Source: an uncultured virus (IMG/VR IMGVR_UViG_3300042154_002964) (taxonomy: Duplodnaviria; Heunggongvirae; Uroviricota; Caudoviricetes). Taken from it: a DNA stretch of 64,000 nucleotides. The position numbers were made by a program, and so were the translations under genes. This document shows positions 1-64,000 of the stretch, piece after piece. The number at the start of each line of letters is the position of its first letter. The first letter of the stretch is position 1. The notes beneath the pieces are model-generated. The model ran no database searches and was not told the origin of the DNA. It saw only the letters and a list, made by a program, of their open reading frames with translations. The stretch lies in the IMG/VR virus record IMGVR_UViG_3300042154_002964. One strand, given 5' to 3'.

Positions 1-115
1 TAAATTCAATTATTAAATGTTTTTTTTCGGTATCGTATTCTGCCTTTCTAAAGTTACTTGATTTTACTTCACAAATAATTTTAGTTCCTTGAATAAATTC
101 TTTTGTAATTCCCAT
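1..115 (-). CDS. KTSC-domain protein, 5' part (runs off window)
   Basis: Manual translation MGITKEFIQGTKIICEVKSSNFRKAEYDTEKKHLIIEF resembles the KTSC motif VxSSNxxxxxYD...LxIEF. Confidence 0.6.
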   Translation of the reverse strand, partial: MGITKEFIQGTKIICEVKSSNFRKAEYDTEKKHLIIEF

Positions 116-116
116 A

Positions 117-512
117 TTATGCGATTGTTAGATTTACTGTTGCACCCATATCAGATGCGGTTAATTTTCTTTTATTAGAATTAAATTGTTTTATTAAGTC
201 TAAAATGTTGGTACTTTTAATTGAAAACGATTTATCCGTATTATCAATAATTTTAATTTTATCACCGTCTTTATATATTTTAGTGACCGCAACAGGTCCA
301 TCATAAAACAATGTATCAACGGTAACCTTAAATTGTTCAGTTCGTTGTCCTGACTTAAAAATTAAATGACCTCGATTATCTTGGCTAACCGATATATTCA
401 CACCTGATAATGTAATCCCATTTGATGGTTTACTTGAATCCATAGTTTCATTAATCACTCGTTTAACTATTCGAGCTAAATCCGATTCAGTCAATTTTAT
501 TACTTTTTTCAT
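117..512 (-). CDS. hypothetical protein with N-terminal KKVIKLTESDL module
   Basis: 131-aa ORF; TATTTAT motif upstream at 528-534. Confidence 0.8.
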   Translation of the reverse strand: MKKVIKLTESDLARIVKRVINETMDSSKPSNGITLSGVNISVSQDNRGHLIFKSGQRTEQFKVTVDTLFYDGPVAVTKIYKDGDKIKIIDNTDKSFSIKSTNILDLIKQFNSNKRKLTASDMGATVNLTIA

Positions 513-584
513 TCTTCTTTTTAATATATAAATATTGATTGAATTTTAAATATAATTATGTTATACTTAATTAAAAAAAAGAAT

Positions 585-2639
585 ATGATTGAATCAGTAG
601 ATAACGATGGTAAAGGTAAAAGTAAATCAAGCGGTGGTTCCACAACACCTGTATTAGATAATTTTAGTCGTGATTTGATTAAATTAGCAGAAGAAGGTAA
701 ATTGGACCCTGTTATTGGACGAGATAGGGAGATTACTCGTATTGCTCAAATTTTATCAAGAAGAAAGAAAAATAACCCAATTGTTATCGGTGAGCCAGGT
801 TGTGGTAAAACTGCAATAGTTGAGGGATTAGCTATTAAAATTTTTAATGGTGAATGTCCGAGAAATTTAATGGATAAACGAATTGTGTCGTTAGATATGA
901 CTTCGATTGTTGCCGGAACAAAATACCGAGGACAATTCGAAGAAAGAATGAAAGTGATTATTGAGGAATTACAAAACAACCCAAGTATCATTGTATTCAT
1001 TGATGAAATCCATACGATTGTTGGTGCGGGTAATGCGTCAGGTTCTATGGATGCGTCTAATATCTTCAAACCTGCGTTAGCAAGGGGGGAAATACAATGT
1101 GTTGGTGCGACAACCTTAGATGAATATCGTAAAAACTTCGAAAAGGATGGTGCGTTAGAAAGACGTTTCCAAAAGGTAATTGTTGATTCCGCAACTAAAG
1201 AAGAGACATTACAAATCCTTAAAAACGCAAAAGATAAATACGAAAATTATCACAAAGTAGTTTATTCTGATGAGGTATTAACTTTATGTGTTGATTTAGC
1301 TGAAAGGTATATCACAGATAGAGAATTCCCTGATAAAGCATTCGACATTATTGATGAGGTTGGTGCTCGTAGTCAAGTGGAAGTTAAAATCCCTGAAGAG
1401 ATTGAAAAACTTAAATTAGATGCTCTTAACATTAAACAAGAAAAGTTGGATGTTGTTAAACGTCAAGACTATGAAGAGGCCGCAAATTTAAGAGACAAAG
1501 AAAAACGTATCCTAAATAAATTGGAGAACGAGAAAAAGAAATTTGAGGAAGATTTAAATAAACAACGTAAAGAAATTAGTCCTGAACTTGTTTATGATGT
1601 TGTTTCCAATATGACAAAAATTCCAATTTCCAAATTAAATGCAGATGAAACTAAATCATTGAGTGAAATGGAAGGTAACTTAAATGAAAAAGTTATTGGT
1701 CAACCTGAAGCGGTGTCTAAAATTGCTAAATCAATCAGACGAAATCGTTTAGGGATTAAGGACCCGAATAAACCAATTGGTTCATTCATATTCCTTGGTT
1801 CAACAGGTGTAGGTAAAACTCACTTAGCAAAACAATTGGCTAAACAGATTTTTGGTACTGAAGATGCGTTAATTAGAATTGATATGTCAGAATATCAAGA
1901 GAAACATAATATCTCAAGATTAATCGGTTCACCTCCGGGATATGTTGGTCACGAAGAAGGGGGTCAATTAACTGAACAAGTTAAAAACAAACCTTACTCG
2001 GTGATTTTATTTGATGAGGTAGAGAAAGCGAACAAAGACATTTTCTCAACATTACTTCAAGTATTGGATGATGGACACTTAACAGATAGTTTAGGTAGAA
2101 AAATCAATTTCAAGAATTGTGTAATAATTATGACTTCAAATATTGGGGTTAGAAAATTACAAGACTTTGGAACAGGAATTGGTTTTGGGACTGTTGCTAA
2201 ATCATATGTTGAAGAAGAACAAAAACGAGATATGTTGAAGAAAGAACTTCAAAAGTTTTTCGCACCTGAGTTCTTAAATCGTATTGATGAGGTTGTTGTA
2301 TTTAAATCATTAAATCGTGAAGATGTTAAGAAAATTGTTTACTTGGAAGTTGATAGATTACAAAAACGATTAACAGGTTTAAAATATAACTTTACATTTG
2401 ATGAGTCAGTTATTGATTTAATCTCTGAAGTTGGGTACGATGAAATATATGGTGCTAGACCTTTGAAAAGAGCAATCCAAGATAAGATTGAGGATTATAT
2501 CTCAGAAGAAGTATTAAAGGGTTCTTTAGTTGAAGACGGGTTATATAACCTAATCGTAGTTGATAAAGAAATTAAGATTGAAGAAACTAAAATAGAAGAT
2601 AAACCTAAAAGAGGTAGAAAGAAAAAAGGGGCTGAATAA
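585..2639 (+). CDS. clpC: ClpC/ClpB-family AAA+ unfoldase lacking the N-terminal Clp repeat domain
   Basis: Two Walker A motifs (GEPGCGKT, GSTGVGKT), Walker B (FIDEIH, LFDEVEKA), pore loops KYRG and GYVG, UVR-like middle segment, IGF-type ClpP-docking loop; likely start at ATG 585. Confidence 0.92.
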   Translation: MIESVDNDGKGKSKSSGGSTTPVLDNFSRDLIKLAEEGKLDPVIGRDREITRIAQILSRRKKNNPIVIGEPGCGKTAIVEGLAIKIFNGECPRNLMDKRIVSLDMTSIVAGTKYRGQFEERMKVIIEELQNNPSIIVFIDEIHTIVGAGNASGSMDASNIFKPALARGEIQCVGATTLDEYRKNFEKDGALERRFQKVIVDSATKEETLQILKNAKDKYENYHKVVYSDEVLTLCVDLAERYITDREFPDKAFDIIDEVGARSQVEVKIPEEIEKLKLDALNIKQEKLDVVKRQDYEEAANLRDKEKRILNKLENEKKKFEEDLNKQRKEISPELVYDVVSNMTKIPISKLNADETKSLSEMEGNLNEKVIGQPEAVSKIAKSIRRNRLGIKDPNKPIGSFIFLGSTGVGKTHLAKQLAKQIFGTEDALIRIDMSEYQEKHNISRLIGSPPGYVGHEEGGQLTEQVKNKPYSVILFDEVEKANKDIFSTLLQVLDDGHLTDSLGRKINFKNCVIIMTSNIGVRKLQDFGTGIGFGTVAKSYVEEEQKRDMLKKELQKFFAPEFLNRIDEVVVFKSLNREDVKKIVYLEVDRLQKRLTGLKYNFTFDESVIDLISEVGYDEIYGARPLKRAIQDKIEDYISEEVLKGSLVEDGLYNLIVVDKEIKIEETKIEDKPKRGRKKKGAE

Positions 2640-2651
2640 CCCCTTTTTTTA

Positions 2652-3467
2652 TTATCCGAATATAATGTTATTTACAGGGATAAGTGGATAATAATTGTAA
2701 CCTAACGATTCAATCATCTGTTTACCGGTTTTAATTCCTGAATAAACATCTTCAACAACCACATATTCATTTCGTGTGTGGTAATTGTAATACCCGATAG
2801 CGAAATTAATACAAGAGAAATTAAATTTCTTTTTTAATGCGTAAACATCCGTGTATGGGTGTGATTGGTAATCGTTACGACCTTCAAATCCTTCAGTTAA
2901 TGCTTGGTCACACTTTACAAAGAAATCACTCTCACGGTCAAATAATTGAGTCCCCATACAATACTCACTAACCATAACATTGCCAGGTGCATCAAATTGG
3001 ATTGCGTACCCCACATTTTCAAAAAACTCAGGGTCTGCGACTCTTGAGCCATAACACCCCGTTTCTTCAGATACGAAGAACGCGACTTTTAAATTTGGTA
3101 GTTCTTTTAGTAATTCCAAACACGCAAAAACCCCACACTTATCATCACCCCCAATTCCTGTTGGTTGACCTGAATCGTTATACGCTTTTAACGACGGTTT
3201 TAAAATACCTTGTTCGTTAGGTAACGTTTCTTCTTTAACGTTGATAGTATCAATATTGTGAACGGTGTCAGTATGTGCAACAACACAAGGGAAATACTCA
3301 ACCTCATCGGTTTGTTTTGTTACATAGATGTTTTTCTTACCATCTAAGTAATACTCGAAGTTATTATCAGTCAACCATTTCTCTAAGAACTCAATCATTA
3401 GTCCTTCTTTATAAGTTTTAGTTGGTACTGATAAAACTTCTTTTAGTAAATTATAGTCTCTTTCCAT
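2652..3467 (-). CDS. M20/M28-family zinc peptidase
   Basis: AHTDTV, GGDDKCG, SEETG motifs and a C-terminal YH. Confidence 0.75.
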   Translation of the reverse strand: MERDYNLLKEVLSVPTKTYKEGLMIEFLEKWLTDNNFEYYLDGKKNIYVTKQTDEVEYFPCVVAHTDTVHNIDTINVKEETLPNEQGILKPSLKAYNDSGQPTGIGGDDKCGVFACLELLKELPNLKVAFFVSEETGCYGSRVADPEFFENVGYAIQFDAPGNVMVSEYCMGTQLFDRESDFFVKCDQALTEGFEGRNDYQSHPYTDVYALKKKFNFSCINFAIGYYNYHTRNEYVVVEDVYSGIKTGKQMIESLGYNYYPLIPVNNIIFG

Positions 3468-3507
3468 ATTGTAAATGTACGGAAAGTTTTGGAATGTCAA
3501 ATGTTTT

Positions 3508-5235
3508 TTAAAATTTTATATTAACTCCGGGTAAATTTTTCTTCCAAATAGGGTTGATTGTTAATGTGAAAGTAATTTTAGGGTTAATATTGTAACTTAA
3601 TGTTTTGATTATTTGTTGAGTGTCACCTATTTGAACACCAAATAAATCTAATTTAAATGGAAACGTTGGTGTTGTTGTTGCTTTTAACACTTCACTCAAA
3701 TCTAAACTCTTACCCGTAGTCCTATTATAGTTATTAATTTCGTCTTTAAGGTAATCTAATGGTTTCTTTTCTGTAATTGGGGGAAGAACCTTCAGGAAGT
3801 TTAAAACCTCTTTATTCTCAGTCTTTTCCAATTGTTCTCGAATGACTTTTTTCATTCGGTTGGATTCAATCAATTTATAGTTGTGTAAGAAATCATTGAA
3901 GGTTTCCAATGTATATGATTGGTCCTCACTTGCACCCCAAGGGTCGGTGGTTTTGAACTTTCTAATAACTACGGTATCATCGTCAGTATCGACTCTAAGA
4001 ATTTTAAATGAATAACCTTCAGATGCCGGAATTGGATGATTTTTATTAATCCCAAACTTGGCAATAATTGTTTGATAAATCTGTAAAGTATCTTCCGAAT
4101 AATCTTCAGTTACCTGTGTAAAGATTTTATCTAATTCATATTTAACATCATTATCAAATGCGGTTTGATTAAAACCATTATATCCGTATTCATAAGAGTG
4201 TTCATAATAACCACTTGGGACTTTTATATTATAAAATGACTCTTTAAATAACTCCATTAAAGTTAAATCAGTACTTGATGCGTCATCATATAATTTAAGT
4301 AATAAATTAACCGATGTAACATACTTAGACATACAATCTACTTTTATGATATAGTATGGTAATAATATATTACAGAAATCATTTGTTATTTCATTTTTTG
4401 CCTCTTCATTTGCCGCACTATTTAGGTTTGATGCGTAGTCACTACATATACTACCAATCTCATTAGGGTATAAATCATACAATAATTTTGACACCTCTTG
4501 AGATTCATCATCATTTGAAAGGTCAAAATTAAGTAAATTAGGGTTAATGTATTTCAATATCTCTCTAATTTTATCAATATTTTCAGTACCAAAATAACGG
4601 ATTAAATAACCTTCACCCCAATCCTCTTCCGCTCGATAAGAGTCCATAAACTCATAACCATCATAATAACTGAATACCGCTTTAATAAACCATATATCGT
4701 CATCACTAATATCGTCAAACATTTTTAGAAATTCTTCTTCATCTTCAAATGTCAAAGTGATTAATGATTTACCCGGATTTCGTTCGGCAATCTTTATTTT
4801 ACTTATTATGTTATCTTCATCAATATCTGAAAAATCGTAATATCTTGGGAATTCAGTTACCTTCCCATTTTTAATATCTAATAATGATTGATAAACACGT
4901 CCGTGACCTTTAATCTCATTAATAATTGGAATAACACTATCTAATTTTTGACTTTTTAATTTGTCTATAAAATCTAAATAACCCTCATCGTCAAAATCAT
5001 CATTATAATATGTTAAATCACCATCTAAATCTCTGTACACATAATATCTTGCCCATACGGAATTTTTATCCACTATAATATAAAAATCACCGTCTCTAAA
5101 TCTTTGGACCCAATCTTTAACTAAAGACTCTTTAATATCGTCAGGTGCGTAGTATTCTATATCTGAAGCTTGTTGGACATCAACAACTATTACGTTGTCA
5201 TCCTCAAACACTATTTTACGTTCATTTTCCTCCAT
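3508..5235 (-). CDS. hypothetical acidic protein
   Basis: 575-aa ORF; internal KLIESNRMKKVIREQ module. Confidence 0.8.
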   Translation of the reverse strand: MEENERKIVFEDDNVIVVDVQQASDIEYYAPDDIKESLVKDWVQRFRDGDFYIIVDKNSVWARYYVYRDLDGDLTYYNDDFDDEGYLDFIDKLKSQKLDSVIPIINEIKGHGRVYQSLLDIKNGKVTEFPRYYDFSDIDEDNIISKIKIAERNPGKSLITLTFEDEEEFLKMFDDISDDDIWFIKAVFSYYDGYEFMDSYRAEEDWGEGYLIRYFGTENIDKIREILKYINPNLLNFDLSNDDESQEVSKLLYDLYPNEIGSICSDYASNLNSAANEEAKNEITNDFCNILLPYYIIKVDCMSKYVTSVNLLLKLYDDASSTDLTLMELFKESFYNIKVPSGYYEHSYEYGYNGFNQTAFDNDVKYELDKIFTQVTEDYSEDTLQIYQTIIAKFGINKNHPIPASEGYSFKILRVDTDDDTVVIRKFKTTDPWGASEDQSYTLETFNDFLHNYKLIESNRMKKVIREQLEKTENKEVLNFLKVLPPITEKKPLDYLKDEINNYNRTTGKSLDLSEVLKATTTPTFPFKLDLFGVQIGDTQQIIKTLSYNINPKITFTLTINPIWKKNLPGVNIKF

Positions 5236-5292
5236 TTAATAAAGTTTTTTAATATAAATATGCTCGGGACTTGGACTTTTCAGTTTTTTCAC

Positions 5293-5328
5293 TATATTTG
5301 TATAGAGAAACAATATGAGTTCTTTGAT
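5293..5328 (+). promoter_or_regulatory. Bacteroidota-type -7 promoter and boxA-like element upstream of tmRNA
   Basis: TATATTTG (TAnnTTTG) at 5293-5300 followed by GTTCTTTGA. Confidence 0.6.
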
Positions 5329-5332
5329 TTAT

Positions 5333-5720
5333 GGGGATAACTTGGAATTGACTGGCATTGTTAATTATTCGGGGCACGCAGTGAGAAGATTCCTATCACT
5401 TAAATCTATGGTATCAAATTACAAACGGCAACGTTTTAAACAAAATGGCGACTATCGGATTAATCCGTGAAGACGCTGCAGTAGCTGCCTAAGCTTAGGA
5501 AGACACTAACGGGTCGATGGACATATAACCTAGGAACAGAAGTCTTTACAAAGGTGGAAAAATGACTGAACCCGAAATCGAGTCATTCATTGGTTGTTAG
5601 TTTACGATGATGAAGAACAAACTTACTATTTTTGGAACATTAGAAAATGTTATCCTAAGCGTGTAGTCCTTAGTCTTTAAGGTGTACAACACGAGGGTTC
5701 GACTCCCTCTATCTCCACCA
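5333..5720 (+). ncRNA. ssrA: tmRNA (388 nt)
   Basis: GGGGATA/TATCTCC-ACCA acceptor stem with G3:U70; GAATTGAC 5' motif; T-arm GAGGGTTCGACTCCCTC; tag ORF 5427-5492 GNVLNKMATIGLIREDAAVAA*. Confidence 0.95.
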
Positions 5721-5726
5721 AATAAC

Positions 5727-5760
5727 AAACCCCACCTTTTTAGGATGGGGTTTTTTTATT
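5727..5760 (+). terminator. intrinsic terminator after tmRNA
   Basis: AAACCCCA...TGGGGTTT hairpin followed by a T run. Confidence 0.7.
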
Positions 5761-5762
5761 TA

Positions 5763-6065
5763 TTATCTTCTTGTTCTTACTTTGAAAGGTCTTTTATGTT
5801 TGTCTTTATACGTATCAAATATTCTTTTACCACTTTCCCCTTTATCAAACCATCTAGTATCTTCCCCGTGTTTCGATTGTAAATCATCAAAGTCATCAAA
5901 TTCTTCATCATCGAATTCCATATCATCAAATCCTGATTTACTAAAAGAACTGTCCTTTTCGTCATACCATTCTTCATCATCAAAAGAACCGTATTTAGAT
6001 TCCTCAATTACTCTTTTAACTATACGTGTTAAATCCGCTTCAGTTAATCTTATAACTTTTTTCAT
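5763..6065 (-). CDS. hypothetical acidic protein with KKVIRLTEADL module
   Basis: 100-aa ORF; N-terminus nearly identical to that of 117..512; TATTTAT at 6082-6088. Confidence 0.8.
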   Translation of the reverse strand: MKKVIRLTEADLTRIVKRVIEESKYGSFDDEEWYDEKDSSFSKSGFDDMEFDDEEFDDFDDLQSKHGEDTRWFDKGESGKRIFDTYKDKHKRPFKVRTRR

Positions 6066-6099
6066 ATTTTTAATTTTATTAATAAATATATTGGGGAAT

Positions 6100-6510
6100 A
6101 AAAAAAGGGAAGAAAAAACAATAAAGTTTAAACTTCCCTTTGATTTGTACTAGGGTTTCCCCTACCGAGTTTGTTAGTGATACAAACTACAGACTCTCTA
6201 TCGTTGAGTGTTTCTAGAATTCACGGTTATAGGATATCATCATTCACTTTTTTTATAGTAGTACTTAATGACTGTGGTTATAATAACGTCCACAACTTAA
6301 AAAACAATCTACTTGTTATTTTTTTAACTTAACCTTCACTGTCTTTTCTTGACATTACAGGAGAATGCTACTCTGGTTATTCGTTTTAAATATAAACGGG
6401 TGCACAAGATTCTATAAACCACCTAAATATAACAGAATGTTCTTGAGGTTCTTTTATACTCATCACTCAAAAGGGGTAACTGTTATCACCTCACACTTTT
6501 GTTTGGAGTC
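6100..6510 (-). ncRNA. candidate structured ncRNA (~350 nt) ending at a terminator
   Basis: ORF-free; several hairpins (e.g. TAGGGGAAACCCTA); terminal AAAGGGAAG...CTTCCCTTTTTTT; downstream of the GOLLD-like RNA and tRNA-Met. Confidence 0.35.
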
Positions 6511-6514
6511 ACTG

Positions 6515-6587
6515 TAGCAACGGACGGGAATCGAACCTGTTTGGGTCGGCTTATGAGACCGATGAGATACCTTACCTCCCCCCTGCT
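6515..6587 (-). tRNA. tRNA-Met(CAU), imperfect stems
   Basis: Anticodon arm TCGGT-CTCATAA-GCCGA; GGTTCGATT T-loop; mismatches in acceptor and T stems. Confidence 0.6.
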
Positions 6588-6599
6588 ATATTTGGCTTT

Positions 6600-7490
6600 A
6601 AAAAAGGCTGAGATTATACCTGTTATTGAGAACCTTTGGAAGGATTATTGTTTCCCTTCGTATCCACTTTCTTTTGAAAAGTATTCCTCAGTGTCGGTTT
6701 TTTAGGTGAACCACTCCTTGAGACATCAACTACTCTCTCATTACTCAACTCTCTTCGAGAATGCCTCCCCGACTAATCCTTGCGAGATTAGAGGTTTTTG
6801 GTAAGAATACATTCAGACTTGCGGTCATCCTGTGCAATGAACAACTCATTACTATGTAGACACCTTTCGTTGATATCTGACGGACACTTTTGCTTTAGTT
6901 TAAATTTTAATTTTTACATTAACCTAGTAAAATAAAGTTTTTCGTGTTGTGGATTAATCAAAGTAGTGGTCCGTCTTTCAGATTCGTCGTCTTTTGAACA
7001 ACGAAATACCAAACTACTCTGTGAAGTATCCCTACCTCAATATTTTAAGATTACTTCGAAACAATTCTTTTGGTAAAGAATCATCAAGGAAAATTTCAGC
7101 ACCACCTGTTTGTTTTCATACCTTTCGGTTTTAAGCCACCTCTTATAATGGAAGTCGTAATTGTAACGTTGGATACGATACTTCTTACATAAATCCTACG
7201 AGTTATTCCTATTAGAGTTCCCTCCTCAATCTGATGACCCACATCACCAAATCATATAACCACTTTCTCTACATCGTTGACCTCGATACTAAAGGTTATA
7301 CGGTATCCCGCTTGTGTACTCGACCTCGGTTTCCCAAGACGCAGACCCGTTACACTTGGGGGTCCACTTTATCCTACTTTCGTAGTTTATTTAATGACCA
7401 TACACGGCCAATATCTTTATCAGTTTGTTACTCAAAATCAACCACAAGGGTCTCATCATCAAACATTCTGAACGGATAATCAAATTTCAA
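6600..7490 (-). ncRNA. large ornate ncRNA, GOLLD-like (~0.88 kb)
   Basis: No credible ORF; raised GC; many GNRA-capped hairpins (CTAATCTC-GCAA-GGATTAG, TCTTGG-GAAA-CCGAGG, ACC-GAAA-GGT); 3' ACTGAG...TAATCTCAG pairing; tandem promoters and boxA upstream; adjacent tRNA. Size and context fit GOLLD; family not verified by covariance search. Confidence 0.6.
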
Positions 7491-7740
7491 AGAACGTCTC
7501 GGACATTTCCGATTTGTTTTGTAAAGTTAAGTATTTAATTTTGATTTGTCAAACACTTTTTTTAACTTTTTTTTGAGGTTTAGGAAACCACGGTTTTATA
7601 ACTAATTGTCAACCTTTCCCTCATTTGTTTTACAAAGATACTTAATGTTTTTTGTTCTGTCAAGTACTTTGTAAACTTTATTTTCTGATTTAAATTACTT
7701 TGTTTCAGAATTGTTTAACAAATGTATGAAATAAATATCG
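7485..7740 (-). promoter_or_regulatory. tandem promoter region with boxA-like element driving the large ncRNA
   Basis: TACATTTG (~7719-7726), TATCTTTG with upstream TTGACA (~7633-7665), TAACTTTA with TTTGACA (~7522-7555), GTTCTTTGAAA at ~7485-7495. Confidence 0.6.
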
Positions 7741-7761
7741 GTAATCAAGTAAAAAAACAGA

Positions 7762-8415
7762 TTATTTTAATAAATTTTTAATTCTTGAGATTTCTTCGTT
7801 CAAATTATCCTCGGAATCGTTTTTTTTCTGTTTTAGTCTTTCGTCTTTTTCTTTATTATGTAATTGGAACATACCTTTACCAATTTTCTTTAATTCTTTA
7901 CCGGCAATATCCGCACCTTTTAAAAGTTGGTTTGCCGCAAATTCGATTGGTAAAGTGACAGGTGATAACGCATTAATTTCATAGTCTTTTGAATCACGAT
8001 ATCTTTTTGTTGGTTTTGTTTCTTTTTTGTCACTTACTTTAGATTTATCTTTAGATTCCTCATCTTTAAATAATTCACCATTTAAGAACTTCTTAGGATT
8101 GAGGTAATCTAAATTAGACGATAATACTGAATAAGTTATTGGTTCTTCAGAAAAAAAACCAATTGTTGACCCACCACGAACATTATCGCTAAGATGAGCA
8201 AGAGTGTTATTAACACCACAAAATTGAGAATAGAATTTAGAGCCCCCAATATTATGTTGAATTAATAAATAACCATCAGAACAACTATTATTATTAGTTT
8301 TAACCACAACACCATCATAGGGGGACATAACTTTGTCCATCCTATATGACTTCAACTCCGCACTTTTAGATTTAAAATCTATATCTCCGTGGGTTATTTT
8401 ATTTGATTTACTCAT
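7762..8415 (-). CDS. degenerate M23-peptidase-like protein
   Basis: V-x-SPYDGVV, YLLIQH, V-x-GG-x-x-IG and LNP motifs of the M23 fold; catalytic HxH absent. Confidence 0.5.
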   Translation of the reverse strand: MSKSNKITHGDIDFKSKSAELKSYRMDKVMSPYDGVVVKTNNNSCSDGYLLIQHNIGGSKFYSQFCGVNNTLAHLSDNVRGGSTIGFFSEEPITYSVLSSNLDYLNPKKFLNGELFKDEESKDKSKVSDKKETKPTKRYRDSKDYEINALSPVTLPIEFAANQLLKGADIAGKELKKIGKGMFQLHNKEKDERLKQKKNDSEDNLNEEISRIKNLLK

Positions 8416-9098
8416 TTCATTAATTTTTTAATTCTAGTAATTTCTTCAGTAATTGTTTGAACATTTTCAAGTGACTCATCATTTTCTTTAAACCCTAATA
8501 AATTTAACATTGATTTAAATATTGGGTTACCCATTGGCTTAGTATCACTAGTTTCATCACCGTTAGTTTCATCCCCTTTAGTTTCGGTGTCAGTTGTGGT
8601 TTCTGAATCAGAGTCTGTTTTATCATTTTCAGGTGTCATTGGTTTACCTGAACCTAATTTTTTTGCACTTTCAACGTGTTCCCAATGCCAAGGTTCGGTC
8701 CTTGGATTACTAAATGGGTTTGAGAAACCAAATTTCGATGCGTTGTCAGTTAACCATTTATGGGCTTTATCACCATATTTAACGACTAAATCAAGAGCAG
8801 CACCCCATCCGTGATTTGAAGTACCAGGATATGCGACAGGTGTTCCTGCGGTCCCTTTCTTTCTTCTTTTCTTGGTTTTCTTATAATAATCCCAATCAAA
8901 TATTTTGTCTTGGATTTCAAATGGTCGATATGAATCAGTGATTGACCAAGTGACACCATCTTCTTTAGCGGCTTTAACCATTTTATCGTAGGCCGCCGCG
9001 GCTTCGGGATTTAATTTATGATTACTATTTGAAGAGAGAGGTGTCAGATTGGTTAACTTACCATTAGTTTCTTCAAAAATCAATTTTTGATTTTTCAT
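8412..9098 (-). CDS. M15B D-Ala-D-Ala carboxypeptidase (VanY-like)
   Basis: DSYR...Q, PGTSNHGWGAALD, EPWHWE motifs. Confidence 0.85.
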   Translation of the reverse strand: MKNQKLIFEETNGKLTNLTPLSSNSNHKLNPEAAAAYDKMVKAAKEDGVTWSITDSYRPFEIQDKIFDWDYYKKTKKRRKKGTAGTPVAYPGTSNHGWGAALDLVVKYGDKAHKWLTDNASKFGFSNPFSNPRTEPWHWEHVESAKKLGSGKPMTPENDKTDSDSETTTDTETKGDETNGDETSDTKPMGNPIFKSMLNLLGFKENDESLENVQTITEEITRIKKLMK

Positions 9099-9787
9099 TT
9101 CATTAATTGTTTAATTCTAATTATTTCCTCGGTTATCGGTTTAACACTTTCAAGGGACTCGTCATTTTCTTTAAACCCCAATAGATTTAACATTGATTTA
9201 AATATTGGATTACCCATTGACTTTTCACCTTCAGGTTCATCAGTTTTTGATTCGTCATCTTTAGTTTCACTATCTTTACTCACATCCCCTTTAGTTTCAT
9301 CATCGGGAGTATCACTCGAACCTAATGACGGGTTTGAGGATGATGTTCCACTATCGGAATTTCGTGAAACGTGAACGTGGTTATCGTGATTGGGGAACCC
9401 AAATGTTAATACCGCTTTATCATTTCCACTTTCACTATTTTTAACGTAACCCATTTTAACTAGTTCATTAACGAACTTATTAATGGCATCATAAATACCA
9501 TTACTTTTGGCTGCGGATAATGATGAAAATCCTTTACCATTAACCATAGCAATATCTACGGCATTCCCTTTAGGGTGTCTACCACTATTTCTATGTCCTG
9601 TCACCGCAGTTGTTACGGAAACTTTAACACCGGCAGCTTTGGCAGCTTTATCAACATCGGCTAATAACGATGGGTTAATCTTATCTTTTGAAGGTGTACT
9701 TGAACCAACAACCCTATCTTTAAAATCGGTATTTTGATATAACGATGAATTAACGCTAGATGGTGCTTCATATATATTCTTATCCAT
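9095..9787 (-). CDS. M15-like zinc peptidoglycan peptidase
   Basis: RHPKGNAVDI and HDNHVHVS motifs; C-terminal tail duplicated with 8412..9098. Confidence 0.65.
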   Translation of the reverse strand: MDKNIYEAPSSVNSSLYQNTDFKDRVVGSSTPSKDKINPSLLADVDKAAKAAGVKVSVTTAVTGHRNSGRHPKGNAVDIAMVNGKGFSSLSAAKSNGIYDAINKFVNELVKMGYVKNSESGNDKAVLTFGFPNHDNHVHVSRNSDSGTSSSNPSLGSSDTPDDETKGDVSKDSETKDDESKTDEPEGEKSMGNPIFKSMLNLLGFKENDESLESVKPITEEIIRIKQLMK

Positions 9788-9832
9788 ACCAATAAATAGT
9801 TGGGATATAAAAAAAAGTGGGTTTCCCCACTT

Positions 9833-10888
9833 TTATAACTTTTTGAACTCAGGTCTTATTAGTCTCCATATAGTTTCGTCGTAATCTTTTTTATCCCACA
9901 TTTGAAACATCACACCTCTAAGTCCTTCTTTTATGTTTTTCATAACAAACTCTGCGTATTCTTTCTTAGTTGGTTCAGGGTCAACATCACCATATTTCCC
10001 GTATCTAAACCCATCGTGCATTTTACCACAATATTCAGATATTGAATAGTGAGCGTATCTCAAATCTTTAACGTAAGATTTTATTTTAGAATAGAATTCA
10101 TCAGGAACTTCTTTCATCATTTCTAAAACATCATCACCATTTCTCAAACATTCCCATATACCGGTAGTAGATACGTTAGTCATTATTTTATGTAGACGTA
10201 AGTATTCCACACCTTTAACTTTCATTCTATCACCATTTGAGAATAACACTATAAACCCTTCAGCGTCGTCTCTAACCATTTGTTTTAACACAGAATAGTC
10301 AGATATACCATCGTAACGTTTAACAACTTTTAAACCGATATTTCGTATAAGATTTTGTATTCTCATATCTAAATCCCCGTGTAAGTTTACTTCATATCCG
10401 TGTTTAGTGTTTGTCGAGCCAAGTAAAACAACATCTTCAAAATCATATGAACAAACTATTCTGTTTTCAGCATATATTATTTCAAATAAGTAAGTGAAGT
10501 CTTTATGTAATTTGTTGTAATCATAATTAGATAACATTTCCATACCTTTCACCGCTTGGTCGGAAGTAAATGAACCACGAGTTGCCATAACCCATTCCCC
10601 TTCGTAGTGGAATAATATCCCCAATGAACCATCCATTTTCTCATAGACTTTGAAATCATCAGTTGGGGTGTGTTTACCTTCCTCCATATTGAAGAATTTT
10701 CTAAATGGTCTTGCAACTATATTACCGTTGTCGTCAGTTACTAAACCACGACACATCAAAGTCACCTCATCCCATAAGTTCTCAAACTGAACTTTCTCAG
10801 TGTAATTCCATATGGTTAATGGTAAAGTTGGATGTACTTGTTTGTACAATAACCCATCATTGTAATATTTTTCTAAAGTTGCTTTCAT
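9833..10888 (-). CDS. T4 Rnl1-family RNA ligase
   Basis: CRGLV...RPFRKFFN, EKMDGSLG (motif I), FEII, EGF, RMKVK. Confidence 0.9.
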   Translation of the reverse strand: MKATLEKYYNDGLLYKQVHPTLPLTIWNYTEKVQFENLWDEVTLMCRGLVTDDNGNIVARPFRKFFNMEEGKHTPTDDFKVYEKMDGSLGILFHYEGEWVMATRGSFTSDQAVKGMEMLSNYDYNKLHKDFTYLFEIIYAENRIVCSYDFEDVVLLGSTNTKHGYEVNLHGDLDMRIQNLIRNIGLKVVKRYDGISDYSVLKQMVRDDAEGFIVLFSNGDRMKVKGVEYLRLHKIMTNVSTTGIWECLRNGDDVLEMMKEVPDEFYSKIKSYVKDLRYAHYSISEYCGKMHDGFRYGKYGDVDPEPTKKEYAEFVMKNIKEGLRGVMFQMWDKKDYDETIWRLIRPEFKKL

Positions 10889-10900
10889 ACAACAAATATA

Positions 10901-11842
10901 CTAAATTCTTTTAATAATCGTACCGTCTGAATAGTGAAAAAATTTCATTCCAGGTGAATCTACCGTAACGTCTTGACCTAATGTGTTTGTTATCTTAATT
11001 AATTCGGGGGTGAATTTACGATTATCAATTGATATGATATTAAAATCTTTTGATTTACCATCATAATCGGTTTGCGTTAAATAATAATATGAAATATCAT
11101 TAAAATAACCCCTCTCTAAGTATTGGTAAAAATGCGTAAATGATGAGGTTCCGACACCATCAACTTTTGCGACTTCCACCCAATTAATTGGGTAATATGT
11201 TTTAAAAATTGTGAAGAATTGATTATTAGTTTCTGTGGCAGTCGCCCATTCAAGTAAATTACCATCCTCAGTTTGTTTACCCTTGAAGTATAATAATTCA
11301 ATAGGTAAACCTACAGGTTCAGATTCAAAGATTGATAAGTCATCTAAATATGCTGATGTTGGACCACCATAGATTGTGTTAGTCCATATTTGAAAATAAC
11401 CCGACCCTGCGTATGTGGATAATATAGTAAACGACCATTGATACCAAGTATTCCAATTTGAATTACAACTTGAGTTAGTTTGATTATCAGTTGTTAATAA
11501 TGTTGTTTGATTTGGTAACTCATTAGTGTTTACAACTACCGAACAAACACGTTTTGTGTAAAAGGTTATTGTGTAATTATAATTCGCTTTAAAAGTAATA
11601 GGAATATAAATATAAATTGAATTACCATTTGCCGCGGATGAAAATCTTGAGGAATACTTCGTCGCGTCAAAAACATTACGATAATTTCCTGTGGCACTTT
11701 CATTCCTGTTAAAGACCCAAACATTTGAAGTTGATGACCATCCTGATGGTGATACACTTGAGAAGTGTTGGTCAACAAGATAAGTCTGTCCATAAGTGAA
11801 TATAGACAGACTTAACATTAAGATATTAATTAAAGTTTTCAT
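10901..11842 (-). CDS. secreted Bacteroidota-type protein with carbohydrate-binding-like domain and T9SS-like C-terminus
   Basis: Signal peptide; LPIELLYFKG...LEWATATETNN...YYYLTQTDYDG module typical of Bacteroidota secreted proteins; C-terminal NTLGQ...YSDG. Confidence 0.65.
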   Translation of the reverse strand: MKTLINILMLSLSIFTYGQTYLVDQHFSSVSPSGWSSTSNVWVFNRNESATGNYRNVFDATKYSSRFSSAANGNSIYIYIPITFKANYNYTITFYTKRVCSVVVNTNELPNQTTLLTTDNQTNSSCNSNWNTWYQWSFTILSTYAGSGYFQIWTNTIYGGPTSAYLDDLSIFESEPVGLPIELLYFKGKQTEDGNLLEWATATETNNQFFTIFKTYYPINWVEVAKVDGVGTSSFTHFYQYLERGYFNDISYYYLTQTDYDGKSKDFNIISIDNRKFTPELIKITNTLGQDVTVDSPGMKFFHYSDGTIIKRI

Positions 11843-12873
11843 TTCTCATTTAATAAGAATTTATTAGAGATTGCTTTGAAACTGATTTTTCTGTCGTGTG
11901 AACGAATAACTAGCCCCTCTCTTTCGGTTTTAATATTTAAAACAGACTTACCTTCAGCCATTAACAATAATTCATCAATTGTTTCAGGTAATGTAAAATC
12001 TAAGTCGAGAATTGGAACCGTTTTCACTTCCAAAATTTTAGTCAATTCAAGCAAATCATCTAACGATAAATAGTCGTACTTGTCAATATCAAATCCGTTG
12101 AATATTCTAACTGTTTGACCAATACGTTGGTAAGGATTTCCTTGAATTCCTTCACCGATGATTTCACCTTGTACCGCAAGGTTTTTCTCCAATCCAACCA
12201 ACTTATCACGTAATCCTGATTCGATTGCGAATTTCCACATAGAATTGTTCACATCCTCCAATAAATCCAAGTTTCTTGAACACACTCCAAATACCCCGTC
12301 TTTAACGTAGTAAGTTACACTAGAACCATCTAATTTCTCAGTTACGTAGAATTTCGCCAATTTGTAGATAGGGTATTCTTTTGTCAAGTTTTGAACTCTT
12401 TCTTCATCAGTTTTCTTTAAAAATGAAGGAAAATTACCTTTAACTTGTCCTGCCAATTGTGCGGGAATTGGTGGTTCGTATTTCACAATGTTTAACATTT
12501 CTGTTACGTCAAGACCTTCAAACCAACCCATATCCATATTCGGTGTGTTTCTTTTGAAAACATCGTAAGCCTCTTTAAGGGGTAAGATTAACCCTTGAGA
12601 GATTTGACCTCGTAATCTGATTGTTTTCAAACGGAAACCTTCATTACCGTCCGCCATTTTTTTGTATGAACTCTTACGTAAAAATTCAAACTCAGGTTCA
12701 ATAGGTAAAAATGAGTCAACCTCACAGTAAACAATTAAGTCACCTACTTTATGATTTACATCTTTAGCAACAACAACTTTCCATCCGTCAATTGTTGCCA
12801 ATTCAATTTTGTCAGCCCCTTCGATTGGACTTAAATCAGAAATTTGTCTAATACTCGCTAATTTTCTTTCCAT
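11839..12873 (-). CDS. RNA ligase, DRB0094/Rnl5 family
   Basis: N-terminal OB domain (RKLASI...IEGADKIE...SQGL), TEKLDGSS, QGE, REGLV, SFKAISNKFL. Confidence 0.9.
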   Translation of the reverse strand: MERKLASIRQISDLSPIEGADKIELATIDGWKVVVAKDVNHKVGDLIVYCEVDSFLPIEPEFEFLRKSSYKKMADGNEGFRLKTIRLRGQISQGLILPLKEAYDVFKRNTPNMDMGWFEGLDVTEMLNIVKYEPPIPAQLAGQVKGNFPSFLKKTDEERVQNLTKEYPIYKLAKFYVTEKLDGSSVTYYVKDGVFGVCSRNLDLLEDVNNSMWKFAIESGLRDKLVGLEKNLAVQGEIIGEGIQGNPYQRIGQTVRIFNGFDIDKYDYLSLDDLLELTKILEVKTVPILDLDFTLPETIDELLLMAEGKSVLNIKTEREGLVIRSHDRKISFKAISNKFLLNEK

Positions 12874-13033
12874 TTGTTCTTGTGTTAAATAATTTTATAT
12901 ATTTTATTCTCAATGTTTTGTATTGTCTTATCATAAACTGACTTATATTGTCAGGGTTTGATGAATGTAATTCAATCATATAATTGGTTGACCTTACCTC
13001 ATCCAATAAATCGAGTAATTCATATTTTTCCAT
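12848..13033 (-). CDS. hypothetical protein
   Basis: ORF coupled by overlap to its neighbours. Confidence 0.55.
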   Translation of the reverse strand: MEKYELLDLLDEVRSTNYMIELHSSNPDNISQFMIRQYKTLRIKYIKLFNTRTNGKKISEY

Positions 13034-13382
13034 CGTCAATTCTTTTAACCATTTCCGATTGTGTGTATACTTCCTCACCCGATTCAAATTTAATCAATAA
13101 ATCTAAATTCACAACTTTATTATCCATATATTTTTCAGTGTAAGTGTAATTACAATTTGTTTGAATAACAATACCGTGGTTTTGAAATAATTTATCAATC
13201 CCTGACCGGTGTTTTAACGTGTCTTTATCAATGTTATAACTACCATCCCAAATCAAGACTCTATCACCTACATCTTTAATTCTATCGTCTTTATGTTGTT
13301 TGATATACTCTTGTATTTCTTTTAACATATTAACCGATTCTAAGAATAAATCATCTTGATTATTTTCGTCGTAAGTTTCCAT
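13020..13382 (-). CDS. hypothetical protein
   Basis: 120-aa ORF in operon. Confidence 0.7.
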   Translation of the reverse strand: METYDENNQDDLFLESVNMLKEIQEYIKQHKDDRIKDVGDRVLIWDGSYNIDKDTLKHRSGIDKLFQNHGIVIQTNCNYTYTEKYMDNKVVNLDLLIKFESGEEVYTQSEMVKRIDDGKI

Positions 13383-13387
13383 AATAA

Positions 13388-14056
13388 TTAACCAATAACA
13401 TTTAACATTTCATCAGTGTGGTGGTCCTTTTCAATCTCAGAATGAATTGGTTGTCTATCTAACAATGGAACCAACTCTCCCATAAGATTGTATGGTCTAA
13501 ACTCTAAATGACCATCAATACCAGCATCAATTCTTCTCCCTTTTCCTAATCTTCTATTGTTAGGTAAGTGACAGTGACCGTGTATGTGCATCGCACCTTT
13601 ACGTAAGTTATTCCACGAGTCAATTGGGTAGTGCATCAATTGAATTTCTCTTTTCCCAATCTTCAATGTGTTGTAGTGAGAAACACTCAAAAACAATTCT
13701 TGAACGTTGTCTTTATTATTCTCAATGTGGTGGTCGTGATTCCCCAAGATTAAGTGTATGTTTTTACATACAACTCTATCTCTGAATTTTCGGATTGACT
13801 CGAACCCACCAAAAGACCAATCACCCAAGTGAATTAAGATATCGTCTTCTTTAACGTATTGGTTAATGTTATTAACTATTGTGTCATTCATTAAATCAAG
13901 ATTACTGAAGTCACGAGTTTCTTTAATTGGAATTGAACCGTCAGGTTTTCTCCAACTTGTTGTACCACGACAAATGTTTGTGTGATTGTAGTGAGTATCT
14001 GATGTTACCCAAACATTTGGGTATTTTCCTTGTTTATTTGCGTTAATTTTAATCAT
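13388..14056 (-). CDS. calcineurin-like metallophosphoesterase
   Basis: SDTH, HLGD, GNHD, HYP, HGHCH motifs. Confidence 0.9.
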   Translation of the reverse strand: MIKINANKQGKYPNVWVTSDTHYNHTNICRGTTSWRKPDGSIPIKETRDFSNLDLMNDTIVNNINQYVKEDDILIHLGDWSFGGFESIRKFRDRVVCKNIHLILGNHDHHIENNKDNVQELFLSVSHYNTLKIGKREIQLMHYPIDSWNNLRKGAMHIHGHCHLPNNRRLGKGRRIDAGIDGHLEFRPYNLMGELVPLLDRQPIHSEIEKDHHTDEMLNVIG

Positions 14057-14573
14057 ATTGTAAATCTAGTAATTTTTCACCACTAAACCAAGATGGAACG
14101 TCTCTTTTTTTCCACGCCGCCAAATCTGATTTAGCTCCTTTATAATATTTTCGGTAAGATAATACTGCCGAGGTGATAGGATGACAATAACTTACCGTTT
14201 TAAACTCGTCTGGCATCGCCAATGGGGGACAAGTGAATTCTGTGTCAGGAATGTTTGGTCTGTTGAATAGACACCATTTAATGACCTCAACCGATTTATG
14301 AGTTTTACCATATCTAAATGTATATTCTTCACCCAACGCTAAACCTAATTCACACAAGTACAAATAGTTTGGTAATGTCTCACGAGCCCAAATCGCACAA
14401 GGGTGGTTCTTATGTGTCATCTTGTATGGGATTAGTTCTTTATCCACATTACCAGTTAAATGTTGAACTGAACACAATAGTTGTGCAGTTTCCAATATCA
14501 TTTTAACAACGTGTTTGTCTACGTGATATTGTGCATTTTTCTTAACGTCGGTATCTAAAAAGAATATGTTCAT
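14049..14573 (-). CDS. pyrimidine-dimer DNA glycosylase/endonuclease V-like protein
   Basis: MNIFFLD...DKHVVKMILETAQLL...HKNHPCAIW...YTFRYGKTH. Confidence 0.75.
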   Translation of the reverse strand: MNIFFLDTDVKKNAQYHVDKHVVKMILETAQLLCSVQHLTGNVDKELIPYKMTHKNHPCAIWARETLPNYLYLCELGLALGEEYTFRYGKTHKSVEVIKWCLFNRPNIPDTEFTCPPLAMPDEFKTVSYCHPITSAVLSYRKYYKGAKSDLAAWKKRDVPSWFSGEKLLDLQYD

Positions 14574-14574
14574 A

Positions 14575-15033
14575 TTATACAGTATGTTCAATTTGTACTC
14601 TAACACAAGTTTGTGATTGTCCTTCATTCATCAAGAAGTTGTTACAATACCCCATTATATTAGCGGACCCAATTGGGTTTGCTGAATGTACAACAATTTC
14701 AGGGAACTTAATAGGTTTTTGTTTTTTATCAAATCTTGACATATTGATTCTATTCTCATTTAATCCGTAGAATTCTGATACCAACCATTTAATTGCGTCG
14801 TAACCTGTTTTTTCTTCGATGTTATCGTAATCTAATTTATAATTTTTAGATACGTTATTGAAGTATTCTTGCATCGCACTATCACCTAAGTCGTGGTCCA
14901 ATGAAATTAATTTGATATTAGTTAAACCAACTTTGTTTACCAAATTAACAAACTCATAGAAGTTTCTTACTACTAACCAATCTTTATCGACAGGTGTTCT
15001 TACATCATCTAAATATATTTTTACTTTTTCCAT
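14575..15033 (-). CDS. cyclic-phosphate-processing receiver-domain protein
   Basis: YLDDVRTP, ISLDHDLG, TGYD, VHSANPIG motifs. Confidence 0.75.
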   Translation of the reverse strand: MEKVKIYLDDVRTPVDKDWLVVRNFYEFVNLVNKVGLTNIKLISLDHDLGDSAMQEYFNNVSKNYKLDYDNIEEKTGYDAIKWLVSEFYGLNENRINMSRFDKKQKPIKFPEIVVHSANPIGSANIMGYCNNFLMNEGQSQTCVRVQIEHTV

Positions 15034-15056
15034 AATCTTTCTTTTAACAAATATAA

Positions 15057-15404
15057 TCAATATCTATGAACGTACACTATCAATCCAAGTTTTTTTGATG
15101 TGTCTATCATATTTTTAGTCCCTTTACTCTCACCGTCCCAAAACGCAATTAACATATCACCATATTCGGCCATTTGTCTATTACGGATGTGACCGGCACC
15201 TTTACCGTGTTTATTCCAATCGGCAGGAAATACCTTTAAATCAAAACCCTTTTCTTTGGAATATTGTTCACCCAATTTATCGGTTCCTCTAGCACCACCA
15301 CTAACAATTTCAGGTGTGGTAAGTGTTGGTATAACACCGTCACATATCTCACGTAGTAATTCATAATCGTTGAATTCTCTACCACCAGCAATAATGACTT
15401 TCAT
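15057..15404 (-). CDS. YspA/DUF2493 SLOG-family protein
   Basis: IIAGGR, VSGGARGTD, ADW...AGHIRN, AFWDGESKGT. Confidence 0.85.
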   Translation of the reverse strand: MKVIIAGGREFNDYELLREICDGVIPTLTTPEIVSGGARGTDKLGEQYSKEKGFDLKVFPADWNKHGKGAGHIRNRQMAEYGDMLIAFWDGESKGTKNMIDTSKKLGLIVYVHRY

Positions 15405-15631
15405 TATCTGAAGAAATATTTTCTTGAATAATACCCAAGGGTGTTTATGTCAATATCATCATTATTAATGAACATAAATCCTTGATATTGGTCGGCGATA
15501 TGTAACGCACTTTCAATCATAGTACAAATACCAATTTTAAAATCTTTGGTTGCGATTTCATCGGTTCTTGATAATTGAAGGTTTGCGTAATCAACCATAT
15601 CTTTAACTGAAACTGTTTTTCTTTTTGCCAT
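15404..15631 (-). CDS. hypothetical protein
   Basis: 75-aa ORF at head of operon. Confidence 0.65.
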   Translation of the reverse strand: MAKRKTVSVKDMVDYANLQLSRTDEIATKDFKIGICTMIESALHIADQYQGFMFINNDDIDINTLGYYSRKYFFR

Positions 15632-15697
15632 AACATTAAGTTTTATGTTACGAAGATATATAAATTTTGGGGAAAAACATACGGAATAGAAAAAAAA

Positions 15698-15806
15698 GTT
15701 ATTAATACAGGATTCGAACCTGTGAGTCCCCGTGTATAGGTATCATACATACCACATTCCCGGACTTTATGTATGCTCAACCTTAAGCCACTCGGTCAAT
15801 TAATTA
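15698..15806 (-). ncRNA. tRNA-like element with aberrant enlarged anticodon arm
   Basis: D-arm CCGAGTGGCTTAAGG and T-arm ACAGGTTCGAATCCTGT intact; anticodon arm replaced by CATACATA-16 nt-TATGTATG. Confidence 0.55.
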
Positions 15807-15807
15807 A

Positions 15808-16018
15808 CCACCCCTGAGATTACGGGGTGTAGATGTCCTCAGTTTTTCTTATACAAAACCCAACGCGTCTTACCGCTTAAAAATCAACCATTACGTCGGA
15901 GTGAGGATGGTGTTCCACACTATTAGCCCAACGACCCCCTTTACAAATCCTAATGAGGTATCAGATATATCATTGTTTAAGTAACGATACCAAATCTAGT
16001 GAGTTTCTCGAACTCATT
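15808..16018 (-). ncRNA. candidate structured ncRNA sharing a 3' motif with the GOLLD-like RNA
   Basis: ORF-free; ACTGAGG...CCCCG-TAATCTCA-GGGG end. Confidence 0.4.
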
Positions 16019-16019
16019 G

Positions 16020-16094
16020 TGGAGACAGTGGGAATCGAACCCACCACACGGTGATTGCAAATCATCATCGCCACGCCTTGGAACATTTGCCCCC
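16020..16094 (-). tRNA. tRNA-Ala(UGC)
   Basis: Acceptor GGGGGCA/TGTCTCC with G3:U70; A73; loop TTTGCAA. Confidence 0.8.
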
Positions 16095-16100
16095 AAATTT

Positions 16101-16200
16101 AGACAACAGGTAATACTCACATTTATTATTACCTAACTCAACGACCTCTGCAGTTGTGAATCTGTTTTAAAGGTTTTCCTCGGTGAAGAGTTTGTTGTCT
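16101..16200 (-). ncRNA. candidate multi-stem small RNA
   Basis: Closed by AGACAAC/GTTGTCT; internal AGGTAATA/TATTACCT and AACTC/GAGTT helices. Confidence 0.4.
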
Positions 16201-16206
16201 ATTTTT

Positions 16207-16365
16207 TTATTTGAAAGACTTTGATTGGTCCTCCCTATTTAATTCTTTCTCAATGTAGATATTGACCATATGTATTAGTGTGTCAGAATCAATATCAATT
16301 GTTTGACTTTCCTTACTTTCTTTCAGAAACGGAAAGATATTTTTAAAATACTCCTCGAATTTCAT
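16207..16365 (-). CDS. small hypothetical protein (52 aa)
   Basis: Manual translation MKFEEYFKNIFPFLKE...SFK*. Confidence 0.55.
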   Translation of the reverse strand: MKFEEYFKNIFPFLKESKESQTIDIDSDTLIHMVNIYIEKELNREDQSKSFK

Positions 16366-16369
16366 TTTA

Positions 16370-16702
16370 TTATAACTTTATAAATGTTTCATTTTTGATT
16401 GATTTACTAATCCATCTTGCTAATTCAGAACCTCTTATTTCCGAATTGAAAGAAGTTGTCCCAAGGTCTTCAGATAATGTTGTGACCACATCTGACTCCT
16501 TAACTTTCGCACCAACTTCTAATGTTGATACATTATGTGTGACCTTTACATCAACTGTTGAAATTGGAAACTCGTACATATCACCAAAAACCTCAATCTT
16601 GTAATACAAATTACCTGCAATATAGTGACTAAATTTAGCCATTGCTTTAGACTTCATTAAGTCTTTTTTAATTTCAGTTTCGTTTAACTCAATTGTAACC
16701 AT
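16370..16702 (-). CDS. hypothetical protein
   Basis: ORF within tRNA region. Confidence 0.7.
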   Translation of the reverse strand: MVTIELNETEIKKDLMKSKAMAKFSHYIAGNLYYKIEVFGDMYEFPISTVDVKVTHNVSTLEVGAKVKESDVVTTLSEDLGTTSFNSEIRGSELARWISKSIKNETFIKL

Positions 16703-17009
16703 TTTCCAATTTCCATTTATTATGTAATTCATTTATTGTGTGATAAGGACTACCTACACCTTCATAAATCTCATCAAAACCATTTTCTTTAGTAATAACA
16801 GATTCTTCAGCTTTAATTGCCCCCCTATATTTATCCCCGTAACTTCCTTGAACTGTTTTTGTTGCCGGGTCAATATCACCCCAAGATGCTCTCCAACTTC
16901 TTGGTTCAATATATTCTACGAAATATTGTTTACCTGTTTCAGGAAATACAACAATTTCTTTTCCTGTTTCGTCTCGATTTACTAAGAAATCTCTTTTTAC
17001 ATCTTCCAT
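16689..17009 (-). CDS. hypothetical protein
   Basis: 106 aa; WGDIDPATK...YGDKYRGAI. Confidence 0.75.
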   Translation of the reverse strand: MEDVKRDFLVNRDETGKEIVVFPETGKQYFVEYIEPRSWRASWGDIDPATKTVQGSYGDKYRGAIKAEESVITKENGFDEIYEGVGSPYHTINELHNKWKLENGYN

Positions 17010-17038
17010 AACTGACTGTTATACTGTTTATTTTATTG

Positions 17039-17111
17039 AGCGGGTGGGGGGAATCGAACCCTCGTCCTTAGATTGGAAGTCTAATATAATAAGCCACTAT
17101 ACGACACCCGC
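17039..17111 (-). tRNA. tRNA-Gly(UCC)
   Basis: TTAGA-CTTCCAA-TCTAA; GCGGGTG acceptor; U73. Confidence 0.92.
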
Positions 17112-17197
17112 AATTTGGGTAGAATCAGACGCGTTCTGTCTACCGAGACCTCGACGTTGTACTATGTTTCAAGTCAGAGCGTACCGAGACACTATTG

Positions 17198-17277
17198 TGA
17201 ACCTGGAGGGAGTCGAACCCTCAATCCTAAAAATCGCGGCTTAAACACGACGCGTATACCAATTTCGCCACAGGTCC
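17198..17277 (-). tRNA. tRNA-Leu(UAA)
   Basis: TCGTG-TTTAAGC-CGCGA; Leu-type D arm. Confidence 0.85.
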
Positions 17278-17283
17278 TTTTTG

Positions 17284-17356
17284 TACCCCTACAGGGATTC
17301 TAACCCCGATTAAACCCTTAGAAGGGGTTGGTCCTATACAGTTGAACGATAGGGGC
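17284..17356 (-). tRNA. tRNA-Arg(UCU), non-canonical T- and D-loops
   Basis: AACCC-CTTCTAA-GGGTT; T-loop TTAGAAT; D-loop lacks GG. Confidence 0.7.
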
Positions 17357-17365
17357 GAATTATTG

Positions 17366-17437
17366 CGGACTATGTAGGATTCGAACCTACGACCTATCCG
17401 TTAACAGCGGAGTGCTCTACCACTGAGCTAATAGTCC
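17366..17437 (-). tRNA. tRNA-Asn(GUU)
   Basis: Loop CTGTTAA; canonical D and T arms. Confidence 0.92.
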
Positions 17438-17449
17438 ATTTAATTGTTG

Positions 17450-17522
17450 AGGTCCCTAACGGATTCGAACCGTTATCCCTGGGTTACAAAGCCAGAATAA
17501 TAAGCCATTATACTAAGAGACC
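17450..17522 (-). tRNA. tRNA-Thr(UGU)
   Basis: CTGGC-TTTGTAA-CCCAG. Confidence 0.85.
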
Positions 17523-17664
17523 AATTAAGAGTGTTATTAATTCGTTTTACCTAAGACCGCGAATCCACGTAAAACTCAACTTCACCAATATTTTTACTGC
17601 AGTTCCAATATTGTCACATTGCTACTATATTGAACTAATAACTACGAATTACCCATCATAATTT

Positions 17665-17740
17665 CACCATCGTTAGGGCTCGAACCTAAAGCTTCCGACT
17701 CCACGTCAGATGTGTTGACCAATTTACACCACTAGTTACT
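17665..17740 (-). pseudogene. tRNA-like element (Pro UGG-like, G33, broken acceptor stem)
   Basis: D arm, TCTGA-CGTGGAG-TCGGA and TTAGGTTCGAGCCCTAA present; acceptor strands do not pair. Confidence 0.55.
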
Positions 17741-17769
17741 TAGATTGACAAATAATTGTTTTTCTCTTT

Positions 17770-17845
17770 GCTGAATAATAAGGGTTCGAACCTTAATCTG
17801 AAATCCGTATTACCATCATCCGTGCTCCATTACACTATATCCAAT
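17770..17845 (-). pseudogene. tRNA-like element with unpaired anticodon stem
   Basis: TAGTGTAATGGAGCAC D arm and TAAGGTTCGAACCCTTA T arm. Confidence 0.5.
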
Positions 17846-17893
17846 CGACAGTTTCGAACCTGTCATATAAAGGGTTATAACTCCTTTATTTTG

Positions 17894-17965
17894 CGGTCTA
17901 TGCGAGAATCGAACTCGCGGCACATCCGTGACAGGGATGTATGTTAGCCACTACACCAATAGACC
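17894..17965 (-). tRNA. tRNA-Asp(GUC)
   Basis: CATCC-CTGTCAC-GGATG; G73. Confidence 0.92.
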
Positions 17966-17971
17966 ATAATA

Positions 17972-18154
17972 AAAACAAGTTTTTCGTGACCTTTACACAT
18001 CATAACCAATTTTACTCGGTGATTACATTTTCGTCATTGGGGTAGCTAATCCCCGACTTATAGTAATTCTACCCTCAATACTTTACTATCGCGAATCAAG
18101 TACCATCTTGGGATTTATAGACAGTGAGGGTTTACTCACCGTCTTCACTTGTTT
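17972..18154 (-). ncRNA. candidate structured RNA (~180 nt)
   Basis: Closed by AAACAAGT/ACTTGTTT; internal AGACGGTGAG/CTCACTGTCT and GGGG/CCCC hairpins. Confidence 0.4.
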
Positions 18155-18156
18155 AG

Positions 18157-18228
18157 TAGCGGGTACAGGATTCGAACCTGTGTCTTTGGGTTATGAGCCC
18201 AACGGGGTGACCACTCCCCCAACCCGCG
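18157..18228 (-). tRNA. initiator tRNA-fMet(CAU)
   Basis: GGG-CTCATAA-CCC anticodon stem; C1:U72 mismatch. Confidence 0.9.
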
Positions 18229-18233
18229 ATATG

Positions 18234-18310
18234 AATTACCCATAGGACTCGAACCTACAACCCTTCGCCCTTTTGAGCGATGTGCAAACCAATTTACACC
18301 ATAAGTAATT
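18234..18310 (-). pseudogene. tRNA-like element with non-canonical anticodon loop
   Basis: D and T arms intact; TCGCT-CAAAAG-GGCGA 6-nt loop without U33. Confidence 0.55.
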
Positions 18311-18405
18311 AATCAAGAACAATAAACAGAAATTAGTGTCGACAAATTTCCTTAGGCAATATGTTTATTTTCTTGTTAGGGTTCGGTTAATTACTCCGAC
18401 CTTTG

Positions 18406-18479
18406 TATCGCGTACGGGATTCGAACCCGTGATTTTCACCTTGAAAGGGTGACGACTTAAACCTCTCGTCTAACGCGAC
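18406..18479 (-). tRNA. tRNA-Glu(UUC)
   Basis: TCACC-CTTTCAA-GGTGA. Confidence 0.9.
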
Positions 18480-18491
18480 ATTTTGTTTTTT

Positions 18492-18570
18492 CTATTCCGA
18501 TATGTCAAAGACCTTTTGTTTTCTTTTGTCTTACAAATCTAATCATTTTCTTTTGTTCTCACAAGCTCTT
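18492..18570 (-). promoter_or_regulatory. promoter (TAGATTTG) plus boxA-like cassette
   Basis: TAGATTTGTAAGACAAAA...GTCTTTGACATATCGG; near-duplicate of 18832-18905. Confidence 0.65.
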
Positions 18571-18589
18571 TGTGATATTTTTTTTTCTG

Positions 18590-18663
18590 TAGTTCAGAAG
18601 GGATTTGAACCCCCAACCTTGACGATATAAGCGTCCTGCTCTCACCTGTTGAGCTACTGAACC
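18590..18663 (-). tRNA. tRNA-Ile(UAU)
   Basis: GGACG-CTTATAT-CGTCA; A73. Confidence 0.85.
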
Positions 18664-18667
18664 AAAT

Positions 18668-18747
18668 ACGTTTCACGTTTTAGGCCAATTAAACTAACCG
18701 CCCGTCGTCACGGACAGTACCGGAGTCGAACCGATATGTGATAACGA
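18668..18747 (-). ncRNA. circularly permuted tRNA mimic (YrlA/Y-RNA-like topology)
   Basis: 5'->3' order: T arm ATCGGTTCGACTCCGGT, acceptor-like stem closed by a GACG loop, D arm GTTTAATTGGCCTAAAAC; termini pair (CGTTATCAC/GTGAAACG). Confidence 0.65.
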
Positions 18748-18749
18748 AG

Positions 18750-18823
18750 TACCCTTGGTGGGATTCGAACCCACAAAAAAATAGTTTCTAAAACTATCGT
18801 GTATACCTTTCCACCACAAGGGT
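18750..18823 (-). tRNA. tRNA-Leu(UAG), short variable region
   Basis: ATAGT-TTTAGAA-ACTAT. Confidence 0.8.
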
Positions 18824-18831
18824 ATCTACTT

Positions 18832-18905
18832 CTATTCCAATATGTCAATGAACTCTTGTTCTGTTTTGTCTTACAAATCTAATACTTTTATTTTGATTTG
18901 CCAAA
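18832..18905 (-). promoter_or_regulatory. promoter (TAGATTTG) plus boxA-like cassette
   Basis: TTTG...TAGATTTGTAAGACAAAA...GTTCATTGACATATTGG. Confidence 0.65.
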
Positions 18906-18915
18906 CTTAGGTCAC

Positions 18916-18947
18916 AAAAAAAACCCCTCTCTTTTGGAGAAGGGTTT
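18916..18947 (-). terminator. putative attenuator terminator 1
   Basis: AAACCCTTCTC-CAAAA-GAGAGGGGTTT followed by a U tract. Confidence 0.8.
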
Positions 18948-18970
18948 CATTTAAATTTTATCTTAATGAA

Positions 18971-19048
18971 TTAACACATCTTCTCCGATACACAAGGATT
19001 GTCTCCCTCCGTTCTCGCATTTAAAAGTATGTTATTCAAATTTTGCAT
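18971..19048 (-). CDS. putative leader peptide 1 (25 aa) of the tRNA sub-array 16020-18823
   Basis: MQNLNNILLNARTEGDNPCVSEKMC*; contains GGAGAAG complementary to the terminator 5' arm. Confidence 0.75.
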   Translation of the reverse strand: MQNLNNILLNARTEGDNPCVSEKMC

Positions 19049-19133
19049 TGTGTTGTCTTTTTTATTAAATATATTGTACTTTTTGAAAAGTTCAATAGTT
19101 AGTGAAAAATTTTTAACAAATTGGTTTAGATTT

Positions 19134-19532
19134 TTAATTTTCAAGTACTTCTTTAACAATTTTTGAAACTAAAGTATTGTCGGCTTTACCCTTATATACT
19201 TTATTGAAAGCACCCATCATTTTACCAACATTATCAATACCATCTTTTTTAAATGTTCTGATGATTGAACGGATACTAAATTCATCCATTAACTTTGGTA
19301 AATATGGTTTAATGTATTCTAATTCTTTTAAAGATTCATCAGTGTTTGTCTGTGTTAATGATTTTTCCATTTTCTTTAAAATAGAAAGAACTACCTCATC
19401 TGTCACACTAACACCTCTACCTTCTTCATTTTGGATTTCACCTTTTAGTACACCTAAAAAGTTTTTCTTTTCCATTTCTTTGTTTTTAAATGCCGTCATA
19501 AATTCGACATTAATTTGTTCTCTTAGTGACAT
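19134..19532 (-). CDS. GatB/YqeY-domain protein
   Basis: MSLREQI...AFKNK...LKGEIQNEE...YLPK...GKMMG...KGKAD...VSKIVK. Confidence 0.85.
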   Translation of the reverse strand: MSLREQINVEFMTAFKNKEMEKKNFLGVLKGEIQNEEGRGVSVTDEVVLSILKKMEKSLTQTNTDESLKELEYIKPYLPKLMDEFSIRSIIRTFKKDGIDNVGKMMGAFNKVYKGKADNTLVSKIVKEVLEN

Positions 19533-19549
19533 AGTTATTTGTTTTTAAG

Positions 19550-19630
19550 TGGGTGCGGAGGGATTCGAACCCCCACGCGATTAAGACCTGAGCTACAATC
19601 AGGCGAGCCAGCCAATTGCTCAACACACCC
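19550..19630 (-). tRNA. tRNA-Tyr(GUA), atypical
   Basis: CCTGA-TTGTAGC-TCAGG; long variable region. Confidence 0.75.
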
Positions 19631-19705
19631 ATAAAGAAAATATCGTAGATTGTCCTTCACAATTTAACGGCGGGTTTGAACTTAATCAACTCTCCTACGA
19701 TATCT

Positions 19706-19791
<86 letters not shown>

Positions 19792-19817
19792 ATTATATGA
19801 CAATTAATGTCATTTCG

Positions 19818-19889
19818 CGCACCACCAAGGACTCGAACCCTGACCAAATGGGTTGGAACCATTTATGCTAGCCATTACACCAATGATGC
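19818..19889 (-). tRNA. tRNA-Trp(CCA)
   Basis: AATGG-TTCCAAC-CCATT; G73. Confidence 0.85.
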
Positions 19890-19916
19890 GAATAATGAAA
19901 TTTTTATATTTCATTG

Positions 19917-19990
19917 AGGACAGAGAGAGGTTCGAACTCCCGAATAATGGGTTTGCAGCCCACCCCTTTAGACCACTCAGGCATCTGTCC
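19917..19990 (-). tRNA. tRNA-Cys(GCA)
   Basis: GTGGG-CTGCAAA-CCCAT; U73. Confidence 0.92.
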
Positions 19991-20186
19991 AATTTAATAT
20001 TAAGTCGCGAGTAATCCATCTGTCGCTTATTACTAGAATCTTGTGGCTTACTTACTATAGTTCATACCGTTACCACTAGGAAACCCAACTTAATATCTTC
20101 GTACTAATTATTTTAGAGATTGGTTCCCGAAGGATTAAACCATCACTTGTACTTCGTGTCAGGAGGTAAACCCCATATCTCTAATG

Positions 20187-20258
20187 TAGCCCCTGTAGGA
20201 CTCGAACCTACACTATCTTGTATGTAAAACAAGTACTTCACCTTTAAGCTAAAGGGCT
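20187..20258 (-). tRNA. tRNA-Val(UAC)
   Basis: CTTGT-TTTACAT-ACAAG. Confidence 0.9.
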
Positions 20259-20266
20259 AATTATTG

Positions 20267-20341
20267 TGACCCCGGTGAGAATCGAACTCACGACCCGTAC
20301 ATTAAAAGTGTACTGCTCTAAACCAACTGAGCTACGAAGTC
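20267..20341 (-). tRNA. tRNA-Lys(UUU)
   Basis: GTACA-CTTTTAA-TGTAC. Confidence 0.92.
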
Positions 20342-20464
20342 AAATTTGGAAGGTCACCACAAACACCTTCCACGGTGAGTATTTTAATGTCGTTTTGTCT
20401 AATTACACCTAAGTGTCATAGTCGCAGGTCTCACTTCACGACAAACCCGATTGGTATTAAGTAG

Positions 20465-20538
20465 TCGGTACGGTAGGATTTGAACCTACGACCTTTCACG
20501 TATCAGGCGAATGCTCTTACCAGCTGAGCTACGTACCG
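20465..20538 (-). tRNA. tRNA-Ile(GAU)
   Basis: TTCGC-CTGATAC-GTGAA. Confidence 0.9.
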
Positions 20539-20545
20539 TTATTTT

Positions 20546-20620
20546 TGGTCGGGGTAGCAGGTGTCGAACCTGCCGCCTCTTGGTCCCAAACCAAGCGTCT
20601 CACCCCAAGACTATACCCCG
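20546..20620 (-). tRNA. tRNA-Pro(UGG) with encoded CCA
   Basis: CTTGG-TTTGGGA-CCAAG; CGGGGTA acceptor. Confidence 0.9.
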
Positions 20621-20686
20621 TTTGTTTGTTTAACAAAGATAAGTAATCATTTTCATTCTCACAATACCTTAGTTAATTTTTTTTTG

Positions 20687-20758
20687 TATCGTTATCAGGA
20701 CTCGAACCTGAACCCACACCTTATGAGAGTGTTGTGACTACCTTTACACTATAACGAC
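20687..20758 (-). tRNA. tRNA-Met(CAU) elongator (or Ile2)
   Basis: ACACT-CTCATAA-GGTGT. Confidence 0.8.
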
Positions 20759-20763
20759 GTTTG

Positions 20764-20851
20764 CGGAAGATGTAGGGTTCGAACCTACGCGTCATATTTC
20801 AGACCTACTTGTTTAGCAAACAAGCCTCTTTACCAATTTGAGTAATCTTCC
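20764..20851 (-). tRNA. tRNA-Ser(GCU)
   Basis: CTTGT-TTGCTAA-ACAAG; long variable arm; G73. Confidence 0.9.
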
Positions 20852-20891
20852 AAAATACACCGACCTAGCTCGGTATCACACATCGGATACG

Positions 20892-20963
20892 TAGTCCCCC
20901 AAGGACTCGAACCTTGACATTATCGTCCGTAGCGATAGGTGCTATCCGTTACACCAAGGAACC
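20892..20963 (-). tRNA. tRNA-Arg(ACG)
   Basis: TATCG-CTACGGA-CGATA. Confidence 0.9.
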
Positions 20964-20966
20964 AAA

Positions 20967-21077
20967 TAATAAGGTTGGAGACTTATAATCGACCATTATA
21001 AGGTTGGAGCCTTATAATCACCCATTATTAGGTCTGAACCTAATATTCACCCATTATTAGGTTATAACCTTATATTG
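20967..21077. repeat. four degenerate 29-nt tandem hairpin repeats
   Basis: Units start at 20967, 20996, 21025 and 21054; consensus TTATwAGG-6 nt-CCTwATAwTCACCCA. Confidence 0.8.
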
Positions 21078-21254
21078 AGTTTTTCTGTAGTGTTTCCAAG
21101 TTTTATACATTCTAACTTGATAACTCATTTTGTTTCCGTAGAAACTTATTCCTTCATCCCAATAAATTGGGTAAAAGTCATTAATCAATCTATTTCGGTA
21201 TTCTCTACCATTTTGTGCTTTGTTCAGTTTTGCTCTGTTGATGTTTGTACTCAT
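21057..21254 (-). CDS. small basic hypothetical protein
   Basis: MSTNINRAKLNKA...KTWKHYRKTQYK. Confidence 0.65.
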   Translation of the reverse strand: MSTNINRAKLNKAQNGREYRNRLINDFYPIYWDEGISFYGNKMSYQVRMYKTWKHYRKTQYKVIT

Positions 21255-21510
21255 AGTTGTGGTTTTTAACCTACAACTTGTCAAATTTTTTCTTCATTTT
21301 GTTTAATGTAATCTAATGCAATGTGTATCAAACCGTTGAGATATTGCCATTTCGGACTTGCGTTCGGATAATGACCGAATATCTCAACTAATTTTTCTTC
21401 TTGCCATTTCCTTTCACTAATGATTGGAGATAACCATCGACCATTTTCTAAGTCGGCATTTACAAATGTTTTTTCTGTCTCTGCGATTTCTAAGTTTTAA
21501 AAATTAATTG

Positions 21511-21585
21511 GGAGTATAGTGAGATTCGAACTCACCCTATTAGCACCACAAACTAACGTGCTCGACCACTGACACTATATACTCC
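21511..21585 (-). tRNA. tRNA-His(GUG)
   Basis: TTAGT-TTGTGGT-GCTAA; G-1:C73 pair. Confidence 0.9.
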
Positions 21586-21663
21586 ATAAAAACCCCACTT
21601 CATCGGATTAATGGACCGACTGCCATATCGGGAGTGGGGGTTTTCCCATCAGTAGGGACTCCG

Positions 21664-21736
21664 TGGGACAGGAGGGAATCGAACCCCCATTGCTTGTTCT
21701 TCAGACAAGTGCCTTGACCAACTTGGCAACTGACCC
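21664..21736 (-). tRNA. tRNA-Phe(GAA)
   Basis: CTTGT-CTGAAGA-ACAAG. Confidence 0.88.
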
Positions 21737-21842
21737 AAATATTTTCATCAAATCACCGATTACCACAATTACGGTGAGACCTTCGGGAACTGCCGTCCCG
21801 TGTTTTCTTTTTACCCGTGGATTAAACTATTTGATGGGGTAG

Positions 21843-21917
21843 TTGTCCCGGCAGGAATCGAACCTGCGATATCCACATTCAAAGTGTGGTGGCTCTGCCA
21901 ACGTCGCCTACAGGACA
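21843..21917 (-). tRNA. tRNA-Gln(UUG)
   Basis: CCACA-CTTTGAA-TGTGG; U1:A72. Confidence 0.85.
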
Positions 21918-21924
21918 ATAATGG

Positions 21925-22050
21925 TTACTTACGTAACCTTTTGATTAATTTTCTCAACAACCTAAATTTTATTTTAACCTCTTTAGGTTGTTGTCTTAAC
22001 ATTACTCTACTTGACTCAAATGTTCCCGTCAATACTTCTCTTTTTTTCAT
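21925..22050 (-). CDS. small basic hypothetical protein (41 aa)
   Basis: Manual translation MKKREVLTGTFESSRVMLRQQPKEVKIKFRLLRKLIKRLRK*. Confidence 0.5.
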   Translation of the reverse strand: MKKREVLTGTFESSRVMLRQQPKEVKIKFRLLRKLIKRLRK

Positions 22051-22065
22051 TTTACTTTTATTTTG

Positions 22066-22148
22066 CGGAAGACGAGGGAATCGAACCCCCAAAGCTTTTA
22101 CACCCAGCCGCTTTCAAGGCGGTGTCCTCGTCCATTCGGGCGCCTTCC
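22066..22148 (-). tRNA. tRNA-Ser(UGA)
   Basis: ACCGC-CTTGAAA-GCGGC; long variable arm; G73. Confidence 0.85.
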
Positions 22149-22163
22149 GTATTATTATCTAAA

Positions 22164-22225
22164 CCAATATGTCAATGAACTTTTCTGTTGTCAAAGATAC
22201 AAATTTCATTTTGTAACTTCCAAAT
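22164..22225 (-). promoter_or_regulatory. promoter (TATCTTTG) plus boxA-like cassette
   Basis: TTTG...TATCTTTGACAACAG...GTTCATTGACATATTGG. Confidence 0.65.
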
Positions 22226-22233
22226 TTTATTTC

Positions 22234-22267
22234 AAAAAAAAACCCCCGAACTTTTGGTTCAGGGGTC
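22234..22267 (-). terminator. putative attenuator terminator 2
   Basis: GACCCCTGAAC-CAAAA-GTTCGGGGGTT followed by a U tract. Confidence 0.8.
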
Positions 22268-22292
22268 TTACTAAATTAATATACGTTTATAT

Positions 22293-22412
22293 TTAACTTA
22301 ATATGTTTTCTGAACCATATGACGTGCTAAACCACATCGGATACGATACGCTACACACGCGAATCTGTTTCGATGGACTTACTTGTTTAATATGTTGTTC
22401 AGTTGTTCTCAT
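22293..22412 (-). CDS. putative leader peptide 2 (39 aa) of the tRNA sub-array 19550-22148
   Basis: Manual translation MRTTEQHIKQVSPSKQIRVCSVSYPMWFSTSYGSENILS*; contains GGTTCAG complementary to the terminator 5' arm. Confidence 0.75.
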   Translation of the reverse strand: MRTTEQHIKQVSPSKQIRVCSVSYPMWFSTSYGSENILS

Positions 22413-22477
22413 TTTTATTATTCTTTTAATATATATCAACAAATTTAGTAAAAGTTCTTTGGTTGTCAAGTTTTTTT

Positions 22478-23050
22478 TTAATTTTTTCTACATTTTTCAC
22501 AAAATGTGATTGTGTTCACATCATTACTTCTGTTTTCAGACATAACACAATTTGAGTTATCACAATGACTCAAACCTAAATTGTGTCCTATCTCGTGAAT
22601 TATGACACGTTTTAATTCATTTGGTCGGTTCTTACCAACAATTATGATATTACCATAAAGTTCACCTAATCCACCAATCGTATTTTTATCTTCTACTGAA
22701 TAACACCCATCATCAGTTAATAAAATTTTATTTTGGTTATTGTCAAAATCCTCTAAAGATTTCTCACAATCAATTAACCCATTGATGTAATAATCAGAAC
22801 TCAATTGAATTGGGTCAATTATTTTAGTTGGAACACCATAAGTCTCTTCAACAATTTGTTTAGCGTGACGTAAAGTACTATTTGAATAATTACCAAGACC
22901 TTGAATATAGATTGTATCACCATCTGTCATTTTTTTCAAATCAATTGAATTTGTGATAAATGTTGGTAATGGGATTTTACCTGATTTAACTTTAGAAGTT
23001 AAAGTAACCATAACCAAAACTATAACACCAAATTTTATTATCTCTTTCAT
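22478..23050 (-). CDS. archaemetzincin (M54)-like zinc metalloprotease, membrane-anchored or secreted
   Basis: HEIGHNLGLSHC...CVM...FCEKC; N-terminal hydrophobic segment. Confidence 0.8.
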   Translation of the reverse strand: MKEIIKFGVIVLVMVTLTSKVKSGKIPLPTFITNSIDLKKMTDGDTIYIQGLGNYSNSTLRHAKQIVEETYGVPTKIIDPIQLSSDYYINGLIDCEKSLEDFDNNQNKILLTDDGCYSVEDKNTIGGLGELYGNIIIVGKNRPNELKRVIIHEIGHNLGLSHCDNSNCVMSENRSNDVNTITFCEKCRKN

Positions 23051-23104
23051 ATCCGTTTCTTTTTATCAAAGATATAAAAAATACTTAATAATCAAGCAAG
23101 GTTA

Positions 23105-23287
23105 TCAATTATTTTTCCATTCTTTCCAATACTCAAAATCTTTCAAGTCTTCTAAAAATTGTTTCTCAACTAACACATAGTTACTTGATTGTTCCATTTC
23201 TGATAACATTTTGAAAAATTCTTGACCATCAATTGATTCTGCGAATTGTCGATGTTCTTCTTCTAATATTTCGTGAAAACTCCCCAT
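23105..23287 (-). CDS. hypothetical protein
   Basis: 60 aa; C-terminal LKDFEYWKEWKN. Confidence 0.6.
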   Translation of the reverse strand: MGSFHEILEEEHRQFAESIDGQEFFKMLSEMEQSSNYVLVEKQFLEDLKDFEYWKEWKNN

Positions 23288-23288
23288 A

Positions 23289-23471
23289 TTAGATTTTTTT
23301 AACTTCGTATTCGTGACCTGAATCTGAATTGGTTTCGAAGATTGTCTTCATTTCAGTTGCTTTATCTAAGTCTTCGAACTCCCAAACTTCGTGGTCACTA
23401 TTTAATAAGATTACTGGTATTGAAACACCATTTCTTTTCTTCACTTTTTTGATAATAACATACATTCCCAT
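23289..23471 (-). CDS. hypothetical protein
   Basis: PVILLN...EVWEF...FETNSDSGHEYEVKKI. Confidence 0.65.
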   Translation of the reverse strand: MGMYVIIKKVKKRNGVSIPVILLNSDHEVWEFEDLDKATEMKTIFETNSDSGHEYEVKKI

Positions 23472-23579
23472 AACATTTAATTTTTTTGTAAAGATATAAA
23501 CTATTTCGAGTAAATCAAACATTTTAAAATTTTGACTATTAATCTTTTTAGATATATACTTAATAACAAAATAAATAAA

Positions 23580-24071
23580 ATGGATAAGGTATTAGTATTA
23601 AACTCTGATTATACCCCAATTAACGTAACAAGTACAATACGTGGGTATAATTTAGTTATTAAAGGTAAAGCTGAGATATTGAAGACGGGGGAAAAACCTA
23701 TAGTAACCGGAAACATACCTGTGCTTAGACCTTTGATTATCAGACTATTGAGTTACGTTAAATTTAGAGTTCGTAATCTTAAAATTAACAGACATAGAAT
23801 TTTTAAAAGGGATAATTACGAATGTGCTTATTGTGGTAGTGGGAAACATCTTACTATTGACCATATTATTCCCAAATCAAGAGGTGGGGGTAATACTTGG
23901 ACTAACTTGGTTACTTGTTGTCGAAATTGTAATAGAACTAAAGATGACAAAACACCTGATGAAGCGGGAATGAAATTAAAATACAAACCATTTGAACCTT
24001 CAATCTTTTCTAATGTAATTAATCCAACAATTGAAGATATTTGGATTGATTTTCAAAAGACATTTAGTTAA
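23580..24071 (+). CDS. HNH endonuclease (McrA-like)
   Basis: VLVLNSDY, RDNYECAYCG, TIDHIIPKSRGG, NLVTCCRNCN. Confidence 0.92.
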   Translation: MDKVLVLNSDYTPINVTSTIRGYNLVIKGKAEILKTGEKPIVTGNIPVLRPLIIRLLSYVKFRVRNLKINRHRIFKRDNYECAYCGSGKHLTIDHIIPKSRGGGNTWTNLVTCCRNCNRTKDDKTPDEAGMKLKYKPFEPSIFSNVINPTIEDIWIDFQKTFS

Positions 24072-24172
24072 AAAACAAAGAGGTGTCTCTCGACACCTCG
24101 TTGCTAGATTTGGAACACCCCCTTTCTTTTAAAATGGTTTATTCCTTTCGGGTAACTATCCCGAAGGTAAGT
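24072..24172 (-). ncRNA. candidate small RNA or 3'-UTR element complementary to the host 16S rRNA 3' end
   Basis: AGAAAGGGGGTGTTCCA (24111-24127) between a CCTTCGGG/CCCGAAAGG hairpin and a GAGGTGTC-GAGA-GACACCTC terminator. Confidence 0.5.
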
Positions 24173-25816
24173 TTAAGATAATGCTTTAGTTTTTAATGTA
24201 TTAAAGACACCATCCATATTTCCACTAATTTTACTTAACGCTGGACATATTGCCGCTGCTAATCCTCGTTCTATTGATTGTGCAAAGTCTGAACTATCTA
24301 AACCTTGAACAATAGAATTTCTTAATATATCAAAGAAACCACCCGTCAATCCTGCATTATCTTTAACTTTATCTAACGCCTCTTCAGCGATTGATTTTGC
24401 TAATAATGGTGTTAAGTAATCACACGTTAATATTTTACCTGAAGTATAATCACCAAGTGGTATATTTCCAATTGCTTTCACAATTGTACCGGCAACCCAA
24501 CTATCTGTATTAATTCCCAATTTATTTAATAAGGTCTCAGCGATTTTTTCTTTAAAGTAACCTAAAATTCCTTCAGTTCCTAAACCAAACATACCTTTTA
24601 ATGAATCCCATAATCCTTCAGATATTAATTTTGGTGATAAACCTAAATTAACTAAATCAAATGATTCGTTAAATAATTCAGATACTGACTCTTTTTTCAC
24701 TTTTGAAGACTCGGTAATCATTTTAAAACGTGCATTAATTATTTTACTTTCTGTGACTAATGTTTTTTTTTTACTCTCAGATAACATTGATAATTTACCT
24801 TTGATGATTGATTTAAGAACATCGTCTTTAGACTCATTCATTCGTTGTTCGAATTTGTATCTTAAACCCCAACCACCATTGTTACGTTTCAAAAAGTTAA
24901 TTTCATCTTCAATACCCATAATACCCCCTAAAAAGTTCATACCTTGGGTAGCACATTTATAAGCATAATCCCTAACAGTTTCAACTTCAGTAGCTCCTGC
25001 GGTTACAGGTACATTTTTCGATGCGTTTTTATATAATATTTTGATAGCTTTTCTACATTCATTTCTTGATATTTTTTGACCCTCTAAAGTTGCTGCTAAT
25101 TCTTTTGCACTTGTTGCGGTCGCCCCTTTAACTGCTTGAGAACTTTTTTTCCAAACGACTAAATTTTTTGATGATTTTCCATTTTTTTGTAACACCTTAT
25201 TAAATTCGTCAACAATATTTTCACCACCATTCTTAGTTAATATTGTTAACGCGTTACCTGTTAATGTGTATTCAGGTGTTCCATAAGGGGCTTCTGTAAA
25301 TGTATATCCTATTTTATCAAAAAAGTTTTTAACATTTGGCATTTGGTCAATCCAATTATTTGTAATACCAACTGATTGGTAAATAAAATGTACCCCTTTT
25401 TCTGGAAACGTTTGAGAATTGATGGAGTTTAAGTCGACCGCTTTATAAGTTCCTTTGTCTATTTCACCACGACCACCAGGAATATCTGATAATCTTTTAT
25501 AACCTGTATTTTGTGCAAGTAACGCCTCTACAACCTTTTTTTGGTCAGGACCTAATGGTAAATCAATTTTACCTTTAACCGCTTCACAAGCACTATATGT
25601 ACCTTCATTATTTAGTTTACCATTAGTACCATAAGCTTTATAAGTAAAATCATCATATAAAAACACAATACCTTTACCCGGTACACTTTGTCTTAACGCA
25701 GGTTTTTTAGTGTTTTCATCAGTAACCAATTGATAACCCTTCCAACCACAATCACGTAATAATAACGTTAATGTTTCATTTTGGGTAGTTTCTTGTTCTT
25801 TTATAACTCGTTTCAT
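24173..25816 (-). CDS. hypothetical protein, possibly virion-associated
   Basis: 547 aa; repeated (I/L/M)xE(S) motifs; helical C-terminal domain. Confidence 0.8.
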   Translation of the reverse strand: MKRVIKEQETTQNETLTLLLRDCGWKGYQLVTDENTKKPALRQSVPGKGIVFLYDDFTYKAYGTNGKLNNEGTYSACEAVKGKIDLPLGPDQKKVVEALLAQNTGYKRLSDIPGGRGEIDKGTYKAVDLNSINSQTFPEKGVHFIYQSVGITNNWIDQMPNVKNFFDKIGYTFTEAPYGTPEYTLTGNALTILTKNGGENIVDEFNKVLQKNGKSSKNLVVWKKSSQAVKGATATSAKELAATLEGQKISRNECRKAIKILYKNASKNVPVTAGATEVETVRDYAYKCATQGMNFLGGIMGIEDEINFLKRNNGGWGLRYKFEQRMNESKDDVLKSIIKGKLSMLSESKKKTLVTESKIINARFKMITESSKVKKESVSELFNESFDLVNLGLSPKLISEGLWDSLKGMFGLGTEGILGYFKEKIAETLLNKLGINTDSWVAGTIVKAIGNIPLGDYTSGKILTCDYLTPLLAKSIAEEALDKVKDNAGLTGGFFDILRNSIVQGLDSSDFAQSIERGLAAAICPALSKISGNMDGVFNTLKTKALS

Positions 25817-25837
25817 TTTAATATTTAATATTTAGAT

Positions 25838-26908
25838 TTATTTAAATAATGACGATGCGTTTTCGGCATCAACATCGACTAATGTATAATTATCCGCAGG
25901 ATTTAGTGTTGTTGTTGTAGTTGTAGATGAACCACCACAATTTGCTTTAATTTTATCGTAAACTTCTTTAGTGATTTCAGCACCATAACCTTTATCTTTT
26001 AAAGTCTTTTCAGTGTTAGGTCCAAACTTACCATCCGCAGTTAAACCTAAACATTGTTGAACTTCAGCAATCACTGAATTTTGACATCCTTTTTTATATG
26101 GGAAATCAGTACAATTAGTGTAGGTAGTTCCACCAGTACCACCACCTGTGTCACCACCACCTGAGCCACCATCAGTATTATCAGGTTTTGGGTTAGGTAT
26201 TTTTTCATCATCATTTCCTGACATCATCCACCAAGTAACTGCCGCGGCACCTAAAATCAGTGCCATTCTTTTTCTACCTTTAGATGTTAATTTACCGGCT
26301 CCGTCAACCCAACCCCATTTTTGGAATTTACCTTTCCACCAAGTTTTACTTTTGGTTGCGTTTCGTTTAACAAAATCAAGGACTTTTTGACCTGATTTAT
26401 CAAGATTTTTACCTGCCGCGGTTACTGTGTTATCGGCAGAACCTTGAGCGACTTTGGATAGTCTTTGACTATATGTTTGAGTAACCTCTTGACCTGTTTT
26501 TTTGTAAATGTCATCTAATTGACCATTTAACTTCATATTTTTTAACTCAGTGGTTATTGCCAATTTTTCTTGAGGTGCTAATTTTTGACCTAGTTTGGTC
26601 TCAACTGCTGATTGTATTTTAGCGTAATTTTTAGTAACAAATCCATCACCTAAGACTTTTTTAACATTACCTTTTAATAAATCCTCAGCGGTTTCTTTAC
26701 TAGCATTTTTAATTACGTCATCAATTGTGTCTCTAATTGCGTCTTTAATACCTGTTTTAATTGAGGCTCTTAATGCGTCATCAGTCATACCGGCAATTGC
26801 ACCTTCACGGATTAAAAACTTATTAGTCTTATTGGACATCAATTCTTGAATACGGATTGACTCCTCTAAAAACATTATTTGTTTATCTAAAAATTCTAAA
26901 TCTTTCAT
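25838..26908 (-). CDS. membrane protein with C-terminal peptidoglycan-binding domain
   Basis: TM segment LILGAAAVTWW, Gly linker, KKGC...VQQCLGLTADGKFGPNTE. Confidence 0.75.
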   Translation of the reverse strand: MKDLEFLDKQIMFLEESIRIQELMSNKTNKFLIREGAIAGMTDDALRASIKTGIKDAIRDTIDDVIKNASKETAEDLLKGNVKKVLGDGFVTKNYAKIQSAVETKLGQKLAPQEKLAITTELKNMKLNGQLDDIYKKTGQEVTQTYSQRLSKVAQGSADNTVTAAGKNLDKSGQKVLDFVKRNATKSKTWWKGKFQKWGWVDGAGKLTSKGRKRMALILGAAAVTWWMMSGNDDEKIPNPKPDNTDGGSGGGDTGGGTGGTTYTNCTDFPYKKGCQNSVIAEVQQCLGLTADGKFGPNTEKTLKDKGYGAEITKEVYDKIKANCGGSSTTTTTTLNPADNYTLVDVDAENASSLFK

Positions 26909-26943
26909 ACTTTTTTTTTTTATAAATACATTTTAATAAATGA

Positions 26944-28428
26944 TTATTTCATTGAACCTTTTAATTTACCAAATTTGGATTCTAACCACGAATTTGATTT
27001 TACCATTTTATCACCAAATGATTTCATATTATCGGTCCCAACAATTTTTTCCAATCCACCTGGTTCCATTTCAATACCAAAGGCAAATGCTAATTTAGGG
27101 TCGACATTACCTGTGATTGGTAATTTATATGCCTTCTGAATATCTTTAATTGCTTGTGTTGTTTCGGGTCCGTAAATACCATCTACTTTTCCGTTATATT
27201 TTAATGTGGGAACACCACCCATATTAGCCGGAGTTTGTTTCGCTAATAATATACCTTCTTGGACTTTTTTAACTTTATCTCCTTTATCACCTTCTTTAAT
27301 TGTTTTTTCTTTAAAGAATTCTGCGATACCGACACCAATACCTGTCCCGACCGCTAGTTTACCTAACCCTTTTTTAGTTGCGATTTCTTTACCTGTTTTA
27401 ATTAACGCTTCTTTACCAACATTTAATCCAAATGTTTCACTAATCCAACTAACCATTTTAGTTATTATAGTATCAATACCTGAGAATACTTTACCAATAA
27501 ACCCACCAATATTTTTACCAAAAACTTTAACTATGAATTTTTGAGCATCACCTAAAAATTTACTTAACATTGGTAATTTTTTAATTAATTTTGTTAAAAT
27601 ACCTTTAGCCGCTGGACTTTTAGCTCCGGCCTTAACCGCTTGTTTTAATGTGACACCCGCAGCCTTACCTGCCGCCGCAGTGAATAATAAAGATAGAATA
27701 TCAGTTATTAAAAATAAAAATGGCATTTGTTGTCTTTCAGGGTCTTCAGGGTCGTAATCATTTGATAATATCTCATAGATATCTAACACAACAATTAACC
27801 CCCATATTGCTCTCATAACTACAACAGTTGGGAACATTGATAATATCACATCGGCAATAATACCAATATAACTATTTAAATTACGTCGTACCCAACGTAA
27901 AAATGGTAATACACCTTTTTTCAATATAGGTATAATGACTTTTTGAGCCACAACACTTACACCCTTTTTAATACCTTCCCACGCACTACTAGCGACTGAC
28001 TTAACACCGTTCCACGCTTTACTCGCACCTGACTTGATACTATCCCATAAACCTTCACAAATAACACTAACCTCATCCCAAGATTCGTTGATTATTGTTT
28101 TAGTAACTTCTTTATTGGTAGTTTCAGTTATTAAATAATTTTTGTCAAATTTTTTATCCCATTCAATTAAAATATTCATTTTATCGTTAGGTGATGATAC
28201 TAAGTTTTCAAGTACCATATTTAAAAACTTTCTAGGTGTTGACACCCATTCTGTCAAAGATAATTGACCCTTATTATAACGATATTCAGAATCTGATTTA
28301 TTAATCTTATATAGATTTGAAATAAGATTTGAATTGTATGGTACGAATACTGCAGATTCTTCTAAGATATAAAACCCTTTAGTTGTAAAAATAAATTTTT
28401 CATCATTAGAAATTCCTATATATTTCAT
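26944..28428 (-). CDS. membrane protein with C-terminal peptidoglycan-binding domain
   Basis: Several hydrophobic helices; GDKGDKVKKVQ...VDGIYGPET...LPITGNVD. Confidence 0.75.
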   Translation of the reverse strand: MKYIGISNDEKFIFTTKGFYILEESAVFVPYNSNLISNLYKINKSDSEYRYNKGQLSLTEWVSTPRKFLNMVLENLVSSPNDKMNILIEWDKKFDKNYLITETTNKEVTKTIINESWDEVSVICEGLWDSIKSGASKAWNGVKSVASSAWEGIKKGVSVVAQKVIIPILKKGVLPFLRWVRRNLNSYIGIIADVILSMFPTVVVMRAIWGLIVVLDIYEILSNDYDPEDPERQQMPFLFLITDILSLLFTAAAGKAAGVTLKQAVKAGAKSPAAKGILTKLIKKLPMLSKFLGDAQKFIVKVFGKNIGGFIGKVFSGIDTIITKMVSWISETFGLNVGKEALIKTGKEIATKKGLGKLAVGTGIGVGIAEFFKEKTIKEGDKGDKVKKVQEGILLAKQTPANMGGVPTLKYNGKVDGIYGPETTQAIKDIQKAYKLPITGNVDPKLAFAFGIEMEPGGLEKIVGTDNMKSFGDKMVKSNSWLESKFGKLKGSMK

Positions 28429-28454
28429 ATTGTTTTAATTTATAAATATTACGA

Positions 28455-28709
28455 CTATAGTAAAGTATTTGCTTTACCACGATTTATTTTAACGATGTCA
28501 GCCCATTTAGTTAACCCTATTTGGTTTGCGGGTCCTCTAGTCACACCTGACTCCCATTTTGTAACTGTGGGATATGGGGGTTTACCACCACCTCCACCAC
28601 CTGTACTCGGTGCTGCGGCGGGAGCGGCATCTTGTTCCCCAAGTTCTGACGAATCATCAATATTCGTGAAATGGTTTAAAAGACTTATTATGTTATCAAT
28701 ATTGCTCAT
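28455..28709 (-). CDS. hypothetical protein
   Basis: 84 aa; KWESGVTRGPAN and INRGKAN internal repeat. Confidence 0.7.
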   Translation of the reverse strand: MSNIDNIISLLNHFTNIDDSSELGEQDAAPAAAPSTGGGGGGKPPYPTVTKWESGVTRGPANQIGLTKWADIVKINRGKANTLL

Positions 28710-28770
28710 ATAGTATAAATATTTTTGTTTTCATAAATATTTTAATATCTTTGTTGAAAATGTGAACCCT

Positions 28771-29286
28771 ATGAAATATATTGTAATAATCGTAATCTCT
28801 CTGTTAACATTAACATCTTGTTATAAACAGTATTCCCAACCAAAAACCTTATCATTAAGTGGTGAGTATATCGTGGATAAAATCACGTATTCTAAAATTG
28901 AGAATTCAACAACTCCTGACGAGACAGTGTATTATGGTGGTGACATTTATGTTAATCCTAATGGGACATTCCCTATGGATAGTATAAGTGTTGGATTCAC
29001 ACGTTGGCATTTAGACTATAGTGTAATATCGTTTGACCCACATACCTTAAATACAGGTCAAGTTATTTGGGAAAAACAATATTTCTACACGGTTACAAAT
29101 CATTACACTAACTATGATTTAGGTTATCTTGACTTCACAATGGATAATGGGGGTCGACGAGTATTTAAAATAATTGATGATGGTGTTGAAAACCTGGTAT
29201 TAAGAACTACGGGTCAATGGGGAGCTTACGGAGCGTCAGGTCCTGAAGAATCTTTGACACTTTATTTAACTAGAGTAGGTCCATAA
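28771..29286 (+). CDS. putative lipoprotein
   Basis: Lipobox LTSC; TATCTTTG promoter at ~28746. Confidence 0.75.
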   Translation: MKYIVIIVISLLTLTSCYKQYSQPKTLSLSGEYIVDKITYSKIENSTTPDETVYYGGDIYVNPNGTFPMDSISVGFTRWHLDYSVISFDPHTLNTGQVIWEKQYFYTVTNHYTNYDLGYLDFTMDNGGRRVFKIIDDGVENLVLRTTGQWGAYGASGPEESLTLYLTRVGP

Positions 29287-29319
29287 AAAAACCCCTCTTT
29301 ATCGGAGGGGCTTTAATAT

Positions 29320-29637
29320 TTAAAATAGTTCTGACTTAGGTAGTCTTTTTGGATTTACTAAGTAATATTCATTAAGAAATGAAATTACCTCATCGTCGTC
29401 AATATCATACTCATCCGAGTAATCAAACGCATCTGAGAATTCATCATCAAAGTCTTCACCAAACGCGTCACTAATTTTATTCTTAGAATCAAAATCAAAC
29501 CCAAAACCGATAGTTTCATCTAAATCTATTTGGTCTGTTCTAATTTCATCTTCTTTGTCAAATAACAATCTAAATGTCACATCTAATGTTTCTGATGTTT
29601 CATTGATATAAAAGGATACTAATTCTTTAACTTCCAT
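29320..29637 (-). CDS. hypothetical acidic protein
   Basis: 105-aa ORF. Confidence 0.7.
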   Translation of the reverse strand: MEVKELVSFYINETSETLDVTFRLLFDKEDEIRTDQIDLDETIGFGFDFDSKNKISDAFGEDFDDEFSDAFDYSDEYDIDDDEVISFLNEYYLVNPKRLPKSELF

Positions 29638-29688
29638 AATTTAATCTTTAATTAAAAAATATCTGAAAACTTATTAAAAGTTAATATA

Positions 29689-30420
29689 TTAGTTATATTT
29701 TTTAAATCTTTTGAACATATCCAATGATTTGTTAACTTGTTCCATAATTGGTTCAGCGTCTTCATCATCAATACCTAATTCAAATGAAAATTCATCATCA
29801 TTTGATTCTTCATTGTCGTGAGTCAAATCAAGACTAAATTCAACATTATCGTCACCATATTCGTCATCATCAAATGGTATAATATCACCTAAATCGAAAT
29901 TTTCGATATCACCATCAAAATCAACTGTTCCGTGTTTAACATCACTATCTCTGTCGGCAATCATATCCAATGGTGCTCCAAATCTGTCTTCTTGTAATTC
30001 AAAATCAAATTCAGTGTCATAATCAACGTCGTGTTTCGGCCAATCTTCAGATGGGTCTTCCTCATAATGGAATGGTCTTTTAGCTGGTTTACTAAAATGT
30101 TTTTTAATGTCGGACTTTGCAGATTTTTCGGCTTTAGGGTTAGAATAATCATCTTCTTCCGCAGAAAATAAACCTGTGGACTTATTATCAAATCTCATTT
30201 CATTGATACTTTCATTTATTCCAAAGTTTTTATAACCACTAACTTCACCTCTACTATTAACAGTAACACCTTCTTTATCTTTGGCCATATCAACTACGTA
30301 TAATGGTGTCATATTATTACCATTACCATATTCTGTCACATAACCATCATAAGTTGTTTTATGTTTATCTAATATGTTTTCTCTTTCTTCGTTTGTTACA
30401 TCGAAATAATATTTTCTCAT
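29689..30420 (-). CDS. hypothetical acidic protein
   Basis: 243 aa; VTNEERENILDKH N-terminal module. Confidence 0.75.
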   Translation of the reverse strand: MRKYYFDVTNEERENILDKHKTTYDGYVTEYGNGNNMTPLYVVDMAKDKEGVTVNSRGEVSGYKNFGINESINEMRFDNKSTGLFSAEEDDYSNPKAEKSAKSDIKKHFSKPAKRPFHYEEDPSEDWPKHDVDYDTEFDFELQEDRFGAPLDMIADRDSDVKHGTVDFDGDIENFDLGDIIPFDDDEYGDDNVEFSLDLTHDNEESNDDEFSFELGIDDEDAEPIMEQVNKSLDMFKRFKKYN

Positions 30421-30453
30421 AATTTTTGTTTTCTTATAAATATCGTTTATTGA

Positions 30454-31179
30454 TTAATAATCATCATCTTCATCCTCTTCGTCCTCATACCCGTCTTCAT
30501 AGTAATCTTCATCCTCGTCCTCATCATCAAGAGTACTGTCAAATTCTTTTGACATTGGAAACGACATATATATTTGCATAAGAGTTGAAGTATCCCTTCT
30601 CATACGTCTCTCAACTGATTGGGGGGTAATTTCTTTATCTTCATCCTCAAGCATAGACATTGCTCCTGAAATCATCACATTACGAACTTCATCTGCGTGT
30701 TCTAATGCGTATTTTAACGCTTTTTTATTACTAATGTTTTTATATGTGATAAAATGTTCTAATCTTTCTTTACCACAAGATAAGAAATACCCTGATTCCA
30801 ACATATTAACAATACTTGTTGCTCGAATAGCGGTTAAAAATAACTTTATTTTTTTCCAATCGTAGTTTTTTAATATTTGACGATTTTTTAAAACAAAGTC
30901 TGACATTGATTTTTGACTCTCAGTTAACTTTTTTCTAGGTTTAACTGACTCAGTACGTCTTTTTCTTCGGTTATTAAAGTCTTCCTCATATAACCATATA
31001 TCTTCACCTGAGATTAAGTTAAGACGAGAACCATTGTCCCAATCGACATAATATAAGTCATCCCCAAAAACATTACTTGAACTTAAAACGGTTCCCGCAG
31101 TTCCCGGTGGGACTGCAGAATAAGGGTCGGACATTTTGAGTACTACTACTCTATCACCTTTTTGTAATTCTGGATTCAT
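30454..31179 (-). CDS. DUF4314-domain protein
   Basis: GDRVVVLKMSDPY...PPGTAGTV...VDWDNGSRLNLISGED. Confidence 0.7.
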   Translation of the reverse strand: MNPELQKGDRVVVLKMSDPYSAVPPGTAGTVLSSSNVFGDDLYYVDWDNGSRLNLISGEDIWLYEEDFNNRRKRRTESVKPRKKLTESQKSMSDFVLKNRQILKNYDWKKIKLFLTAIRATSIVNMLESGYFLSCGKERLEHFITYKNISNKKALKYALEHADEVRNVMISGAMSMLEDEDKEITPQSVERRMRRDTSTLMQIYMSFPMSKEFDSTLDDEDEDEDYYEDGYEDEEDEDDDY

Positions 31180-31225
31180 ATTTTGATTTTATTAGATAAA
31201 TATAATTAATAAGGTATTTATATGT

Positions 31226-31861
31226 ATGAGAAAAACTATTTTAATAACTGAAGCACAACAACGTGTAATTTTGTGCGAGTTGGCTAATAAGGAAATTGAT
31301 AGTACTATTGGTGAAAACGATAAATTAGTTAAACGAATCGCGAAACAAGCGTCAGACCAAATTAAATTTGATTTAAGTATATTGGGTACTTTTAGTTTGG
31401 CTATTGGTGGTTTAATGGGTCCGTTGGAAAAGTTCATTCACGGTGAATACCCTGAAATGTCAACTATGGAGATTAGTTTATTGTTAGCGGGCGTTGGGTT
31501 CCAATATATGTTGGATAATAAAGTTCCGTTATCAAAGTTAATTCAAAAGATTAAAGAAGATGGTTTGTACGATATCTACCAAAAAGTTCTTAAAAAATCT
31601 GACGTATTAAAAGATTCTTTCTTATCATTTGTTGATAGTTTAGGGGTTAGTGTTAAAAAGACCGCAAATATTATGGGATACACATTCTTAATCCCGTTAA
31701 TCCCCCTTATATATAATATGGTAACTAATGGTCAATTCAGTGAGAATGATACCGTTGAAATAATTAAAAGATTGTCAGGATTTGTCGGTCTTAATTATGG
31801 TGGTATTGGTTTAAAAGAATTGTTGTCATTAATGGTTGCCCGTTTCCGTAAAGAAAAATAA
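31226..31861 (+). CDS. hypothetical membrane protein with ILITEAQ module
   Basis: 211 aa; TATTTAT at 31215-31221. Confidence 0.75.
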   Translation: MRKTILITEAQQRVILCELANKEIDSTIGENDKLVKRIAKQASDQIKFDLSILGTFSLAIGGLMGPLEKFIHGEYPEMSTMEISLLLAGVGFQYMLDNKVPLSKLIQKIKEDGLYDIYQKVLKKSDVLKDSFLSFVDSLGVSVKKTANIMGYTFLIPLIPLIYNMVTNGQFSENDTVEIIKRLSGFVGLNYGGIGLKELLSLMVARFRKEK

Positions 31862-31932
31862 CATTAAATTTGACTTTTATTAAAATGATATTATAATTGG
31901 AATACAATAATAAAATCAATAAATAAAAATTT

Positions 31933-32421
31933 ATGTTTAACAAAAATTACCCAAGCATCTTTGATAGCTTTTTAAGTAATGAGACAGATTTATTCGAATC
32001 TTTCTTCAATCAATTTAACAAAACGTTAAAACCAACAGTTGGTGAAACTAAAACTGAAAGTGGGGTTAATGAAGATGGTAGTAAATGGTACAAAACTACA
32101 TTCACATCTAAAGATGGTAGTTACACTCAGTCAGTGTATTCTTCAACACCTAACTTATCTAAAACTTGGACACCAAAAAGTAAAACTAAAACAACCGTTA
32201 CTGACTCAACAATTACTGAATTGACTGAGAATTTAAATAAAGCGGTTGAGGCTCAAGATTACGAAAATGCGGTTAAATGGAGAGACGAAATTAAGGCTTA
32301 TGAGAAAAACGCTGATGAGGTTAACACATTGAAGTCTAAATTAGAAACTGCGGTTTCAACTCAAAATTATGAGGACGCAATCAAATTGAGAGACAAAATC
32401 AATAAATTGACTAATAAGTAA
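31933..32421 (+). CDS. tandem UVR (UvrB/UvrC motif) domain protein
   Basis: LNKAVEAQDYENAVKWRDEI and LETAVSTQNYEDAIKLRDKI. Confidence 0.85.
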   Translation: MFNKNYPSIFDSFLSNETDLFESFFNQFNKTLKPTVGETKTESGVNEDGSKWYKTTFTSKDGSYTQSVYSSTPNLSKTWTPKSKTKTTVTDSTITELTENLNKAVEAQDYENAVKWRDEIKAYEKNADEVNTLKSKLETAVSTQNYEDAIKLRDKINKLTNK

Positions 32422-32469
32422 TATTAGTTCATATAAAATAAAAAAGGTCATATAACTATGACCTTTTTT

Positions 32470-33486
32470 TTATCTCTGATAATTTAATATTTGTGTTTTA
32501 ACTTGTTCTTCCTCATCAGGTGTTAAACCGTGAATGTCTCTATGGTTCTCAAACCAATCATTAACAACCACATCAATTGGTACTTTCCTTAATTTGGCTA
32601 GTCGTTTAAATCCTTGGTATTGTGCGGGAATTTCGTGAGCCTGTGTATAATACTCTAAAGATGTGTCAGGTTCGTCTACAACTCTTTCAAATTCCCCGTG
32701 ATATTCTTGTTTAGAATGTTCCATTTCGTGAGCCAAGACTTCATTTAATTCGCCAGCCAATTCGTATAGTTGTTTTGTTATAGTATTTGGGTTGTATTCG
32801 ATTCCAATTTCAATAACATCGTCATCGGGGGAATAATAACCTTCTACTTTATAACCACCAATAATGTCGTTTAATTTTAATGTTAATTCAACAGAATATG
32901 TTTGTTTAGAGTTGATGAAACTATATTCCTGTTCACCATTAATATCTTCAGGTAAAAACACACCACCTTCTTTTTTATCTTTAACTGTATTAAGAATGTC
33001 TTTAACGATAGTTCTAATTGCTAGTCGATTCATACGAATTTCATTTAATTGTTTTGTGTCCAACTCAAGTTCTGACGAATATACTAAAATTTGCTCAATT
33101 TTAAAATGTTTAATTTGTAATGGTTCTAAAAATTCTAAAATTTCTTGTTCAATTTGTCCTAACACATACAATTGGTTCATTAAATCCATAATATCCATAA
33201 TACCATTATTCTCATTAAAGTCAAAATTGCTCTCTTTAAAAAGAGTAAGGACTTTTTTAAATGTTTCATTTAAATTAAAAATGGTTACGGAAATCGTGTA
33301 AAATTCAGTCCAATCACCAATTCTTACCATTTTTTTATTTTCGGGTAAAAATTGGAACATATAATCAAATGAATAATAATCTTTTTTAAATTTAAAATGT
33401 TTTTTAACTAATCTTTTATTGATGTTATCAATAACTTTTTTTGGTAAAACTTTATTTACAGTTTTTATGTCTTTTTTGTCGTCCAT
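32470..33486 (-). CDS. hypothetical protein with C-terminal HExxH zincin-like domain
   Basis: VLAHEMEHSKQ...YYTQAHEIPA. Confidence 0.7.
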   Translation of the reverse strand: MDDKKDIKTVNKVLPKKVIDNINKRLVKKHFKFKKDYYSFDYMFQFLPENKKMVRIGDWTEFYTISVTIFNLNETFKKVLTLFKESNFDFNENNGIMDIMDLMNQLYVLGQIEQEILEFLEPLQIKHFKIEQILVYSSELELDTKQLNEIRMNRLAIRTIVKDILNTVKDKKEGGVFLPEDINGEQEYSFINSKQTYSVELTLKLNDIIGGYKVEGYYSPDDDVIEIGIEYNPNTITKQLYELAGELNEVLAHEMEHSKQEYHGEFERVVDEPDTSLEYYTQAHEIPAQYQGFKRLAKLRKVPIDVVVNDWFENHRDIHGLTPDEEEQVKTQILNYQR

Positions 33487-33550
33487 ATCTTAATTCAATA
33501 TACTTATAAATACCAAATATGGTATTAAACTCAACCTCATTTATTTTTTT

Positions 33551-33961
33551 ATGGAATTAATATCAAGTCACCCGATTAAAAAGTCGGATTTAGGCTTTCA
33601 CGGGAACCTATTCGGTGGGTCATTATTAAAGTGGATTGATTCGGCTGCGGCGGGATATGCAATGCAACTATGTGATACACCAAGAATGGTTACTGTCTCA
33701 ATCGACAAATGTAATTTTGAAAAACCTGCAAAGGAAAATCAATTGTTAAAAATCTATGGTTACCCCTCAAGAATAGGGAATACCTCAATAACAATTTATA
33801 TGGAGGCTAGGTCCCATAATGTTTACACCGGTAAACAAGAATTAGTTTTGAAAACAAATATCACATTTGTTAGGATTGATGATACAGGTTCCCCAATTCC
33901 AATTAGTGACAGAGTAAAAAATAAGATTAATAAGATAATCGAAGAGATTGTATTAGTCTAA
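33551..33961 (+). CDS. acyl-CoA thioesterase (hotdog fold, YciA-like)
   Basis: DLGFHGNLFGGSLLKWID...VTVSID...GNTSI...TFV. Confidence 0.88.
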   Translation: MELISSHPIKKSDLGFHGNLFGGSLLKWIDSAAAGYAMQLCDTPRMVTVSIDKCNFEKPAKENQLLKIYGYPSRIGNTSITIYMEARSHNVYTGKQELVLKTNITFVRIDDTGSPIPISDRVKNKINKIIEEIVLV

Positions 33962-34840
33962 GAAATGGACCTTAATTTTAAGTTCTGACGAACCTTTAAT
34001 GACTCTATGATAAACACCTTCAGGGATTACAATTTGTGTCCCTGGTGTTAATCTTTTTGGTAGTTCATTATCAAATTGAATCTCCCATCCATCACCTTCG
34101 ATAACTTCAACCAATCTATCTTCACGGTCACGATGCCATTTCAATTCCTCATCATCAACATTCTCAGAAAAAACTCTAACTCTAACACTTTCATTTATTT
34201 CTTCATCATATGGTAATTCGTCATCAGATTTATCCGTGTCCAATTCTTCAACATCCATATGTAATGAATACCCTTCAAATTCATCAGATTTTTTGACCAT
34301 ACGAGTTAATACAATATTAAGTGTTTTCTCACCGGCTTTTATAAGTGAATCGTTATTTGGTTCATTTGTGTTTAATCTAACAATGACCCTAATAGACATA
34401 CGATTATAAGGTATCCAATTAGTATTTTCAGGAGCAACGTATTCTACTTCAAAATAGTTATCATCAGAATCAAAACTTGACAAACTTTTTTCTAATTCAG
34501 TTCTAAACTCTTCCGATAATGAAACTAACGAATCAAATCTTTCAGGAACATCTGTATTATAATAAATTCGGTAATTAATTGAATTAACGAGTCTACTTAT
34601 TCGAGCTAATTCACGAATTTTAGAATTAAATGCCTCTTGATTATTTTCATCTTCCCAAAAACTATCATCAGAATTTATATAGATATCAAATTTTGGTTTT
34701 TGATTATATATGTCATATAATTCTTGAACTAACTCAACACTTGGTAAGTCATTAATCTCAACACCTAATTCTTTACTTGTTAATCTAATTGCGTGTTTGA
34801 TATATTTTTCAAATATATTTTTAACTTGTTCTTTTGTCAT
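33953..34840 (-). CDS. hypothetical protein with C-terminal cupin domain
   Basis: WHRDREDR...IPEGVYHRVIKG. Confidence 0.7.
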   Translation of the reverse strand: MTKEQVKNIFEKYIKHAIRLTSKELGVEINDLPSVELVQELYDIYNQKPKFDIYINSDDSFWEDENNQEAFNSKIRELARISRLVNSINYRIYYNTDVPERFDSLVSLSEEFRTELEKSLSSFDSDDNYFEVEYVAPENTNWIPYNRMSIRVIVRLNTNEPNNDSLIKAGEKTLNIVLTRMVKKSDEFEGYSLHMDVEELDTDKSDDELPYDEEINESVRVRVFSENVDDEELKWHRDREDRLVEVIEGDGWEIQFDNELPKRLTPGTQIVIPEGVYHRVIKGSSELKIKVHFLD

Positions 34841-34841
34841 A

Positions 34842-36233
34842 TTACCAATTTCTTGAAGATTTTAATCCTAATTTTTTTGCGTATCTACCGACATTACAAC
34901 TCCAATATCCTGCGGTTGTTCTATCTTTCTTTTGGTCACATTTATGTCTTGCTCTAAATGATTTTGCTGCCCCCTTGTTATTATTTTTAACTCTTAAATT
35001 GGGGTCACCAAAAGTGACTTTCTTAACAGTTCCTTTACCTGTCTTAACATATACCGCAAATTTCTTTGGTCCGCCTGGTGTTCTAAAAGGACTACCTAAT
35101 TTCACATTCTTACCTCGGTGTAATGCCTCATTAATTGAATCTTCCAATTCATCGTGTTTAAATACTTTTGAATCTAAATCTCTATTTTCAATCGGAGCAT
35201 ATTCGAATGTGAAAGTGTCTCGACCAAATGGGTCACGGTCATCAATATCAATTCTTTCTAAATCTTTTTTGAAAAAGTAAGGTTTATTTTTATTAATAAA
35301 AACAAAATAATCAAAATCTAAATCTAAAAATCTTTTGAAGTGTGGAACACCGGTAACTCTAAAATGTCGAATAAAAGTTTTAAATAGAATATTGTATATA
35401 TTACCCATTAAGAATAATTTAGTAATACCATCAAATGTTATACTAAAATACCTCATTGACCCCATCTTTTTGATAAGTTTAATCCTATGGTCCTCACTTA
35501 AATTTAACCCCTCACGGATTTCTCTTTCATCTTCATTTTCTTCCTCATACATTGGTGCGTCCAAGTAAACTTCTTCACCACCTTCAAGGATTACTTTTTT
35601 ACCTAAATCAGATTCTACTAACCAAGTATCTTCTTCATTAAGACGTATTAAGTTTTTATTATATAATGACCTAACTTCATTAACTAAGTTGAAGAACCCC
35701 TCAGAATAAATTCTAAACACATTCTCACTCAACGAAATCTCATTATCAATATGATATTTTAAAATCTCAGATACGTTAACTTTACCTTCTAATTTCATAG
35801 TTTTTTTACCCCATTTTTTACCTTTACCTTTAGTTCCACAAGCCGATGGTGTTGGTCTACACGCCGGATATTTTGACCTATCCTCACCCTCACTTCTTCC
35901 ACAGGACTTACAAGTTTTTTTACCATTGGAATCTGTACGACAAGTATTACAGTCAACCCAACCTTGAGATTTACCTTTACCACCTTGTCTTGAAAACCAT
36001 CCGTGTAACCCTGACTTCTTTTCTTTGCTATAATCAGTTTTTTTGGCTTCGTCAATTGGTTCAACTTCTTCTTTCCAAATTTTACCTTGTCGACATTTAA
36101 CTACCGCACCTGACGCATACGCAGAAGGCCAAGTGTCGTATTTTTGTTTAGCTAGTCTAACACATCTATCCGCCTTCTTCTTCTTATTTTTAGATTCATT
36201 AAGGACTTCATATATTAATTCATCAATATTCAT
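34842..36233 (-). CDS. multi-module basic phage protein
   Basis: WPSAYASG, Cys-rich PACRPTP module, C-terminal KKFAVYV...FGDPNL...SFRARHKC...AGYWSC. Confidence 0.75.
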   Translation of the reverse strand: MNIDELIYEVLNESKNKKKKADRCVRLAKQKYDTWPSAYASGAVVKCRQGKIWKEEVEPIDEAKKTDYSKEKKSGLHGWFSRQGGKGKSQGWVDCNTCRTDSNGKKTCKSCGRSEGEDRSKYPACRPTPSACGTKGKGKKWGKKTMKLEGKVNVSEILKYHIDNEISLSENVFRIYSEGFFNLVNEVRSLYNKNLIRLNEEDTWLVESDLGKKVILEGGEEVYLDAPMYEEENEDEREIREGLNLSEDHRIKLIKKMGSMRYFSITFDGITKLFLMGNIYNILFKTFIRHFRVTGVPHFKRFLDLDFDYFVFINKNKPYFFKKDLERIDIDDRDPFGRDTFTFEYAPIENRDLDSKVFKHDELEDSINEALHRGKNVKLGSPFRTPGGPKKFAVYVKTGKGTVKKVTFGDPNLRVKNNNKGAAKSFRARHKCDQKKDRTTAGYWSCNVGRYAKKLGLKSSRNW

Positions 36234-36274
36234 TGGTCGTTGTTTTATTAAATAAATATCCCTATCTTTGGGTT

Positions 36275-36679
36275 ATGAATAATAAATATCTATATATCCT
36301 AAGAGGTTTACCGGGTGCTGGTAAAAGTACATTAGCAAGAACTATCGGAGCCGTTTATTTTGAAGCTGATATGTTTTTTTTGGAAGGTAAAGAATATAAA
36401 TTTAACCCAACCAAATTAAAGGACGCTCACGCTTGGTGTCAAAACCAAGTTAGAACATCTATGAAGAATTCTGATTCAAAGTTGGGGGATAGTAAAATTG
36501 CCGTCGCAAATACTTTCACTCAAGAATGGGAAATGCAACCATATATTGATATGGCTAAAGAATTTGGGTTTACCGTATTTACGTTGGTGGTTGAGAATCG
36601 TCACGGTGGAACAAATGTTCACAACGTTCCCGAAGAAGTAATTGATAAAATGAAAGAAAGATTTGAAATTAAATTATGA
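36275..36679 (+). CDS. AAA_33/polynucleotide-kinase-like P-loop protein
   Basis: LRGLPGAGKST, EADMFF, VANTF, HNVP. Confidence 0.85.
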   Translation: MNNKYLYILRGLPGAGKSTLARTIGAVYFEADMFFLEGKEYKFNPTKLKDAHAWCQNQVRTSMKNSDSKLGDSKIAVANTFTQEWEMQPYIDMAKEFGFTVFTLVVENRHGGTNVHNVPEEVIDKMKERFEIKL

Positions 36680-36906
36680 AACTAATTAATATATTTTTTA
36701 AAACTGCCCAAATATATATTGCACTTAAAATATGTTCGGCATTGTACTTGGTTCATTACTTACCTAAACAACATTCAATAGACAATGTAATATGGTGGGT
36801 TTCTGTATTAATACTTGATATGTGGTTAAATTTAGTCGTATTCAGTAGTGATACTGTTAATATCACTATTAAAGAGCCTGAGAAGACTGAGGACGAAAAA
36901 GAATAA
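36676..36906 (+). CDS. small membrane protein
   Basis: Two hydrophobic segments; overlaps upstream stop codon. Confidence 0.55.
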   Translation: MKLINIFFKTAQIYIALKICSALYLVHYLPKQHSIDNVIWWVSVLILDMWLNLVVFSSDTVNITIKEPEKTEDEKE

Positions 36907-37128
36907 TTATTTAGAACGACTTCGTAATAAGAAATATAATCCAAAGAATAATCCCGAAATGGAATATAAAACGAGATTTGCTTTCATTAAACTTCCTGTT
37001 AGTGTAATAAGATAATATTGAACCACGTCGAACCCGAAAGGATTGAAAAACATCGCTAACACAAGACATTTTACTGCCATATTTCCCATAAAGATTTTCT
37101 TCCACGTCTTGATTTGTCCCTTCATCAT
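36907..37128 (-). CDS. small membrane protein
   Basis: LAMFFNPFGFD...LYSISGLFFGLYF. Confidence 0.65.
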   Translation of the reverse strand: MMKGQIKTWKKIFMGNMAVKCLVLAMFFNPFGFDVVQYYLITLTGSLMKANLVLYSISGLFFGLYFLLRSRSK

Positions 37129-37225
37129 CCATATATTTTAATTTAAGATTTATGCGTATATCAGCATTTTCTTGGATAAATATAAATACGTTAATATTTA
37201 TAAAAGAATACTAAAAAATTCTAAT

Positions 37226-37753
37226 ATGAAAAGATTTATTATAGACGAAAACAAACTTCGAAACACGATACGTAAAAAAATCCTTGAGCAATCATCAATG
37301 GAGGATAAAGAGCAAGAACAAAAACCAAGATGTTTGACCAATAATATTGTCCGATTGGAGGATATCGTTGGTAGAGCTGACGAGTTAGACAATTATACAC
37401 CAGGTATAACTAAAAGATTATCGGGAGTAAACTCAATGGTTGATACTTTAGGTATCCTAAATAACATTAGATTATTTAAAGATGTTAATGATGGTGGTGC
37501 TCACTTATCGTATGAAATGATGAACAATTTAAATAAATTTCGTAATAAAAACTATTACGATGAAACAACAGGAAATTGTCATAAAGCGATGGATAAAGTG
37601 ATTGAGTTATATAAAGAACACGAACACGGAACCGAACTAGTTAAAGATATTGAACGAGTATTGAATCTTCAATCTAAAGAAGATGAATTTACACCTTCTT
37701 CAAGAAGTAAAGAATACTTAAAACAATGTTTAAACCTGATTAAAGGTAAATAA
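37226..37753 (+). CDS. hypothetical protein with FIIDENKLR module
   Basis: ORF with TATTTAT upstream. Confidence 0.75.
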   Translation: MKRFIIDENKLRNTIRKKILEQSSMEDKEQEQKPRCLTNNIVRLEDIVGRADELDNYTPGITKRLSGVNSMVDTLGILNNIRLFKDVNDGGAHLSYEMMNNLNKFRNKNYYDETTGNCHKAMDKVIELYKEHEHGTELVKDIERVLNLQSKEDEFTPSSRSKEYLKQCLNLIKGK

Positions 37754-37854
37754 AGAAATCCGATTAGGACCGTTACCGTTATGGTAACACTTAAAGGGGA
37801 AGGTTCGCTACCATTCCCCTTTTTTAATGCCCGATATTTATCAATAAAAACATT

Positions 37855-38133
37855 ATGAAAAAAATTAAATGGTTCTTCACCGAATTTATGAATATGTATT
37901 CGGGGAAAAAGTCTTATTTCTCGAAAAAGAGAATTGAGTCAGGAATTGCGTTTGTTATCGCACAATGGGGGATGATATTCTTCTTATTAGAAAAACATTC
38001 AACATTAAGTATGGGTGAATTTGTTTTATGGGCAACAGTTGAATTTGCAGTGGCAGGTTGGATGGTTAATAAAATCCAAAAAGAAAAATCGACAAATTCG
38101 GAAAATACGGATGAAACTGAAAACCCTCAATAA
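37855..38133 (+). CDS. small two-TM membrane protein (holin-like candidate)
   Basis: Two hydrophobic helices and a charged C-terminus. Confidence 0.6.
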   Translation: MKKIKWFFTEFMNMYSGKKSYFSKKRIESGIAFVIAQWGMIFFLLEKHSTLSMGEFVLWATVEFAVAGWMVNKIQKEKSTNSENTDETENPQ

Positions 38134-38144
38134 AGAGGGTTTTT

Positions 38145-38669
38145 TTATTGTAAGAATGATAGGACTTTTTCCTTGATTCCGGATTGTTTAATACCTTCCT
38201 TCATTTTCTTAGTATGAACAAAGTTAGGTAACGCACTTAAATCTAAATCATCAATAACAACCCAATGAGTTACTTCAGGGTGGTTATTTAACCAATTGGT
38301 AATCTCAGTTACTCTGTTACTTTCTAAGTCACTCAATGTCTTTAAAACAACATTTGGTGTAAAATCAATTGGTGATTTACTCACACCATATACTTTGAAC
38401 ATATCTTGTAATTGTTCCAAAGTACAATGTAGTTTCCAATCAGATGATACAACAATCTCAGCGTCTGTTAATTCCAACACCTCATTCAATACTTTAACCG
38501 CTTTTGCGTTGAAGTTATCCATCTTGATATGTGCGGGAATTTGGGGGTCATTAACATACCCTTCACTTTCAGGGTTCGCCAATTTCCATTTTTTAATCTT
38601 TTTAATGCGTCCACCCCACTCGGTTGATAAACACATTACACCATCGTTATCTAAAAATATTACTTTCAT
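38145..38669 (-). CDS. HAD-family phosphatase (Swiss-army-knife RNA-repair type)
   Basis: IFLDNDGV, IVVSSDW, WVVIDD. Confidence 0.8.
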   Translation of the reverse strand: MKVIFLDNDGVMCLSTEWGGRIKKIKKWKLANPESEGYVNDPQIPAHIKMDNFNAKAVKVLNEVLELTDAEIVVSSDWKLHCTLEQLQDMFKVYGVSKSPIDFTPNVVLKTLSDLESNRVTEITNWLNNHPEVTHWVVIDDLDLSALPNFVHTKKMKEGIKQSGIKEKVLSFLQ

Positions 38670-38672
38670 AAG

Positions 38673-39158
38673 TTATTTAATTTGGTATGCGAAATAAATT
38701 TCTTTTCTCAATTTTATTGCGTCTTCGTAGTTACCGATAACAACACCATTTTTAATTGTGAATGCGTGACCTTTAACTATGATGAAAAATGTTCCTTCAG
38801 AGTATTTCTTAATGAATGTCCCTACCGTCATTTTTCTTTTAACGACCTCACCCTTTACTTTAACATCATAATGTAATCCCCCGTATACACCATAACCAAT
38901 CGGTTTAATTTTCTTGTAATTACAAGTATAACGTGCTTCGGACAATTTGTTAAGTGTTGCGAATGTACCACGAGTTCCTTGTCTTGGTTGTCTACCAAAT
39001 TTCTCAGTGATAATTTTCCACGCCTTGTCATAAGGAATGTCAAACGCTGATGCGAATGCTCTTACAACACAATCATTAGTTTCTGATTTAGCGATTTTTG
39101 ATTCATCATATCCTTTAATCGCTTTAGATGTTATTTCGTATGGGGCTTTCGTTTTCAT
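38673..39158 (-). CDS. hypothetical protein, possible papain-like Cys-His pair
   Basis: NDCVVRA...GHAF. Confidence 0.65.
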   Translation of the reverse strand: MKTKAPYEITSKAIKGYDESKIAKSETNDCVVRAFASAFDIPYDKAWKIITEKFGRQPRQGTRGTFATLNKLSEARYTCNYKKIKPIGYGVYGGLHYDVKVKGEVVKRKMTVGTFIKKYSEGTFFIIVKGHAFTIKNGVVIGNYEDAIKLRKEIYFAYQIK

Positions 39159-39226
39159 ATATCAAAGATACAAAAATTCCCCAAAGTGCAATAACCTTGG
39201 GGATAATTTTTTTTGAAAACTATTGA

Positions 39227-39430
39227 CTATTCGGAATCTTTTTCTTTCAGTTTCTTTTCTACCTCAACAATTTGGGCAAACCCACTAAATGCGAACATAC
39301 TTGAACAAGCCCAAGCAACCATTTCCCAGGTTGAGTTACGAGAAAGAGTCGCACAATATAACGATGTAAAACCACCAAGTAATAATGAATATTTATTAAC
39401 CACCCGCATTATCTTTTCAAACTTTTCCAT
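39227..39430 (-). CDS. small membrane protein
   Basis: 67 aa with two hydrophobic segments. Confidence 0.55.
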   Translation of the reverse strand: MEKFEKIMRVVNKYSLLLGGFTSLYCATLSRNSTWEMVAWACSSMFAFSGFAQIVEVEKKLKEKDSE

Positions 39431-39519
39431 ATCTAAATCTTTTTAACAAACATAAACTAAATTATTGATTATTTCAAAACAGATAACTAATTATTTGAAA
39501 AAAGTTTTATCTTTGTGAT

Positions 39520-39687
39520 ATGGCAAAAAAAGTAATAGAGACTGAACATAAGAAATGGGAGAGGGTATATGAGTTTGATGACTATACCACAATTTGGCGA
39601 TATGATAGCAAAAGGAGTTTAATTAATCCGGTTGAGGTTGAAATAAAATATAAGTCAGAAAGGAAAAAGTCGATTAAATCTGATTAA
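39520..39687 (+). CDS. small hypothetical protein (55 aa)
   Basis: Manual translation MAKKVIETEHKKWERVYE...; TATCTTTG immediately upstream. Confidence 0.6.
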   Translation: MAKKVIETEHKKWERVYEFDDYTTIWRYDSKRSLINPVEVEIKYKSERKKSIKSD

Positions 39688-40370
39688 CAATCTTTTGGAT
39701 TGTCTTTGGTGGCATATTTAACCCCCATAATAGTACCGACGATACTAAATGCGTTTGTTAATAGAATTCCGAACATATTACTCCAAGCCGGACCGATTGT
39801 ATTAACTTCCTTATTCATAATAATTGAGAAGATATACATCCCCGTAGTCACGATTGCTATGAATGCGATAACACCTAACGCAACTTTAACGATATTACCC
39901 ATCAATTCGGTTTGGGTTTTTTTCTGTAATAAATCTAAGTCAGTTAATGCGTTAGTCTTTGCGTGTTCAGCATCTTCTCTCGCCAACTCAGTTCGTTTCA
40001 TTTCATCCTGAAGTTCGTTTTGAATTCTTTCATTCTCTTCTTTCCAGGTAAGAAGTTCATTATTTTGACATTCAATTTGTTTTTTGGAATTCTCAACGTT
40101 ATCTAACGTAATTTGTAACTCGTCTAATATTCGAACATTTTCGGTATTTAACGATTCTAATTCCTTATTCTTATTTTGAATTTGTTTAGTTATATCTAAA
40201 CGTTTTTTTCGTGATTCTTTGTCTTTTTCAGTGCAAGTTTTAATATATTGTGAGAAGTCAGAATCCTCTTCAGCGTCAATTAATTTCAATAAGTTACCCT
40301 CAAGACCAATATTCTTGGTCTTGTAAAGGTCAATTAATTGTTTTTTTGTATTTGCACTAAACTTAATCAT
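39684..40370 (-). CDS. coiled-coil protein with two C-terminal TM helices
   Basis: Heptad-rich middle region; hydrophobic C-terminus; overlaps the response-regulator stop. Confidence 0.8.
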   Translation of the reverse strand: MIKFSANTKKQLIDLYKTKNIGLEGNLLKLIDAEEDSDFSQYIKTCTEKDKESRKKRLDITKQIQNKNKELESLNTENVRILDELQITLDNVENSKKQIECQNNELLTWKEENERIQNELQDEMKRTELAREDAEHAKTNALTDLDLLQKKTQTELMGNIVKVALGVIAFIAIVTTGMYIFSIIMNKEVNTIGPAWSNMFGILLTNAFSIVGTIMGVKYATKDNPKDC

Positions 40371-40804
40371 TTATACACTTTGAACTCAGCGGTTCTATTT
40401 TTGAAATTAGGGTAATCTTCTCTGAACTCTTCTAATCTTGGTTCAATCTCATCTGATTTGACCAACCAAAATTGTGCTCCGGCTTGTAACGCTTTTGCTT
40501 GTTCTGATGGTTCATTTGATGATGAAATAATTCCGATAACTACGTGGTTACCATATTCAAAATTAATCTTTCTCACTAACTCAATTCCGTCAAATGATGA
40601 ACCAATTATATTTAAATCAACAAATACACATTCAGGTTTTTCTGAGTTATTTCCTGAATCAAACCATTGTTTAAACATTCTTGCCGCCTCATCTGAGCTA
40701 TTAACAGATTTTAGTGATAAACTGATATCTAATAACGAACAAGCGTCTTCAAATACTAAGTGGAATAAATCCTCGTCATCGACTAATAATATAGATTCTA
40801 TCAT
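40367..40804 (-). CDS. single-domain response regulator
   Basis: LLVDDE, FVDLN (phospho-Asp), DGIEL, ISSS, LVK. Confidence 0.9.
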   Translation of the reverse strand: MIESILLVDDEDLFHLVFEDACSLLDISLSLKSVNSSDEAARMFKQWFDSGNNSEKPECVFVDLNIIGSSFDGIELVRKINFEYGNHVVIGIISSSNEPSEQAKALQAGAQFWLVKSDEIEPRLEEFREDYPNFKNRTAEFKVYK

Positions 40805-40854
40805 TTTTTAAATTTTATAACAATAAATACTTTACTTTTAAAAGTAATTTGGAT

Positions 40855-42993
40855 TCACCTCAATTTTATTTTCATTTTTGTACCTGTTTCATTTTTTTCA
40901 CAAGTAATGGTAAAACCGTGTTCGTGTAAAATTGCGATACAAATATTCAACCCCAAACCTGTTCCTGATTCTTTTTGACCTTCTTTTCTATGATATGGTT
41001 GTGATAGGTATTCGAATTCTGATTGAGTCATACCACGACCATTGTCCTGTAATGCTAAGTGGTTTTCGTCTTCCATATAGACCGCAACCACCTTATTATC
41101 CGAATCGTTATATTTTAAACCATTACGAATTAAATTATCAATTGCCGTACAAAATAGAGGTTCATTAACATCCAATGTTGGTAACCAATCAATTGCAACT
41201 TGACTTGAATATGCGGTGGATGTTAAGTATGAGTTTAAGATGTCTCTTAGATTTAAATTTTCTTTTGTTAATACAACATCTTGTTTAACTAAATTTGTAA
41301 ATTCATAAACTCCCTTATAAACTTTCTGTGTATGTTTTAAACCTTCCTTCAACATTTTAAGTGGGGCTTCCAATTTTAATGTTTCAATATCTTCAGGTTT
41401 TAATCTTCGTTCTAACGAACTAATTCCTCTTGGGATGTATGTGTTTATCCCTGAGTGCATATCGTGTCTTAGAATCTTCGCAGCGTGTTCTAAATATGTG
41501 TTTTTCTTTTCTATCTCTCTCTTTTGTTCATAAGAAGTTGTAATGTCTGTTGAAATTTTCATAACACGATAAACCTTACCATCAACACTAAGAATTGGGT
41601 TGTAAGTTGCTTGTAAATAAACTAAAGAACCATCTTTTTTAATTCTAATAATTTCACCTGAAAATGATAAACCATCTTTTAATTTTTCCCAAAAAATACG
41701 ATACTCGTCACTTTTTGAATATTCTTCATCCACAAAAATTCTATGATGATTTCCAATTACTTCAGCATTAGATGAATATCCCATAGTTTCTAAGAACAAA
41801 TTATTGGCAAAAACGATATTACCTTCTAAATCAAATTCAATAACCGCATTAGATTTATTAATAGCATTCATTCTATTATGAATTTCTACTTCCTTTTTTT
41901 TAAGTTCAGTAACGTCTTGTCTAATTGACGTATAACCTTTTACTTTACCGCTATCACTATCAAAATCGGCTTTAATATAGGTGTCAACCCAATATAATTC
42001 ACCTTCTTTATTTTTATTGATAACTAAGTCATTCCAAATCCCACCTTTTTTAACGGTCTTATACATATTAGCCCAAAATTTCTTATCGTGAATTCCCGAA
42101 TTAACAATATTATGGTCTTTACCTAAACACTCATCAAGACTCCAACCTGAAACATCTTCAAATTTTTTATTAACGTAAACAATTTTACCTCTTTTATCTG
42201 TTTTACTGACCAAGACTGATGAGTCCACAAAATGTTCAAACTCACCTAATTCATTTTTAAGTTCATTACCTTCTTGAACTGAATAAGCAAATGAAAATAA
42301 TGACGATAACATTTCGGCAAAATTTACTTCCACTTTATGCCATTCCCTAACCGTATAACTTTCAATACATATTACACCAATTACTTCACCTTTATAAACG
42401 ATTGGAACGTCAAGCATTGCTCTAACACCTAATGGGTCTGAATAAGTTTCTTTAAAACATTGTGTTGATGGATGTAAATTAACATCATTTGCAATTATAA
42501 TCGGATTTGTTTTAAGTCCATTGAAGTATGGTTTATAATCTTTTTCAAAAATCTCAATCCCGTTAACCCATTCACCTGTTTTTTTCTCATATAATTGTTC
42601 ACACACAATACTTGTTTTTTTCTGGTTATATAACCAAATTGAACATCTATCGGCACATACGCTATTTGTAACTTCTTTAGTTAATAATTTAGCACCTTCA
42701 TTAACATTTCCCTCATAAAATAAATGATTGTGTGTTTGTGATATTAAAGTTTCATTTAAATTTCTTGCGTAATAATTCAATTTAATTGATTCTTTATTTT
42801 TTTTCACATAATCATAAATTATTTTGAAAAATAGGGGGATAAATAAAACAAAACAGATAAATTCAACCCACATTACTGAATTACATAGGGGTAGAATATT
42901 AAACACCACTAAAAGTTTTATTATCAAAAACATTGTCATCACAACGACTGAGGTATAAAAAGAATATCGTGTGTTTTTTTCTAGTGATATCAT
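40855..42993 (-). CDS. membrane GAF-PAS-PAS sensor histidine kinase
   Basis: Two N-terminal TM helices; GAF (ADRCSIW...LDVPI); two PAS domains; H-box LRHDMH, N-box NLIRNGLKY, DNGRG, GTGLGL. Confidence 0.92.
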   Translation of the reverse strand: MISLEKNTRYSFYTSVVVMTMFLIIKLLVVFNILPLCNSVMWVEFICFVLFIPLFFKIIYDYVKKNKESIKLNYYARNLNETLISQTHNHLFYEGNVNEGAKLLTKEVTNSVCADRCSIWLYNQKKTSIVCEQLYEKKTGEWVNGIEIFEKDYKPYFNGLKTNPIIIANDVNLHPSTQCFKETYSDPLGVRAMLDVPIVYKGEVIGVICIESYTVREWHKVEVNFAEMLSSLFSFAYSVQEGNELKNELGEFEHFVDSSVLVSKTDKRGKIVYVNKKFEDVSGWSLDECLGKDHNIVNSGIHDKKFWANMYKTVKKGGIWNDLVINKNKEGELYWVDTYIKADFDSDSGKVKGYTSIRQDVTELKKKEVEIHNRMNAINKSNAVIEFDLEGNIVFANNLFLETMGYSSNAEVIGNHHRIFVDEEYSKSDEYRIFWEKLKDGLSFSGEIIRIKKDGSLVYLQATYNPILSVDGKVYRVMKISTDITTSYEQKREIEKKNTYLEHAAKILRHDMHSGINTYIPRGISSLERRLKPEDIETLKLEAPLKMLKEGLKHTQKVYKGVYEFTNLVKQDVVLTKENLNLRDILNSYLTSTAYSSQVAIDWLPTLDVNEPLFCTAIDNLIRNGLKYNDSDNKVVAVYMEDENHLALQDNGRGMTQSEFEYLSQPYHRKEGQKESGTGLGLNICIAILHEHGFTITCEKNETGTKMKIKLR

Positions 42994-43076
42994 AATTAAC
43001 TATTTACTTTATAAATATCTTAAAAACAAAAAACCCCCAACTTAAAGAAGGGGGTTAACAAATAAATAAACCTTAA

Positions 43077-43601
43077 TTAATCGACTTTGGTAAACTGAAC
43101 ACTAACGTTTAAGATAACATCATCAGAGACTAAGAGACCTCCTTTATCTGTTACCGCATTAAATGATAAACCAAACTCAGAACGTTTAATAGTACCACCT
43201 AATTCAAAACCATATTTTGTATTACCGTAGAAATCCACATCATTACCATTGTAGTTACCAACTAAAGAAACTTCTTTTTCAACTCCGTGAATATTAATTA
43301 ATCCTTTAATTTGATACTCATTATCGTTTTTAGTAATCTCAGTTGATTTGAACGTCAATTTAGGAAAATTCTCAGCATCAAAGAAGTCGGCAGATTTTAA
43401 GTGATTATCACGGTCGGCAATACTTGTTGTGATTGAATCAACATTCGCATCAAATGAAATTTGTGCATCTGTAAAATCATCTGAATCTGAAATCATTTCA
43501 GCTTCAAAATCTGTAAAACGACCTGTAACGGTGGAAATCATTAAATGTTTCACTTTAAACTCAATCTCTGAGTGTAATTTATCAATAATAAATTTTGACA
43601 T
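43077..43601 (-). CDS. yceI: YceI-family lipid/polyisoprenoid-binding protein
   Basis: IDKLHSEIEFKVKHLMIS...RDNHLKSADFFD...RSEFGL. Confidence 0.9.
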   Translation of the reverse strand: MSKFIIDKLHSEIEFKVKHLMISTVTGRFTDFEAEMISDSDDFTDAQISFDANVDSITTSIADRDNHLKSADFFDAENFPKLTFKSTEITKNDNEYQIKGLINIHGVEKEVSLVGNYNGNDVDFYGNTKYGFELGGTIKRSEFGLSFNAVTDKGGLLVSDDVILNVSVQFTKVD

Positions 43602-43672
43602 ACTAAATATTTTTTTTTATGTCTAATTAATAGGGATTAAAAATGTATTTATCAATATAAAAATTAAATATT

Positions 43673-44476
43673 ATGATAAAAATTGGTTCGAAAGGTGAGG
43701 ACGTGAAAAAATTACAAGTAAAATTAGGTTTAACACCTGATGGTAACTTTGGTCCCAACACAGAAAAGGCCGTTAAAGAATGGCAAACAAAAAATGGTTT
43801 AACACCTGATGGTATTGTTGGGGAAAAATCATTAACCCTATTAGGTATTACCTCAGTGGTAACACCAACATCTAATTCGATTGACTTGTCAAAATTAAAA
43901 GGACATATTCCTGATTCAGTGTTAGAACAAATACCGGAGGTTCGACTAAGGTTCAATTGTAACTCAGTTTTAAGATTATGTCATTTCTTGGCTCAATGTC
44001 ATCACGAGTCAGGAGGGTTTAAAGCGGTCTCTGAAAATTTAAACTATTCATCAAAAGGTCTTAAAAATACATTTGGTAAATATTTTCCAGGTAACTTATC
44101 AGAATCTTATGCAAAACAACCTGAAAAAATCGCATCAAGAGTTTATAGTAGTAGAATGGGGAATGGTGACGAATCAAGTCAAGAAGGTTGGAAATACCGT
44201 GGCCGAGGTTACATCCAATTAACCGGAAAACAAAATTATAGTAAGTTCACATCATTTATTGGTGAGGATTGTATCGGTAATCCTGATTTGGTTGCTAACA
44301 AATATCCGTTGGCATCTGCGGCATTTTTCTTTGATTCTAATAAACTATGGTCAATTTGTGATTTAGGTGCAACTGATGATGTTGTTACTAAAGTTACCAA
44401 ACGTGTTAACGGAGGAACAATTGGATTATCTGACCGTATCAAACATTTTAAAGAATACCATTCATTATTAAAATAA
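43673..44476 (+). CDS. endolysin: peptidoglycan-binding domain plus GH19
   Basis: GSKGEDVKKLQ...DGIVG; HFLAQCHHESGGF, ENLNYS, YRGRGYIQLTG, VNGG. Confidence 0.92.
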   Translation: MIKIGSKGEDVKKLQVKLGLTPDGNFGPNTEKAVKEWQTKNGLTPDGIVGEKSLTLLGITSVVTPTSNSIDLSKLKGHIPDSVLEQIPEVRLRFNCNSVLRLCHFLAQCHHESGGFKAVSENLNYSSKGLKNTFGKYFPGNLSESYAKQPEKIASRVYSSRMGNGDESSQEGWKYRGRGYIQLTGKQNYSKFTSFIGEDCIGNPDLVANKYPLASAAFFFDSNKLWSICDLGATDDVVTKVTKRVNGGTIGLSDRIKHFKEYHSLLK

Positions 44477-44502
44477 ATCAATTAATATTTATGGTAAATT
44501 AA

Positions 44503-45174
44503 ATGATGAAAGAACGAATAGCTGGAATAGCGTCATTACCTGACAGAGTTGATTGTTTAGAAGATACTGTCAATAGTTTATATGACCAAGTTGATAGGAT
44601 TGTTGTTGGATTGAATAATTATACTGAAATTCCTGAATTTTTAAAAATGAAGAAGATTGATGCTTATTTACTTGACAATAGTTTAGGTGATGCTGCAAAA
44701 TTTTATAAAATTGACGATTTCCCAAATCATTATTATTTTTCTTGTGATGATGATATTATATATCCAAATAACTATTGTGATGTCTTAATTGAAAAATGTG
44801 AAAAATATAAATCAATTGTTGGGTTACACGGGGTTATTTTAAGAAAACCTGTTACAAGTTATTATAAAAACAGAACCGTTTATCATTGTCTAAAACCATT
44901 AAATCGAGATATTGAAGTTGATTTACTTGGTAGTGGTGCTTGTTTAATTGACACCTCAATGCTGAAAATAAGTATCAATGATTTTCCAATTCCAAATATG
45001 GGTGATATTTGGTTAGGGGATTTATGTAAAAAACAGAATATAACATCATATACCATTGAAAGAGGTGATAATTGGTTATTATATAATGAAAAAATGAATA
45101 ATAAATGGACAATATTTGACGATTTTAAATCGAAAAAAGATATTGAACAAACCAAAATAGTTTCAAAATGGTAA
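44503..45174 (+). CDS. glycosyltransferase (GT-A fold)
   Basis: SLPDR...SLYDQVD, GDAAKF, CDDDIIYP. Confidence 0.75.
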   Translation: MMKERIAGIASLPDRVDCLEDTVNSLYDQVDRIVVGLNNYTEIPEFLKMKKIDAYLLDNSLGDAAKFYKIDDFPNHYYFSCDDDIIYPNNYCDVLIEKCEKYKSIVGLHGVILRKPVTSYYKNRTVYHCLKPLNRDIEVDLLGSGACLIDTSMLKISINDFPIPNMGDIWLGDLCKKQNITSYTIERGDNWLLYNEKMNNKWTIFDDFKSKKDIEQTKIVSKW

Positions 45175-45857
45175 AGACAACAATTAAATACAATAATACT
45201 AATATCATATTTGAAGGATTATTTGATAGTGACCATATCTATCGACACTTAAACATAACTAATAATTTTTACGAATTAAAATTATTGGAGAAAATTAAAT
45301 CTTTAAACCTTAAAGGGACTTATGTTGATGTTGGAGCAAATATAGGTAATCACACCCTATTTTTTTCTAAGTTTTGCCCATCTGACAAAGTAGTTTCAAT
45401 TGAGTTATCTCAAAACATTTTTAACACATTAAAACGAAACGTCACTGAAAATAACAATCTTCAAAATGTTGAGGTGATTAATGTTGGTGTCGGTGAAAAA
45501 TATAAAACAGTAACAATTTCAGATATGGATGTTACTAATGTTGGTATGACAAAAATAACCGGTGATGGGGGTGACATAATTGTTGACACGCTTGACAATC
45601 TATTACAAAATGAATCTAACATTTCAATAATTAAATTAGATGTTGAGGGTTATGAAAAAAACGCATTAATAGGTGCTAAAGAAATAATTAAAAAACATTC
45701 CCCAATAATAATCGCCGAACTTAAAGACGATAAGGAATTTAACGAGTTTAAAGAAATTGCTGATGAAATAGGGTATGAGACCGATAAAGTCAATTACGCA
45801 TCAACCCCAACTTATATTTGGGTTAAAAAAAAAAAGATTATAAATTCGTTTATATAA
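45168..45857 (+). CDS. FkbM-family methyltransferase
   Basis: VDVGANIGNH, IKLDVEGYE; ends just after an A11 tract. Confidence 0.88.
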   Translation: MVKTTIKYNNTNIIFEGLFDSDHIYRHLNITNNFYELKLLEKIKSLNLKGTYVDVGANIGNHTLFFSKFCPSDKVVSIELSQNIFNTLKRNVTENNNLQNVEVINVGVGEKYKTVTISDMDVTNVGMTKITGDGGDIIVDTLDNLLQNESNISIIKLDVEGYEKNALIGAKEIIKKHSPIIIAELKDDKEFNEFKEIADEIGYETDKVNYASTPTYIWVKKKKIINSFI

Positions 45858-47065
45858 TACCATCATACGAAAGGTATGTTAAAGTTAAAAATCTAATTGA
45901 CGGTATTTTATCCCAAACTGAGGATTGTTTAATAATTTTATTAGACGATGGGTCCAAAGATGTTAGATACAATGAATTTAAAACCTACAATAATTTAGTT
46001 TATCTAAAAAATCCAACTAACAACGGTAAAGATAATTTTTGGAAAACTGTAAATAAGTTGTTGGATGAAATGTCCAAATACACATTTAAATATGGTGTAA
46101 TGACCGGTGATGATTTTGAATTGGTGGAGAATTATCAGTCAAGATTATTAAGTTATATTAATGACTCTGATATTGTTAGGTTATTTACACAAACAAGTGT
46201 TACAACCACAAATTGGGGTTATGTGAATTGGATTGATGGGGCGTTTTGTGCACCTTACTCGTTCTTTAAACGAATTAACTTTGAGTTATTTCCAATCATA
46301 AAAAGACGTAATCAGATGTCGTCAGGTGTTGGACAACAAATGAGCCAACGACTAAATAGTTTAAAATTTAGTGTTAAAAATTATGGGTCATTAATTATTC
46401 ATAATGGAAATGATGATTCAAAAATGCACCCAACTTTAAGAAAACGTCAACCATTAGAAACTGATTTGACCAACATAGAATTTGAAATTCAGAAATTAAT
46501 GATAAGTACATCAGTTACCTCTGAAAATGTTGAGATACCCGTAACTAATGTAAATGTTAAAACATTATCCTCAGAAAACGTTTTAGATATTTTAAAATTA
46601 AAAAACCATATCCCTGATTCGATATTACTACAATTACCAATTATTATTAATAGATTCAATTGTAATACAATTATACGATTATCACATTTATTATCTCAAT
46701 GCCACTATAACACAAATGGTTTTAATAAAGAGGTGGTACGTGAAAAACCTAACACCAAAATAATAAATAGAAAAACATTTAATCAAAAAGTATTTAACCA
46801 CCTTCAAATATTGACTGAAAAAGATTATATTATATTTGGTAAAAAAATTGGTAAAAATTTGGTTGATAACCCAAGTTTGGTAGAATTAAAATATTCGTTA
46901 GTTGCATCCGCTTATATTTTTGACGTTAAAAATTTATGGTCTATTTGTGATTTTGGAATTAATGAATTGGTTGTTGGGAAATTAACTAAACGTATATATG
47001 AGGATTCAAAAAGTGTATCAGATAGGTATATGTTATTTAAAAAATATTATAACATCTTAAAATAA
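45836..47065 (+). CDS. GT2 glycosyltransferase plus degenerate GH19 domain (reached by -1 shift from FkbM)
   Basis: Frame open from 45836 without ATG: FVYIIPSYER...LLDDGSKD...NNGK; C-terminus paralogous to the endolysin GH19. Confidence 0.75.
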   Translation, partial: DYKFVYIIPSYERYVKVKNLIDGILSQTEDCLIILLDDGSKDVRYNEFKTYNNLVYLKNPTNNGKDNFWKTVNKLLDEMSKYTFKYGVMTGDDFELVENYQSRLLSYINDSDIVRLFTQTSVTTTNWGYVNWIDGAFCAPYSFFKRINFELFPIIKRRNQMSSGVGQQMSQRLNSLKFSVKNYGSLIIHNGNDDSKMHPTLRKRQPLETDLTNIEFEIQKLMISTSVTSENVEIPVTNVNVKTLSSENVLDILKLKNHIPDSILLQLPIIINRFNCNTIIRLSHLLSQCHYNTNGFNKEVVREKPNTKIINRKTFNQKVFNHLQILTEKDYIIFGKKIGKNLVDNPSLVELKYSLVASAYIFDVKNLWSICDFGINELVVGKLTKRIYEDSKSVSDRYMLFKKYYNILK

Positions 47066-47103
47066 GAAAACCCCCAATCACTTGGGGGTTTTTTGATTTA
47101 GGG

Positions 47104-47802
47104 TTAGAATGTAATCTCATTGGTAATTGGGTCCCATTCAAAGGTCCAAGGTGTTTGAGAGTATAAGTAACGCTCATTTAACAAGGACGCATTAAAGTAG
47201 TGAGTGTGTCCGTCGAAGTAGTGACCATAACCGGTGTGGATGTGACCACAAACGTGGATTTTTGGTTTAATCAATTTAATTCTGTCCGCTAATAATTCAC
47301 AACCTAAGTGTTCACCTCGGCGACCTTCAACATCATCAAGAAATCCGTAAGCCGGTCCGTGAGTTACCAAGATATCTGTAGTGTCAGGAATCGCATCCCA
47401 TTTAGCAAATAATTCAGGACCTTTTTTAGGTAGATTAAAAGCCCAATCATAAAACTCAGGTTGCCAAGGAGAACCATAGATGTTAACTAATGGACCATCA
47501 CCATCTTGGATAGTGATTGTTTCGTCTTGGATGTAATCAATTGTTTTATAACCTGTTAAGTTACCCTTAACTTTTTCTGCGTTGTTTTGAAATCCCCAAT
47601 CGTGATTACCGGCAATGTATATTTTGTGGGTATAATTAAGACCATCAAACCATTTTGCAAATTCAGTTATTTCGTGTTCATACCCCATTGAGGATATATC
47701 ACCCGCGTGGATTAATAAATCACCACCAGGTAAATCACCCAATGAATTATTGTGTACGTGTTTATGTTTGTTGTGCGTATCACTTATTAATGTTACTTTC
47801 AT
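47104..47802 (-). CDS. metallophosphoesterase
   Basis: ISDTH, HAGD, AGNHD, THGP, GHIH. Confidence 0.9.
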   Translation of the reverse strand: MKVTLISDTHNKHKHVHNNSLGDLPGGDLLIHAGDISSMGYEHEITEFAKWFDGLNYTHKIYIAGNHDWGFQNNAEKVKGNLTGYKTIDYIQDETITIQDGDGPLVNIYGSPWQPEFYDWAFNLPKKGPELFAKWDAIPDTTDILVTHGPAYGFLDDVEGRRGEHLGCELLADRIKLIKPKIHVCGHIHTGYGHYFDGHTHYFNASLLNERYLYSQTPWTFEWDPITNEITF

Positions 47803-47849
47803 ATCGTATAATTTTTTATAAAGTTAATCTTTTTATTTGAATTGCAAAA

Positions 47850-48020
47850 TTATCTTTCAATATTTGAAATTTCAGTGTTATCAATTCTCACAAAACTACA
47901 TTCTGAAAAATCAACACCGTCACTCCAAAAACAATTCCCATCCCAAAAATAAATACCCCATTTGTCGATACTATCTTCTGTCTTATGATTAAGTCCCCAA
48001 TAATATCCAATTTCTCTCAT
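47850..48020 (-). CDS. small hypothetical protein (56 aa)
   Basis: Manual translation MREIGYYWG...WDGNCFW... Confidence 0.55.
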   Translation of the reverse strand: MREIGYYWGLNHKTEDSIDKWGIYFWDGNCFWSDGVDFSECSFVRIDNTEISNIER

Positions 48021-48031
48021 TTTGTTTGTTT

Positions 48032-48520
48032 TTATAAATTATCAAGTGGGGATATCATATCCTTATCTTCTAAAAATAATTTATCATTCTCAGTTAATGA
48101 ATCCTTTCCGTATTTTAATATTTTATCCAAAAGGATGTCTTTAGTTAAATACTCTTTTCTAAAATTAAAAAAGTCATAATTCATTTCAAATTGAAAAAAC
48201 CCAAAGACTGACGTGTCAAACGTGTTCAACAAAACGTCTTCAGTTATATCGTCAATTGTTGTGTAACCTTCCATATCATTATGGATTTGATTATCGTATT
48301 TTCTTACCTCATCAATTTCTTTCTCACTACAAAACAGAATATTGTACTCAAGTTCACCCTCTCTCCAATGACATACTTTACCATCATATTTAAAAGTATA
48401 CATTTCAATCCTCCCCAACAAGTCAATAATCATTTTTAATTCATACTCACTAAATTGTTTCATACCGGTTTCACTTTGTTCTTGTGTGAAACTTGAAATT
48501 ATTCTATATATTTTCGACAT
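48032..48520 (-). CDS. hypothetical protein
   Basis: C-terminal LDKILKYGKDSLTENDKLFL. Confidence 0.7.
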   Translation of the reverse strand: MSKIYRIISSFTQEQSETGMKQFSEYELKMIIDLLGRIEMYTFKYDGKVCHWREGELEYNILFCSEKEIDEVRKYDNQIHNDMEGYTTIDDITEDVLLNTFDTSVFGFFQFEMNYDFFNFRKEYLTKDILLDKILKYGKDSLTENDKLFLEDKDMISPLDNL

Positions 48521-48707
48521 TATTTTTTGTTAAATGTATGATTAAATCATCAATTGACAAATCGTCTTTAATTTTGCCAAGATTGTAAGTAGTAAAAGTC
48601 TTATCAGGGTTAGATACTTTTACCATAACATAATCTAACTCTGATACATACAATTTTTCAATAACCCCCTTACCTTTGGGGGTATTTATCTCAATTAGTC
48701 CCACCAT
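48504..48707 (-). CDS. hypothetical protein
   Basis: 67 aa in operon. Confidence 0.6.
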   Translation of the reverse strand: MVGLIEINTPKGKGVIEKLYVSELDYVMVKVSNPDKTFTTYNLGKIKDDLSIDDLIIHLTKNNVENI

Positions 48708-49306
48708 CCTTCAACACGATTTGACATTATTTTAAAAACTAATTTACGACATCTATCTTGATTTTCGTGAGCAATTTCCATTGCAATTAGTTTTTTATCT
48801 TTTTCTTCTACAGGTCGACTGAATCGGTTAACCTCACCTGACATCACACGTTTGTATTGACGTGGGTATTTTTTGAAATACTCGTCAAAATTTTCACTAA
48901 TTTCTTCAATCTCCAATCTTTTAGAATCTCGGTATTTCTCAGGGATATCATCTTTATCTGTAATATCTAACCAAAGAATGTTAGATTCGTGATAATCCAT
49001 ATATTCCATATCGTAGTGGTCATCTTGACAACGTTGGATTAAACGTGAAGTCAATCTCATTAATTCAGCATCACGTTTAGCTCTAGTATGTCTATCTTTT
49101 CCACCGATATAATCGGCTTGGTTATTCAATTTAACTCTAATAACTTCATAAATGAAAAATGAATCCCAATCACGGTCTTTCCATATTACAGGAAACCATT
49201 TCCATAGGTTTTTAATGCCTTCAATGAAATCTTTGTGGTAATATCTACCATCAAATTTCCACCATAATCTTATTTTTTCAAATACTGTTATTTTTTCATT
49301 TTCCAT
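48695..49306 (-). CDS. hypothetical phage protein
   Basis: NLWKWFPVIWKDRDWD...GWWD. Confidence 0.8.
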   Translation of the reverse strand: MENEKITVFEKIRLWWKFDGRYYHKDFIEGIKNLWKWFPVIWKDRDWDSFFIYEVIRVKLNNQADYIGGKDRHTRAKRDAELMRLTSRLIQRCQDDHYDMEYMDYHESNILWLDITDKDDIPEKYRDSKRLEIEEISENFDEYFKKYPRQYKRVMSGEVNRFSRPVEEKDKKLIAMEIAHENQDRCRKLVFKIMSNRVEGWWD

Positions 49307-49481
49307 CTTTCAATACTTTTTTAGTTGAGTCATATCTTTCATAAAACATACTCTTAGGTGTCCAACTGTATCTATTAGTTTCAATACTTAATCTAAAAAA
49401 TACTTCACCTTCAAGTTCAACATATTTGTCAACTTCACCCGTGATTGGGTCTATAATCAAATATTCGTTTATAATCTTCAT
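49296..49481 (-). CDS. hypothetical protein
   Basis: ORF coupled to downstream gene. Confidence 0.55.
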   Translation of the reverse strand: MKIINEYLIIDPITGEVDKYVELEGEVFFRLSIETNRYSWTPKSMFYERYDSTKKVLKDGK

Positions 49482-49594
49482 AGGACAAATATACGGACTT
49501 ATTTCCAATAAAAAAAGGAGTAACGTTTAAATTACTCCTTTTAAATATATAGAGGCTCTCGTGATGAGAGTGATAGTAATAATAAATACCACTA

Positions 49595-49843
49595 TTATTT
49601 TAAAAAATCAACACTCCTGTTATTTTGTGAACGATTTTTTTTGATTTTGTTAGATTGGAACTTTTTAATTTTATTGAAAAGTACACCAATAGTGTAAATT
49701 CTTGACTCATCTAATTTACCTCCCCACTTAACCATTAGTTTTTTGAATAGGTTATCCGCAACCGATATTTGGTCTAAAGTCACACAAGATGTTAATACAT
49801 CTATAACCCAATTGAATTCTACTTGAAATTGTGTCTTTTCCAT
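49595..49843 (-). CDS. hypothetical protein
   Basis: 82 aa; TATCTTTG upstream. Confidence 0.65.
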   Translation of the reverse strand: MEKTQFQVEFNWVIDVLTSCVTLDQISVADNLFKKLMVKWGGKLDESRIYTIGVLFNKIKKFQSNKIKKNRSQNNRSVDFLK

Positions 49844-49878
49844 ATCGTTTAGTTTTAAAGTTTAATCAAAGATAGTGA

Positions 49879-50211
49879 TTAAAAGTCTGAAGTTAAAATT
49901 AAATCTACGAATTTTTTAATAGTTCTTCTTTTTAATGAAACATCAACACCGGGGAACACATCATCAATTTCGTTAAATAAACGGTTGACCAATGATTTTT
50001 TATTATCATCAACAGAGAGTAATTTATCATCAATTCGAATCATAATTCTATTTTTCATAAAATCATCATTAAAGAAAGTGCTATTTCCAAATGGTTTTGA
50101 TACAGGAAAATGTCTTTTAAGGAATGTTAGGATTTGTTTATCCGTATTCTCTTCGTTATATTTTTTTAAAATCTCTTCTCTCTCAGATTCGGTTATTATT
50201 AATCGTCCCAT
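49879..50211 (-). CDS. hypothetical protein with LIITESE module
   Basis: ORF with TATTTAT upstream. Confidence 0.7.
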   Translation of the reverse strand: MGRLIITESEREEILKKYNEENTDKQILTFLKRHFPVSKPFGNSTFFNDDFMKNRIMIRIDDKLLSVDDNKKSLVNRLFNEIDDVFPGVDVSLKRRTIKKFVDLILTSDF

Positions 50212-50262
50212 AAACATAAATATTAAGGTTTAGTTCTTTTACAAAGATACTTATTATTTAAT

Positions 50263-50541
50263 ATGTTTCTTGTAAAATATTTTGATTTACATTTTAATCG
50301 TTTATATAAAAACGAATTGGAACTACTCTATGGAGAAGGTGCAAAAATTGTTGTGAATAATGTATCGTATTCAACTAACAATAAATCGTATGTTGTTGAT
50401 GTTAAATTAATACTTGGTGACACAACGTATGATGATATGACGGACCTATATAGTGATGGGTTAAATTATTTAGTTACAGAATCTTGGAAAGGTTCCGGGT
50501 TTAAAACAAAAATATCTTTAATTTATTCCGTAGACATTTGA
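50263..50541 (+). CDS. hypothetical protein
   Basis: 92-aa ORF. Confidence 0.65.
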   Translation: MFLVKYFDLHFNRLYKNELELLYGEGAKIVVNNVSYSTNNKSYVVDVKLILGDTTYDDMTDLYSDGLNYLVTESWKGSGFKTKISLIYSVDI

Positions 50542-50584
50542 TTATTCGAAAAACGTGCATTATACTTAATAAAAAAAACAAATT

Positions 50585-51019
50585 ATGAAGAAAATTGAAA
50601 CAGGTGACACAATTAAAGTTCACTACACAGGAAAATTAGAAGATGGTACTGTTTTTGACACATCTTTGTCTGATGGACGTGAACCATTAGAGGTAAAATT
50701 AGGAGAATCACCACTTATCCAAGGATTTGTTGACGGATTACTTGAAATGACAGTTGGTGAGAAGAAAACTGTTGAAATTGATGTTGAAAACGCTTATGGT
50801 CAAATTAATGAGAATTTGATTTCTGTTGTTCCTAAAGACCAAGTACCTGAAGGGGTTCAAGTTGGTGAAGGATTACAAGCGATGACACCAAACGGAATGC
50901 CAATCAATGTATTAGTAACTGAAGTTAATGAAGAAACTATTACGGTTGATGCTAATCACCCATTGGCTGGTAAAAAATTAATATTTGACTTAGAAGTTGT
51001 TGAATTAGTTGAAGCTTAA
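50585..51019 (+). CDS. FKBP-type peptidyl-prolyl isomerase (SlyD/SlpA-like)
   Basis: VHYTGKLEDGTVFDTS...AYG...DANHPLAGKKLIF. Confidence 0.92.
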   Translation: MKKIETGDTIKVHYTGKLEDGTVFDTSLSDGREPLEVKLGESPLIQGFVDGLLEMTVGEKKTVEIDVENAYGQINENLISVVPKDQVPEGVQVGEGLQAMTPNGMPINVLVTEVNEETITVDANHPLAGKKLIFDLEVVELVEA

Positions 51020-51062
51020 TTAAAAAAAGAATATATCAAAACCCGGCAATAGTCGGGTTTTT

Positions 51063-51449
51063 TTATTCATACATATTTTCAACCAAGTCAGGATTTTTCT
51101 TTTCGAACACTTTGATTAGTTGACCGGCCAATGAATTGGCTTCGTCTTCATTCGGTCCCCCAATATCAGGTCCCATATCTCGTTTTAAAACGTTCATTTG
51201 GTATTCGTGAACCCATTCGTGTGCCAACGTCCTAAAGATGTCACGAGTCATTCTATTTTTACATAAAACATTAATCTGATTAGGTAATCGACTACCTGTT
51301 GTCATACCACCAACTCTTTCACCTAAAAAAGTGATTGTAATATCATCCTTCAATGGTAGACAATGGTTTAATAACTTAATAAACTCATCATAAACTTTAT
51401 AGTTGTCTTTATTTATATCTGATTTCTTATGTTCTATAGTAACTTTCAT
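51063..51449 (-). CDS. HExxH zinc-metallopeptidase-like protein
   Basis: RTLAHEWVHEYQ...EDEANSLAG. Confidence 0.7.
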   Translation of the reverse strand: MKVTIEHKKSDINKDNYKVYDEFIKLLNHCLPLKDDITITFLGERVGGMTTGSRLPNQINVLCKNRMTRDIFRTLAHEWVHEYQMNVLKRDMGPDIGGPNEDEANSLAGQLIKVFEKKNPDLVENMYE

Positions 51450-51484
51450 ACCTATTAAATATTTATAATAAATACTTTTAAATT

Positions 51485-52315
51485 ATGAGTAAGAGATTAA
51501 TAATTACTGAATCAGAAAAAAACGAAATAAAAGGTCTATATAATATTAACGAACAGGATAAGCCAGGCTTTGGTGATGCGATAATGGCATTATTAAAAAA
51601 ATCAGAAGATGAGTCTAATTCAGACGATAAAACTAAAACTGATGATACCAAATCAGATAATTCTGACGATTCATATTTAAATGATAAAACTTCAGGTTCT
51701 GTTGATTCTAAATGGATGAAAGTTACCAAAAAAGTAATTGATAAATTTGAAGGTGGTTATTGGAATGGTTCAACATCAAAGAATAATCAAACAACTAAAT
51801 TAGGTATTTGTAGTAATCATCCTGACGGAAGTATGGGTGCTTCAACTGAAACTATGTTTGGGTTAGACAGATATAATGGTAGTATTGAAAAAACATCTGA
51901 TGGTCAAGAATTTTTCAGACTTATTGATAAACAGAAGAAAGACCTTGGTATGGCCCAATTCTGTAAAAAATGGAAATGGAATTATAAAGGTGGTGAATTA
52001 GAAGATACGTTAAAAAATTTAGCGGCTAAAGTAATGAAACATAGTTATGATAGAAATGCCGGTAATTACTTCTCACCTGAACTTAGAAAACGTGTTGAAA
52101 GTAATGATAGATTATTAATGCACTTCTCATATGCTAGTTGGAATGGACCTGGTTTCTTCCAAAAATTCGCAAAAAGTTTAAATAACGCAGTTAAAGATGG
52201 TAAGTCTGATAAAGAATTATTAAAACAAGCAATTGAGGATAGAAAAGGAACTCGATTATTGAGACAGGAAAAAGTTGCAGCAGTATTAACTGACCCTAAT
52301 TTAAATTTAGCATAA
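51485..52315 (+). CDS. lysozyme-like (GH108-type) protein with LIITESE module
   Basis: VIDKFEGGY...ETMFGLD...SWNG. Confidence 0.55.
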   Translation: MSKRLIITESEKNEIKGLYNINEQDKPGFGDAIMALLKKSEDESNSDDKTKTDDTKSDNSDDSYLNDKTSGSVDSKWMKVTKKVIDKFEGGYWNGSTSKNNQTTKLGICSNHPDGSMGASTETMFGLDRYNGSIEKTSDGQEFFRLIDKQKKDLGMAQFCKKWKWNYKGGELEDTLKNLAAKVMKHSYDRNAGNYFSPELRKRVESNDRLLMHFSYASWNGPGFFQKFAKSLNNAVKDGKSDKELLKQAIEDRKGTRLLRQEKVAAVLTDPNLNLA

Positions 52316-53457
52316 TGAGAAAATTAATAGAAAGTGTACTCCACGAAGAATTGGGGGTCCCATCAAACATTGTTGAAGCGGCAAAAAGTATTACTGAAAA
52401 CGTATACTATGAACTAAAAAAAATATTTAGTGGTGATGGTTATCTAACTGAAGATAATTATCCATTATCATTCCGAATAAATACGAACATTAGTGATTTA
52501 ACCATCAAAAATATTTCCTTTATGTTAGAAATTAAAGAGGCGGGTGTTGATGAGTTAACTTTGGGAGGTGCAGGATTTAATCCAAGACAAAGTGTTGATT
52601 ACAATAAATTTGTTTATGTTTCAAAAAAAGACCCAAGTGATTTACACATTATGTTAAAATTCTACATACCTGATGATGAAGATGTTGATGTAACATTTGA
52701 TGACTTTTTCACATACTATGAAGAAAATTTTAATGATGTTGTAAATAACATTTCACACGAAATAAAACACGCTTACGACCATTTTAAAAAACCTGAAGAA
52801 TCTATCCCATCATCAGTTGAATATCAATCATCAATTAATTTTGGATTTGGTATTAGACCATTACAAGAATTCTTTTTTGATGTTTACTACAGTCATCAAA
52901 CTGAAAATTTGGTGAGAGCCACTGAGATTTATACAAGTGTTAAAACAGAAAAGATTAATGAAGACAGATTTCTTGAGTTTTTATTAAAGACCGAATCATA
53001 CAAACGTTATAAGAACCTACAAAATTTTACGTTTGAGCAATTTTATAATTCATTATTAGATTCGGTTGACGTTATTAAAGAAAGACTTGAGTCAAACGAA
53101 ATTGATATTCCTGAAACAGATGATGAGGTTGTTAAATTAATTTTACAATTAGCCTACACTAACATTACCAATAAAAAAATTGACACTTTAAATAAACATT
53201 TAGCAAGTGGTTTTGCCGAAATGTTTATGGGTATTGACCCTGAAAGTGAAAAAGGTAAATTTTTCAATAAAAACGCATCTAAATTTGGTAGATATGAAAA
53301 TAATTATTTAGGTTTTTATAAAGACCAAATAAAAAAATTCAATATAGTCGGAGATAAAATGGTTAAAAAAATCTCAAAGTTATATGCAATTGCTAACAAT
53401 GAAGATTCTAACCAAAGTGATATCATCAAAAAAATATATAACAAAGTAAACCCCTAA
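52315..53457 (+). CDS. hypothetical protein with HExxH motif
   Basis: ISHEIKHAYD; N-terminal KLIESVLHEE. Confidence 0.75.
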   Translation: MRKLIESVLHEELGVPSNIVEAAKSITENVYYELKKIFSGDGYLTEDNYPLSFRINTNISDLTIKNISFMLEIKEAGVDELTLGGAGFNPRQSVDYNKFVYVSKKDPSDLHIMLKFYIPDDEDVDVTFDDFFTYYEENFNDVVNNISHEIKHAYDHFKKPEESIPSSVEYQSSINFGFGIRPLQEFFFDVYYSHQTENLVRATEIYTSVKTEKINEDRFLEFLLKTESYKRYKNLQNFTFEQFYNSLLDSVDVIKERLESNEIDIPETDDEVVKLILQLAYTNITNKKIDTLNKHLASGFAEMFMGIDPESEKGKFFNKNASKFGRYENNYLGFYKDQIKKFNIVGDKMVKKISKLYAIANNEDSNQSDIIKKIYNKVNP

Positions 53458-53475
53458 TTAAATAGGGGTTTTTTA

Positions 53476-53778
53476 TTAATTAGATAAATCAGTGGGTTCA
53501 AAACCAAAGAACTCAGATAATTTACTAAACTCCGGTTTCATACCACTTGAGTAATCACTATATTTTAAATCTCTACCTTCAGAATCAATTAGACTAAGCA
53601 TACCACTAACATATTTGAATATGTTTTTATCGTTCAAGATTGCTATTAATTCACGATGTTCATCAATCATCATATAACCTTCCATAGTTTTATATGCGGT
53701 TAATATGTTTCCCTCCGAATTTAACAATACAATACTTGGGAATTTCTTATTCAACAAACTAATTTCTTTTTTCTTCAT
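53476..53778 (-). CDS. hypothetical protein
   Basis: 100-aa ORF. Confidence 0.65.
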   Translation of the reverse strand: MKKKEISLLNKKFPSIVLLNSEGNILTAYKTMEGYMMIDEHRELIAILNDKNIFKYVSGMLSLIDSEGRDLKYSDYSSGMKPEFSKLSEFFGFEPTDLSN

Positions 53779-53781
53779 AAC

Positions 53782-54015
53782 TTAACTTATTATATTGATT
53801 TCACTTTCTGTTTCAATGACAACTCTCGCACCACAACTTAATATAGGTTTTTTATCCCCACTACCACAATATATTATCTTACTTGGACCAAGTATCTCAA
53901 CTTCATTACAATAAGTGTTCTTACGTCCTTGTTTTATCGTAATTACGGGTAAGTCAGTATCTTTTGTTTTGTTTGACCTGATATGATGTTGATTAACGTG
54001 TATCCGTGTCTTCAT
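53782..54015 (-). CDS. conserved small phage protein
   Basis: IHVNQHHIRSN...PVITIK...LSCGARVVIET. Confidence 0.75.
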   Translation of the reverse strand: MKTRIHVNQHHIRSNKTKDTDLPVITIKQGRKNTYCNEVEILGPSKIIYCGSGDKKPILSCGARVVIETESEINIIS

Positions 54016-54033
54016 TTCTTCAAATATAATAAA

Positions 54034-55362
54034 TTAATTTGATAATGGTGCTTTTATTGTTGGATGTGATTGATATCCGATAATCTCAAAATCCGTAATT
54101 TCCATATTCTTAATAAGAACATCAATATCACTATGTAAAGGACCAACACCACATTCACCTGATTCAGTAGGCCAAAACTCAGTGTTAATGTTTAATGTTG
54201 GTAATTGAAATGGTGTCCTTGTTCTTGTCGGAATTTTAAATTCATCACAAACTTTTGTGAATTCTTCATCACTCATTCCTTCCTGTATCTTAGACAAATC
54301 TAATTTGGGGTTTTCATAACACATACAAACTCTTTCATCAACTCGTAATTCTCTACCAATTTGTTCTTTTGCTTGTTCAATATGGTTTGAATATAAATGA
54401 GTATCTCCCAAGTTTCCAATTAATTGGTCAGGAACCATATTCACCTCTTTAGCAATGATTTCCAATAACAATCCATAAGATGCAATATTGAATGGTAAAC
54501 CTAAGAATGTATCTACTGAACGTTGATTCCACATTAATGAGATTGCTCTTCTTTGAGGAACTACATTAGTCCCTAAATTATCTAAAAATTCGTGTCTGTA
54601 TACTAATTTTAATTCTTCAGTTTCATCAGGGTGATGTGTTTTAGTTAAACAATCTTCTCTTATTAACGGATTAAATTTATCTGCTATTGACAATCTCTCA
54701 TCTAAACTCAACTCTCTTGTATAAACTTGAAATCCATAATGACAAGGTGGTAGTACCATTGAATCCAATTCTCCAACATTCCAAGCATTTACCATCAAAC
54801 GTCTTGAATCAGGATTTGTTTTAAGTTCGTTGATTAAACACGAGATTTGGTCAATAACTGTTTGGTCAGCTTCTTCATAAATGTTTTCATATGAACCGTC
54901 AGTTGAAAAATACATTTTCTTTTTAGTCCATCTTCTCCATTGCTTACCATACACAGGACCTAAATCACCCCACTTCTTAGCAAACTCATCATCTGTTTTG
55001 ATTTTGTTGATGAATTCTTCTTGCGTGTAGGAACGTTTGACTGTTTCATCCTCATAAAATTCGTGACCATCTTTATAAGCGGTACAGTAATTCTTATAAG
55101 CATCACCATCCCAAATATGACAATCATTATCAACAAGGTATTTGATGTTTGTATCACCACGTAAGAACCATAACAATTCGGTAATAACTCCTTTCATATA
55201 CATTTTCTTTGTTGTAAGAAGAGGAAATCCGTCCTTCATATTATGACGAATGGTATAACCAAAGATAGATTTAGTTCCCGTACCGGTTCTATCTTTCTTA
55301 TCAACCCCATAATCTAATATGGTTTGAAGTAAATCTGTGTATTGTTTATCTAACGTGTTCAT
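54034..55362 (-). CDS. thyA: thymidylate synthase with in-frame insertions
   Basis: DRTGTGT, ELLWFL, GPVYGKQWR, SRR, LPPCH, QRSVDTFLGLPFNIASY, DTHLYSNH. Confidence 0.95.
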   Translation of the reverse strand: MNTLDKQYTDLLQTILDYGVDKKDRTGTGTKSIFGYTIRHNMKDGFPLLTTKKMYMKGVITELLWFLRGDTNIKYLVDNDCHIWDGDAYKNYCTAYKDGHEFYEDETVKRSYTQEEFINKIKTDDEFAKKWGDLGPVYGKQWRRWTKKKMYFSTDGSYENIYEEADQTVIDQISCLINELKTNPDSRRLMVNAWNVGELDSMVLPPCHYGFQVYTRELSLDERLSIADKFNPLIREDCLTKTHHPDETEELKLVYRHEFLDNLGTNVVPQRRAISLMWNQRSVDTFLGLPFNIASYGLLLEIIAKEVNMVPDQLIGNLGDTHLYSNHIEQAKEQIGRELRVDERVCMCYENPKLDLSKIQEGMSDEEFTKVCDEFKIPTRTRTPFQLPTLNINTEFWPTESGECGVGPLHSDIDVLIKNMEITDFEIIGYQSHPTIKAPLSN

Positions 55363-55367
55363 ATAAT

Positions 55368-56009
55368 TTATTTTTTCTTTTTTTTGGTTTCAGGATAAAC
55401 ACCTAAAGAATACCCTAACATTAATTCAAGATTCCCTAAGTTTGTTTCAGTTCTCACAGGGGTGTCATTATTATAGAATAACGAACAAAGAACTATTTTT
55501 TTCTGTGACAAACTATAAACTACTTTCCAACAAATTGAAGGTATCTTCATCCCATTCACTTCGATATTTGGGGTTCCCCAATATCCACCTGTATAAATCA
55601 TTAGTGAATCGGTTTGGGACATTTTCCTAATCTCGGTTTCCATCGCTTTCCAAATCCCTCTATTAAGTTTTCTTGTTTGTGGTAATCTATTATAATCTCT
55701 AAAAGTTAAAGAATCAAGACGACAGTTATACGCAAAGTCTTCGGCGTTAGCCAAATGTCCTTTATCGTATAAAGTCCCTTTATATTGATTCTCATTCACT
55801 AATTTTAATTTAGTATCGTTCACCCAATTGGTGGCTCTTTGACACTTACCACCACCTTTATACAACTTGTATTTCACATATAATGGTTGTTCTAATTGTT
55901 TATTAACGTAAGCGGTGTAAGCTTCATTTATAATTGTCGTGTCAACTTTATATTGACTCAATAATGGTAAACTTACCATTAAACATAACACTAAAAAAAA
56001 TCCTTTCAT
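55368..56009 (-). CDS. secreted DNA/RNA non-specific endonuclease
   Basis: Signal peptide; YDKGHLA...PQ...LNRGIWK...E. Confidence 0.85.
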   Translation of the reverse strand: MKGFFLVLCLMVSLPLLSQYKVDTTIINEAYTAYVNKQLEQPLYVKYKLYKGGGKCQRATNWVNDTKLKLVNENQYKGTLYDKGHLANAEDFAYNCRLDSLTFRDYNRLPQTRKLNRGIWKAMETEIRKMSQTDSLMIYTGGYWGTPNIEVNGMKIPSICWKVVYSLSQKKIVLCSLFYNNDTPVRTETNLGNLELMLGYSLGVYPETKKKKK

Positions 56010-56255
56010 TTATTTTGTTTCTTCAATTGTGTATTGTCCACAAATAATAACTCTTTTATGGTCTTCGTTAATCATACTAAGACAAGATTTATCAATTACC
56101 TTATACGTTATTGCGTGATATCGGTATTTATGTGAATCTATAATTAAATACTTACATTGGTTGTATTTGTTATCTTCACATTTTACGAATAACACTGAAC
56201 TAACAATAATCATTACCATTACAATAATACCAACTATGGCATCAAATTTATTCAT
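56010..56255 (-). CDS. small membrane-anchored protein
   Basis: N-terminal hydrophobic helix. Confidence 0.6.
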   Translation of the reverse strand: MNKFDAIVGIIVMVMIIVSSVLFVKCEDNKYNQCKYLIIDSHKYRYHAITYKVIDKSCLSMINEDHKRVIICGQYTIEETK

Positions 56256-56266
56256 ATAACCATCCG

Positions 56267-56563
56267 TCATAACAATTCTGTTATTAATTTAACAACTTCA
56301 CTCTTGTATCCACCGATAGTCCATTCAGTAATGGTTTCAATATTTGGATTACCATACTTAGCACCATTTTTATAGTTGTAGATATTAGCGACCTCACCGT
56401 TTTCAAATTCCACTTTCCATTCAGCATCAACTTTACCATCACCTGACGCCTTTCTTGGTTCTCCAAATAATTCAACCAACTTAGCGTAAGTTGTTGTGAA
56501 ATCAGCTTTGTGCGATGTTCCAACCACGTTGATGTGTTCGTCGTTATGTGTTCTATATTTCAT
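56267..56563 (-). CDS. hypothetical phage protein
   Basis: YAKLVELFGEP...KVDAEW...IYNYK...WTIGG. Confidence 0.75.
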   Translation of the reverse strand: MKYRTHNDEHINVVGTSHKADFTTTYAKLVELFGEPRKASGDGKVDAEWKVEFENGEVANIYNYKNGAKYGNPNIETITEWTIGGYKSEVVKLITELL

Positions 56564-56632
56564 ATTCTTTAGATTTTAAAACAAATATAAATAAAAAACC
56601 CCAAACTTTTTAGATTTGGGGTTAAATTATTT

Positions 56633-57565
56633 TTAATAATCTGATATTTGATACGCTCTGAGTGGTTTGACATCATCTAAACCATAAACCTCACTAAGCC
56701 ATACCTTTAATAGTGATTGGATTTCATCCCAATCATAACCTAAAACTTCACCAAAAAACGCCCATACTCTATCATTATCAATATTAACAATATGTCTACC
56801 ATCATCGTTATAATACGCAAATAATGGTTTACCATTTTCATCACGATAAAACAAAACCTCACCTTTCTTAACCGGATTTAAATTATTAAATTGGTTAAGG
56901 AATGATAATGGATTATCTTGATATGCTCGTTTGATTATATCTAAATTACCACCGAACAATTTAATAGCGTTTTCATATCCCAAGTCTTCGACTGCGTGTC
57001 TTACCTTCTTATTTAATGGGTTATCACTTTCTTCTTTTAATACATTTTTGATTGTATCTCTTAAAGATTCCCCTTCACGTATCATACCATCCCACAAACC
57101 TGTTTTATCAAGTAATCCAAAGGCTTCTTCATCACTAATCACATCTTCATAACCTGGCCAATTATATGGTCTACCATTGAATGATTTGATAAATAGATTT
57201 TGGTGTGATGGGATTTCCAAATCAATATCGTATATTTCAAATCCGTGGTCATCGGCAACCGCACCAATCCATTGTTTTAATAGATATATCTCTTCACCTG
57301 ATAGATTTTTAAAATCAACAATCATATCAACAATTATCTCAACAAATTCTTCATCCATAATATCATAATCCAATATATTAAAATAAAAAAATGCGTCAGG
57401 AAAACGTCTTTGTGAAACACTACAACTACCTTTTAAATTGCCAAGATGATGACCTAATTCAGGGTTATCATCAACCACTTGTTTAAATTTGTAGAAACCA
57501 CCCAACATTTTAATTGCTTGAGATAGTCCAAACTTTTCAATTAAGTTATTAATTTTCTCAACCAT
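56633..57565 (-). CDS. hypothetical protein
   Basis: 310 aa; two related GxxxAIKxxGG segments joined by LRDTIKNVLKEE. Confidence 0.75.
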   Translation of the reverse strand: MVEKINNLIEKFGLSQAIKMLGGFYKFKQVVDDNPELGHHLGNLKGSCSVSQRRFPDAFFYFNILDYDIMDEEFVEIIVDMIVDFKNLSGEEIYLLKQWIGAVADDHGFEIYDIDLEIPSHQNLFIKSFNGRPYNWPGYEDVISDEEAFGLLDKTGLWDGMIREGESLRDTIKNVLKEESDNPLNKKVRHAVEDLGYENAIKLFGGNLDIIKRAYQDNPLSFLNQFNNLNPVKKGEVLFYRDENGKPLFAYYNDDGRHIVNIDNDRVWAFFGEVLGYDWDEIQSLLKVWLSEVYGLDDVKPLRAYQISDY

Positions 57566-57569
57566 AATT

Positions 57570-57986
57570 TTAATCTTGAATACTAGGGATAACTTCCGAA
57601 TCTAACCAATGTTCAAATTCATAATAACCACCCATTTCTTTTAATACATTTTGTAATCGAACATCCTCATCAGATAATGTTGAATAGAAATCAAACTCAA
57701 GTAAATAACCACGTTTATCAGTAGCAATAACACCTAAGTATTCATCACCGTAAAATCTAATCTCTCCGTAATATTCAATCTCACCATTTTCAATTTCCTT
57801 CATTTCAGAATAGGTAAATTTAATGGGTAAAGATTTAATCTCACCTTCAATTGTCATACCTTCTTTAGTATCGTATTCCTCATTACCGTAACCGGTATTA
57901 CTATCGTAATCCTCATCGTCATAAACACTTTGTTCAAACAAGTGTTTGTATTTTTTATACTGACTTTCTGTAATTATTATTTTCAT
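57570..57986 (-). CDS. hypothetical acidic protein with MKIIITESQ module
   Basis: TATTTAT at 57992-57998. Confidence 0.75.
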   Translation of the reverse strand: MKIIITESQYKKYKHLFEQSVYDDEDYDSNTGYGNEEYDTKEGMTIEGEIKSLPIKFTYSEMKEIENGEIEYYGEIRFYGDEYLGVIATDKRGYLLEFDFYSTLSDEDVRLQNVLKEMGGYYEFEHWLDSEVIPSIQD

Positions 57987-58013
57987 ATACTATAAATATG
58001 TTACATTTTTAAA

Positions 58014-58391
58014 ATGAAAGCAATAATCGCAGTTAACAATTTAGGGTTCATTGGAATTGGGGATAAATTATTATGGAAATCAACCGATGACTTAAAACAT
58101 TTTAAATCACTAACACTGAACCAAACTCTATTAGTTGGTTACAGAACCTTTACAGGTCTACCACCATTAAAAAATAGAACACTTATTGTTGATGAAAGAG
58201 ATAAATTAATTACCGATGTTGATTGGTGTATTGGGGGTAAAAAAACGTATGAGAAATATTGTCATCTATTTACCGAAATCCATATCTCACATATTGATAA
58301 TGATGATATTGGTAACGTAACATTTCCTGACCTATCAAACTTGAATCCTGAATGTAAAGTTTTTAATTACCGGTTCGAATCCCAAAATTGA
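58014..58391 (+). CDS. folA: dihydrofolate reductase
   Basis: IIAV...IG...LLW...DLKHFK..T...VGYRTF..LPPLKNR...IGG. Confidence 0.88.
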   Translation: MKAIIAVNNLGFIGIGDKLLWKSTDDLKHFKSLTLNQTLLVGYRTFTGLPPLKNRTLIVDERDKLITDVDWCIGGKKTYEKYCHLFTEIHISHIDNDDIGNVTFPDLSNLNPECKVFNYRFESQN

Positions 58392-58723
58392 TAATCCATA
58401 TTATAAATTGTTTGTAACTGAGGTTTTCTTTCACAATTTACCAATAATAAGATATTCTCAAGTTTTTCATTAAAGTCGTGAACATCAAAACTTTTTCTCA
58501 TTACAAAATTAATAATGATTAAACCATTATCAACATTAAACTCAATATTGTATTCTGATATATTTCTACGGTAGTTCTTATTTACAAATGAGTTAACCAT
58601 ATTGTGAAATAAATGGATGTCATATTGTTCAAAACAAGGACGACTACGATGAATATGAATAGGGACTCTACCTATCATAGTATCAAGTCTCCTATCGTTA
58701 TGTGTTATATTCAGTGTTCCCAT
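58367..58723 (-). CDS. hypothetical protein
   Basis: ORF convergent with DHFR. Confidence 0.55.
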   Translation of the reverse strand: MGTLNITHNDRRLDTMIGRVPIHIHRSRPCFEQYDIHLFHNMVNSFVNKNYRRNISEYNIEFNVDNGLIIINFVMRKSFDVHDFNEKLENILLLVNCERKPQLQTIYNMDYQFWDSNR

Positions 58724-58776
58724 AGTTGAAATTATAGTAAATAAAAAATCCCCAATCAAGTTGGGGATTATATGTT

Positions 58777-59166
58777 TTACCACTGAGGGTCTTTATCTTT
58801 TCGTTCAATATTATCTTCAATAATCTTAACCTGAATTTCTCTTGACTTACCAACAGAATTAACTTTGAGGTAATACTCAATATTGTGATATATTTGGAAA
58901 CAATCAACGAATCTAATACCTCCCAATATTGTTGATACGTGCACTTTAAAAATAGTTAATGTAAATCCTGGATAAATCTCAGTCTCTTTCTCAACATTAT
59001 TAACTGTGATTGAGTCAATACTTGTAACGTCATTTAAGATTTCAGGGTCAACCCAATCAGGTGTTGCTTGATTTTCATCAGCAATGTCCCATAACAAATT
59101 CAAACAATCATCGGTTAATTTTTGATAGAGACCTACTAATTTATTTTCGCTGATTAAAACTTTCAT
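58777..59166 (-). CDS. hypothetical protein with MKVLISE module
   Basis: TATTTAT at 59171-59177. Confidence 0.7.
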   Translation of the reverse strand: MKVLISENKLVGLYQKLTDDCLNLLWDIADENQATPDWVDPEILNDVTSIDSITVNNVEKETEIYPGFTLTIFKVHVSTILGGIRFVDCFQIYHNIEYYLKVNSVGKSREIQVKIIEDNIERKDKDPQW

Positions 59167-59218
59167 ACAAATAAATATGGTGTTAAACAAAAAACCCACC
59201 TGATGAGGTGGGTTTTAA

Positions 59219-59404
59219 TTAACTCATTAATTTCTTAATGGATAACATAATTTGTACTTGTTTATTTTCTAATACTTTAATACGTTTCATCTGTTCATCA
59301 TTCATTTCAAAGTGTTCAGCTTTAATTTCCGATATTTGATTTCCGACTCTAGTATGTTCGTTTAGTAATTGTCCGTACATCTGTGCTTTTTGAGAATTTT
59401 CCAT
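59219..59404 (-). CDS. small coiled-coil protein
   Basis: 61-aa ORF followed by a terminator. Confidence 0.65.
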   Translation of the reverse strand: MENSQKAQMYGQLLNEHTRVGNQISEIKAEHFEMNDEQMKRIKVLENKQVQIMLSIKKLMS

Positions 59405-59443
59405 AACTGTAATATAATAATGTTTGTTTTAATATCAAGGATT

Positions 59444-59998
59444 TTATGCAAATTCAATTTCACACAGATACCCCATTTTATCTGTGTAATTTTTTTGAAA
59501 GTGTTTTGCAGTTAACCATAAAAATTCATCACGATATTCATTAACAACTGCGAAATAATCATCATCATCATTTTCAACAGGGTACAATTCATCAAATGGT
59601 CTACCACCATCAACGATTGTGCTGAAATCAATATCAATCCAAACCGTAACATCTTTATCTTTAGTGTTAACATCAATACGAGCGAACCTAACGTCACCAC
59701 TTAAATCATCATCACTTAATGTTATTTGGATGTAATCTTTCGACATATATAAATGGGGACTTGATGTTGATTGGTTAAACTTATAACCATCTTCCTCAAA
59801 ATACTTTAATGGGTTTATGTTATGTTCTTCATTCCATTCTAAAACCCAACCTTCAAGATGATGGTGAAAAGACATCGGCATACGCATTAACTTCATCAAA
59901 TTTTCATCAATTGACGCATACCCCCGTTTATCCCAAATCTTTCTAAATGATTTTTTCCAAACATCCATTAATTGGTCCTCAGTTATTAATACTTTCAT
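59444..59998 (-). CDS. hypothetical protein with MKVLITEDQ module
   Basis: 184-aa ORF. Confidence 0.75.
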   Translation of the reverse strand: MKVLITEDQLMDVWKKSFRKIWDKRGYASIDENLMKLMRMPMSFHHHLEGWVLEWNEEHNINPLKYFEEDGYKFNQSTSSPHLYMSKDYIQITLSDDDLSGDVRFARIDVNTKDKDVTVWIDIDFSTIVDGGRPFDELYPVENDDDDYFAVVNEYRDEFLWLTAKHFQKNYTDKMGYLCEIEFA

Positions 59999-60003
59999 AA
60001 ATA

Positions 60004-60636
60004 TTATGCGTCTTTACGTTTACCTAAACCGGCCTTTGGTATGTAAACAATGGGTTCCCATAACCAACTAACATTAGGTATTACTTTTGTTAATTTTTCT
60101 ATAACACGGAAATCACTACAAGACCAAGAATCCCAAATAGCATCTTTCGAATATTTGAAATTGAATCCAATACAGGACCCCCCAATTTTAGTTAATCTCA
60201 TATCACCATAACTAAGAGGTAATGTTCTACCACTTGAAAATTTCATCCTCCAAGCAACTAAAGTATCATCATCAACGGTGTTGATTTTCTTGACCACTTT
60301 TTGAACTGAATTTTTATCAATAAATAAATCATCATCATCCAAATAAATTATCCAACCATCAGTAACTTTTTCATTTAAAATGTTAAGATATAGGTTATGA
60401 ACCATTTTACGACTTCTACGTGGTGGTTCAGTGTCCGATTGAATTACATTTTCTTTATCTATTAGGACATAATCTGTAATCCCCATTTCTTCAATATAAG
60501 GGATTGAATCTTTATCATCGGTACAAACAATATGTCGAATATTCTTATATGTTTGAGACCTAACAGATTCAACATTCCTTTTAAAACCTATTGGTCGTCC
60601 TGAAGTTCTTGTTAAAATATTAATTAATGGTTCCAT
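60004..60636 (-). CDS. GT2-family glycosyltransferase
   Basis: INILTRTSGR...SVRSQTY...YLDDDD. Confidence 0.82.
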   Translation of the reverse strand: MEPLINILTRTSGRPIGFKRNVESVRSQTYKNIRHIVCTDDKDSIPYIEEMGITDYVLIDKENVIQSDTEPPRRSRKMVHNLYLNILNEKVTDGWIIYLDDDDLFIDKNSVQKVVKKINTVDDDTLVAWRMKFSSGRTLPLSYGDMRLTKIGGSCIGFNFKYSKDAIWDSWSCSDFRVIEKLTKVIPNVSWLWEPIVYIPKAGLGKRKDA

Positions 60637-60651
60637 ATATTAATATAAATA

Positions 60652-61044
60652 TTAGAAAAAAAAGTTACGGGAATGGATTCTACAAACTTCATCATTCAAA
60701 TGATTCAAATATCTCCCAAATGTTTGGTCAGACCTAATTCCCGACATTATTCCCTTATCTAAATTGGGGTGTAACATAACAGTATTCTTATCCCCACCAT
60801 ATATATAGATTTTATTATGAAATGGGAACCCATTCATACTATAATAAATTGCGTCAAAATCAAAAACTTTACCACCAATACGATATCTAACATCAAAACT
60901 ATTAGGGTCGTACATTGTATAATAATTAGTATTAATCCTGACAAAATAATGGTCCTCAAAATAACTAATAGTATACTCGCAAGGACAAAAGAAATTCATA
61001 AATTTCTCAACTATCCTAAATTTTTTCAATTCAATCTCATCCAT
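60652..61044 (-). CDS. hypothetical protein
   Basis: 130-aa ORF. Confidence 0.6.
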   Translation of the reverse strand: MDEIELKKFRIVEKFMNFFCPCEYTISYFEDHYFVRINTNYYTMYDPNSFDVRYRIGGKVFDFDAIYYSMNGFPFHNKIYIYGGDKNTVMLHPNLDKGIMSGIRSDQTFGRYLNHLNDEVCRIHSRNFFF

Positions 61045-61096
61045 ATTAGAATATTAAATAAAATTTCATTAATTTAGTAGTATCAAATATTGAATT

Positions 61097-61456
61097 ATGG
61101 AAAATTTTGACAAAATAAGAGAAGTCGTAATCAAATGTATCAAACGAAAATACGACAATAGTAAAATAACCTTCACCAATGATAATAACATATATCAACT
61201 TGATATTCGAATTTTTAGTAATTCCCCAACAAAACAATTAGAATGTGTTTGTGATGTTGAAGAGATATTAAAATTATGTCACATTAAAGAAGATATTAAA
61301 ATTAGAGTTAATGACCGTAATCGGTTATTTATTCATATTGACGTAATAAGTGAAAATTTAGTAAAATTTAGGAAAAAATTGGATTTACCAACACCAGTAA
61401 TTACGGCAATACAGAATAGTTCTTATGGAATACATTGTAATACTGACCCAATATGA
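61097..61456 (+). CDS. hypothetical protein
   Basis: 119 aa; first of three overlapping ORFs. Confidence 0.6.
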   Translation: MENFDKIREVVIKCIKRKYDNSKITFTNDNNIYQLDIRIFSNSPTKQLECVCDVEEILKLCHIKEDIKIRVNDRNRLFIHIDVISENLVKFRKKLDLPTPVITAIQNSSYGIHCNTDPI

Positions 61457-61806
61457 TAGATAATATTTTCAGAAAATTCTTTTGGAGTATAGACGCAATT
61501 GAATTACGTTCACAAGATAGAGTTATGACCGTTTACGGTAGACAAGTAGGGTATTTAACTCTAGGTATCGCACCTAAAAATAAATTAGTTCCTGACGAAC
61601 TAAAAAGTTATAATGGTGTTGTTGATACCGTCAAAATAATTATTCGTGACCACGCCAACATTAATCAAGCCCCACTAAGAGAATGGGGTAAAATGTGTTG
61701 TATTAAAGAATGTGATTTTGACCATTACATTAAACAAGTTTATATTGAAACATTACAACGTAAACGACGAGAAGAATTAATTAAGCCACATAAATTCATT
61801 TGGTGA
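61453..61806 (+). CDS. hypothetical protein
   Basis: 117 aa; ATGA overlap. Confidence 0.6.
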   Translation: MIDNIFRKFFWSIDAIELRSQDRVMTVYGRQVGYLTLGIAPKNKLVPDELKSYNGVVDTVKIIIRDHANINQAPLREWGKMCCIKECDFDHYIKQVYIETLQRKRREELIKPHKFIW

Positions 61807-62144
61807 TGAAAGATATTGATATTAGATTATTGATTAAAAAAACAATATGTAAAATGGAGTCCCCATTCTCTTCGGTTAATGTGAAGATTTCAAAATTAAT
61901 GTACTTAGATAGTGAAGTTTCACAACTATCTTTCAGTGCATCAACATATTATCTTGTAACACAAAATAAAAATATTTATGAAATTGAAGTCATATACCAC
62001 CCCCGTTCATTTCTGTCATCAACATTTGAACAAAGAAATAAATACGAGAATAGAGCAACCAATTCAATACAATTAATGTTAGGTGGGTTATTAAAAGTCG
62101 AACCTGAAGATATCAAACTCAAGTTCATTATTGGGGGATGTTAA
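61800..62144 (+). CDS. hypothetical protein
   Basis: 114-aa ORF. Confidence 0.6.
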   Translation: MVMKDIDIRLLIKKTICKMESPFSSVNVKISKLMYLDSEVSQLSFSASTYYLVTQNKNIYEIEVIYHPRSFLSSTFEQRNKYENRATNSIQLMLGGLLKVEPEDIKLKFIIGGC

Positions 62145-62377
62145 TACTGTTTCAGTAGAATAGTTGTGTCACTATCGGATTTGAAATTTTCAACTGACTT
62201 GTAAGTGTTGTAAGTTACCTTCAACACTTTTTCATCATTGGGGATATTAACATACCCGTCGAAATTAGAATAATAAATAGACTTGTCAGTGGTTACTTTA
62301 ACTGCCGGTAATGTCTCTTTGGTCTCAACATCTAAGAACCAAACCTTAATCATCAATGCTAATATTACTGTTTTCAT
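62141..62377 (-). CDS. small protein resembling a carboxypeptidase-regulatory-like domain
   Basis: DVETKETLPAVKV...YSNFDGY...VTYNTY. Confidence 0.55.
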   Translation of the reverse strand: MKTVILALMIKVWFLDVETKETLPAVKVTTDKSIYYSNFDGYVNIPNDEKVLKVTYNTYKSVENFKSDSDTTILLKQY

Positions 62378-62464
62378 ACTAATACGTATATTAAATTTTA
62401 CTCAAATGGCCCGAAAATTGATTTATTAACGTTTTATTAATATATTTAATAATAAAGTAACATT

Positions 62465-62809
62465 ATGAAAAAATTTCTAATCTCAGTAATGTTTCTTCTA
62501 ATCAGTTACATATCATATGCACAAGAAGAAGAAATAACAATGGTTGTTTCAACATACAGTAACAACACCATTGAACAAACAGGTTTCCTTGACAAAAATG
62601 GGAAAAAAGATTCCGTATGGACTCAATATAATGAAGTAGGTAAGATAATCGGTGTGGGGTCATATTCCCACGGGGTTAAAGACGGGTATTGGTATTGTTA
62701 TAACGATAACGGACGTAAAATCTTTGAAGTCCTATATGTTAACGGAGAAAAAAGAAAAGGTAAACAATGGGATGATAAGGGACATCTTATTGATAAAAGA
62801 AAGTGGTAA
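62465..62809 (+). CDS. secreted MORN-variant repeat protein
   Basis: Signal peptide; GKKDSVWTQY, GVKDGYWYCY repeats. Confidence 0.75.
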   Translation: MKKFLISVMFLLISYISYAQEEEITMVVSTYSNNTIEQTGFLDKNGKKDSVWTQYNEVGKIIGVGSYSHGVKDGYWYCYNDNGRKIFEVLYVNGEKRKGKQWDDKGHLIDKRKW

Positions 62810-62823
62810 ACAAAAACCCCAAG

Positions 62824-63279
62824 TTAATCTTGGGGTTCATTAAAATATAATGACTTATCAACGTTTTTAATTTGAATACTAAAACTAGAACTTGTGAAAT
62901 TAGGCCCTAACATACGTAAGTCCATTTTTAACATTGTTTGAATATTTGCGACCCATATATAAGGATGACCATCTTTATAAATTTTTTCTACAGGATAATT
63001 GTATAAACCATTATAATTACCATCATCATTATTAATGAATACAACCCACGGGAATGGTTTATCCGGAATTAATTCAAGTACGTAGTCGTAATGTCTTCTA
63101 AAATCATCCTCATAATCCCACTGTCTCTCACCCTCAAATAAATCAACAAGTTCAACTTCAAATTTAAAATCAGTTTTAATACCTGCATATAATTTAAAAT
63201 ATCGGTTAATCATCACAGTTGCGAATTTTTGAATTGTTTTCAAAACACTCTCATCGGTAATATCTCTTTTTTTTTCCAT
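62824..63279 (-). CDS. hypothetical protein
   Basis: KRDITDES N-terminus; TATTTAT upstream. Confidence 0.7.
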   Translation of the reverse strand: MEKKRDITDESVLKTIQKFATVMINRYFKLYAGIKTDFKFEVELVDLFEGERQWDYEDDFRRHYDYVLELIPDKPFPWVVFINNDDGNYNGLYNYPVEKIYKDGHPYIWVANIQTMLKMDLRMLGPNFTSSSFSIQIKNVDKSLYFNEPQD

Positions 63280-63337
63280 ATCAATAAATATGTTATTGTT
63301 CAATAAACTAACCTAGTTTATCGTAGCAAATTTATGT

Positions 63338-63592
63338 TTATCGTTTCACTTCCAAATCCTTAAATGAGTCGGGGTTAATGAATTCTGATTCAAGATAAGT
63401 AACAACAGACCTCATCACCTCACCCTCAGTCTGATTACTTTTCTCACCAGCAATACGAATTACCATCGCTAACGCACCCGATAATACAGATAATGATTCA
63501 CCGTATTCTATTGATTCCTTATTAGTCCCCAAATCCAAATACAATCTCCCGTCTTCACGAACTTCATATCCTATCTTAATGTAATTCTCCAT
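63338..63592 (-). CDS. hypothetical protein
   Basis: 84 aa; TATCTTTG upstream. Confidence 0.65.
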   Translation of the reverse strand: MENYIKIGYEVREDGRLYLDLGTNKESIEYGESLSVLSGALAMVIRIAGEKSNQTEGEVMRSVVTYLESEFINPDSFKDLEVKR

Positions 63593-63642
63593 AAATCAAA
63601 GATACAAAAAAACCCCACTTAAAAAAAGAGGGGCTTCATATA

Positions 63643-64000
63643 TTATTTTACCGTATCAATACTATTAATTTCCCAATCAATCTCATTGAACATTCGTTTT
63701 AATTTATATTCATATGTTCGATTAAACCAATCAACGATTAAATCAGGATTATTACCAAAGACTTCAAATAATTTAGAGTATCTTGGTTCCAAATATAATC
63801 TCCTATCATCTGAACCATAATCATTATCAAAAAACCCAATTAACTTAGAATTAAGATTAAATCTGTCTTTATCTATAACATAGATGTTAACACCATCTTC
63901 TGATGGGCTCATTACAAATTTAACATTCTCAGGTAATAACTGAGGGGCAACGTGTTTGATGTATTTATCAATCGTATTATCTTTTTTAGATTCGGTATTC
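63643..64000 (-). CDS. hypothetical protein, 3' part (start outside window)
   Basis: Frame stays open to the window edge (...NTESKKDNTIDKYIKHVAPQ...MSPSE). Confidence 0.65.
   Translation of the reverse strand, partial: NTESKKDNTIDKYIKHVAPQLLPENVKFVMSPSEDGVNIYVIDKDRFNLNSKLIGFFDNDYGSDDRRLYLEPRYSKLFEVFGNNPDLIVDWFNRTYEYKLKRMFNEIDWEINSIDTVK

Follow-up and report, generated by a model that had tools for sequence, protein, structure and literature searches.

How might a phage control two blocks of tRNA genes that each lie behind a short open reading frame (ORF) and a terminator? We address this question in the window, the whole 64,000-nucleotide stretch of freshwater phage DNA analyzed here. The original prediction placed 26 tRNAs in two minus-strand blocks, and this count holds: 24 minus-strand tRNAs (17038-21917) are called by ARAGORN and Rfam, and the last two are recovered only by relaxed or sub-threshold calls. 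One of these is Ser-UGA at 22148-22067, which is sub-threshold in Rfam (tRNA-Sec model, 32.6 bits) and is called by ARAGORN at 95% thresholds; the other is a gene that resembles tRNA-Ala(UGC) and carries a G3:U70 pair, located downstream of block 1, past three small ORFs. The isoacceptor sets are disjoint as claimed, CAU being the sole anticodon common to both blocks. Small ORFs are interspersed among some of the block 2 tRNAs.

19549..22148, minus strand: tRNA block 2, members 1-8 (Ser-UGA, Gln, Phe, His, Arg-ACG, Ser-GCU, Met, Pro)
19549..22148, minus strand: tRNA block 2, members 9-15 (Ile-GAU, Lys, Val, Cys, Trp, Tyr, Tyr)
17038..18823, minus strand: tRNA block 1 (Leu-UAG, Ile-UAU, Glu, Met, Asp, Thr-UGU, Asn, Arg-UCU, Leu-UAA, Gly-UCC)
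16017..16094, minus strand: tRNA-Ala(UGC)-like gene (26th tRNA), relaxed ARAGORN call, tmRNA-model match of 25.3 bits

Both blocks share the same 5′ to 3′ order of elements, in which a promoter, a short ATG-initiated ORF, an intrinsic terminator with a CAAAA loop, a second promoter and a 17-nt motif precede the tRNAs. The two terminators with a common loop that had been predicted are thus both present on the minus strand, where they score as strong and span 22269-22239 and 18948-18920 in the terminator scan. The module ahead of block 2 (module 2) comprises:

22440..22469, minus strand: promoter P1, TTG (22469-22467), 19-nt spacer, TAAATTTG (22447-22440)
22293..22412, minus strand: leader ORF 2, 39 codons plus TAA (39 aa), MRTTEQHIKQVSPSKQIRVCSVSYPMWFSTSYGSENILS
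22397..22402, minus strand: region 1 of leader 2, CTGAAC, codons 4-6, pairing with region 2 in the full-length MFE fold
22310..22317, minus strand: region 2 of leader 2 (candidate antiterminator strand), TGGTTCAG, stop codon 15-22 nt downstream
22234..22269, minus strand: intrinsic terminator 2, 13-bp stem, CAAAA loop, U tract
22262-22255, minus strand: region 3, CTGAACCA, within the 5′ arm of terminator 2
22192..22224, minus strand: second promoter P2, TTTG (22224-22221), 21-nt spacer, TATCTTTG (22199-22192)
22164..22180, minus strand: boxA-like motif, GTTCATTGACATATTGG, tRNA-Ser 15 nt downstream

The module ahead of block 1 (module 1) comprises:

19066..19095, minus strand: promoter P1, TTG (19095-19093), 19-nt spacer, TATATTTA (19073-19066)
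18971..19048, minus strand: leader ORF 1, 25 codons plus TAA (25 aa), MQNLNNILLNARTEGDNPCVSEKMC
19024..19038, minus strand: region 1 of leader 1, codons 4-9, pairing with region 2 in the full-length MFE fold
18980..18986, minus strand: region 2 of leader 1 (candidate antiterminator strand), GGAGAAG, stop codon 7-13 nt downstream
18916..18948, minus strand: intrinsic terminator 1, 12-bp stem, CAAAA loop, U tract
18942-18936, minus strand: region 3, CTTCTCC, the complement of GGAGAAG
18874..18905, minus strand: second promoter P2, TTTG (18905-18902), 20-nt spacer, TAGATTTG (18881-18874)
18837..18853, minus strand: boxA-like motif, GTTCATTGACATATTGG, tRNA-Leu(UAG) 13 nt downstream
18497..18513, minus strand: third, degenerate boxA-like copy, GGTCTTTGACATATCGG, 3 mismatches, inside block 1 and upstream of tRNA-Glu

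We take P1 of module 2 to be a promoter of the Bacteroidota −33/−7 type, judging by the consensus of that type; a sigma-70 scan also marks TTGACA at 22469. In module 1 the final base of P1 deviates from TAnnTTTG, and the same scan finds a match at 19095. On sequence evidence, we consider both modules likely to be ribosome-mediated transcription attenuators, each heading a block of phage tRNA genes.

The arrangement recurs well beyond the window, with 50 further sites in IMG/VR phage contigs carrying a matching module and their leaders forming 26 families; a terminator lies upstream of the boxA in 53 of the 112 distinct boxA sites on phage contigs. Among the 42 modules with sufficient upstream sequence, 41 carry an ATG-initiated ORF that spans 20 codons or more and stops 15-45 nt ahead of the terminator, compared with 3.3 ± 1.6 of 42 in shuffled sequences and 0 of 42 when the anchor is shifted by 60 nt. 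The distance from leader stop to terminator is 18-38 nt (median 25.5), and A makes up 59%, and G 6%, of the 15 nt upstream of the leader ATG. Leader ORF 1 is kept in L028 and L075, and leader ORF 2 is almost identical in L028.

The leader codons had been said to mirror the tRNAs of their own block, and the window bears this out. Block 2 decodes 28 of the 38 post-ATG codons of leader 2, covering 14 of 14 anticodon species, and block 1 decodes 16 of the 24 post-ATG codons of leader 1, covering 10 of 11; the tRNA-Ala(UGC)-like gene would decode the GCG codon of leader 1. Cross-tabulating leaders and blocks yields 27:8 versus 6:15 (Fisher p = 6e-4), and equivalent within-genome cross-tests give p = 1.4e-3 in L028 and p = 0.012 in L061. 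When 50,000 same-length windows drawn from the window's own long ORFs are used as a control, the coverage of leader 2 is equalled by 4 and its decoded fraction by none, whereas for leader 1 coverage is equalled by 647, the fraction by 516 and both by 2. Over the 26 leader families, own-array decoding is 0.581, and permuting the arrays lowers it to 0.422 ± 0.018 (0 of 200,000 permutations), with baselines of 0.399 in same-locus long ORFs and of 0.362 and 0.327 in frames +1 and +2; 25 of the 26 families lie above baseline (Wilcoxon p = 6e-8).

This frame specificity bears on a different account, in which the module works as a structured RNA that is not translated, either as a small RNA or as a protein-binding leader, and its open frame is incidental. 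The full-length folds of the two window modules, in which pairings 1:2 and 3:4 form, do fall far below shuffles (z = −4.3 and −4.8), and the leader 2 nucleotides are nearly identical between the window and L028 even though the adjoining protease is just 62% identical. We nonetheless deem this account highly improbable, given the near-universal leader ORF, the in-frame codon match and the lack of any Rfam match for the module sequences, curated leader families and the T-box model included.

The co-variation of leader codons with array content, expected in relatives, stands across families and is not seen within them, where, of the comparisons of tRNA gain or loss with leader codon counts, 105 ran as expected, 103 ran in the opposite direction and 34 were equal; arrays were cut at 3.5 kb in this comparison, which blurs the test. 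This result fits a translation-coupled attenuator sensing general decoding speed or amino-acid supply, responsive to any slow codon and indifferent to the particular tRNAs downstream. So do the diversity of residues expected of a broad sensor (15.9 distinct amino acids in leaders versus 14.2 in same-length ORF windows) and the largest family, with long leaders and near-complete, Ser-UGA-containing arrays, which shows almost no excess over baseline (e.g. 0.78 vs 0.78, 0.48 vs 0.51). Each tRNA species is, moreover, sampled by merely one to a few leader codons, often just once or twice, whereas classical attenuators contain runs of regulatory codons, so sensitivity to any single tRNA may be low. 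Yet a general sensor does not predict that each of two leaders in one genome matches its own block and not the disjoint block of the other leader, that own arrays outperform all permuted ones, or that the match reaches synonymous codon choice (0.869 vs 0.792, Fisher p = 4e-6), and amino-acid starvation could not be cured by extra tRNA. We therefore regard it as unlikely.

A tRNA-specific attenuator also calls for alternative RNA pairings, and the predicted 7-nt complementarity between the ORF end and the terminator arm occurs at both sites with different sequences. It is significant on its own in module 2, where (T)GGTTCAG (22317-22310) faces CTGAACC(A) (22262-22255) in a 2:3 duplex of −10.4 kcal/mol (z = −2.43, p = 0.023 vs dinucleotide shuffles), and not in module 1 (z = −1.21, p = 0.116 vs the same type of shuffle). 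In the 26 families the 2:3 duplex has a mean z of −2.71 against dinucleotide shuffles, with p < 0.05 in 17, and leaders pair with their own terminator arm at −12.81 kcal/mol versus −8.20 ± 0.46 for the arms of other families (0 of 100,000 permutations). Region 2 thus co-varies with the terminator 5′ arm, which together with the positive leader/array permutation supports the attenuation reading. In 19 of 26 families, as scored solely against mononucleotide shuffles, region 2 also pairs with the early-leader region 1, and in the predicted folds region 1 gives a trp-like three-helix topology with the classical 1:2, 2:3 and 3:4 pairings. The 2:3 pairing plus a nested hairpin is computed at −17.8 versus −18.8 kcal/mol for the terminator in module 2, and at −12.2 versus −16.4 kcal/mol in module 1. 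The codon match falls to 0.37-0.45 in the last 6 codons, from 0.67-0.76 in codons 8-16, and such a scarcity of matched codons near the stop is expected if a stop-proximal ribosome masks region 2.

The 17-nt motif upstream of the tRNAs is the boxA of Bacteroidota rrn spacers; an identical 17-mer occurs in the 16S-23S spacer of 17 of the 20 Bacteroidota rrn loci tested, co-oriented and 60-200 nt upstream of 23S. Between terminator and boxA lie the TAnnTTTG promoters that had been noted as a caveat, TATCTTTG and TAGATTTG, each with TTTG 20-21 nt upstream. With a canonical promoter at this position in both window modules, the window arrays need not depend on read-through, and TAnnTTTG recurs there in 15 of 50 modules elsewhere, while an exact TAnnTTTG precedes the ATG by 8-70 nt in just 20 of 50 leaders. 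The short ORF and terminator could accordingly be a small unit transcribed on its own, or serve as an insulator against upstream read-through, with tRNAs transcribed only from post-terminator promoters. One RNA-library contig ends at the U tract of terminator 2, an endpoint equally compatible with attenuation. Several observations make this arrangement decidedly unlikely. In 12 of 50 modules the boxA starts at most 25 nt from the terminator, leaving no room for a promoter, so that the tRNAs there are reachable solely by read-through. A separate unit or insulator would account neither for the in-frame codon match nor for the way region 2 and the terminator arm co-vary, nor for the fixed stop-to-terminator spacing. 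The peptides, for their part, belong to no known family (leader peptide 2 has none in Pfam or PHROGs), and of the changes that separate the window from L028, 4 are non-synonymous and 2 synonymous.

Under the attenuator reading, a host-type (Bacteroidota) promoter would start transcription, and translation of the short leader would begin with no Shine-Dalgarno sequence; the central codons of the leader offer a mixed sample of those decoded by the tRNAs encoded downstream. A ribosome reaching the stop codon would mask region 2 and the small hairpin behind it, allowing the 3:4 terminator to form and transcription to end; an untranslated leader would reach the same outcome through 1:2 and 3:4. If a tRNA were scarce, uncharged or damaged, the ribosome would slow at the codon sampling it and hold or unwind region 1, freeing region 2 to pair with the terminator 5′ arm (2:3) and letting the polymerase read through. 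The copy of the host rrn boxA would then be transcribed, probably recruiting Nus factors for the long untranslated array, and the new tRNAs would relieve the stall, closing a negative feedback on tRNA supply. The phage would in this way probably raise its output of a given tRNA set when that set is in short supply for the ribosomes. In the window, the second promoter after each terminator may supply a basal level to which the attenuator would add, without being the sole gate.

We found no literature description of leader-peptide attenuators gating phage tRNA arrays. The modules resemble trpL, hisL, leuL, thrL, ilvL, pheL and pheM (pheST) in their promoter-proximal short ORF, pre-gene intrinsic terminator, alternative 1:2, 2:3 and 3:4 pairings, proposed stall-to-read-through logic and regulatory codons cognate to the supply provided by the regulated genes. 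They differ in that they would regulate tRNAs instead of enzymes or synthetases, in that their codons sample 5-15 tRNA species instead of forming a run for one amino acid, and in their setting, that of Bacteroidota-type phage genomes with no Shine-Dalgarno and a boxA downstream. T-box riboswitches likewise use a cis leader and a terminator/antiterminator choice to report the state of a specific tRNA, but they bind uncharged tRNA directly, free of the ribosome, and regulate synthetase and amino-acid genes in Firmicutes, whereas the phage module needs an ORF, as the frame-specific signal indicates, and matches no T-box model. As in rrn antitermination (boxA, NusB/NusE and partners) and the lambda nut boxA, a promoter lies upstream and long untranslated RNA genes downstream; here, in contrast, boxA heads tRNA arrays behind an attenuator, and Nus binding is putative.

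RNA-ligase and repair genes adjoin the phage tRNA set, a setting like that of phage tRNAs replacing host tRNAs cut by PrrC, PARIS, retron effectors and Schlafen (PMC10264068, PMC11464382, PMC11555353), whose abstracts do not appear to describe sensing or regulation of phage tRNA genes. These neighbouring genes do no more than suggest a tie between the phage modules and anticodon nucleases, and we infer from them a possible link to defence-nuclease systems.

Concordant ARAGORN and Rfam calls place 24 tRNAs on the minus strand of the window at 17038-21917, and weaker calls add a Ser-UGA tRNA and a tRNA-Ala(UGC)-like gene. The tRNAs form two blocks that have CAU as their sole anticodon in common, and both blocks are headed by one and the same order of elements: a promoter (P1), a short ATG ORF (the leader), an intrinsic terminator, a second promoter (P2) and a 17-nt motif, which together make up modules 1 and 2. 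The sequence observation that motivated this analysis, comprising the blocks, the leader ORFs, the terminators and the complementary strands, is confirmed as a whole.

Elements of the two modules and their tRNA blocks, in order of transcription
22469-22467, minus strand: TTG, -33 element of P1, module 2; 19-nt spacer to the -7 element
22447-22440, minus strand: TAAATTTG, -7 element of P1, module 2
22412-22293, minus strand: leader ORF 2, 39 aa
22269-22239, minus strand: terminator of module 2; 13-bp stem, loop CAAAA, U tract
22199-22192, minus strand: TATCTTTG, -7 element of P2, module 2
22180-22164, minus strand: 17-nt motif GTTCATTGACATATTGG, module 2
22148-19549, minus strand: tRNA block 2; 15 tRNAs, 14 anticodon species
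22148-22067, minus strand: Ser-UGA tRNA; weaker call (Rfam tRNA-Sec model, 32.6 bits; ARAGORN at 95% thresholds)
19134-19532, minus strand: YqeY-like ORF between the two tRNA blocks
19095-19093, minus strand: TTG, -33 element of P1, module 1; 19-nt spacer to the -7 element
19073-19066, minus strand: TATATTTA, -7 element of P1, module 1
19048-18971, minus strand: leader ORF 1, 25 aa
18948-18920, minus strand: terminator of module 1; 12-bp stem, loop CAAAA, U tract
18881-18874, minus strand: TAGATTTG, -7 element of P2, module 1
18853-18837, minus strand: 17-nt motif GTTCATTGACATATTGG, module 1
18823-17038, minus strand: tRNA block 1; 10 tRNAs
16094-16017, minus strand: tRNA-Ala(UGC)-like gene; weaker call with an unusual G3:U70, also matching the tRNA-like ends of the tmRNA model

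In the window, the first tRNA lies 13-15 nt downstream of the 17-nt motif, and an A-rich untranslated stretch precedes each leader ATG; measured across modules, this context contains 59% A and 6% G. Initiation in Bacteroidota is independent of the Shine-Dalgarno sequence, and the consensus of P1 and P2 is one that we take to be of the Bacteroidota type. A second tRNA-like 3' end, with its T arm at about 15720 on the minus strand, lies downstream of the tRNA-Ala(UGC)-like gene and was missed by both ARAGORN and Rfam. Between tRNA-Ser and tRNA-Gln there is a very basic 41-codon ORF (21928-22050, minus strand), followed by a perfect hairpin (21938-21923); its counterpart in the related contig L028 (6020-6136) is conserved in protein and not in nucleotide sequence.

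The window is a 64-kb section of the contig of an uncultured phage, and the stretches L001 and L027 come from this contig as well. Near-identical DNA is present in 14 metagenome runs, from lake water or aquatic. Comparison through synteny of the YqeY-like gene was abandoned: the 22 relatives collected in this way (L002-L023) retain the gene without leader 1 behind it. Contig L028, found through a metalloprotease neighbour (protein identity 62%), carries both leaders almost unchanged, with two synonymous and two non-synonymous changes in leader 2 and two non-synonymous changes in leader 1. A scan for the 17-nt motif recovered it in at least 117 IMG/VR stretches, in many of those listed 10-15 nt before a tRNA. 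Fifty-three of the 112 distinct motif sites listed, the window's included, have a terminator within approximately 200 nt upstream, and 50 of these 53 have an ATG ORF with its stop 15-45 nt before the terminator. Among the 42 modules with enough upstream sequence, an ORF so placed and 20 or more codons long is present in 41, against 3.3 ± 1.6 in shuffles and 0/42 when the anchor is displaced by 60 nt. The modules are widespread in Bacteroidota phages. A BLAST search of cultured phages with the region and both modules returned only tRNA pieces or chance matches and no cultured phage bearing the module.

Many large phage contigs (L002-L023; 200-370 kb) encode homologues of the YqeY-like protein at 48-78% identity, often adjoining tRNA arrays. 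Downstream of the gene, four of these contigs (L006, L008, L009 and L020, at about 5480-5750) have a long, GC-richer structured stretch whose end resembles the T arm and acceptor of a tRNA, called by ARAGORN in L006 as a 93-nt tRNA-Cys; the stretch may represent a tRNA with an intron or else a tRNA-like RNA. Five relatives (L024-L026, L035 and L098) encode tRNAs with anticodon CUA or UUA, assigned by the caller to Pyl and Stop respectively, a hint of possible suppressors and of stop-codon recoding in some of these phages.

The leader codons in the window are cognate to the tRNAs downstream and constitute a mixed sample, with no run of any one codon. Under strict wobble, block 2 reads 28 of the 38 post-ATG codons of leader 2, which cover 14/14 anticodon species, and block 1 reads 16 of the 24 post-ATG codons of leader 1, which cover 10/11 species; Leu-UAG is the one species uncovered, CTT being present nonetheless. 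Cross-tabulation of own against other block yields 27:8 versus 6:15 (Fisher p 6e-4), and the same pattern is observed in L028 (p 1.4e-3) and L061 (p 0.012), contigs that likewise carry a pair of modules. Compared with 50,000 same-length windows drawn from the window's own 71 long ORFs, the coverage of leader 2 is reached by four and its matched fraction by none; for leader 1, 647 match the coverage, 516 the fraction and only 2 both.

For a comparison across phages, the leader was defined as the longest ATG ORF ending 15-45 nt before the terminator, selected blind to codons, and the array as those tRNAs on the leader's strand that lie before the next terminator or within 3.5 kb. The 38 modules with at least 700 nt downstream were grouped into 26 families of alike leaders, each contributing one representative. 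The fraction of leader codons read by the own array is 0.581, against 0.422 ± 0.018 for permuted arrays (0/200,000 permutations), and relaxing the wobble rules or scoring by amino acid gives a similar result. This fraction also exceeds that of long ORFs at the same locus (0.399; higher in 25/26 families, Wilcoxon 6e-8) and of the other two reading frames (0.362 and 0.327; Wilcoxon 1.2e-5). Where the amino acid is served by the array, the codon is readable in 0.869 versus 0.792 of instances (Fisher 4e-6), and leaders contain 15.9 distinct amino acids versus 14.2 in the comparison set. The matched fraction stays at baseline over the six closing positions (0.37-0.45) and peaks at codons 8-16 (0.67-0.76), as expected if a ribosome close to the stop masks the antiterminator strand. 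The largest family, in which long leaders precede Ser-UGA arrays with an almost complete tRNA set, barely exceeds baseline. The proposed co-variation of leader codons with array content is seen across the 26 families and not within them, where tRNA gain and loss is not mirrored in leader codons (105 comparisons in the expected direction, 103 against and 34 equal, a count blurred by the 3.5-kb array cut).

The complementary 7-8-mers noted earlier at the leader end and in the terminator 5' arm are present in both modules. The antiterminator strand (region 2) falls between -29 and +12 nt relative to the stop codon, either within the final ten codons or across the stop itself, and pairs with the terminator 5' arm, part of which we designate region 3. 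Relative to dinucleotide shuffles, the 2:3 duplex has a mean z of -2.71, with p<0.05 in 17/26 families; the pairing of leader 1 alone is not significant. Own 2:3 pairs average -12.81 kcal/mol, against -8.20 ± 0.46 kcal/mol when arms are permuted among families (0/100,000 permutations), and this co-variation persists with the arm restricted to its top 9 nt. In minimum free energy (MFE) folds without the terminator, region 2 is paired with an early-leader strand (region 1, codons 2-11) in 19/26 families, as judged against mononucleotide shuffles only. Full-length MFE folds of the window leaders contain the 1:2 pairing and the terminator (z -4.3 and -4.8), and folds ending at the 5' arm contain 2:3 around a small hairpin; the energies of the latter folds are -17.8 and -12.2 kcal/mol, versus -18.8 and -16.4 kcal/mol for the terminators. 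Antiterminator (2:3) and terminator are thus predicted to be mutually exclusive, as an attenuator requires. A ribosome near the stop would mask region 2, and one stalled earlier in the leader would mask region 1 and free region 2.

In 12/50 modules no more than 25 nt separate the terminator stem from the start of the 17-nt motif, which leaves read-through as the only route to the tRNAs there. A TAnnTTTG element lies in the spacer between terminator and motif in 15/50 modules, including both window modules, where P2 has the form TTTG-N20/21-TAnnTTTG. A promoter-free interval between terminator and regulated genes is accordingly lacking in the window (2/2 modules have P2) and present in 12/50 related modules. 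Promoters after each terminator had already been noted, with the caveat that attenuation in the window would add to a basal level of expression; the spacer promoters of both modules agree with this. Among the RNA-library contigs of four runs, one, belonging to a relative with 92% identity, begins in leader 1, crosses the terminator and extends into tRNA-Leu (18731-19070). Another (22234-22408) links the ATG of leader 2 with the U tract, and none lies upstream of 22444. These contigs are not counted as evidence, since their extents do not equate to transcript starts, ends or levels and such libraries may contain DNA.

In a scan of one genome per species, the 17-nt motif is found almost only in Bacteroidota among the matches listed. 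At 17 of the 20 Bacteroidota loci tested it is co-oriented within the 16S-23S spacer, with tRNA-Ile and tRNA-Ala ahead of it and the 23S gene 60-200 nt further on. This is the location of the spacer boxA in E. coli rrn operons, and we take the spacer motif of Bacteroidota to be the rrn boxA. By this positional analogy the phage motif is the rrn boxA of the host phylum, which implies that these phages set the host rRNA antitermination signal between attenuator and array, where it would protect the long untranslated array transcript through putative Nus-type antitermination. Only 2 of the 122 host sites listed precede a tRNA; one of them, on a 2.7-kb MAG contig (L160), is a complete module and probably represents phage DNA, and the 122 sites show no sign of module use by hosts.

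The boxA 17-mer also occurs in a divergent intergenic region of the cultured Cellulophaga phages phi46:3 (L268 2501-2521) and phi13:2. Four Cellulophaga phage matches were rejected as modules: the boxA copy heads a protein-coding operon, with no tRNA nearby. In five further stretches (L029, L042, L047, L052 and L113) boxA follows a conserved GC-rich structured element, situated within the 100 nt before the motif, with no tRNA 3' of it; a non-coding RNA operon of another kind may start there.

In most structural features the phage modules agree with leader-peptide attenuators of the trp/his type, and they would work in a like manner. Unlike those attenuators, the modules would regulate tRNAs, use a mixed codon sample instead of a run, sit in phages and are coupled to boxA. 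An Rfam search of 14000-24000 in E-value mode returned no match to the curated Trp, His, Leu or Thr leaders or to the T-box, and only weak, chance-level matches to Rev39_5p_UTR over the terminators; the leader peptides belong to no Pfam or PHROGs family. In the full-text literature searched, which leaves subscription journals mostly outside, neither leader-peptide attenuation of tRNA genes nor a boxA at the head of phage tRNA arrays is described. The 'tRNA operon' passage of PMC3082878 is unrelated.

Taken together, the codon match and the co-variation of the 2:3 pairing across 26 families provide comparative support for the attenuator reading, and we consider it likely that the tRNA blocks are subject to codon-matched ribosome-mediated attenuation. 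Attenuation may also act on a tRNA-Phe gene of E. coli. The purpose and control of phage tRNA arrays is a long-standing open question, recent work indicating that phage tRNAs substitute host tRNAs destroyed by defence nucleases, and we know of no described regulation of phage tRNA genes. If true, the attenuator reading would provide the first example of tRNA genes under this mode of control, and such a leader would constitute a natural multi-channel sensor of decoding capacity, and the combination of a mixed-codon leader with boxA lock-in could be reused in design as a synthetic sensor of tRNA supply.

A more specific reading, which we put forward tentatively and regard as rather doubtful, is that each leader would respond whenever a host tRNA belonging to its set is lost, for instance through anticodon-nuclease cleavage. 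Precisely the replacement tRNAs would then be switched on, boxA would lock the polymerase in a termination-resistant state, the adjacent RNA ligases would repair cuts and the separate blocks would serve as separate channels for different classes of attack. The genes downstream of the tRNA blocks, on the same strand, resemble an RNA-repair-type cluster, of a kind associated with the repair of cut tRNAs.

Genes downstream of the tRNA blocks
14575-15060, minus strand: cREC_REC cyclic-phosphate-processing receiver-domain protein
15057-15404, minus strand: YspA/SLOG protein
13388-14056, minus strand: metallophosphoesterase
11839-12873, minus strand: RNA ligase with PHA02142 OB domain
9833-10888, minus strand: T4 Rnl1-like RNA ligase

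In T4, Rnl1 and PNK act against PrrC, and the putative repair neighbours at 9833-15404 would fit the anticodon-nuclease idea for the tRNA blocks. Elsewhere, the window encodes a ClpB-like double AAA+ ATPase at 558-2639 (plus strand) and, at 40855-42993 (minus strand), a GAF-PAS-PAS histidine-kinase-like protein, both unusual phage cargo.

Follow-up and report, generated by a model that had tools for sequence, protein, structure and literature searches.

Arrays of tRNA genes are common in phages and their purpose is debated, the candidate reasons being codon usage, the loss of host tRNAs through decay and the evasion of defences that cleave tRNAs. In the stretch of DNA analysed here, 64,000 nucleotides of an uncultured virus of the Caudoviricetes (IMG/VR record IMGVR_UViG_3300042154_002964, hereafter the window), a block of tRNA genes is preceded by a short reading frame whose codons seem to mirror the genes that follow, which raises the question whether the frame controls them. 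On the minus strand the order is a 25-codon ORF, a 22 nt gap, an intrinsic terminator, a boxA and 11 tRNA genes. We propose, with a probability of about 0.7, that the ORF, here called Leader 1, belongs to a ribosome-mediated transcription attenuator of the trp/his type which senses decoding by the phage's own set of tRNAs. It appears to be one of two such attenuators in this uncultured Bacteroidota-type phage. The elements of the first unit are:

19066-19095, minus strand, promoter-like block upstream of Leader 1 (TTGAAC, 19 nt, TATATTTA)
18971-19048, minus strand, Leader 1 ORF, 25 codons and stop, peptide MQNLNNILLNARTEGDNPCVSEKMC
18998-19042, minus strand, candidate sensing run, Leader 1 codons 3-17 (N L N N I L L N A R T E G D N)
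19024-19038, minus strand, region 1, the 5' strand of the 1:2 hairpin in MFE folds, codons 4-9
18980-18986, minus strand, region 2 core GGAGAAG, codons 22-23, with region 1 or the 5' arm of the terminator as predicted partner
18913-18948, minus strand, intrinsic terminator (regions 3 and 4), stem 18948-18920, U-tract to 18916
18874-18905, minus strand, second promoter-like element, in the gap between terminator and boxA (TTTG, 20 nt, TAGATTTG; listed at 18904-18876)
18837-18853, minus strand, boxA-like motif GTTCATTGACATATTGG, 17 nt, after the terminator
16019-18823, minus strand, tRNA sub-array 1, 11 tRNA genes, with an internal promoter-like/boxA module at 18497-18555

Leader 1 starts with an ATG at 19048-19046 and stops with a TAA at 18973-18971 (minus strand). 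It has no Shine-Dalgarno (SD) sequence and carries an A at position -3, and PMC6847099 describes for Bacteroidetes that the SD is absent and that A is favoured at -3. Codons 3-17 are AAT TTG AAT AAC ATA CTT TTA AAT GCG AGA ACG GAG GGA GAC AAT. The initial annotation held that all 15 are read by the tRNAs of the sub-array that follows, which is true if U34 is allowed to pair with any third base within a four-codon family. Strict wobble leaves CTT outside the range of Leu-UAG; 14/15 codons are then cognate and the run is 9. The three G-ending codons GCG, ACG and GAG were rightly singled out as unusual here; in the long ORFs of the window they make up 24% of the Ala, 6% of the Thr and 24% of the Glu codons, respectively.

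Calculated from the codon usage of the window, the chance of such a run in an ORF of this length is P = 4e-3 with strict and 2.8e-4 with relaxed decoding. The run of 15 is also the longest, the next being 14, among the 374 six-frame ATG-ORFs of at least 20 codons (27,077 codons) in the window. By our own estimate over these codons, about 0.7 runs of 15 are expected by chance window-wide. Taken alone, the run is modestly unlikely; it is suggestive and not decisive. It becomes convincing through its context, that is the twin unit, the relatives, the match to its own tRNA set and the homologues. Two other long codon runs in the window, at 9460-9540 (minus strand) and 58613-58729 (plus strand), were tried as leaders and rejected; both are without boxA or tRNA context, and the former apparently lies within coding sequence.

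The block behind Leader 1 was annotated as encoding eleven tRNA species. Ten of these were found at default settings, Leu-UAG, Ile-UAU, Glu-UUC, Met-CAU, Asp-GUC, Thr-UGU, Asn-GUU, Arg-UCU, Leu-UAA and Gly-UCC. The eleventh, tRNA-Ala(UGC) at 16019-16094, has a G3.U70 pair and a weak score, ARAGORN reporting it only after the threshold was relaxed; about 0.9 kb, with two ORFs, separate it from tRNA-Gly. Three more weak tRNA-like stretches are present inside the sub-array. The phage genome also encodes a T4 Rnl1-like RNA ligase.

Further upstream on the same strand, a second unit (22412-22230) is built in the same way, ahead of a second sub-array of tRNA genes:

22440-22469, minus strand, Leader 2 promoter-like element, TTGACA then TAAATTTG, which fits TAHHTTTG, a consensus type taken from PMC6847099 (called at 22469-22442, 10/12)
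22293-22412, minus strand, Leader 2 ORF, 39 codons, peptide MRTTEQHIKQVSPSKQIRVCSVSYPMWFSTSYGSENILS
22317-22310, minus strand, region 2 of Leader 2, UGGUUCAG
22230-22269, minus strand, Leader 2 terminator, 13-bp stem, U-tract 22242-22234, -19.2 kcal/mol
22164-22224, minus strand, promoter-like element 22224-22192 (TTTG, 21 nt, TATCTTTG) and boxA 22180-22164, ahead of sub-array 2
19549-22148, minus strand, tRNA sub-array 2: Ser-UGA (weak), Gln, Phe, His, Arg-ACG, Ser-GCU, Met, Pro, Ile-GAU, Lys, Val, Cys, Trp, Tyr, Tyr

Sub-array 2 runs into a YqeY-like gene (19532-19134), which is followed by Leader 1. In Leader 2, codons 6-29 (22397-22326) are 24 consecutive codons read under strict wobble by the tRNAs of sub-array 2 (P = 1.4e-8 per ORF), and by a manual tally all 14 tRNA species of that sub-array are represented in the run. 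The codon CGC, which is 0% of the Arg codons in the long ORFs of the window, is used in Leader 2. When each leader is compared with both sub-arrays, Leader 1 has a z of +3.4 for its own and -2.9 for the other, and Leader 2 +4.3 and -2.8. This enrichment for the own set, together with depletion for the other set, counts in favour of the attenuator reading.

Synteny through the YqeY-like gene led to 26 viral loci with relatives of that gene, and the leader was found downstream only in L004, which is 100% identical. This route gave no orthologues, and relatives were therefore sought through the boxA motif. Among cultured phages, blastn at a distant setting with window positions 18700-19560 found nothing at that sensitivity, and blastn with a family C unit, family C being that of the Leader 1 homologues, gave matches only to tRNA-Leu genes. 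The motif search was more productive. An ORF of 20-51 codons is carried by 43 of the 45 terminator-boxA units from viral contigs and the window; an ORF of 90 codons in L098 was later dropped as a probable ordinary gene. Of the non-redundant terminator-boxA units from uncultured phage contigs, 36 include 200 nt or more of upstream sequence; in 34 of these an ATG-ORF of at least 20 codons ends 5-40 nt before the hairpin, as compared to 9.9% of shuffles (P = 4e-32).

The codons of these leaders follow the tRNA genes behind them. For 15 family representatives, with the downstream tRNA sets cut at 3 kb, the mean z was 2.42 against the own set and 0.31 against the sets of other families. The own-set match was reached by none of 100,000 permutations (P <= 1e-5), and 9 of the 15 match their own set best. 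The objection that the run is expected by chance thus fails across loci. Over whole ORFs the enrichment is modest, and family B leaders show no cognate enrichment at all over the whole ORF; the signal appears only once the 3' structural part is set apart. Upstream of a border four codons before region 2, 438 of 715 codons are cognate as compared to 321.6 expected (z = 9.1, units within a family not being independent), whereas the remaining 3' part has 115 of 249 as compared to 105.2 (z = 1.3). The z of the sensing part is above zero in 13 of 13 families. NNG codons make up 38% of the NNR codons in the sensing parts, twice the share in long ORFs (19%, P = 1e-19).

ORFs homologous to Leader 1 are present in 24 distinct viral contig sequences, and the initial annotation's point about an open frame in orthologous regions is borne out, as the frame is kept in 24/24. 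Where the alignment has gaps in the ORF columns, these measure 3 or 9 nt, and the homologues use different codons for the same residue. Homologues with AGA among their sensing codons tend to have a downstream tRNA-Arg(UCU) (counts 5/1/1/15, Fisher P = 0.0013, uncorrected for phylogeny). In the alignment of 25 homologues, 92% of the cells in the antiterminator are paired, as compared to at most 62.5% in slid controls; the figures for the terminator and the 1:2 helix are 97% and 85%. Two of the antiterminator pairs are changed on both sides, and the covariation score was reached by 1 of 500 shuffles. One position, A-U in the window, has become U-A in 22 relatives; in the homologues the antiterminator is formed by GGAGAUGG and CCAUCUCC.

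The predicted RNA structures of Leader 1 fit a switch. The terminator has a 12-bp stem with 5 G-C pairs, a 5-nt loop and a U-tract of 8 (-16.8 kcal/mol). Region 2, GGAGAAG (18986-18980), is complementary to CUUCUCC (18942-18936) in the 5' arm of the terminator, which agrees with the antiterminator pairing proposed earlier, and the resulting 2:3 hairpin has a predicted energy of -12.2 kcal/mol. Folding the leader region also gave the 1:2 helix at -21.8 kcal/mol in MFE folds, and the three predicted helices are mutually exclusive. As compared to shuffles the antiterminator complementarity of Leader 1 itself is weak (z = -1.4), and GGAGGGA could serve as another partner. In a simulation with a ribosome mask of 30 nt, which was fixed once beforehand and not tuned, formation of the antiterminator was possible while the A site was on any of codons 2-16 of Leader 1, and not at 18; for Leader 2, with a 2:3 hairpin of -18.3 kcal/mol, the permissive codons are 2-28.

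In most of the 41 unique units, region 2 sits in the last ~8 codons, and in 18 of them its complementarity to the terminator arm has a z below -2. The 1:2 helix was not above shuffles in a duplex-energy test over the same units (median z +0.44). An automated criterion for a formed antiterminator across families was rejected as noisy, since other pairings, formed behind the ribosome, are counted as well; even so it gave 66% as compared to 48% cognate codons (P = 3.5e-6). In 16000-23000, Rfam gave no match to known leader or riboswitch families, and none to the T-box at E <= 1. An enterobacterial 5'UTR family came up below threshold at both leaders, and these hits were taken as terminator-like chance matches. 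Taken together, the leader-peptide attenuator with sensing codons matched to its sub-array, as proposed in the initial annotation, is supported.

From the arrangement of these elements we infer the following course of events. A polymerase started at the promoter-like block (19095-19066), or one coming out of the tRNA/YqeY unit upstream, would transcribe the 25-codon ORF, which would be translated as it emerges. If codons 3-17 are decoded smoothly, the ribosome would reach the last eight codons and the stop and cover region 2; with GGAGAAG covered, the terminator at 18948-18920 and its U-tract would fold and transcription stop. If an aminoacyl-tRNA is scarce, the ribosome would stall somewhere within codons 3 to ~16 and leave region 2 free to pair with the 5' arm of the terminator once this has emerged, giving read-through. 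The polymerase would then transcribe boxA, probably recruiting the host Nus-factor antitermination machinery, and continue into sub-array 1. Since the sensing codons are those read by exactly this sub-array, the supply of every single tRNA species, of host or phage origin, would be under negative feedback.

The distance between stop codon and hairpin is 22 nt in Leader 1, 23 nt in Leader 2 and 8-37 nt, mostly 17-37 nt, in the relatives, and it bears on a switch of the opposite direction. As in pyrBI, a closely following ribosome could hinder the terminator, so that efficient decoding gives read-through and stalling gives termination, a positive feedback which commits the phage to tRNA production once its tRNAs work. 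The match between codons and tRNAs is compatible with either polarity, and according to PMC4824070 an E. coli terminator is repressed when a few bp from the stop, with an efficiency that depends on sequence even at 17-18 bp and is maximal only beyond about 30 bp. The pyrBI type itself has an ORF that runs into the hairpin or ends within a few nt of it, and neither leader does so, though at such distances a following ribosome may still act on the terminator in part (PMC4824070). Furthermore, such coupling needs no antiterminator, yet region 2 is complementary to the terminator arm well above shuffles in 18 of 41 units and the pairing is kept in the homologues. The cognate run also stops where a stalled ribosome would start masking region 2, and an enrichment of rare, slowly read codons suits a sensor which is on by default and turned off by feedback. 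Where relatives have no promoter between terminator and tRNA genes, positive feedback has nothing to start from. We consider this inverse switch unlikely.

The promoter-like elements are relevant to the question whether the attenuator is the only gate to the tRNA genes. The block upstream of Leader 1, with a promoter-like call at 19095-19068, is conserved in family C (5 homologues aligned). As compared to the Bacteroidetes promoter consensus TTTG/TANNTTTG given in PMC6847099, TATATTTA is without the near-invariant final G, and the assignment of the -7 box is uncertain. With regard to the second promoter-like element, at 18905-18874, the same source reports that F. johnsoniae promoters disfavour G as the first N. 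This element may give a basal expression that is independent of the attenuator, which would then perhaps not be the sole gate. Within family C, a promoter-like element between the terminator and the first tRNA was found in 13 of 24 distinct relatives, before boxA in 11 and after it in only 2. The U-tract of the terminator abuts boxA in 13 of the 24, and also in L010, L016, L033, L079 and L138, which leaves no room for a promoter before boxA. From reading the sequences, 11 of those 13 family C relatives also have no promoter-like element after boxA, so that their tRNA genes would be reachable only through the terminator.

These elements can also be read more simply, as an ordinary terminator that ends the YqeY/leader transcript and insulates a constitutive promoter-boxA-tRNA unit, with an ORF that has no regulatory role. 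This agrees with the TTTG-N20-TAGATTTG module between terminator and boxA, which is repeated at 18534-18555 inside the tRNA array with no leader before it, with the similar promoter-like elements in many relatives, and with the Leader 1 run, which alone could be chance somewhere in the window. It leaves unexplained why an ORF is present in nearly all units as compared to about 10% of shuffles, why its codons match the own tRNA set and do so only in the sensing part, and why the frame is kept across the 24 homologues; many relatives, moreover, have no room for a promoter before boxA. We find simple insulation very improbable.

The boxA-like motif has 3 copies on the tRNA strand of the window, all in the tRNA region, and the same 3 copies and no others are found in the 186.8-kb near-identical record G001. 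It occurs at more than 122 loci in genomes whose record titles almost all name Bacteroidota, and in 19 of 20 Bacteroidota loci scanned a T-variant sits in the 16S-23S spacer, past the spacer tRNAs and ahead of 23S. At the level of sequence, the phage motif is identical with the element in boxA position of Bacteroidota rRNA operons. We also take motifs of the GTTCATTGACATATTGG type to resemble the E. coli boxA sequence. A polymerase coming from sub-array 2, having already passed a boxA, might ignore the Leader 1 terminator.

Contigs from RNA libraries bridge the Leader 1 terminator in three studies (X3 18731-19070, X4 18830-19048 and X2 18864-19100), though contigs of this kind, from four runs with shares of 0.05-0.17, are of low depth, possibly include DNA carry-over and carry no strand or true ends. 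One more low-depth contig spans 22408-22234, and its end coincides with the final U of the Leader 2 U-tract, a weak hint. As this contig matches the terminated Leader 2 RNA, it would also suit a small gene in its own right, with a peptide or a terminated RNA acting in trans, for example on translation or tRNA metabolism, and a terminator that merely ends the gene. The promoter-like block, ORF and terminator that such a gene needs are present, and Sinorhizobium has known cases of leader peptides and attenuator RNAs that function in trans. The peptides differ completely among the ~14 families, however, and what is shared is position, length, tRNA-matched composition and RNA pairing, while the conserved C-terminal residues coincide with RNA region 2. 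A trans role is in any case compatible with a switch in cis, and as a replacement for it we regard the trans-acting gene as the least probable of the explanations considered.

If the attenuator reading is right, it is conceivable that each sub-array is under its own feedback by codon census. Each tRNA species of the block would be sampled, preferably through its weakest wobble-read codons, and a stall at any one would open the gate, so that the phage could detect a selective loss of host tRNAs and replace exactly the affected set, with help from the boxA machinery and the RNA ligase. Such a loss could be caused by host shut-off, by a mismatch in codon usage or by cleavage by anticodon-nuclease defences. 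We hold this wider role to be a tentative idea, possible and rather doubtful as it stands. Leader codons that mirror the tRNA genes would show that phage arrays are regulated by demand, block by block, and the attenuation would give a direct handle on which tRNAs are limiting during infection. It would extend attenuation from metabolic enzymes to the decoding apparatus, from 1-3 amino acids to as many as 14 tRNA species, and to a phylum without SD sequences in which it has received little study, with phages borrowing the host rRNA boxA for the transcription of tRNAs. The leader design could also serve as a compact natural biosensor of decoding capacity.

In the literature we found no description of attenuation by a codon-matched leader before tRNA genes, and the closest systems are those of bacterial operons. 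Leader-peptide attenuators are known for the trp, his, leu, thr, ilv and pheA operons of enterobacteria. The phage leaders share with the trp/his type a short ORF of diagnostic codons, a terminator, a predicted stall-dependent antiterminator, a region 2 that would be masked at the end of the ORF, and helix energies in a similar range. The trp/his-type attenuators regulate biosynthetic enzymes and have a run of one or two codon types, whereas the phage leaders precede tRNA genes and would take a census of as many as 14 tRNA species, with one or a few codons for each. They also favour rare wobble-read codons, belong to an SD-less phylum setting and have a boxA after the terminator, and their 1:2 helix is without statistical support. 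Multivalent attenuation is known from the ilvGMEDA leader, with Ile, Leu and Val codons, and from the thr leader, with Thr and Ile codons, and there too one leader integrates the supply of several aminoacyl-tRNAs; the number is 2-3 amino acids as compared to 9-14 tRNA species in the phage leaders, in which the codon set changes with the downstream genes.

Aminoacyl-tRNA synthetase genes are controlled by tRNA charging through the pheM-pheST attenuator and the T-box riboswitches. What these have in common with the phage units is that the translation apparatus is, or would be, regulated via the supply of tRNA or aminoacyl-tRNA, by conditional termination; they differ in that the regulated genes are synthetases and that the T-box binds uncharged tRNA directly, without a ribosome. 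In the E. coli rRNA operon a second boxA is located upstream of 23S (PMC10250234), and the rRNA-operon position of the motif discussed here matches it. Both in the rRNA operons and in the phage it precedes long untranslated structural RNA genes, but the phage copies, as putative NusB/S10 sites, stand ahead of tRNA arrays and downstream of a terminator that appears to be regulated.

The window is phage-like and AT-rich (32% G+C), and its nearest record is a viral contig of 186.8 kb, with which it has 92% of the sampled words in common. With default settings 24 tRNA genes were found on the minus strand, arranged in two blocks that are each headed by a leader, a small ORF followed by a terminator.

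Leader elements, and tRNA genes seen only at a relaxed threshold
19048-18971, minus strand: Leader 1 ORF, 25 codons, MQNLNNILLNARTEGDNPCVSEKMC
22412-22293, minus strand: Leader 2 ORF, 39 codons, MRTTEQHIKQVSPSKQIRVCSVSYPMWFSTSYGSENILS
22269-22230, minus strand: Leader 2 terminator
22065-22148, minus strand: tRNA-Ser(UGA), ARAGORN, relaxed threshold only
16019-16094, minus strand: tRNA-Ala(UGC) candidate, ARAGORN, relaxed threshold only

The tRNA-Ala(UGC) candidate has the G3.U70 pair. In the larger gaps of block 1 there are three weak tRNA-like stretches (17665-17736, 17771-17843 and 18235-18308, minus strand), which reach 23-25 bits with Rfam, below threshold, and are called by ARAGORN with relaxed settings only, as Pro-UGG, Arg-ACG and Leu-CAA; these may be decayed or atypical tRNA genes. 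Within block 2, one RNA-library contig from a related strain runs directly from 21045 to 21287 and lacks the 75-codon ORF in between (21057-21284), which looks like a polymorphism by insertion or deletion. Between the blocks lies a YqeY-like (GatB C-terminal-like) gene (19134-19532, minus strand; PF09424, E = 7.7e-17) with relatives on 26 viral contigs, several of them in or beside tRNA arrays. An ORF at 9833-10888 (minus strand) has a T4 Rnl1-type RNA ligase domain (PF09511, E = 3.6e-15). The T4 ligases of this kind mend tRNA cleaved by an anticodon nuclease, and such an enzyme would be in keeping with a phage that invests in its tRNA supply. Also encoded are a ClpB-like double AAA+ protein (558-2639, plus strand) and a GAF-PAS histidine-kinase-like protein (40855-42993, minus strand).

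The Leader 1 terminator (18948-18913) is a 12-bp intrinsic one with a U-tract of 8, beginning 22 nt after the ORF stop. The initial annotation described codons 3-17 of the ORF as 15 consecutive codons read by the tRNAs of block 1. The codon listing is exact, and the run of 15 holds when U34 is allowed to read whole four-codon boxes, but under strict wobble CTT is not read by Leu-UAG and breaks the run to 9. The reference for codon usage was 13,053 codons in 46 long ORFs of the window, of which the 11 tRNAs of block 1 read 42% under strict wobble and 52% under the relaxed reading. The strict run has P = 4e-3 for an ORF of that length. The relaxed run has P = 2.8e-4. The six frames contain 374 ATG-ORFs of 20 or more codons, and it is the longest run in them, but by our estimate about 0.7 such runs are expected in their 27,077 codons. 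By itself, the run does not strongly exceed chance and is suggestive only.

A unit built like that of Leader 1, with a promoter-like element followed by ORF and terminator, heads block 2. In Leader 2, codons 6-29 are 24 in succession that are cognate under strict wobble to the 14 tRNA species of block 2 (P = 1.4e-8), and by our tally of the codons all 14 are represented. The code is divided between the two leaders as it is between the two tRNA blocks: against its own block, z is +3.4 for Leader 1 and +4.3 for Leader 2, and against the opposite block it is -2.9 and -2.8, respectively. Immediately upstream of Leader 2 there is a small metzincin-like peptidase gene (22478-23050, minus strand).

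Both leaders are predicted to form a hairpin within the ORF (1:2) and the terminator (3:4), with z of about -4 to -5 against shuffles. When the 3' arm of the terminator is removed, the segment at the ORF end (region 2) pairs with the 5' arm in the folding, giving an antiterminator (2:3). The antiterminator proposed for Leader 1 was recovered in this way, with -12.2 kcal/mol as an alternative to the terminator at -16.8 and with -21.8 for 1:2; the energies in Leader 2 are -23.1 (1:2), -18.3 (2:3) and -19.2 (3:4). A ribosome was represented by a mask of 30 nt, -15 to +14 about the A site, fixed once beforehand and untuned. In Leader 1, where even-numbered codons were sampled, the antiterminator then forms with the A site from codon 2 to codon 16 but no longer at 18; in Leader 2 it forms from codon 2 to codon 28 but no longer at 30-32. 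The cognate runs end at matching places, codons 17 and 29. At later positions there are just weak long-range pairings, which would need to enclose the ribosome.

Downstream of both leader terminators is a 17-nt motif, GTTCATTGACATATTGG, and a variant is found inside block 1; these three copies are the only ones in the near-identical 186.8-kb record. Its T-variant occurs at more than 122 genome loci, nearly all from Bacteroidota by record title, and Rfam scans of 20 loci place it, in 19 of them, in the 16S-23S spacer, behind the spacer tRNAs and just ahead of the 23S rRNA. According to PMC10250234, boxA is required for the Nus-factor antitermination complex and also suffices for it, and E. coli rRNA operons have a second boxA at the corresponding position. 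Because of this shared position, we read the motif as a putative boxA of the host phylum, borrowed by the phage. Consistent with a Bacteroidota host (PMC6847099) are the lack of Shine-Dalgarno sequences, an A at -3 and promoter-like elements of the TTTG/TANNTTTG type. On many viral contigs (L030, L039, L044 and similar loci) the motif stands behind a conserved GC-rich structured segment and not beside tRNA, and phages may use boxA in further contexts.

Synteny through the adjacent YqeY-like gene gave no route to leader relatives, and a search with the boxA motif gave at least 117 viral-contig stretches. A unit was defined as a strong hairpin with U-tract at most 110 nt upstream of boxA. The matches listed, together with the window, contain 45 non-redundant units, of which 43 have an ATG-ORF with its stop 8-37 nt ahead of the hairpin, 20-51 codons long except in L098 (90 codons); the latter was dropped as a leader, being probably an ordinary gene. 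Of the 36 units in this set whose upstream sequence is 200 nt or longer, 34 have an ORF of at least 20 codons ending 5-40 nt ahead of the hairpin, as compared to 9.9% of shuffles (P = 4e-32). The leader peptides, in the same set, fall into about 14 unrelated families. Striking codon matches are seen in L037 and in L093, where a run of 16 codons uses solely the six amino acids of the 12 tRNAs downstream. In L016 (620-1265), the first tRNA past boxA looks truncated, and the array resumes only after an intervening ORF with many Cys/His motifs, which may be a homing-endonuclease-like insertion.

Over whole ORFs the cognate enrichment is modest. Cognate codons are as frequent as expected, or more so, in 26 of the 28 units followed by six or more tRNAs (among the matches listed and the window), and family B has no enrichment at this level. 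Each ORF except L098 was considered in two parts, split four codons before the start of region 2. Region 2 was defined solely by its complementarity to the terminator 5' arm, and the split is therefore independent of the tRNA sets. The 5', sensing part has 438 cognate codons of 715, as compared to 321.6 expected (z = 9.1), and is positive in 13 of 13 families, and the 3' part has 115 of 249, as compared to 105.2 (z = 1.3). In a structure-free permutation of 15 family representatives, with the ORFs trimmed by the start codon at one end and by nine codons at the other, the mean z was 2.42 against the own tRNA set (reached by 0 of 100,000 permutations) and 0.31 against the sets of other families; the own set ranked first for nine leaders. 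The G-ending codons remarked on in Leader 1 turn out to be a general feature, since leaders use wobble-read G-ending codons in 38% of NNR, as compared to 19% in long ORFs (P = 1e-19). CGC, which makes up 0% of the Arg codons in the long ORFs of the window, is present in Leader 2. Among 41 unique units, region 2 is in most cases within the last ~8 codons, the z for its pairing potential with the terminator arm is below -2 in 18 (-1.4 for Leader 1 alone), and the 1:2 helix is not above shuffles.

Homologues of Leader 1 (family C) were collected with a 21-nt pattern from the family start, which gave 34 stretches and, after removal of nine duplicates and one chance match, 24 distinct ones. The open frame is retained in all of these orthologous regions, as an ORF of 23-24 codons of the form MKNL(H/N)II..., and so are the terminator and a tRNA block; the species found in these blocks are Leu-UAA, Met, Ile-UAU, Gly, Ala, Glu, Asp and Arg-UCU, and sometimes Thr or Leu-UAG. 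The window, 23 of the homologues and L035 were aligned (25 sequences), and gaps in the ORF columns are 3 or 9 nt. AGA in the sensing part accompanies a downstream tRNA-Arg(UCU) (5/1/1/15, P = 0.0013, uncorrected for phylogeny), and Thr, Leu-UAG and Asn tRNAs always occur with a cognate leader codon. The comparative data are at odds with a plain insulating terminator behind a meaningless ORF and also with a small gene acting in trans, both of which we consider improbable. In the homologues the terminator is 97% paired, the 1:2 helix 85% and the antiterminator 92% (at most 62.5% for slid controls), the last with two pairs altered on both sides, including A-U in the window and U-A in 22 relatives. 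A terminating ribosome, 22-23 nt from the hairpin, may still influence its folding (PMC4824070); a coupling-type switch of opposite sign is nevertheless unlikely, and it leaves the conserved antiterminator unexplained.

From these sequence comparisons Leader 1 is probably a trp-type attenuator switch, a reading to which we assign a probability of about 0.7. A ribosome stalled in the cognate run would free region 2, the antiterminator would form, and the polymerase would continue via boxA into the tRNAs. The net effect would be a negative feedback on decoding capacity.

The main complication for the attenuator reading is an intervening promoter-like element, TTTG-N20-TAGATTTG, between the Leader 1 terminator and boxA, with TTTG-N21-TATCTTTG at the corresponding place after the Leader 2 terminator. 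A third promoter-like/boxA module (18497-18555, minus strand) lies between tRNA-Ile(UAU) and tRNA-Glu, without leader or terminator before it, and over 66 nt it shares 86% identity with its counterpart behind Leader 1. As read from the sequences, 11 of the 24 family C relatives have the element between terminator and boxA. In the remaining 13 the U-tract abuts boxA, as it also does in other families (L010, L016, L033, L079 and L138), and thus the leader-attenuator is constant and the second promoter optional. Two of the 13 (L278 and L284) have a promoter-like element downstream of boxA; in the other 11, none was seen before the first tRNA, and their tRNAs are therefore reachable solely through the terminator. 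In this phage, the attenuator may contribute a demand-driven component on top of basal expression. RNA-library contigs from three studies bridge the Leader 1 terminator, and a single contig extends over Leader 2, from codon 2 up to the final U of the terminator tract. All of these contigs are of low depth and come from relatives 90-99% alike, and DNA carry-over is possible.

Full-text literature searches gave no description of tRNA genes under leader-peptide attenuation, nor of such leaders in phages, and a term search in a paper on premature terminators met neither tRNA genes nor phages. Leader-peptide attenuation is already known as a mechanism class; as far as we have found, what is new is the tRNA genes as its target, the design of the leader as a census, the coupling to boxA and the phage setting.

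Follow-up and report, generated by a model that had tools for sequence, protein, structure and literature searches.

Introduction

The closest described relatives of the locus considered here are the multivalent amino-acid attenuators: the leader of the thr operon carries Thr and Ile codons, and that of ilvGMEDA carries Ile, Val, and Leu codons. The element analysed here, a small reading frame and terminator upstream of a phage tRNA block (hereafter leader 2), is like them in having a short leader (predicted to be translated), several kinds of regulatory codon, and an intrinsic terminator with a competing antiterminator, between which ribosome position would decide. The differences lie in what is regulated and what is sensed. 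The thr and ilvGMEDA leaders regulate biosynthetic enzymes, while leader 2 is phage-borne and precedes tRNA genes; it would poll 13 amino acids by way of 14 tRNA species (in related phages, all 20 amino acids); its products could relieve a signal of tRNA supply, rather than one of amino-acid supply; and, unlike those leaders, it has a promoter-like box after its terminator. The trp and his attenuators (trpL, hisL) share with it a four-segment layout (predicted here) and a terminator more stable than the antiterminator, but their regulatory codons specify one amino acid and lie inside region 1, whereas leader 2 has a run of 24 codons between regions 1 and 2.

Three other systems are similar in part. 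The attenuator of pheST (the pheM leader) also acts on a translation-apparatus gene through the decoding of cognate codons, but there the product is a synthetase, the amino acid a single one, and the genome cellular, as opposed to a phage tRNA block. T-box riboswitches are terminator/antiterminator switches that read tRNA status for translation-related genes, but bind uncharged tRNA directly and need no ORF, and leader 2 has no T-box match (see below); we know of no T-box riboswitch that controls tRNA genes. In the ermC and cat stalling leaders, as proposed here, a tiny ORF reports the state of translation and switches an RNA structure, but it is a drug-bound ribosome that stalls, at a specific peptide, and mostly translation that is regulated, whereas leader 2 would take a census of a codon set. 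Since the genes downstream of leader 2 are 15 tRNA genes, rather than genes for biosynthesis or aminoacylation, it would be a variant of the attenuator family, not a classical member.

How phage tRNA genes are regulated, and what they are for, is debated, with codon compensation and escape from tRNA-cutting defences as the contenders. In full-text searches of a largely open-access literature we found no account of leader-peptide or attenuator control of tRNA genes; passages of one article on phage tRNAs (PMC10264068) describe none.

Results and Discussion

The window and its tRNA blocks

The stretch analysed (the window) is 64 kb of AT-rich, phage-like DNA from a lake phage, with 32% G+C. ARAGORN finds 25 tRNA genes in it; a GOLLD RNA and a tmRNA are also present, along with genes for two RNA ligases, a Lon-like protease, an HNH endonuclease, and a thymidylate synthase. 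Two tRNA blocks, A and B, lie on the minus strand with a YqeY-like gene (19134-19532) between them. Block B (19549..22148) has 15 genes of 14 species, for 13 amino acids. Default ARAGORN finds 14 of these, over 19549-21917; the first gene of the block, tRNA-Ser(UGA) at 22063..22148 (minus strand), is missed by both default ARAGORN and the Rfam tRNA model, but appears once the ARAGORN threshold is relaxed, and shares 76-80% identity with Ser(UGA) genes at other viral loci. With this gene included, the tRNA types listed for the block in a preliminary description of the sequence are correct. Block A (17038..18823, minus strand) encodes tRNAs for Leu, Ile-UAU, Glu, Met, Asp, Thr, Asn, Arg-UCU, Leu, and Gly.

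Several further elements were seen in the same region. A tRNA-Ala(UGC) gene at about 16019-16094 (minus strand), downstream of block A and separated from it by two small protein genes, escapes both default ARAGORN and the Rfam tRNA model (in Rfam it gives a weak tmRNA-like match only), and is 96% identical to the Ala gene of a related viral contig, L165. Three tRNA-like elements within block A (17771-17843, 17665-17736, and 18235-18308, all minus strand) have Rfam tRNA scores of 23-25 bits against a threshold of 29; relaxed ARAGORN names them Arg-ACG, Pro-UGG, and Leu-CAA, and they may be decayed or unusual tRNAs. The phage tmRNA is near the full-length GOLLD RNA (316 bits), which adjoins a tRNA-Met (sites 5333-5720, plus strand; 6605-7021 and 6516-6589, minus strand), and the two RNA ligase genes, phrog_562 and phrog_968, are close to the arrays (9833-10888 and 11839-12873, minus strand). 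With its ligases, tmRNA, and YqeY-like gene, the region looks like a translation-maintenance or tRNA-repair island.

The leader 2 reading frame and its match to block B

The leader 2 unit, a leader ORF followed by a spacer and a terminator, spans 22234..22412 on the minus strand. The ORF (22293..22412) has 39 codons and a stop (22295-22293), and in translation of the minus strand gives the peptide MRTTEQHIKQVSPSKQIRVCSVSYPMWFSTSYGSENILS. It lacks a Shine-Dalgarno sequence, which counts against its translation, and Pfam has no family for it, for the corresponding leader of block A (leader 1), or for a related 46-residue leader.

The preliminary description had called attention to codons 6-29 (22326..22397) as a run read entirely by the tRNAs of block B, touching every type and free of Ala, Asp, Glu, Gly, Leu, Asn, and Thr. 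Translation gives the residues as they were listed there, with those seven amino acids absent, and under strict wobble the 14 anticodons of block B read 27 codons (set B), to which all 24 codons of the run belong and in which all 14 species are represented. It is the longest set-B run in the six frames of the window (22397-22326, 24 codons; the next has 15), although set B makes up 46% of six-frame triplets; when the window was block-shuffled, a run of 24 appeared anywhere in 1 of 200 shuffles. Under the codon usage of the phage genes, 24 in-set codons in succession have a probability of 1.75e-9 per position, and 24 random in-set codons covered all 14 species in 549 of 200000 draws. Over the whole ORF the strict codon match is 28/38, against 0.43 expected from phage gene usage, and synonymous choices fit block B in 26/28 cases (21.1 expected). 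The in-set fraction of the whole ORF (0.79) is a weak statistic, because 15 of 251 control small ORFs of the window equal or exceed it; run length and species coverage carry the signal. The match is also uneven along the frame: 26/29 residues are in set over codons 4-32, versus 3/7 from codon 33. The codon-matched leader is thus a real feature of this locus, far above chance.

Leader 1, upstream of block A, mirrors leader 2 with a complementary codon set. Its unit (18920..19048, minus strand) consists of a 25-codon ORF (19048..18971; peptide MQNLNNILLNARTEGDNPCVSEKMC) and a terminator (18948..18920), after which block A begins. Codons 3-17 specify Asn, Leu, Ile (ATA), Ala, Arg (AGA), Thr, Glu, Gly, and Asp, which apart from Ala are amino acids served by block A; a single codon (CTT) requires four-way reading by Leu-UAG. 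The two leaders also differ in isoacceptor choice, each in agreement with its own block: Arg is CGC and Ile is ATT in leader 2 (block B has Arg-ACG and Ile-GAU), and Arg is AGA and Ile is ATA in leader 1 (block A has Arg-UCU and Ile-UAU). In leader 1, GGAGAAG (codons 21-23) is complementary to CUUCUCC in the 5′ arm of the terminator; this complement was also examined in the relatives L198 and L165.

Promoter-like sites, predicted folds, and the terminator

A promoter-like site, P1, lies upstream at 22440..22469 (minus strand; TTGACA, 16 nt, TAAATT, the second box being TAAATTTG) and is conserved in L198 and L165. The ATG at 22412 is the first start codon after it, a layout seen alike in about 50 leaders at other loci. 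The gene directly upstream (22481-23050, minus strand) codes for a small zinc metallopeptidase (Peptidase_M54 / M10 motifs), and there is no terminator between it and P1.

Four segments can be recognised in the predicted leader RNA (all minus strand). Region 1 (CUGAAC..CAUAU, codons 4-8, 22390..22402) is predicted to pair in untranslated RNA with region 2, the antiterminator strand (AUAUGGUUCAG, codons 32-35, 22310..22320). A spacer hairpin (22269..22303) takes in the last codons, the stop codon, and 3′ untranslated sequence. The intrinsic terminator (22234..22267; GACCCCUGAAC, a loop, and GUUCGGGGGU, with nine U after) follows, between the leader ORF and the tRNA genes, its stem at 22267-22241 succeeded by nine T in the DNA. 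For the complete leader RNA, the predicted fold has an energy of -50.3 kcal/mol (z -4.85) and consists of a helix of codons 4-8 with codons 32-35, the hairpin 22303-22269, and the terminator. When the 3′ arm of the terminator is left out, UGGUUCAG (22317-22310, codons 33-35) pairs with CUGAACCA (22262-22255) in 8 bp around the spacer hairpin. The antiterminator that the preliminary description placed at 22310-22316, opposite 22256-22262, is therefore present (GGTTCAG is the reverse complement of CTGAACC), and folding lengthens it to 8 bp. At leader 2 alone this pairing is weak, with a dG of -7.1 kcal/mol and a z of -1.65; in L198, where the arms are identical, p is 0.07. The in-set run stops at codon 29, three codons ahead of the antiterminator strand.

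The predicted pairings 1:2, 2:3, and 3:4 thus match the four-segment plan of a classical attenuator. No covariation supports the 1:2 helix; in an RNAalifold analysis of 29 related leaders (see below) the terminator was recovered with covariation, while the 1:2 helix was not conserved and had no equivalent in the alignment. Behind a ribosome that stalls near the end of the run this helix could form again, favouring termination; that late stalls would still favour the antiterminator because following ribosomes queue over region 1 is speculation on our part. A terminating ribosome cannot reach far enough to cover the terminator, whose stem begins 27 nt after the stop codon.

Also conserved, and overlooked in the preliminary description, is a second promoter-like box, which lies after the terminator and ahead of the first tRNA. 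This site, P2 (22192..22224, minus strand), consists of TTTG at 22224-22221 and TATCTTTG at 22199-22192; in two relatives the second box reads TACCTTTG and TAACTTTG, so that TAnnTTTG is kept and the two middle letters vary. A P2-type cassette also precedes block A and recurs inside it, and there are further promoter-like sites within the tRNA arrays. We take TAnnTTTG to be the -7 box of Bacteroidota promoters, which would fit the Cellulophaga example described below. It is not enriched across the window (119 found, 101 expected; 9 of 100 shuffles reach 119), and the reading as a Bacteroidota-type promoter therefore rests on its placement and conservation. Because P2 is conserved before the tRNAs, leader 2 is unlikely to be the sole gate of block B. 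To judge from the sequence, the tRNAs are probably also made without read-through, with the leader adding an inducible share and control being partial.

A 17-nt motif, GTTCATTGACATATTGG, is found at 22164..22180 (minus strand), with an exact copy before block A (18836-18852), in each case about 15 nt ahead of the first tRNA; a copy with three mismatches is at 18497-18512 (minus strand). It occurs at no fewer than 123 IMG/VR loci, mostly shortly before a tRNA and often between tRNAs 1 and 2 of an array, but is absent from Cellulophaga phage phi17:2. A promoter role for the 17-mer was considered and dropped: the spacing from its hexamer to any -10 box is inconsistent (not sigma-70), and the motif also occurs between tRNAs. 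Near block A it belongs to a 66-nt repeat (18490-18555 vs. 18830-18895, 86% identical), in which a promoter-like box and the 17-mer have been copied as a cassette into block A; the copy at 18490-18555 sits between tRNA-Ile(UAU) and tRNA-Glu.

Rfam searches over leader 2 gave nothing at the gathering threshold, and no T-box even at E values up to 1. The sub-threshold matches were to two enterobacterial leaders, rnk_leader (RF01771; 28.2 bits, threshold 50) and Rev39 5′UTR (RF02744; 23.6 bits, threshold 88); both rest on the terminator hairpin and were rejected.

Conservation in two close relatives

Two viral contigs, L198 and L165, have both leaders. The stretch from P1 to the T run is 95-96% identical to the window in these, and the leader 2 ORF 97-98%, compared with 100% for the tRNA-Gln gene, about 60% for the upstream metallopeptidase gene, and 37-85% for the spacers between tRNAs. 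Three substitutions fall in the ORF (Pro to Gln, a silent change in Val, and Ser to Ile), and none of them introduces an amino acid from outside block B. Most of the remaining changes are in the spacer hairpin and keep its pairing (two compensatory pairs and two one-sided G-U changes). As a point against the match, default ARAGORN finds no Met tRNA in block B of the relatives (and in L165 no Cys tRNA either), yet they retain the corresponding ATG (in L165 also TGT) codon in the leader.

Leader and block units in other viral loci

IMG/VR loci were gathered by exact match to the 17-mer, with 10-kb flanks, and searched automatically for small ORFs ending no more than 90 nt from an intrinsic terminator that is itself no more than 250 nt from a same-strand tRNA. 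This gave 67 hits with 50 distinct leaders. About 29 of the leaders are one family, of 46-50 amino acids, found before arrays in which Ser-UGA is first; in most of them 19 or 20 different amino acids are represented, and the complete arrays cover 19-20. Automatic clustering at 45% identity merged unrelated short peptides, and independent units were therefore picked by locus. The 13 chosen are not close relatives of each other and have blocks covering 2-16 amino acids (leaders 1 and 2 of the window, L131b, L146, L199a, L199b, L191, L192, L129a, L141, L155, L164, and L172). The 29-member family, L182, L170, and L144/L174 were left out as uninformative, their blocks covering 19-20 amino acids; also left out were L198 and L165, which are related to the window, an ORF located within a tRNA of L129, and the first of two tandem L131 leaders. 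The L131 locus has two tandem leader and terminator units (4583-4893 in the oriented copy), with similar peptides, before one block for Phe, Lys, Trp, Ser, and His.

With a block defined as the same-strand tRNAs after the terminator, up to a 1500-nt gap or the next leader (a rule set after the maps were viewed), the 13 leaders have 318 in-set residues where 226.1 are expected (z 9.4), and at the codon level 276/469 in set where 177.6 are expected (z 9.7). Swapping blocks among the leaders never reached the observed match (0 of 100000 permutations). For 10 of the 13 leaders their own block ranks first; three (L146, L155, and L164) show no enrichment. All amino acids of the block are present in the leader in every one of the 13 units, compared to 55/156 mismatched pairs. 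Leaders of different lineages resemble their own blocks in composition and are not alike in sequence. A BLAST search of 50,697 phage records with the region and with a related leader returned tRNA matches only and no homologous leader.

The structural parts recur as well. In most units the 3′ part of the ORF contains a complement to the terminator 5′ arm, and across the 13 units in-set residues concentrate upstream of it (258/343 vs. 46/100; Fisher p 8.5e-8). The complement is far stronger than in shuffled ORFs (z -3.6 to -5.9) in L192, L131, L172, L155, L180, L190, L201, L139, and L160, and no better than in shuffles in 4 of the 29 related leaders (L186, L137, L127, and L175). Across these 29 it co-varies with the type of terminator, e.g., GATTTGGG with CCCAAATC. 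A promoter-like stretch is present after the terminator in this main family too; in L182, L164, L129, L170, L155, L199, and L172, the T run is just 1-23 nt from the first tRNA.

The arrangement is also found in a cultured phage, Cellulophaga phage phi17:2 (NC_021798.1, locus L205 of our set), where three leader and terminator units partition the amino acids as the three tRNA blocks do. An ORF at 5837-5905 contains an 11-residue run of only Gln, Arg, Leu, His, Glu, and Pro; after it come a terminator (5931-5958) and tRNAs for Pro, Glu, Gln, His, Leu, Leu, and Arg. The second leader is gp077 (6761-6880), annotated as a hypothetical protein, with 28/38 residues in the set of the block that follows it (Ala, Lys, Ile, Gly, Met, Asp, Thr, Val, and Arg). 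In the third, the ORF (8356-8454) includes ten consecutive residues drawn from Tyr, Asn, Ser, Trp, and Phe, and is followed by a terminator (8473-8504) and tRNAs for Tyr, Ser, Asn, Trp, and Phe. The fit of each leader to either of the other blocks is poorer, at 1-13 in-set residues, and in units one and three the complement of the terminator 5′ arm comes two or three codons after the run. Further downstream is another hypothetical protein, gp078 (8702-8803), a small CDS distinct from the third leader.

Metatranscriptome contigs

Assembled contigs of four metatranscriptome runs, whose libraries may contain DNA, were compared to positions 18600-23100. A 175-nt contig from run X16 spans exactly 22234-22408, with one end just within the ORF and the other at the final T of the terminator. 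The leader 1 terminator is bridged by two contigs from two studies (X19, 18828-18994; X16, 18731-19070). As contigs cannot show true RNA ends, these three give no more than a weak hint that both terminated and read-through RNA forms exist. No contig in the four runs covers 22526-22978, which we do not count as evidence.

A proposed mechanism and its alternatives

The preliminary description had read the unit as a transcription attenuator. This reading is supported by the order of its parts (promoter-like site, first ATG, matched run, antiterminator strand, and terminator) and by the comparative evidence; what it did not take into account is P2. With these parts, their conservation, the match of codons to tRNAs, and its recurrence elsewhere observed, we consider it probable that leader 2 is a ribosome-mediated attenuator before a phage tRNA block, sensing decoding by the very tRNAs that it controls. 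That the leader is translated, in which direction the switch works, and what depletes the tRNAs are points that we infer.

In such a mechanism, transcription would start from P1, and the 39-codon leader would be translated at once. When a tRNA of a block-B type is scarce, cut, or uncharged, the ribosome would be slow within codons 6-29, leaving region 2 (codons 32-35) free to pair with the emerging 5′ arm of the terminator, with help from the spacer hairpin. The terminator would then be unable to form, and RNA polymerase would continue into the tRNA genes. With fast decoding, the ribosome would reach the stop codon (22295-22293), where it would melt the spacer hairpin and cover part of region 2, allowing the terminator to form; after its release, region 2 would pair with region 1. 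The outcome would be a negative feedback specific to the products of the block, with leader 1, by its complementary codons, serving block A in the same way.

One argument against giving the leader this role is P2. Block B could be driven mainly by P2 and the internal promoters, with leader and terminator a relic or a minor input, and the conservation of the TAnnTTTG box (22199-22192) and its upstream TTTG in L198 and L165 while the free letters vary, the repetition of the cassette before and within block A, and the promoter-like stretch after the terminator in the main family all suit such an arrangement. A relic would not, however, be expected to be 95-98% conserved, as the tRNA genes are and far above its flanks, or to show compensatory changes in its spacer hairpin; in other lineages the terminator abuts the first tRNA and leaves no room for a promoter; and P2 is itself unproven, TAnnTTTG being unenriched in the window. 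We regard this explanation as unlikely. Somewhat more unlikely, in our view, is that the ORF is translated and senses decoding but acts by something other than hairpin competition, or with the sign of the switch reversed: stalling might lead to cleavage or tmRNA action, or to Rho loading, or the terminated leader RNA of about 200 nt might be a trans-acting small RNA. The discrete contig matching the terminated leader, the phage's own tmRNA and nearby RNA ligases, and the weakness of the antiterminator at leader 2 are in keeping with this. Competition between hairpins is nevertheless favoured by the terminator-arm complement, which recurs in the ORFs of unrelated units and co-varies with the terminator, by the matched codons ending just before that complement, and by the position of the stop codon, since a ribosome terminating there, 27 nt before the stem, would not extend over the terminator.

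Two further explanations do without sensing altogether. The ORF might encode a small protein with a function of its own, the terminator merely ending its gene and the likeness to the tRNA set having another cause. Its conservation in two relatives, and the conserved family of 46-50-residue peptides in related phages, could be read in this way, but there is no Pfam match, lineages share composition with their own blocks rather than sequence with each other, and the two or three leaders of a phage partition the amino acids as their blocks do, making this very unlikely. Still less can be said for a chance frame in an AT-rich spacer that happens to avoid seven amino acids. Set B does make up 46% of six-frame triplets, and 15 of 251 control ORFs are as high in overall fraction; against this, the run of 24 is unique in the window and reached in 1 of 200 shuffles, coverage of all 14 species has a frequency of 0.3%, the run sits exactly between the promoter and the terminator of the block, and the pattern is found in 13 independent units with 0 of 100000 permutations matching it. 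Chance is strongly disfavoured, to the point that we give it almost no weight.

Implications

An attenuator at leader 2, read together with the other units, would belong to a more general scheme: phage tRNA arrays run by self-referential, codon-indexed feedback sensors, each block having a leader that polls just the tRNA species of that block. The tRNA set would be switched on when host tRNAs for these codons fail, and off once the phage's own tRNAs restore decoding. We put this forward tentatively, as a possibility somewhat short of an even chance. A pan-amino-acid leader lineage, as found before the Ser-UGA-first arrays of related phages, appears in the window to have split into two leaders with complementary codon sets when the array split, and such a parallel split would show leader content co-evolving with array content.

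Since the layout is present in a cultured pair, phi17:2 and Cellulophaga baltica, the idea can be tested at the bench. If it is true, phage tRNA arrays are demand-driven, and host tRNA depletion is testably linked to phage tRNA expression: failure of host tRNAs for the polled codons, for example by anticodon nuclease attack, would switch the tRNA set on. The principle of attenuation, classically tied to the supply of amino acids, would then also cover that of tRNAs, a single leader polling as many as 20 amino acids, and these leaders would be natural modular sensors of codon-specific translation speed.
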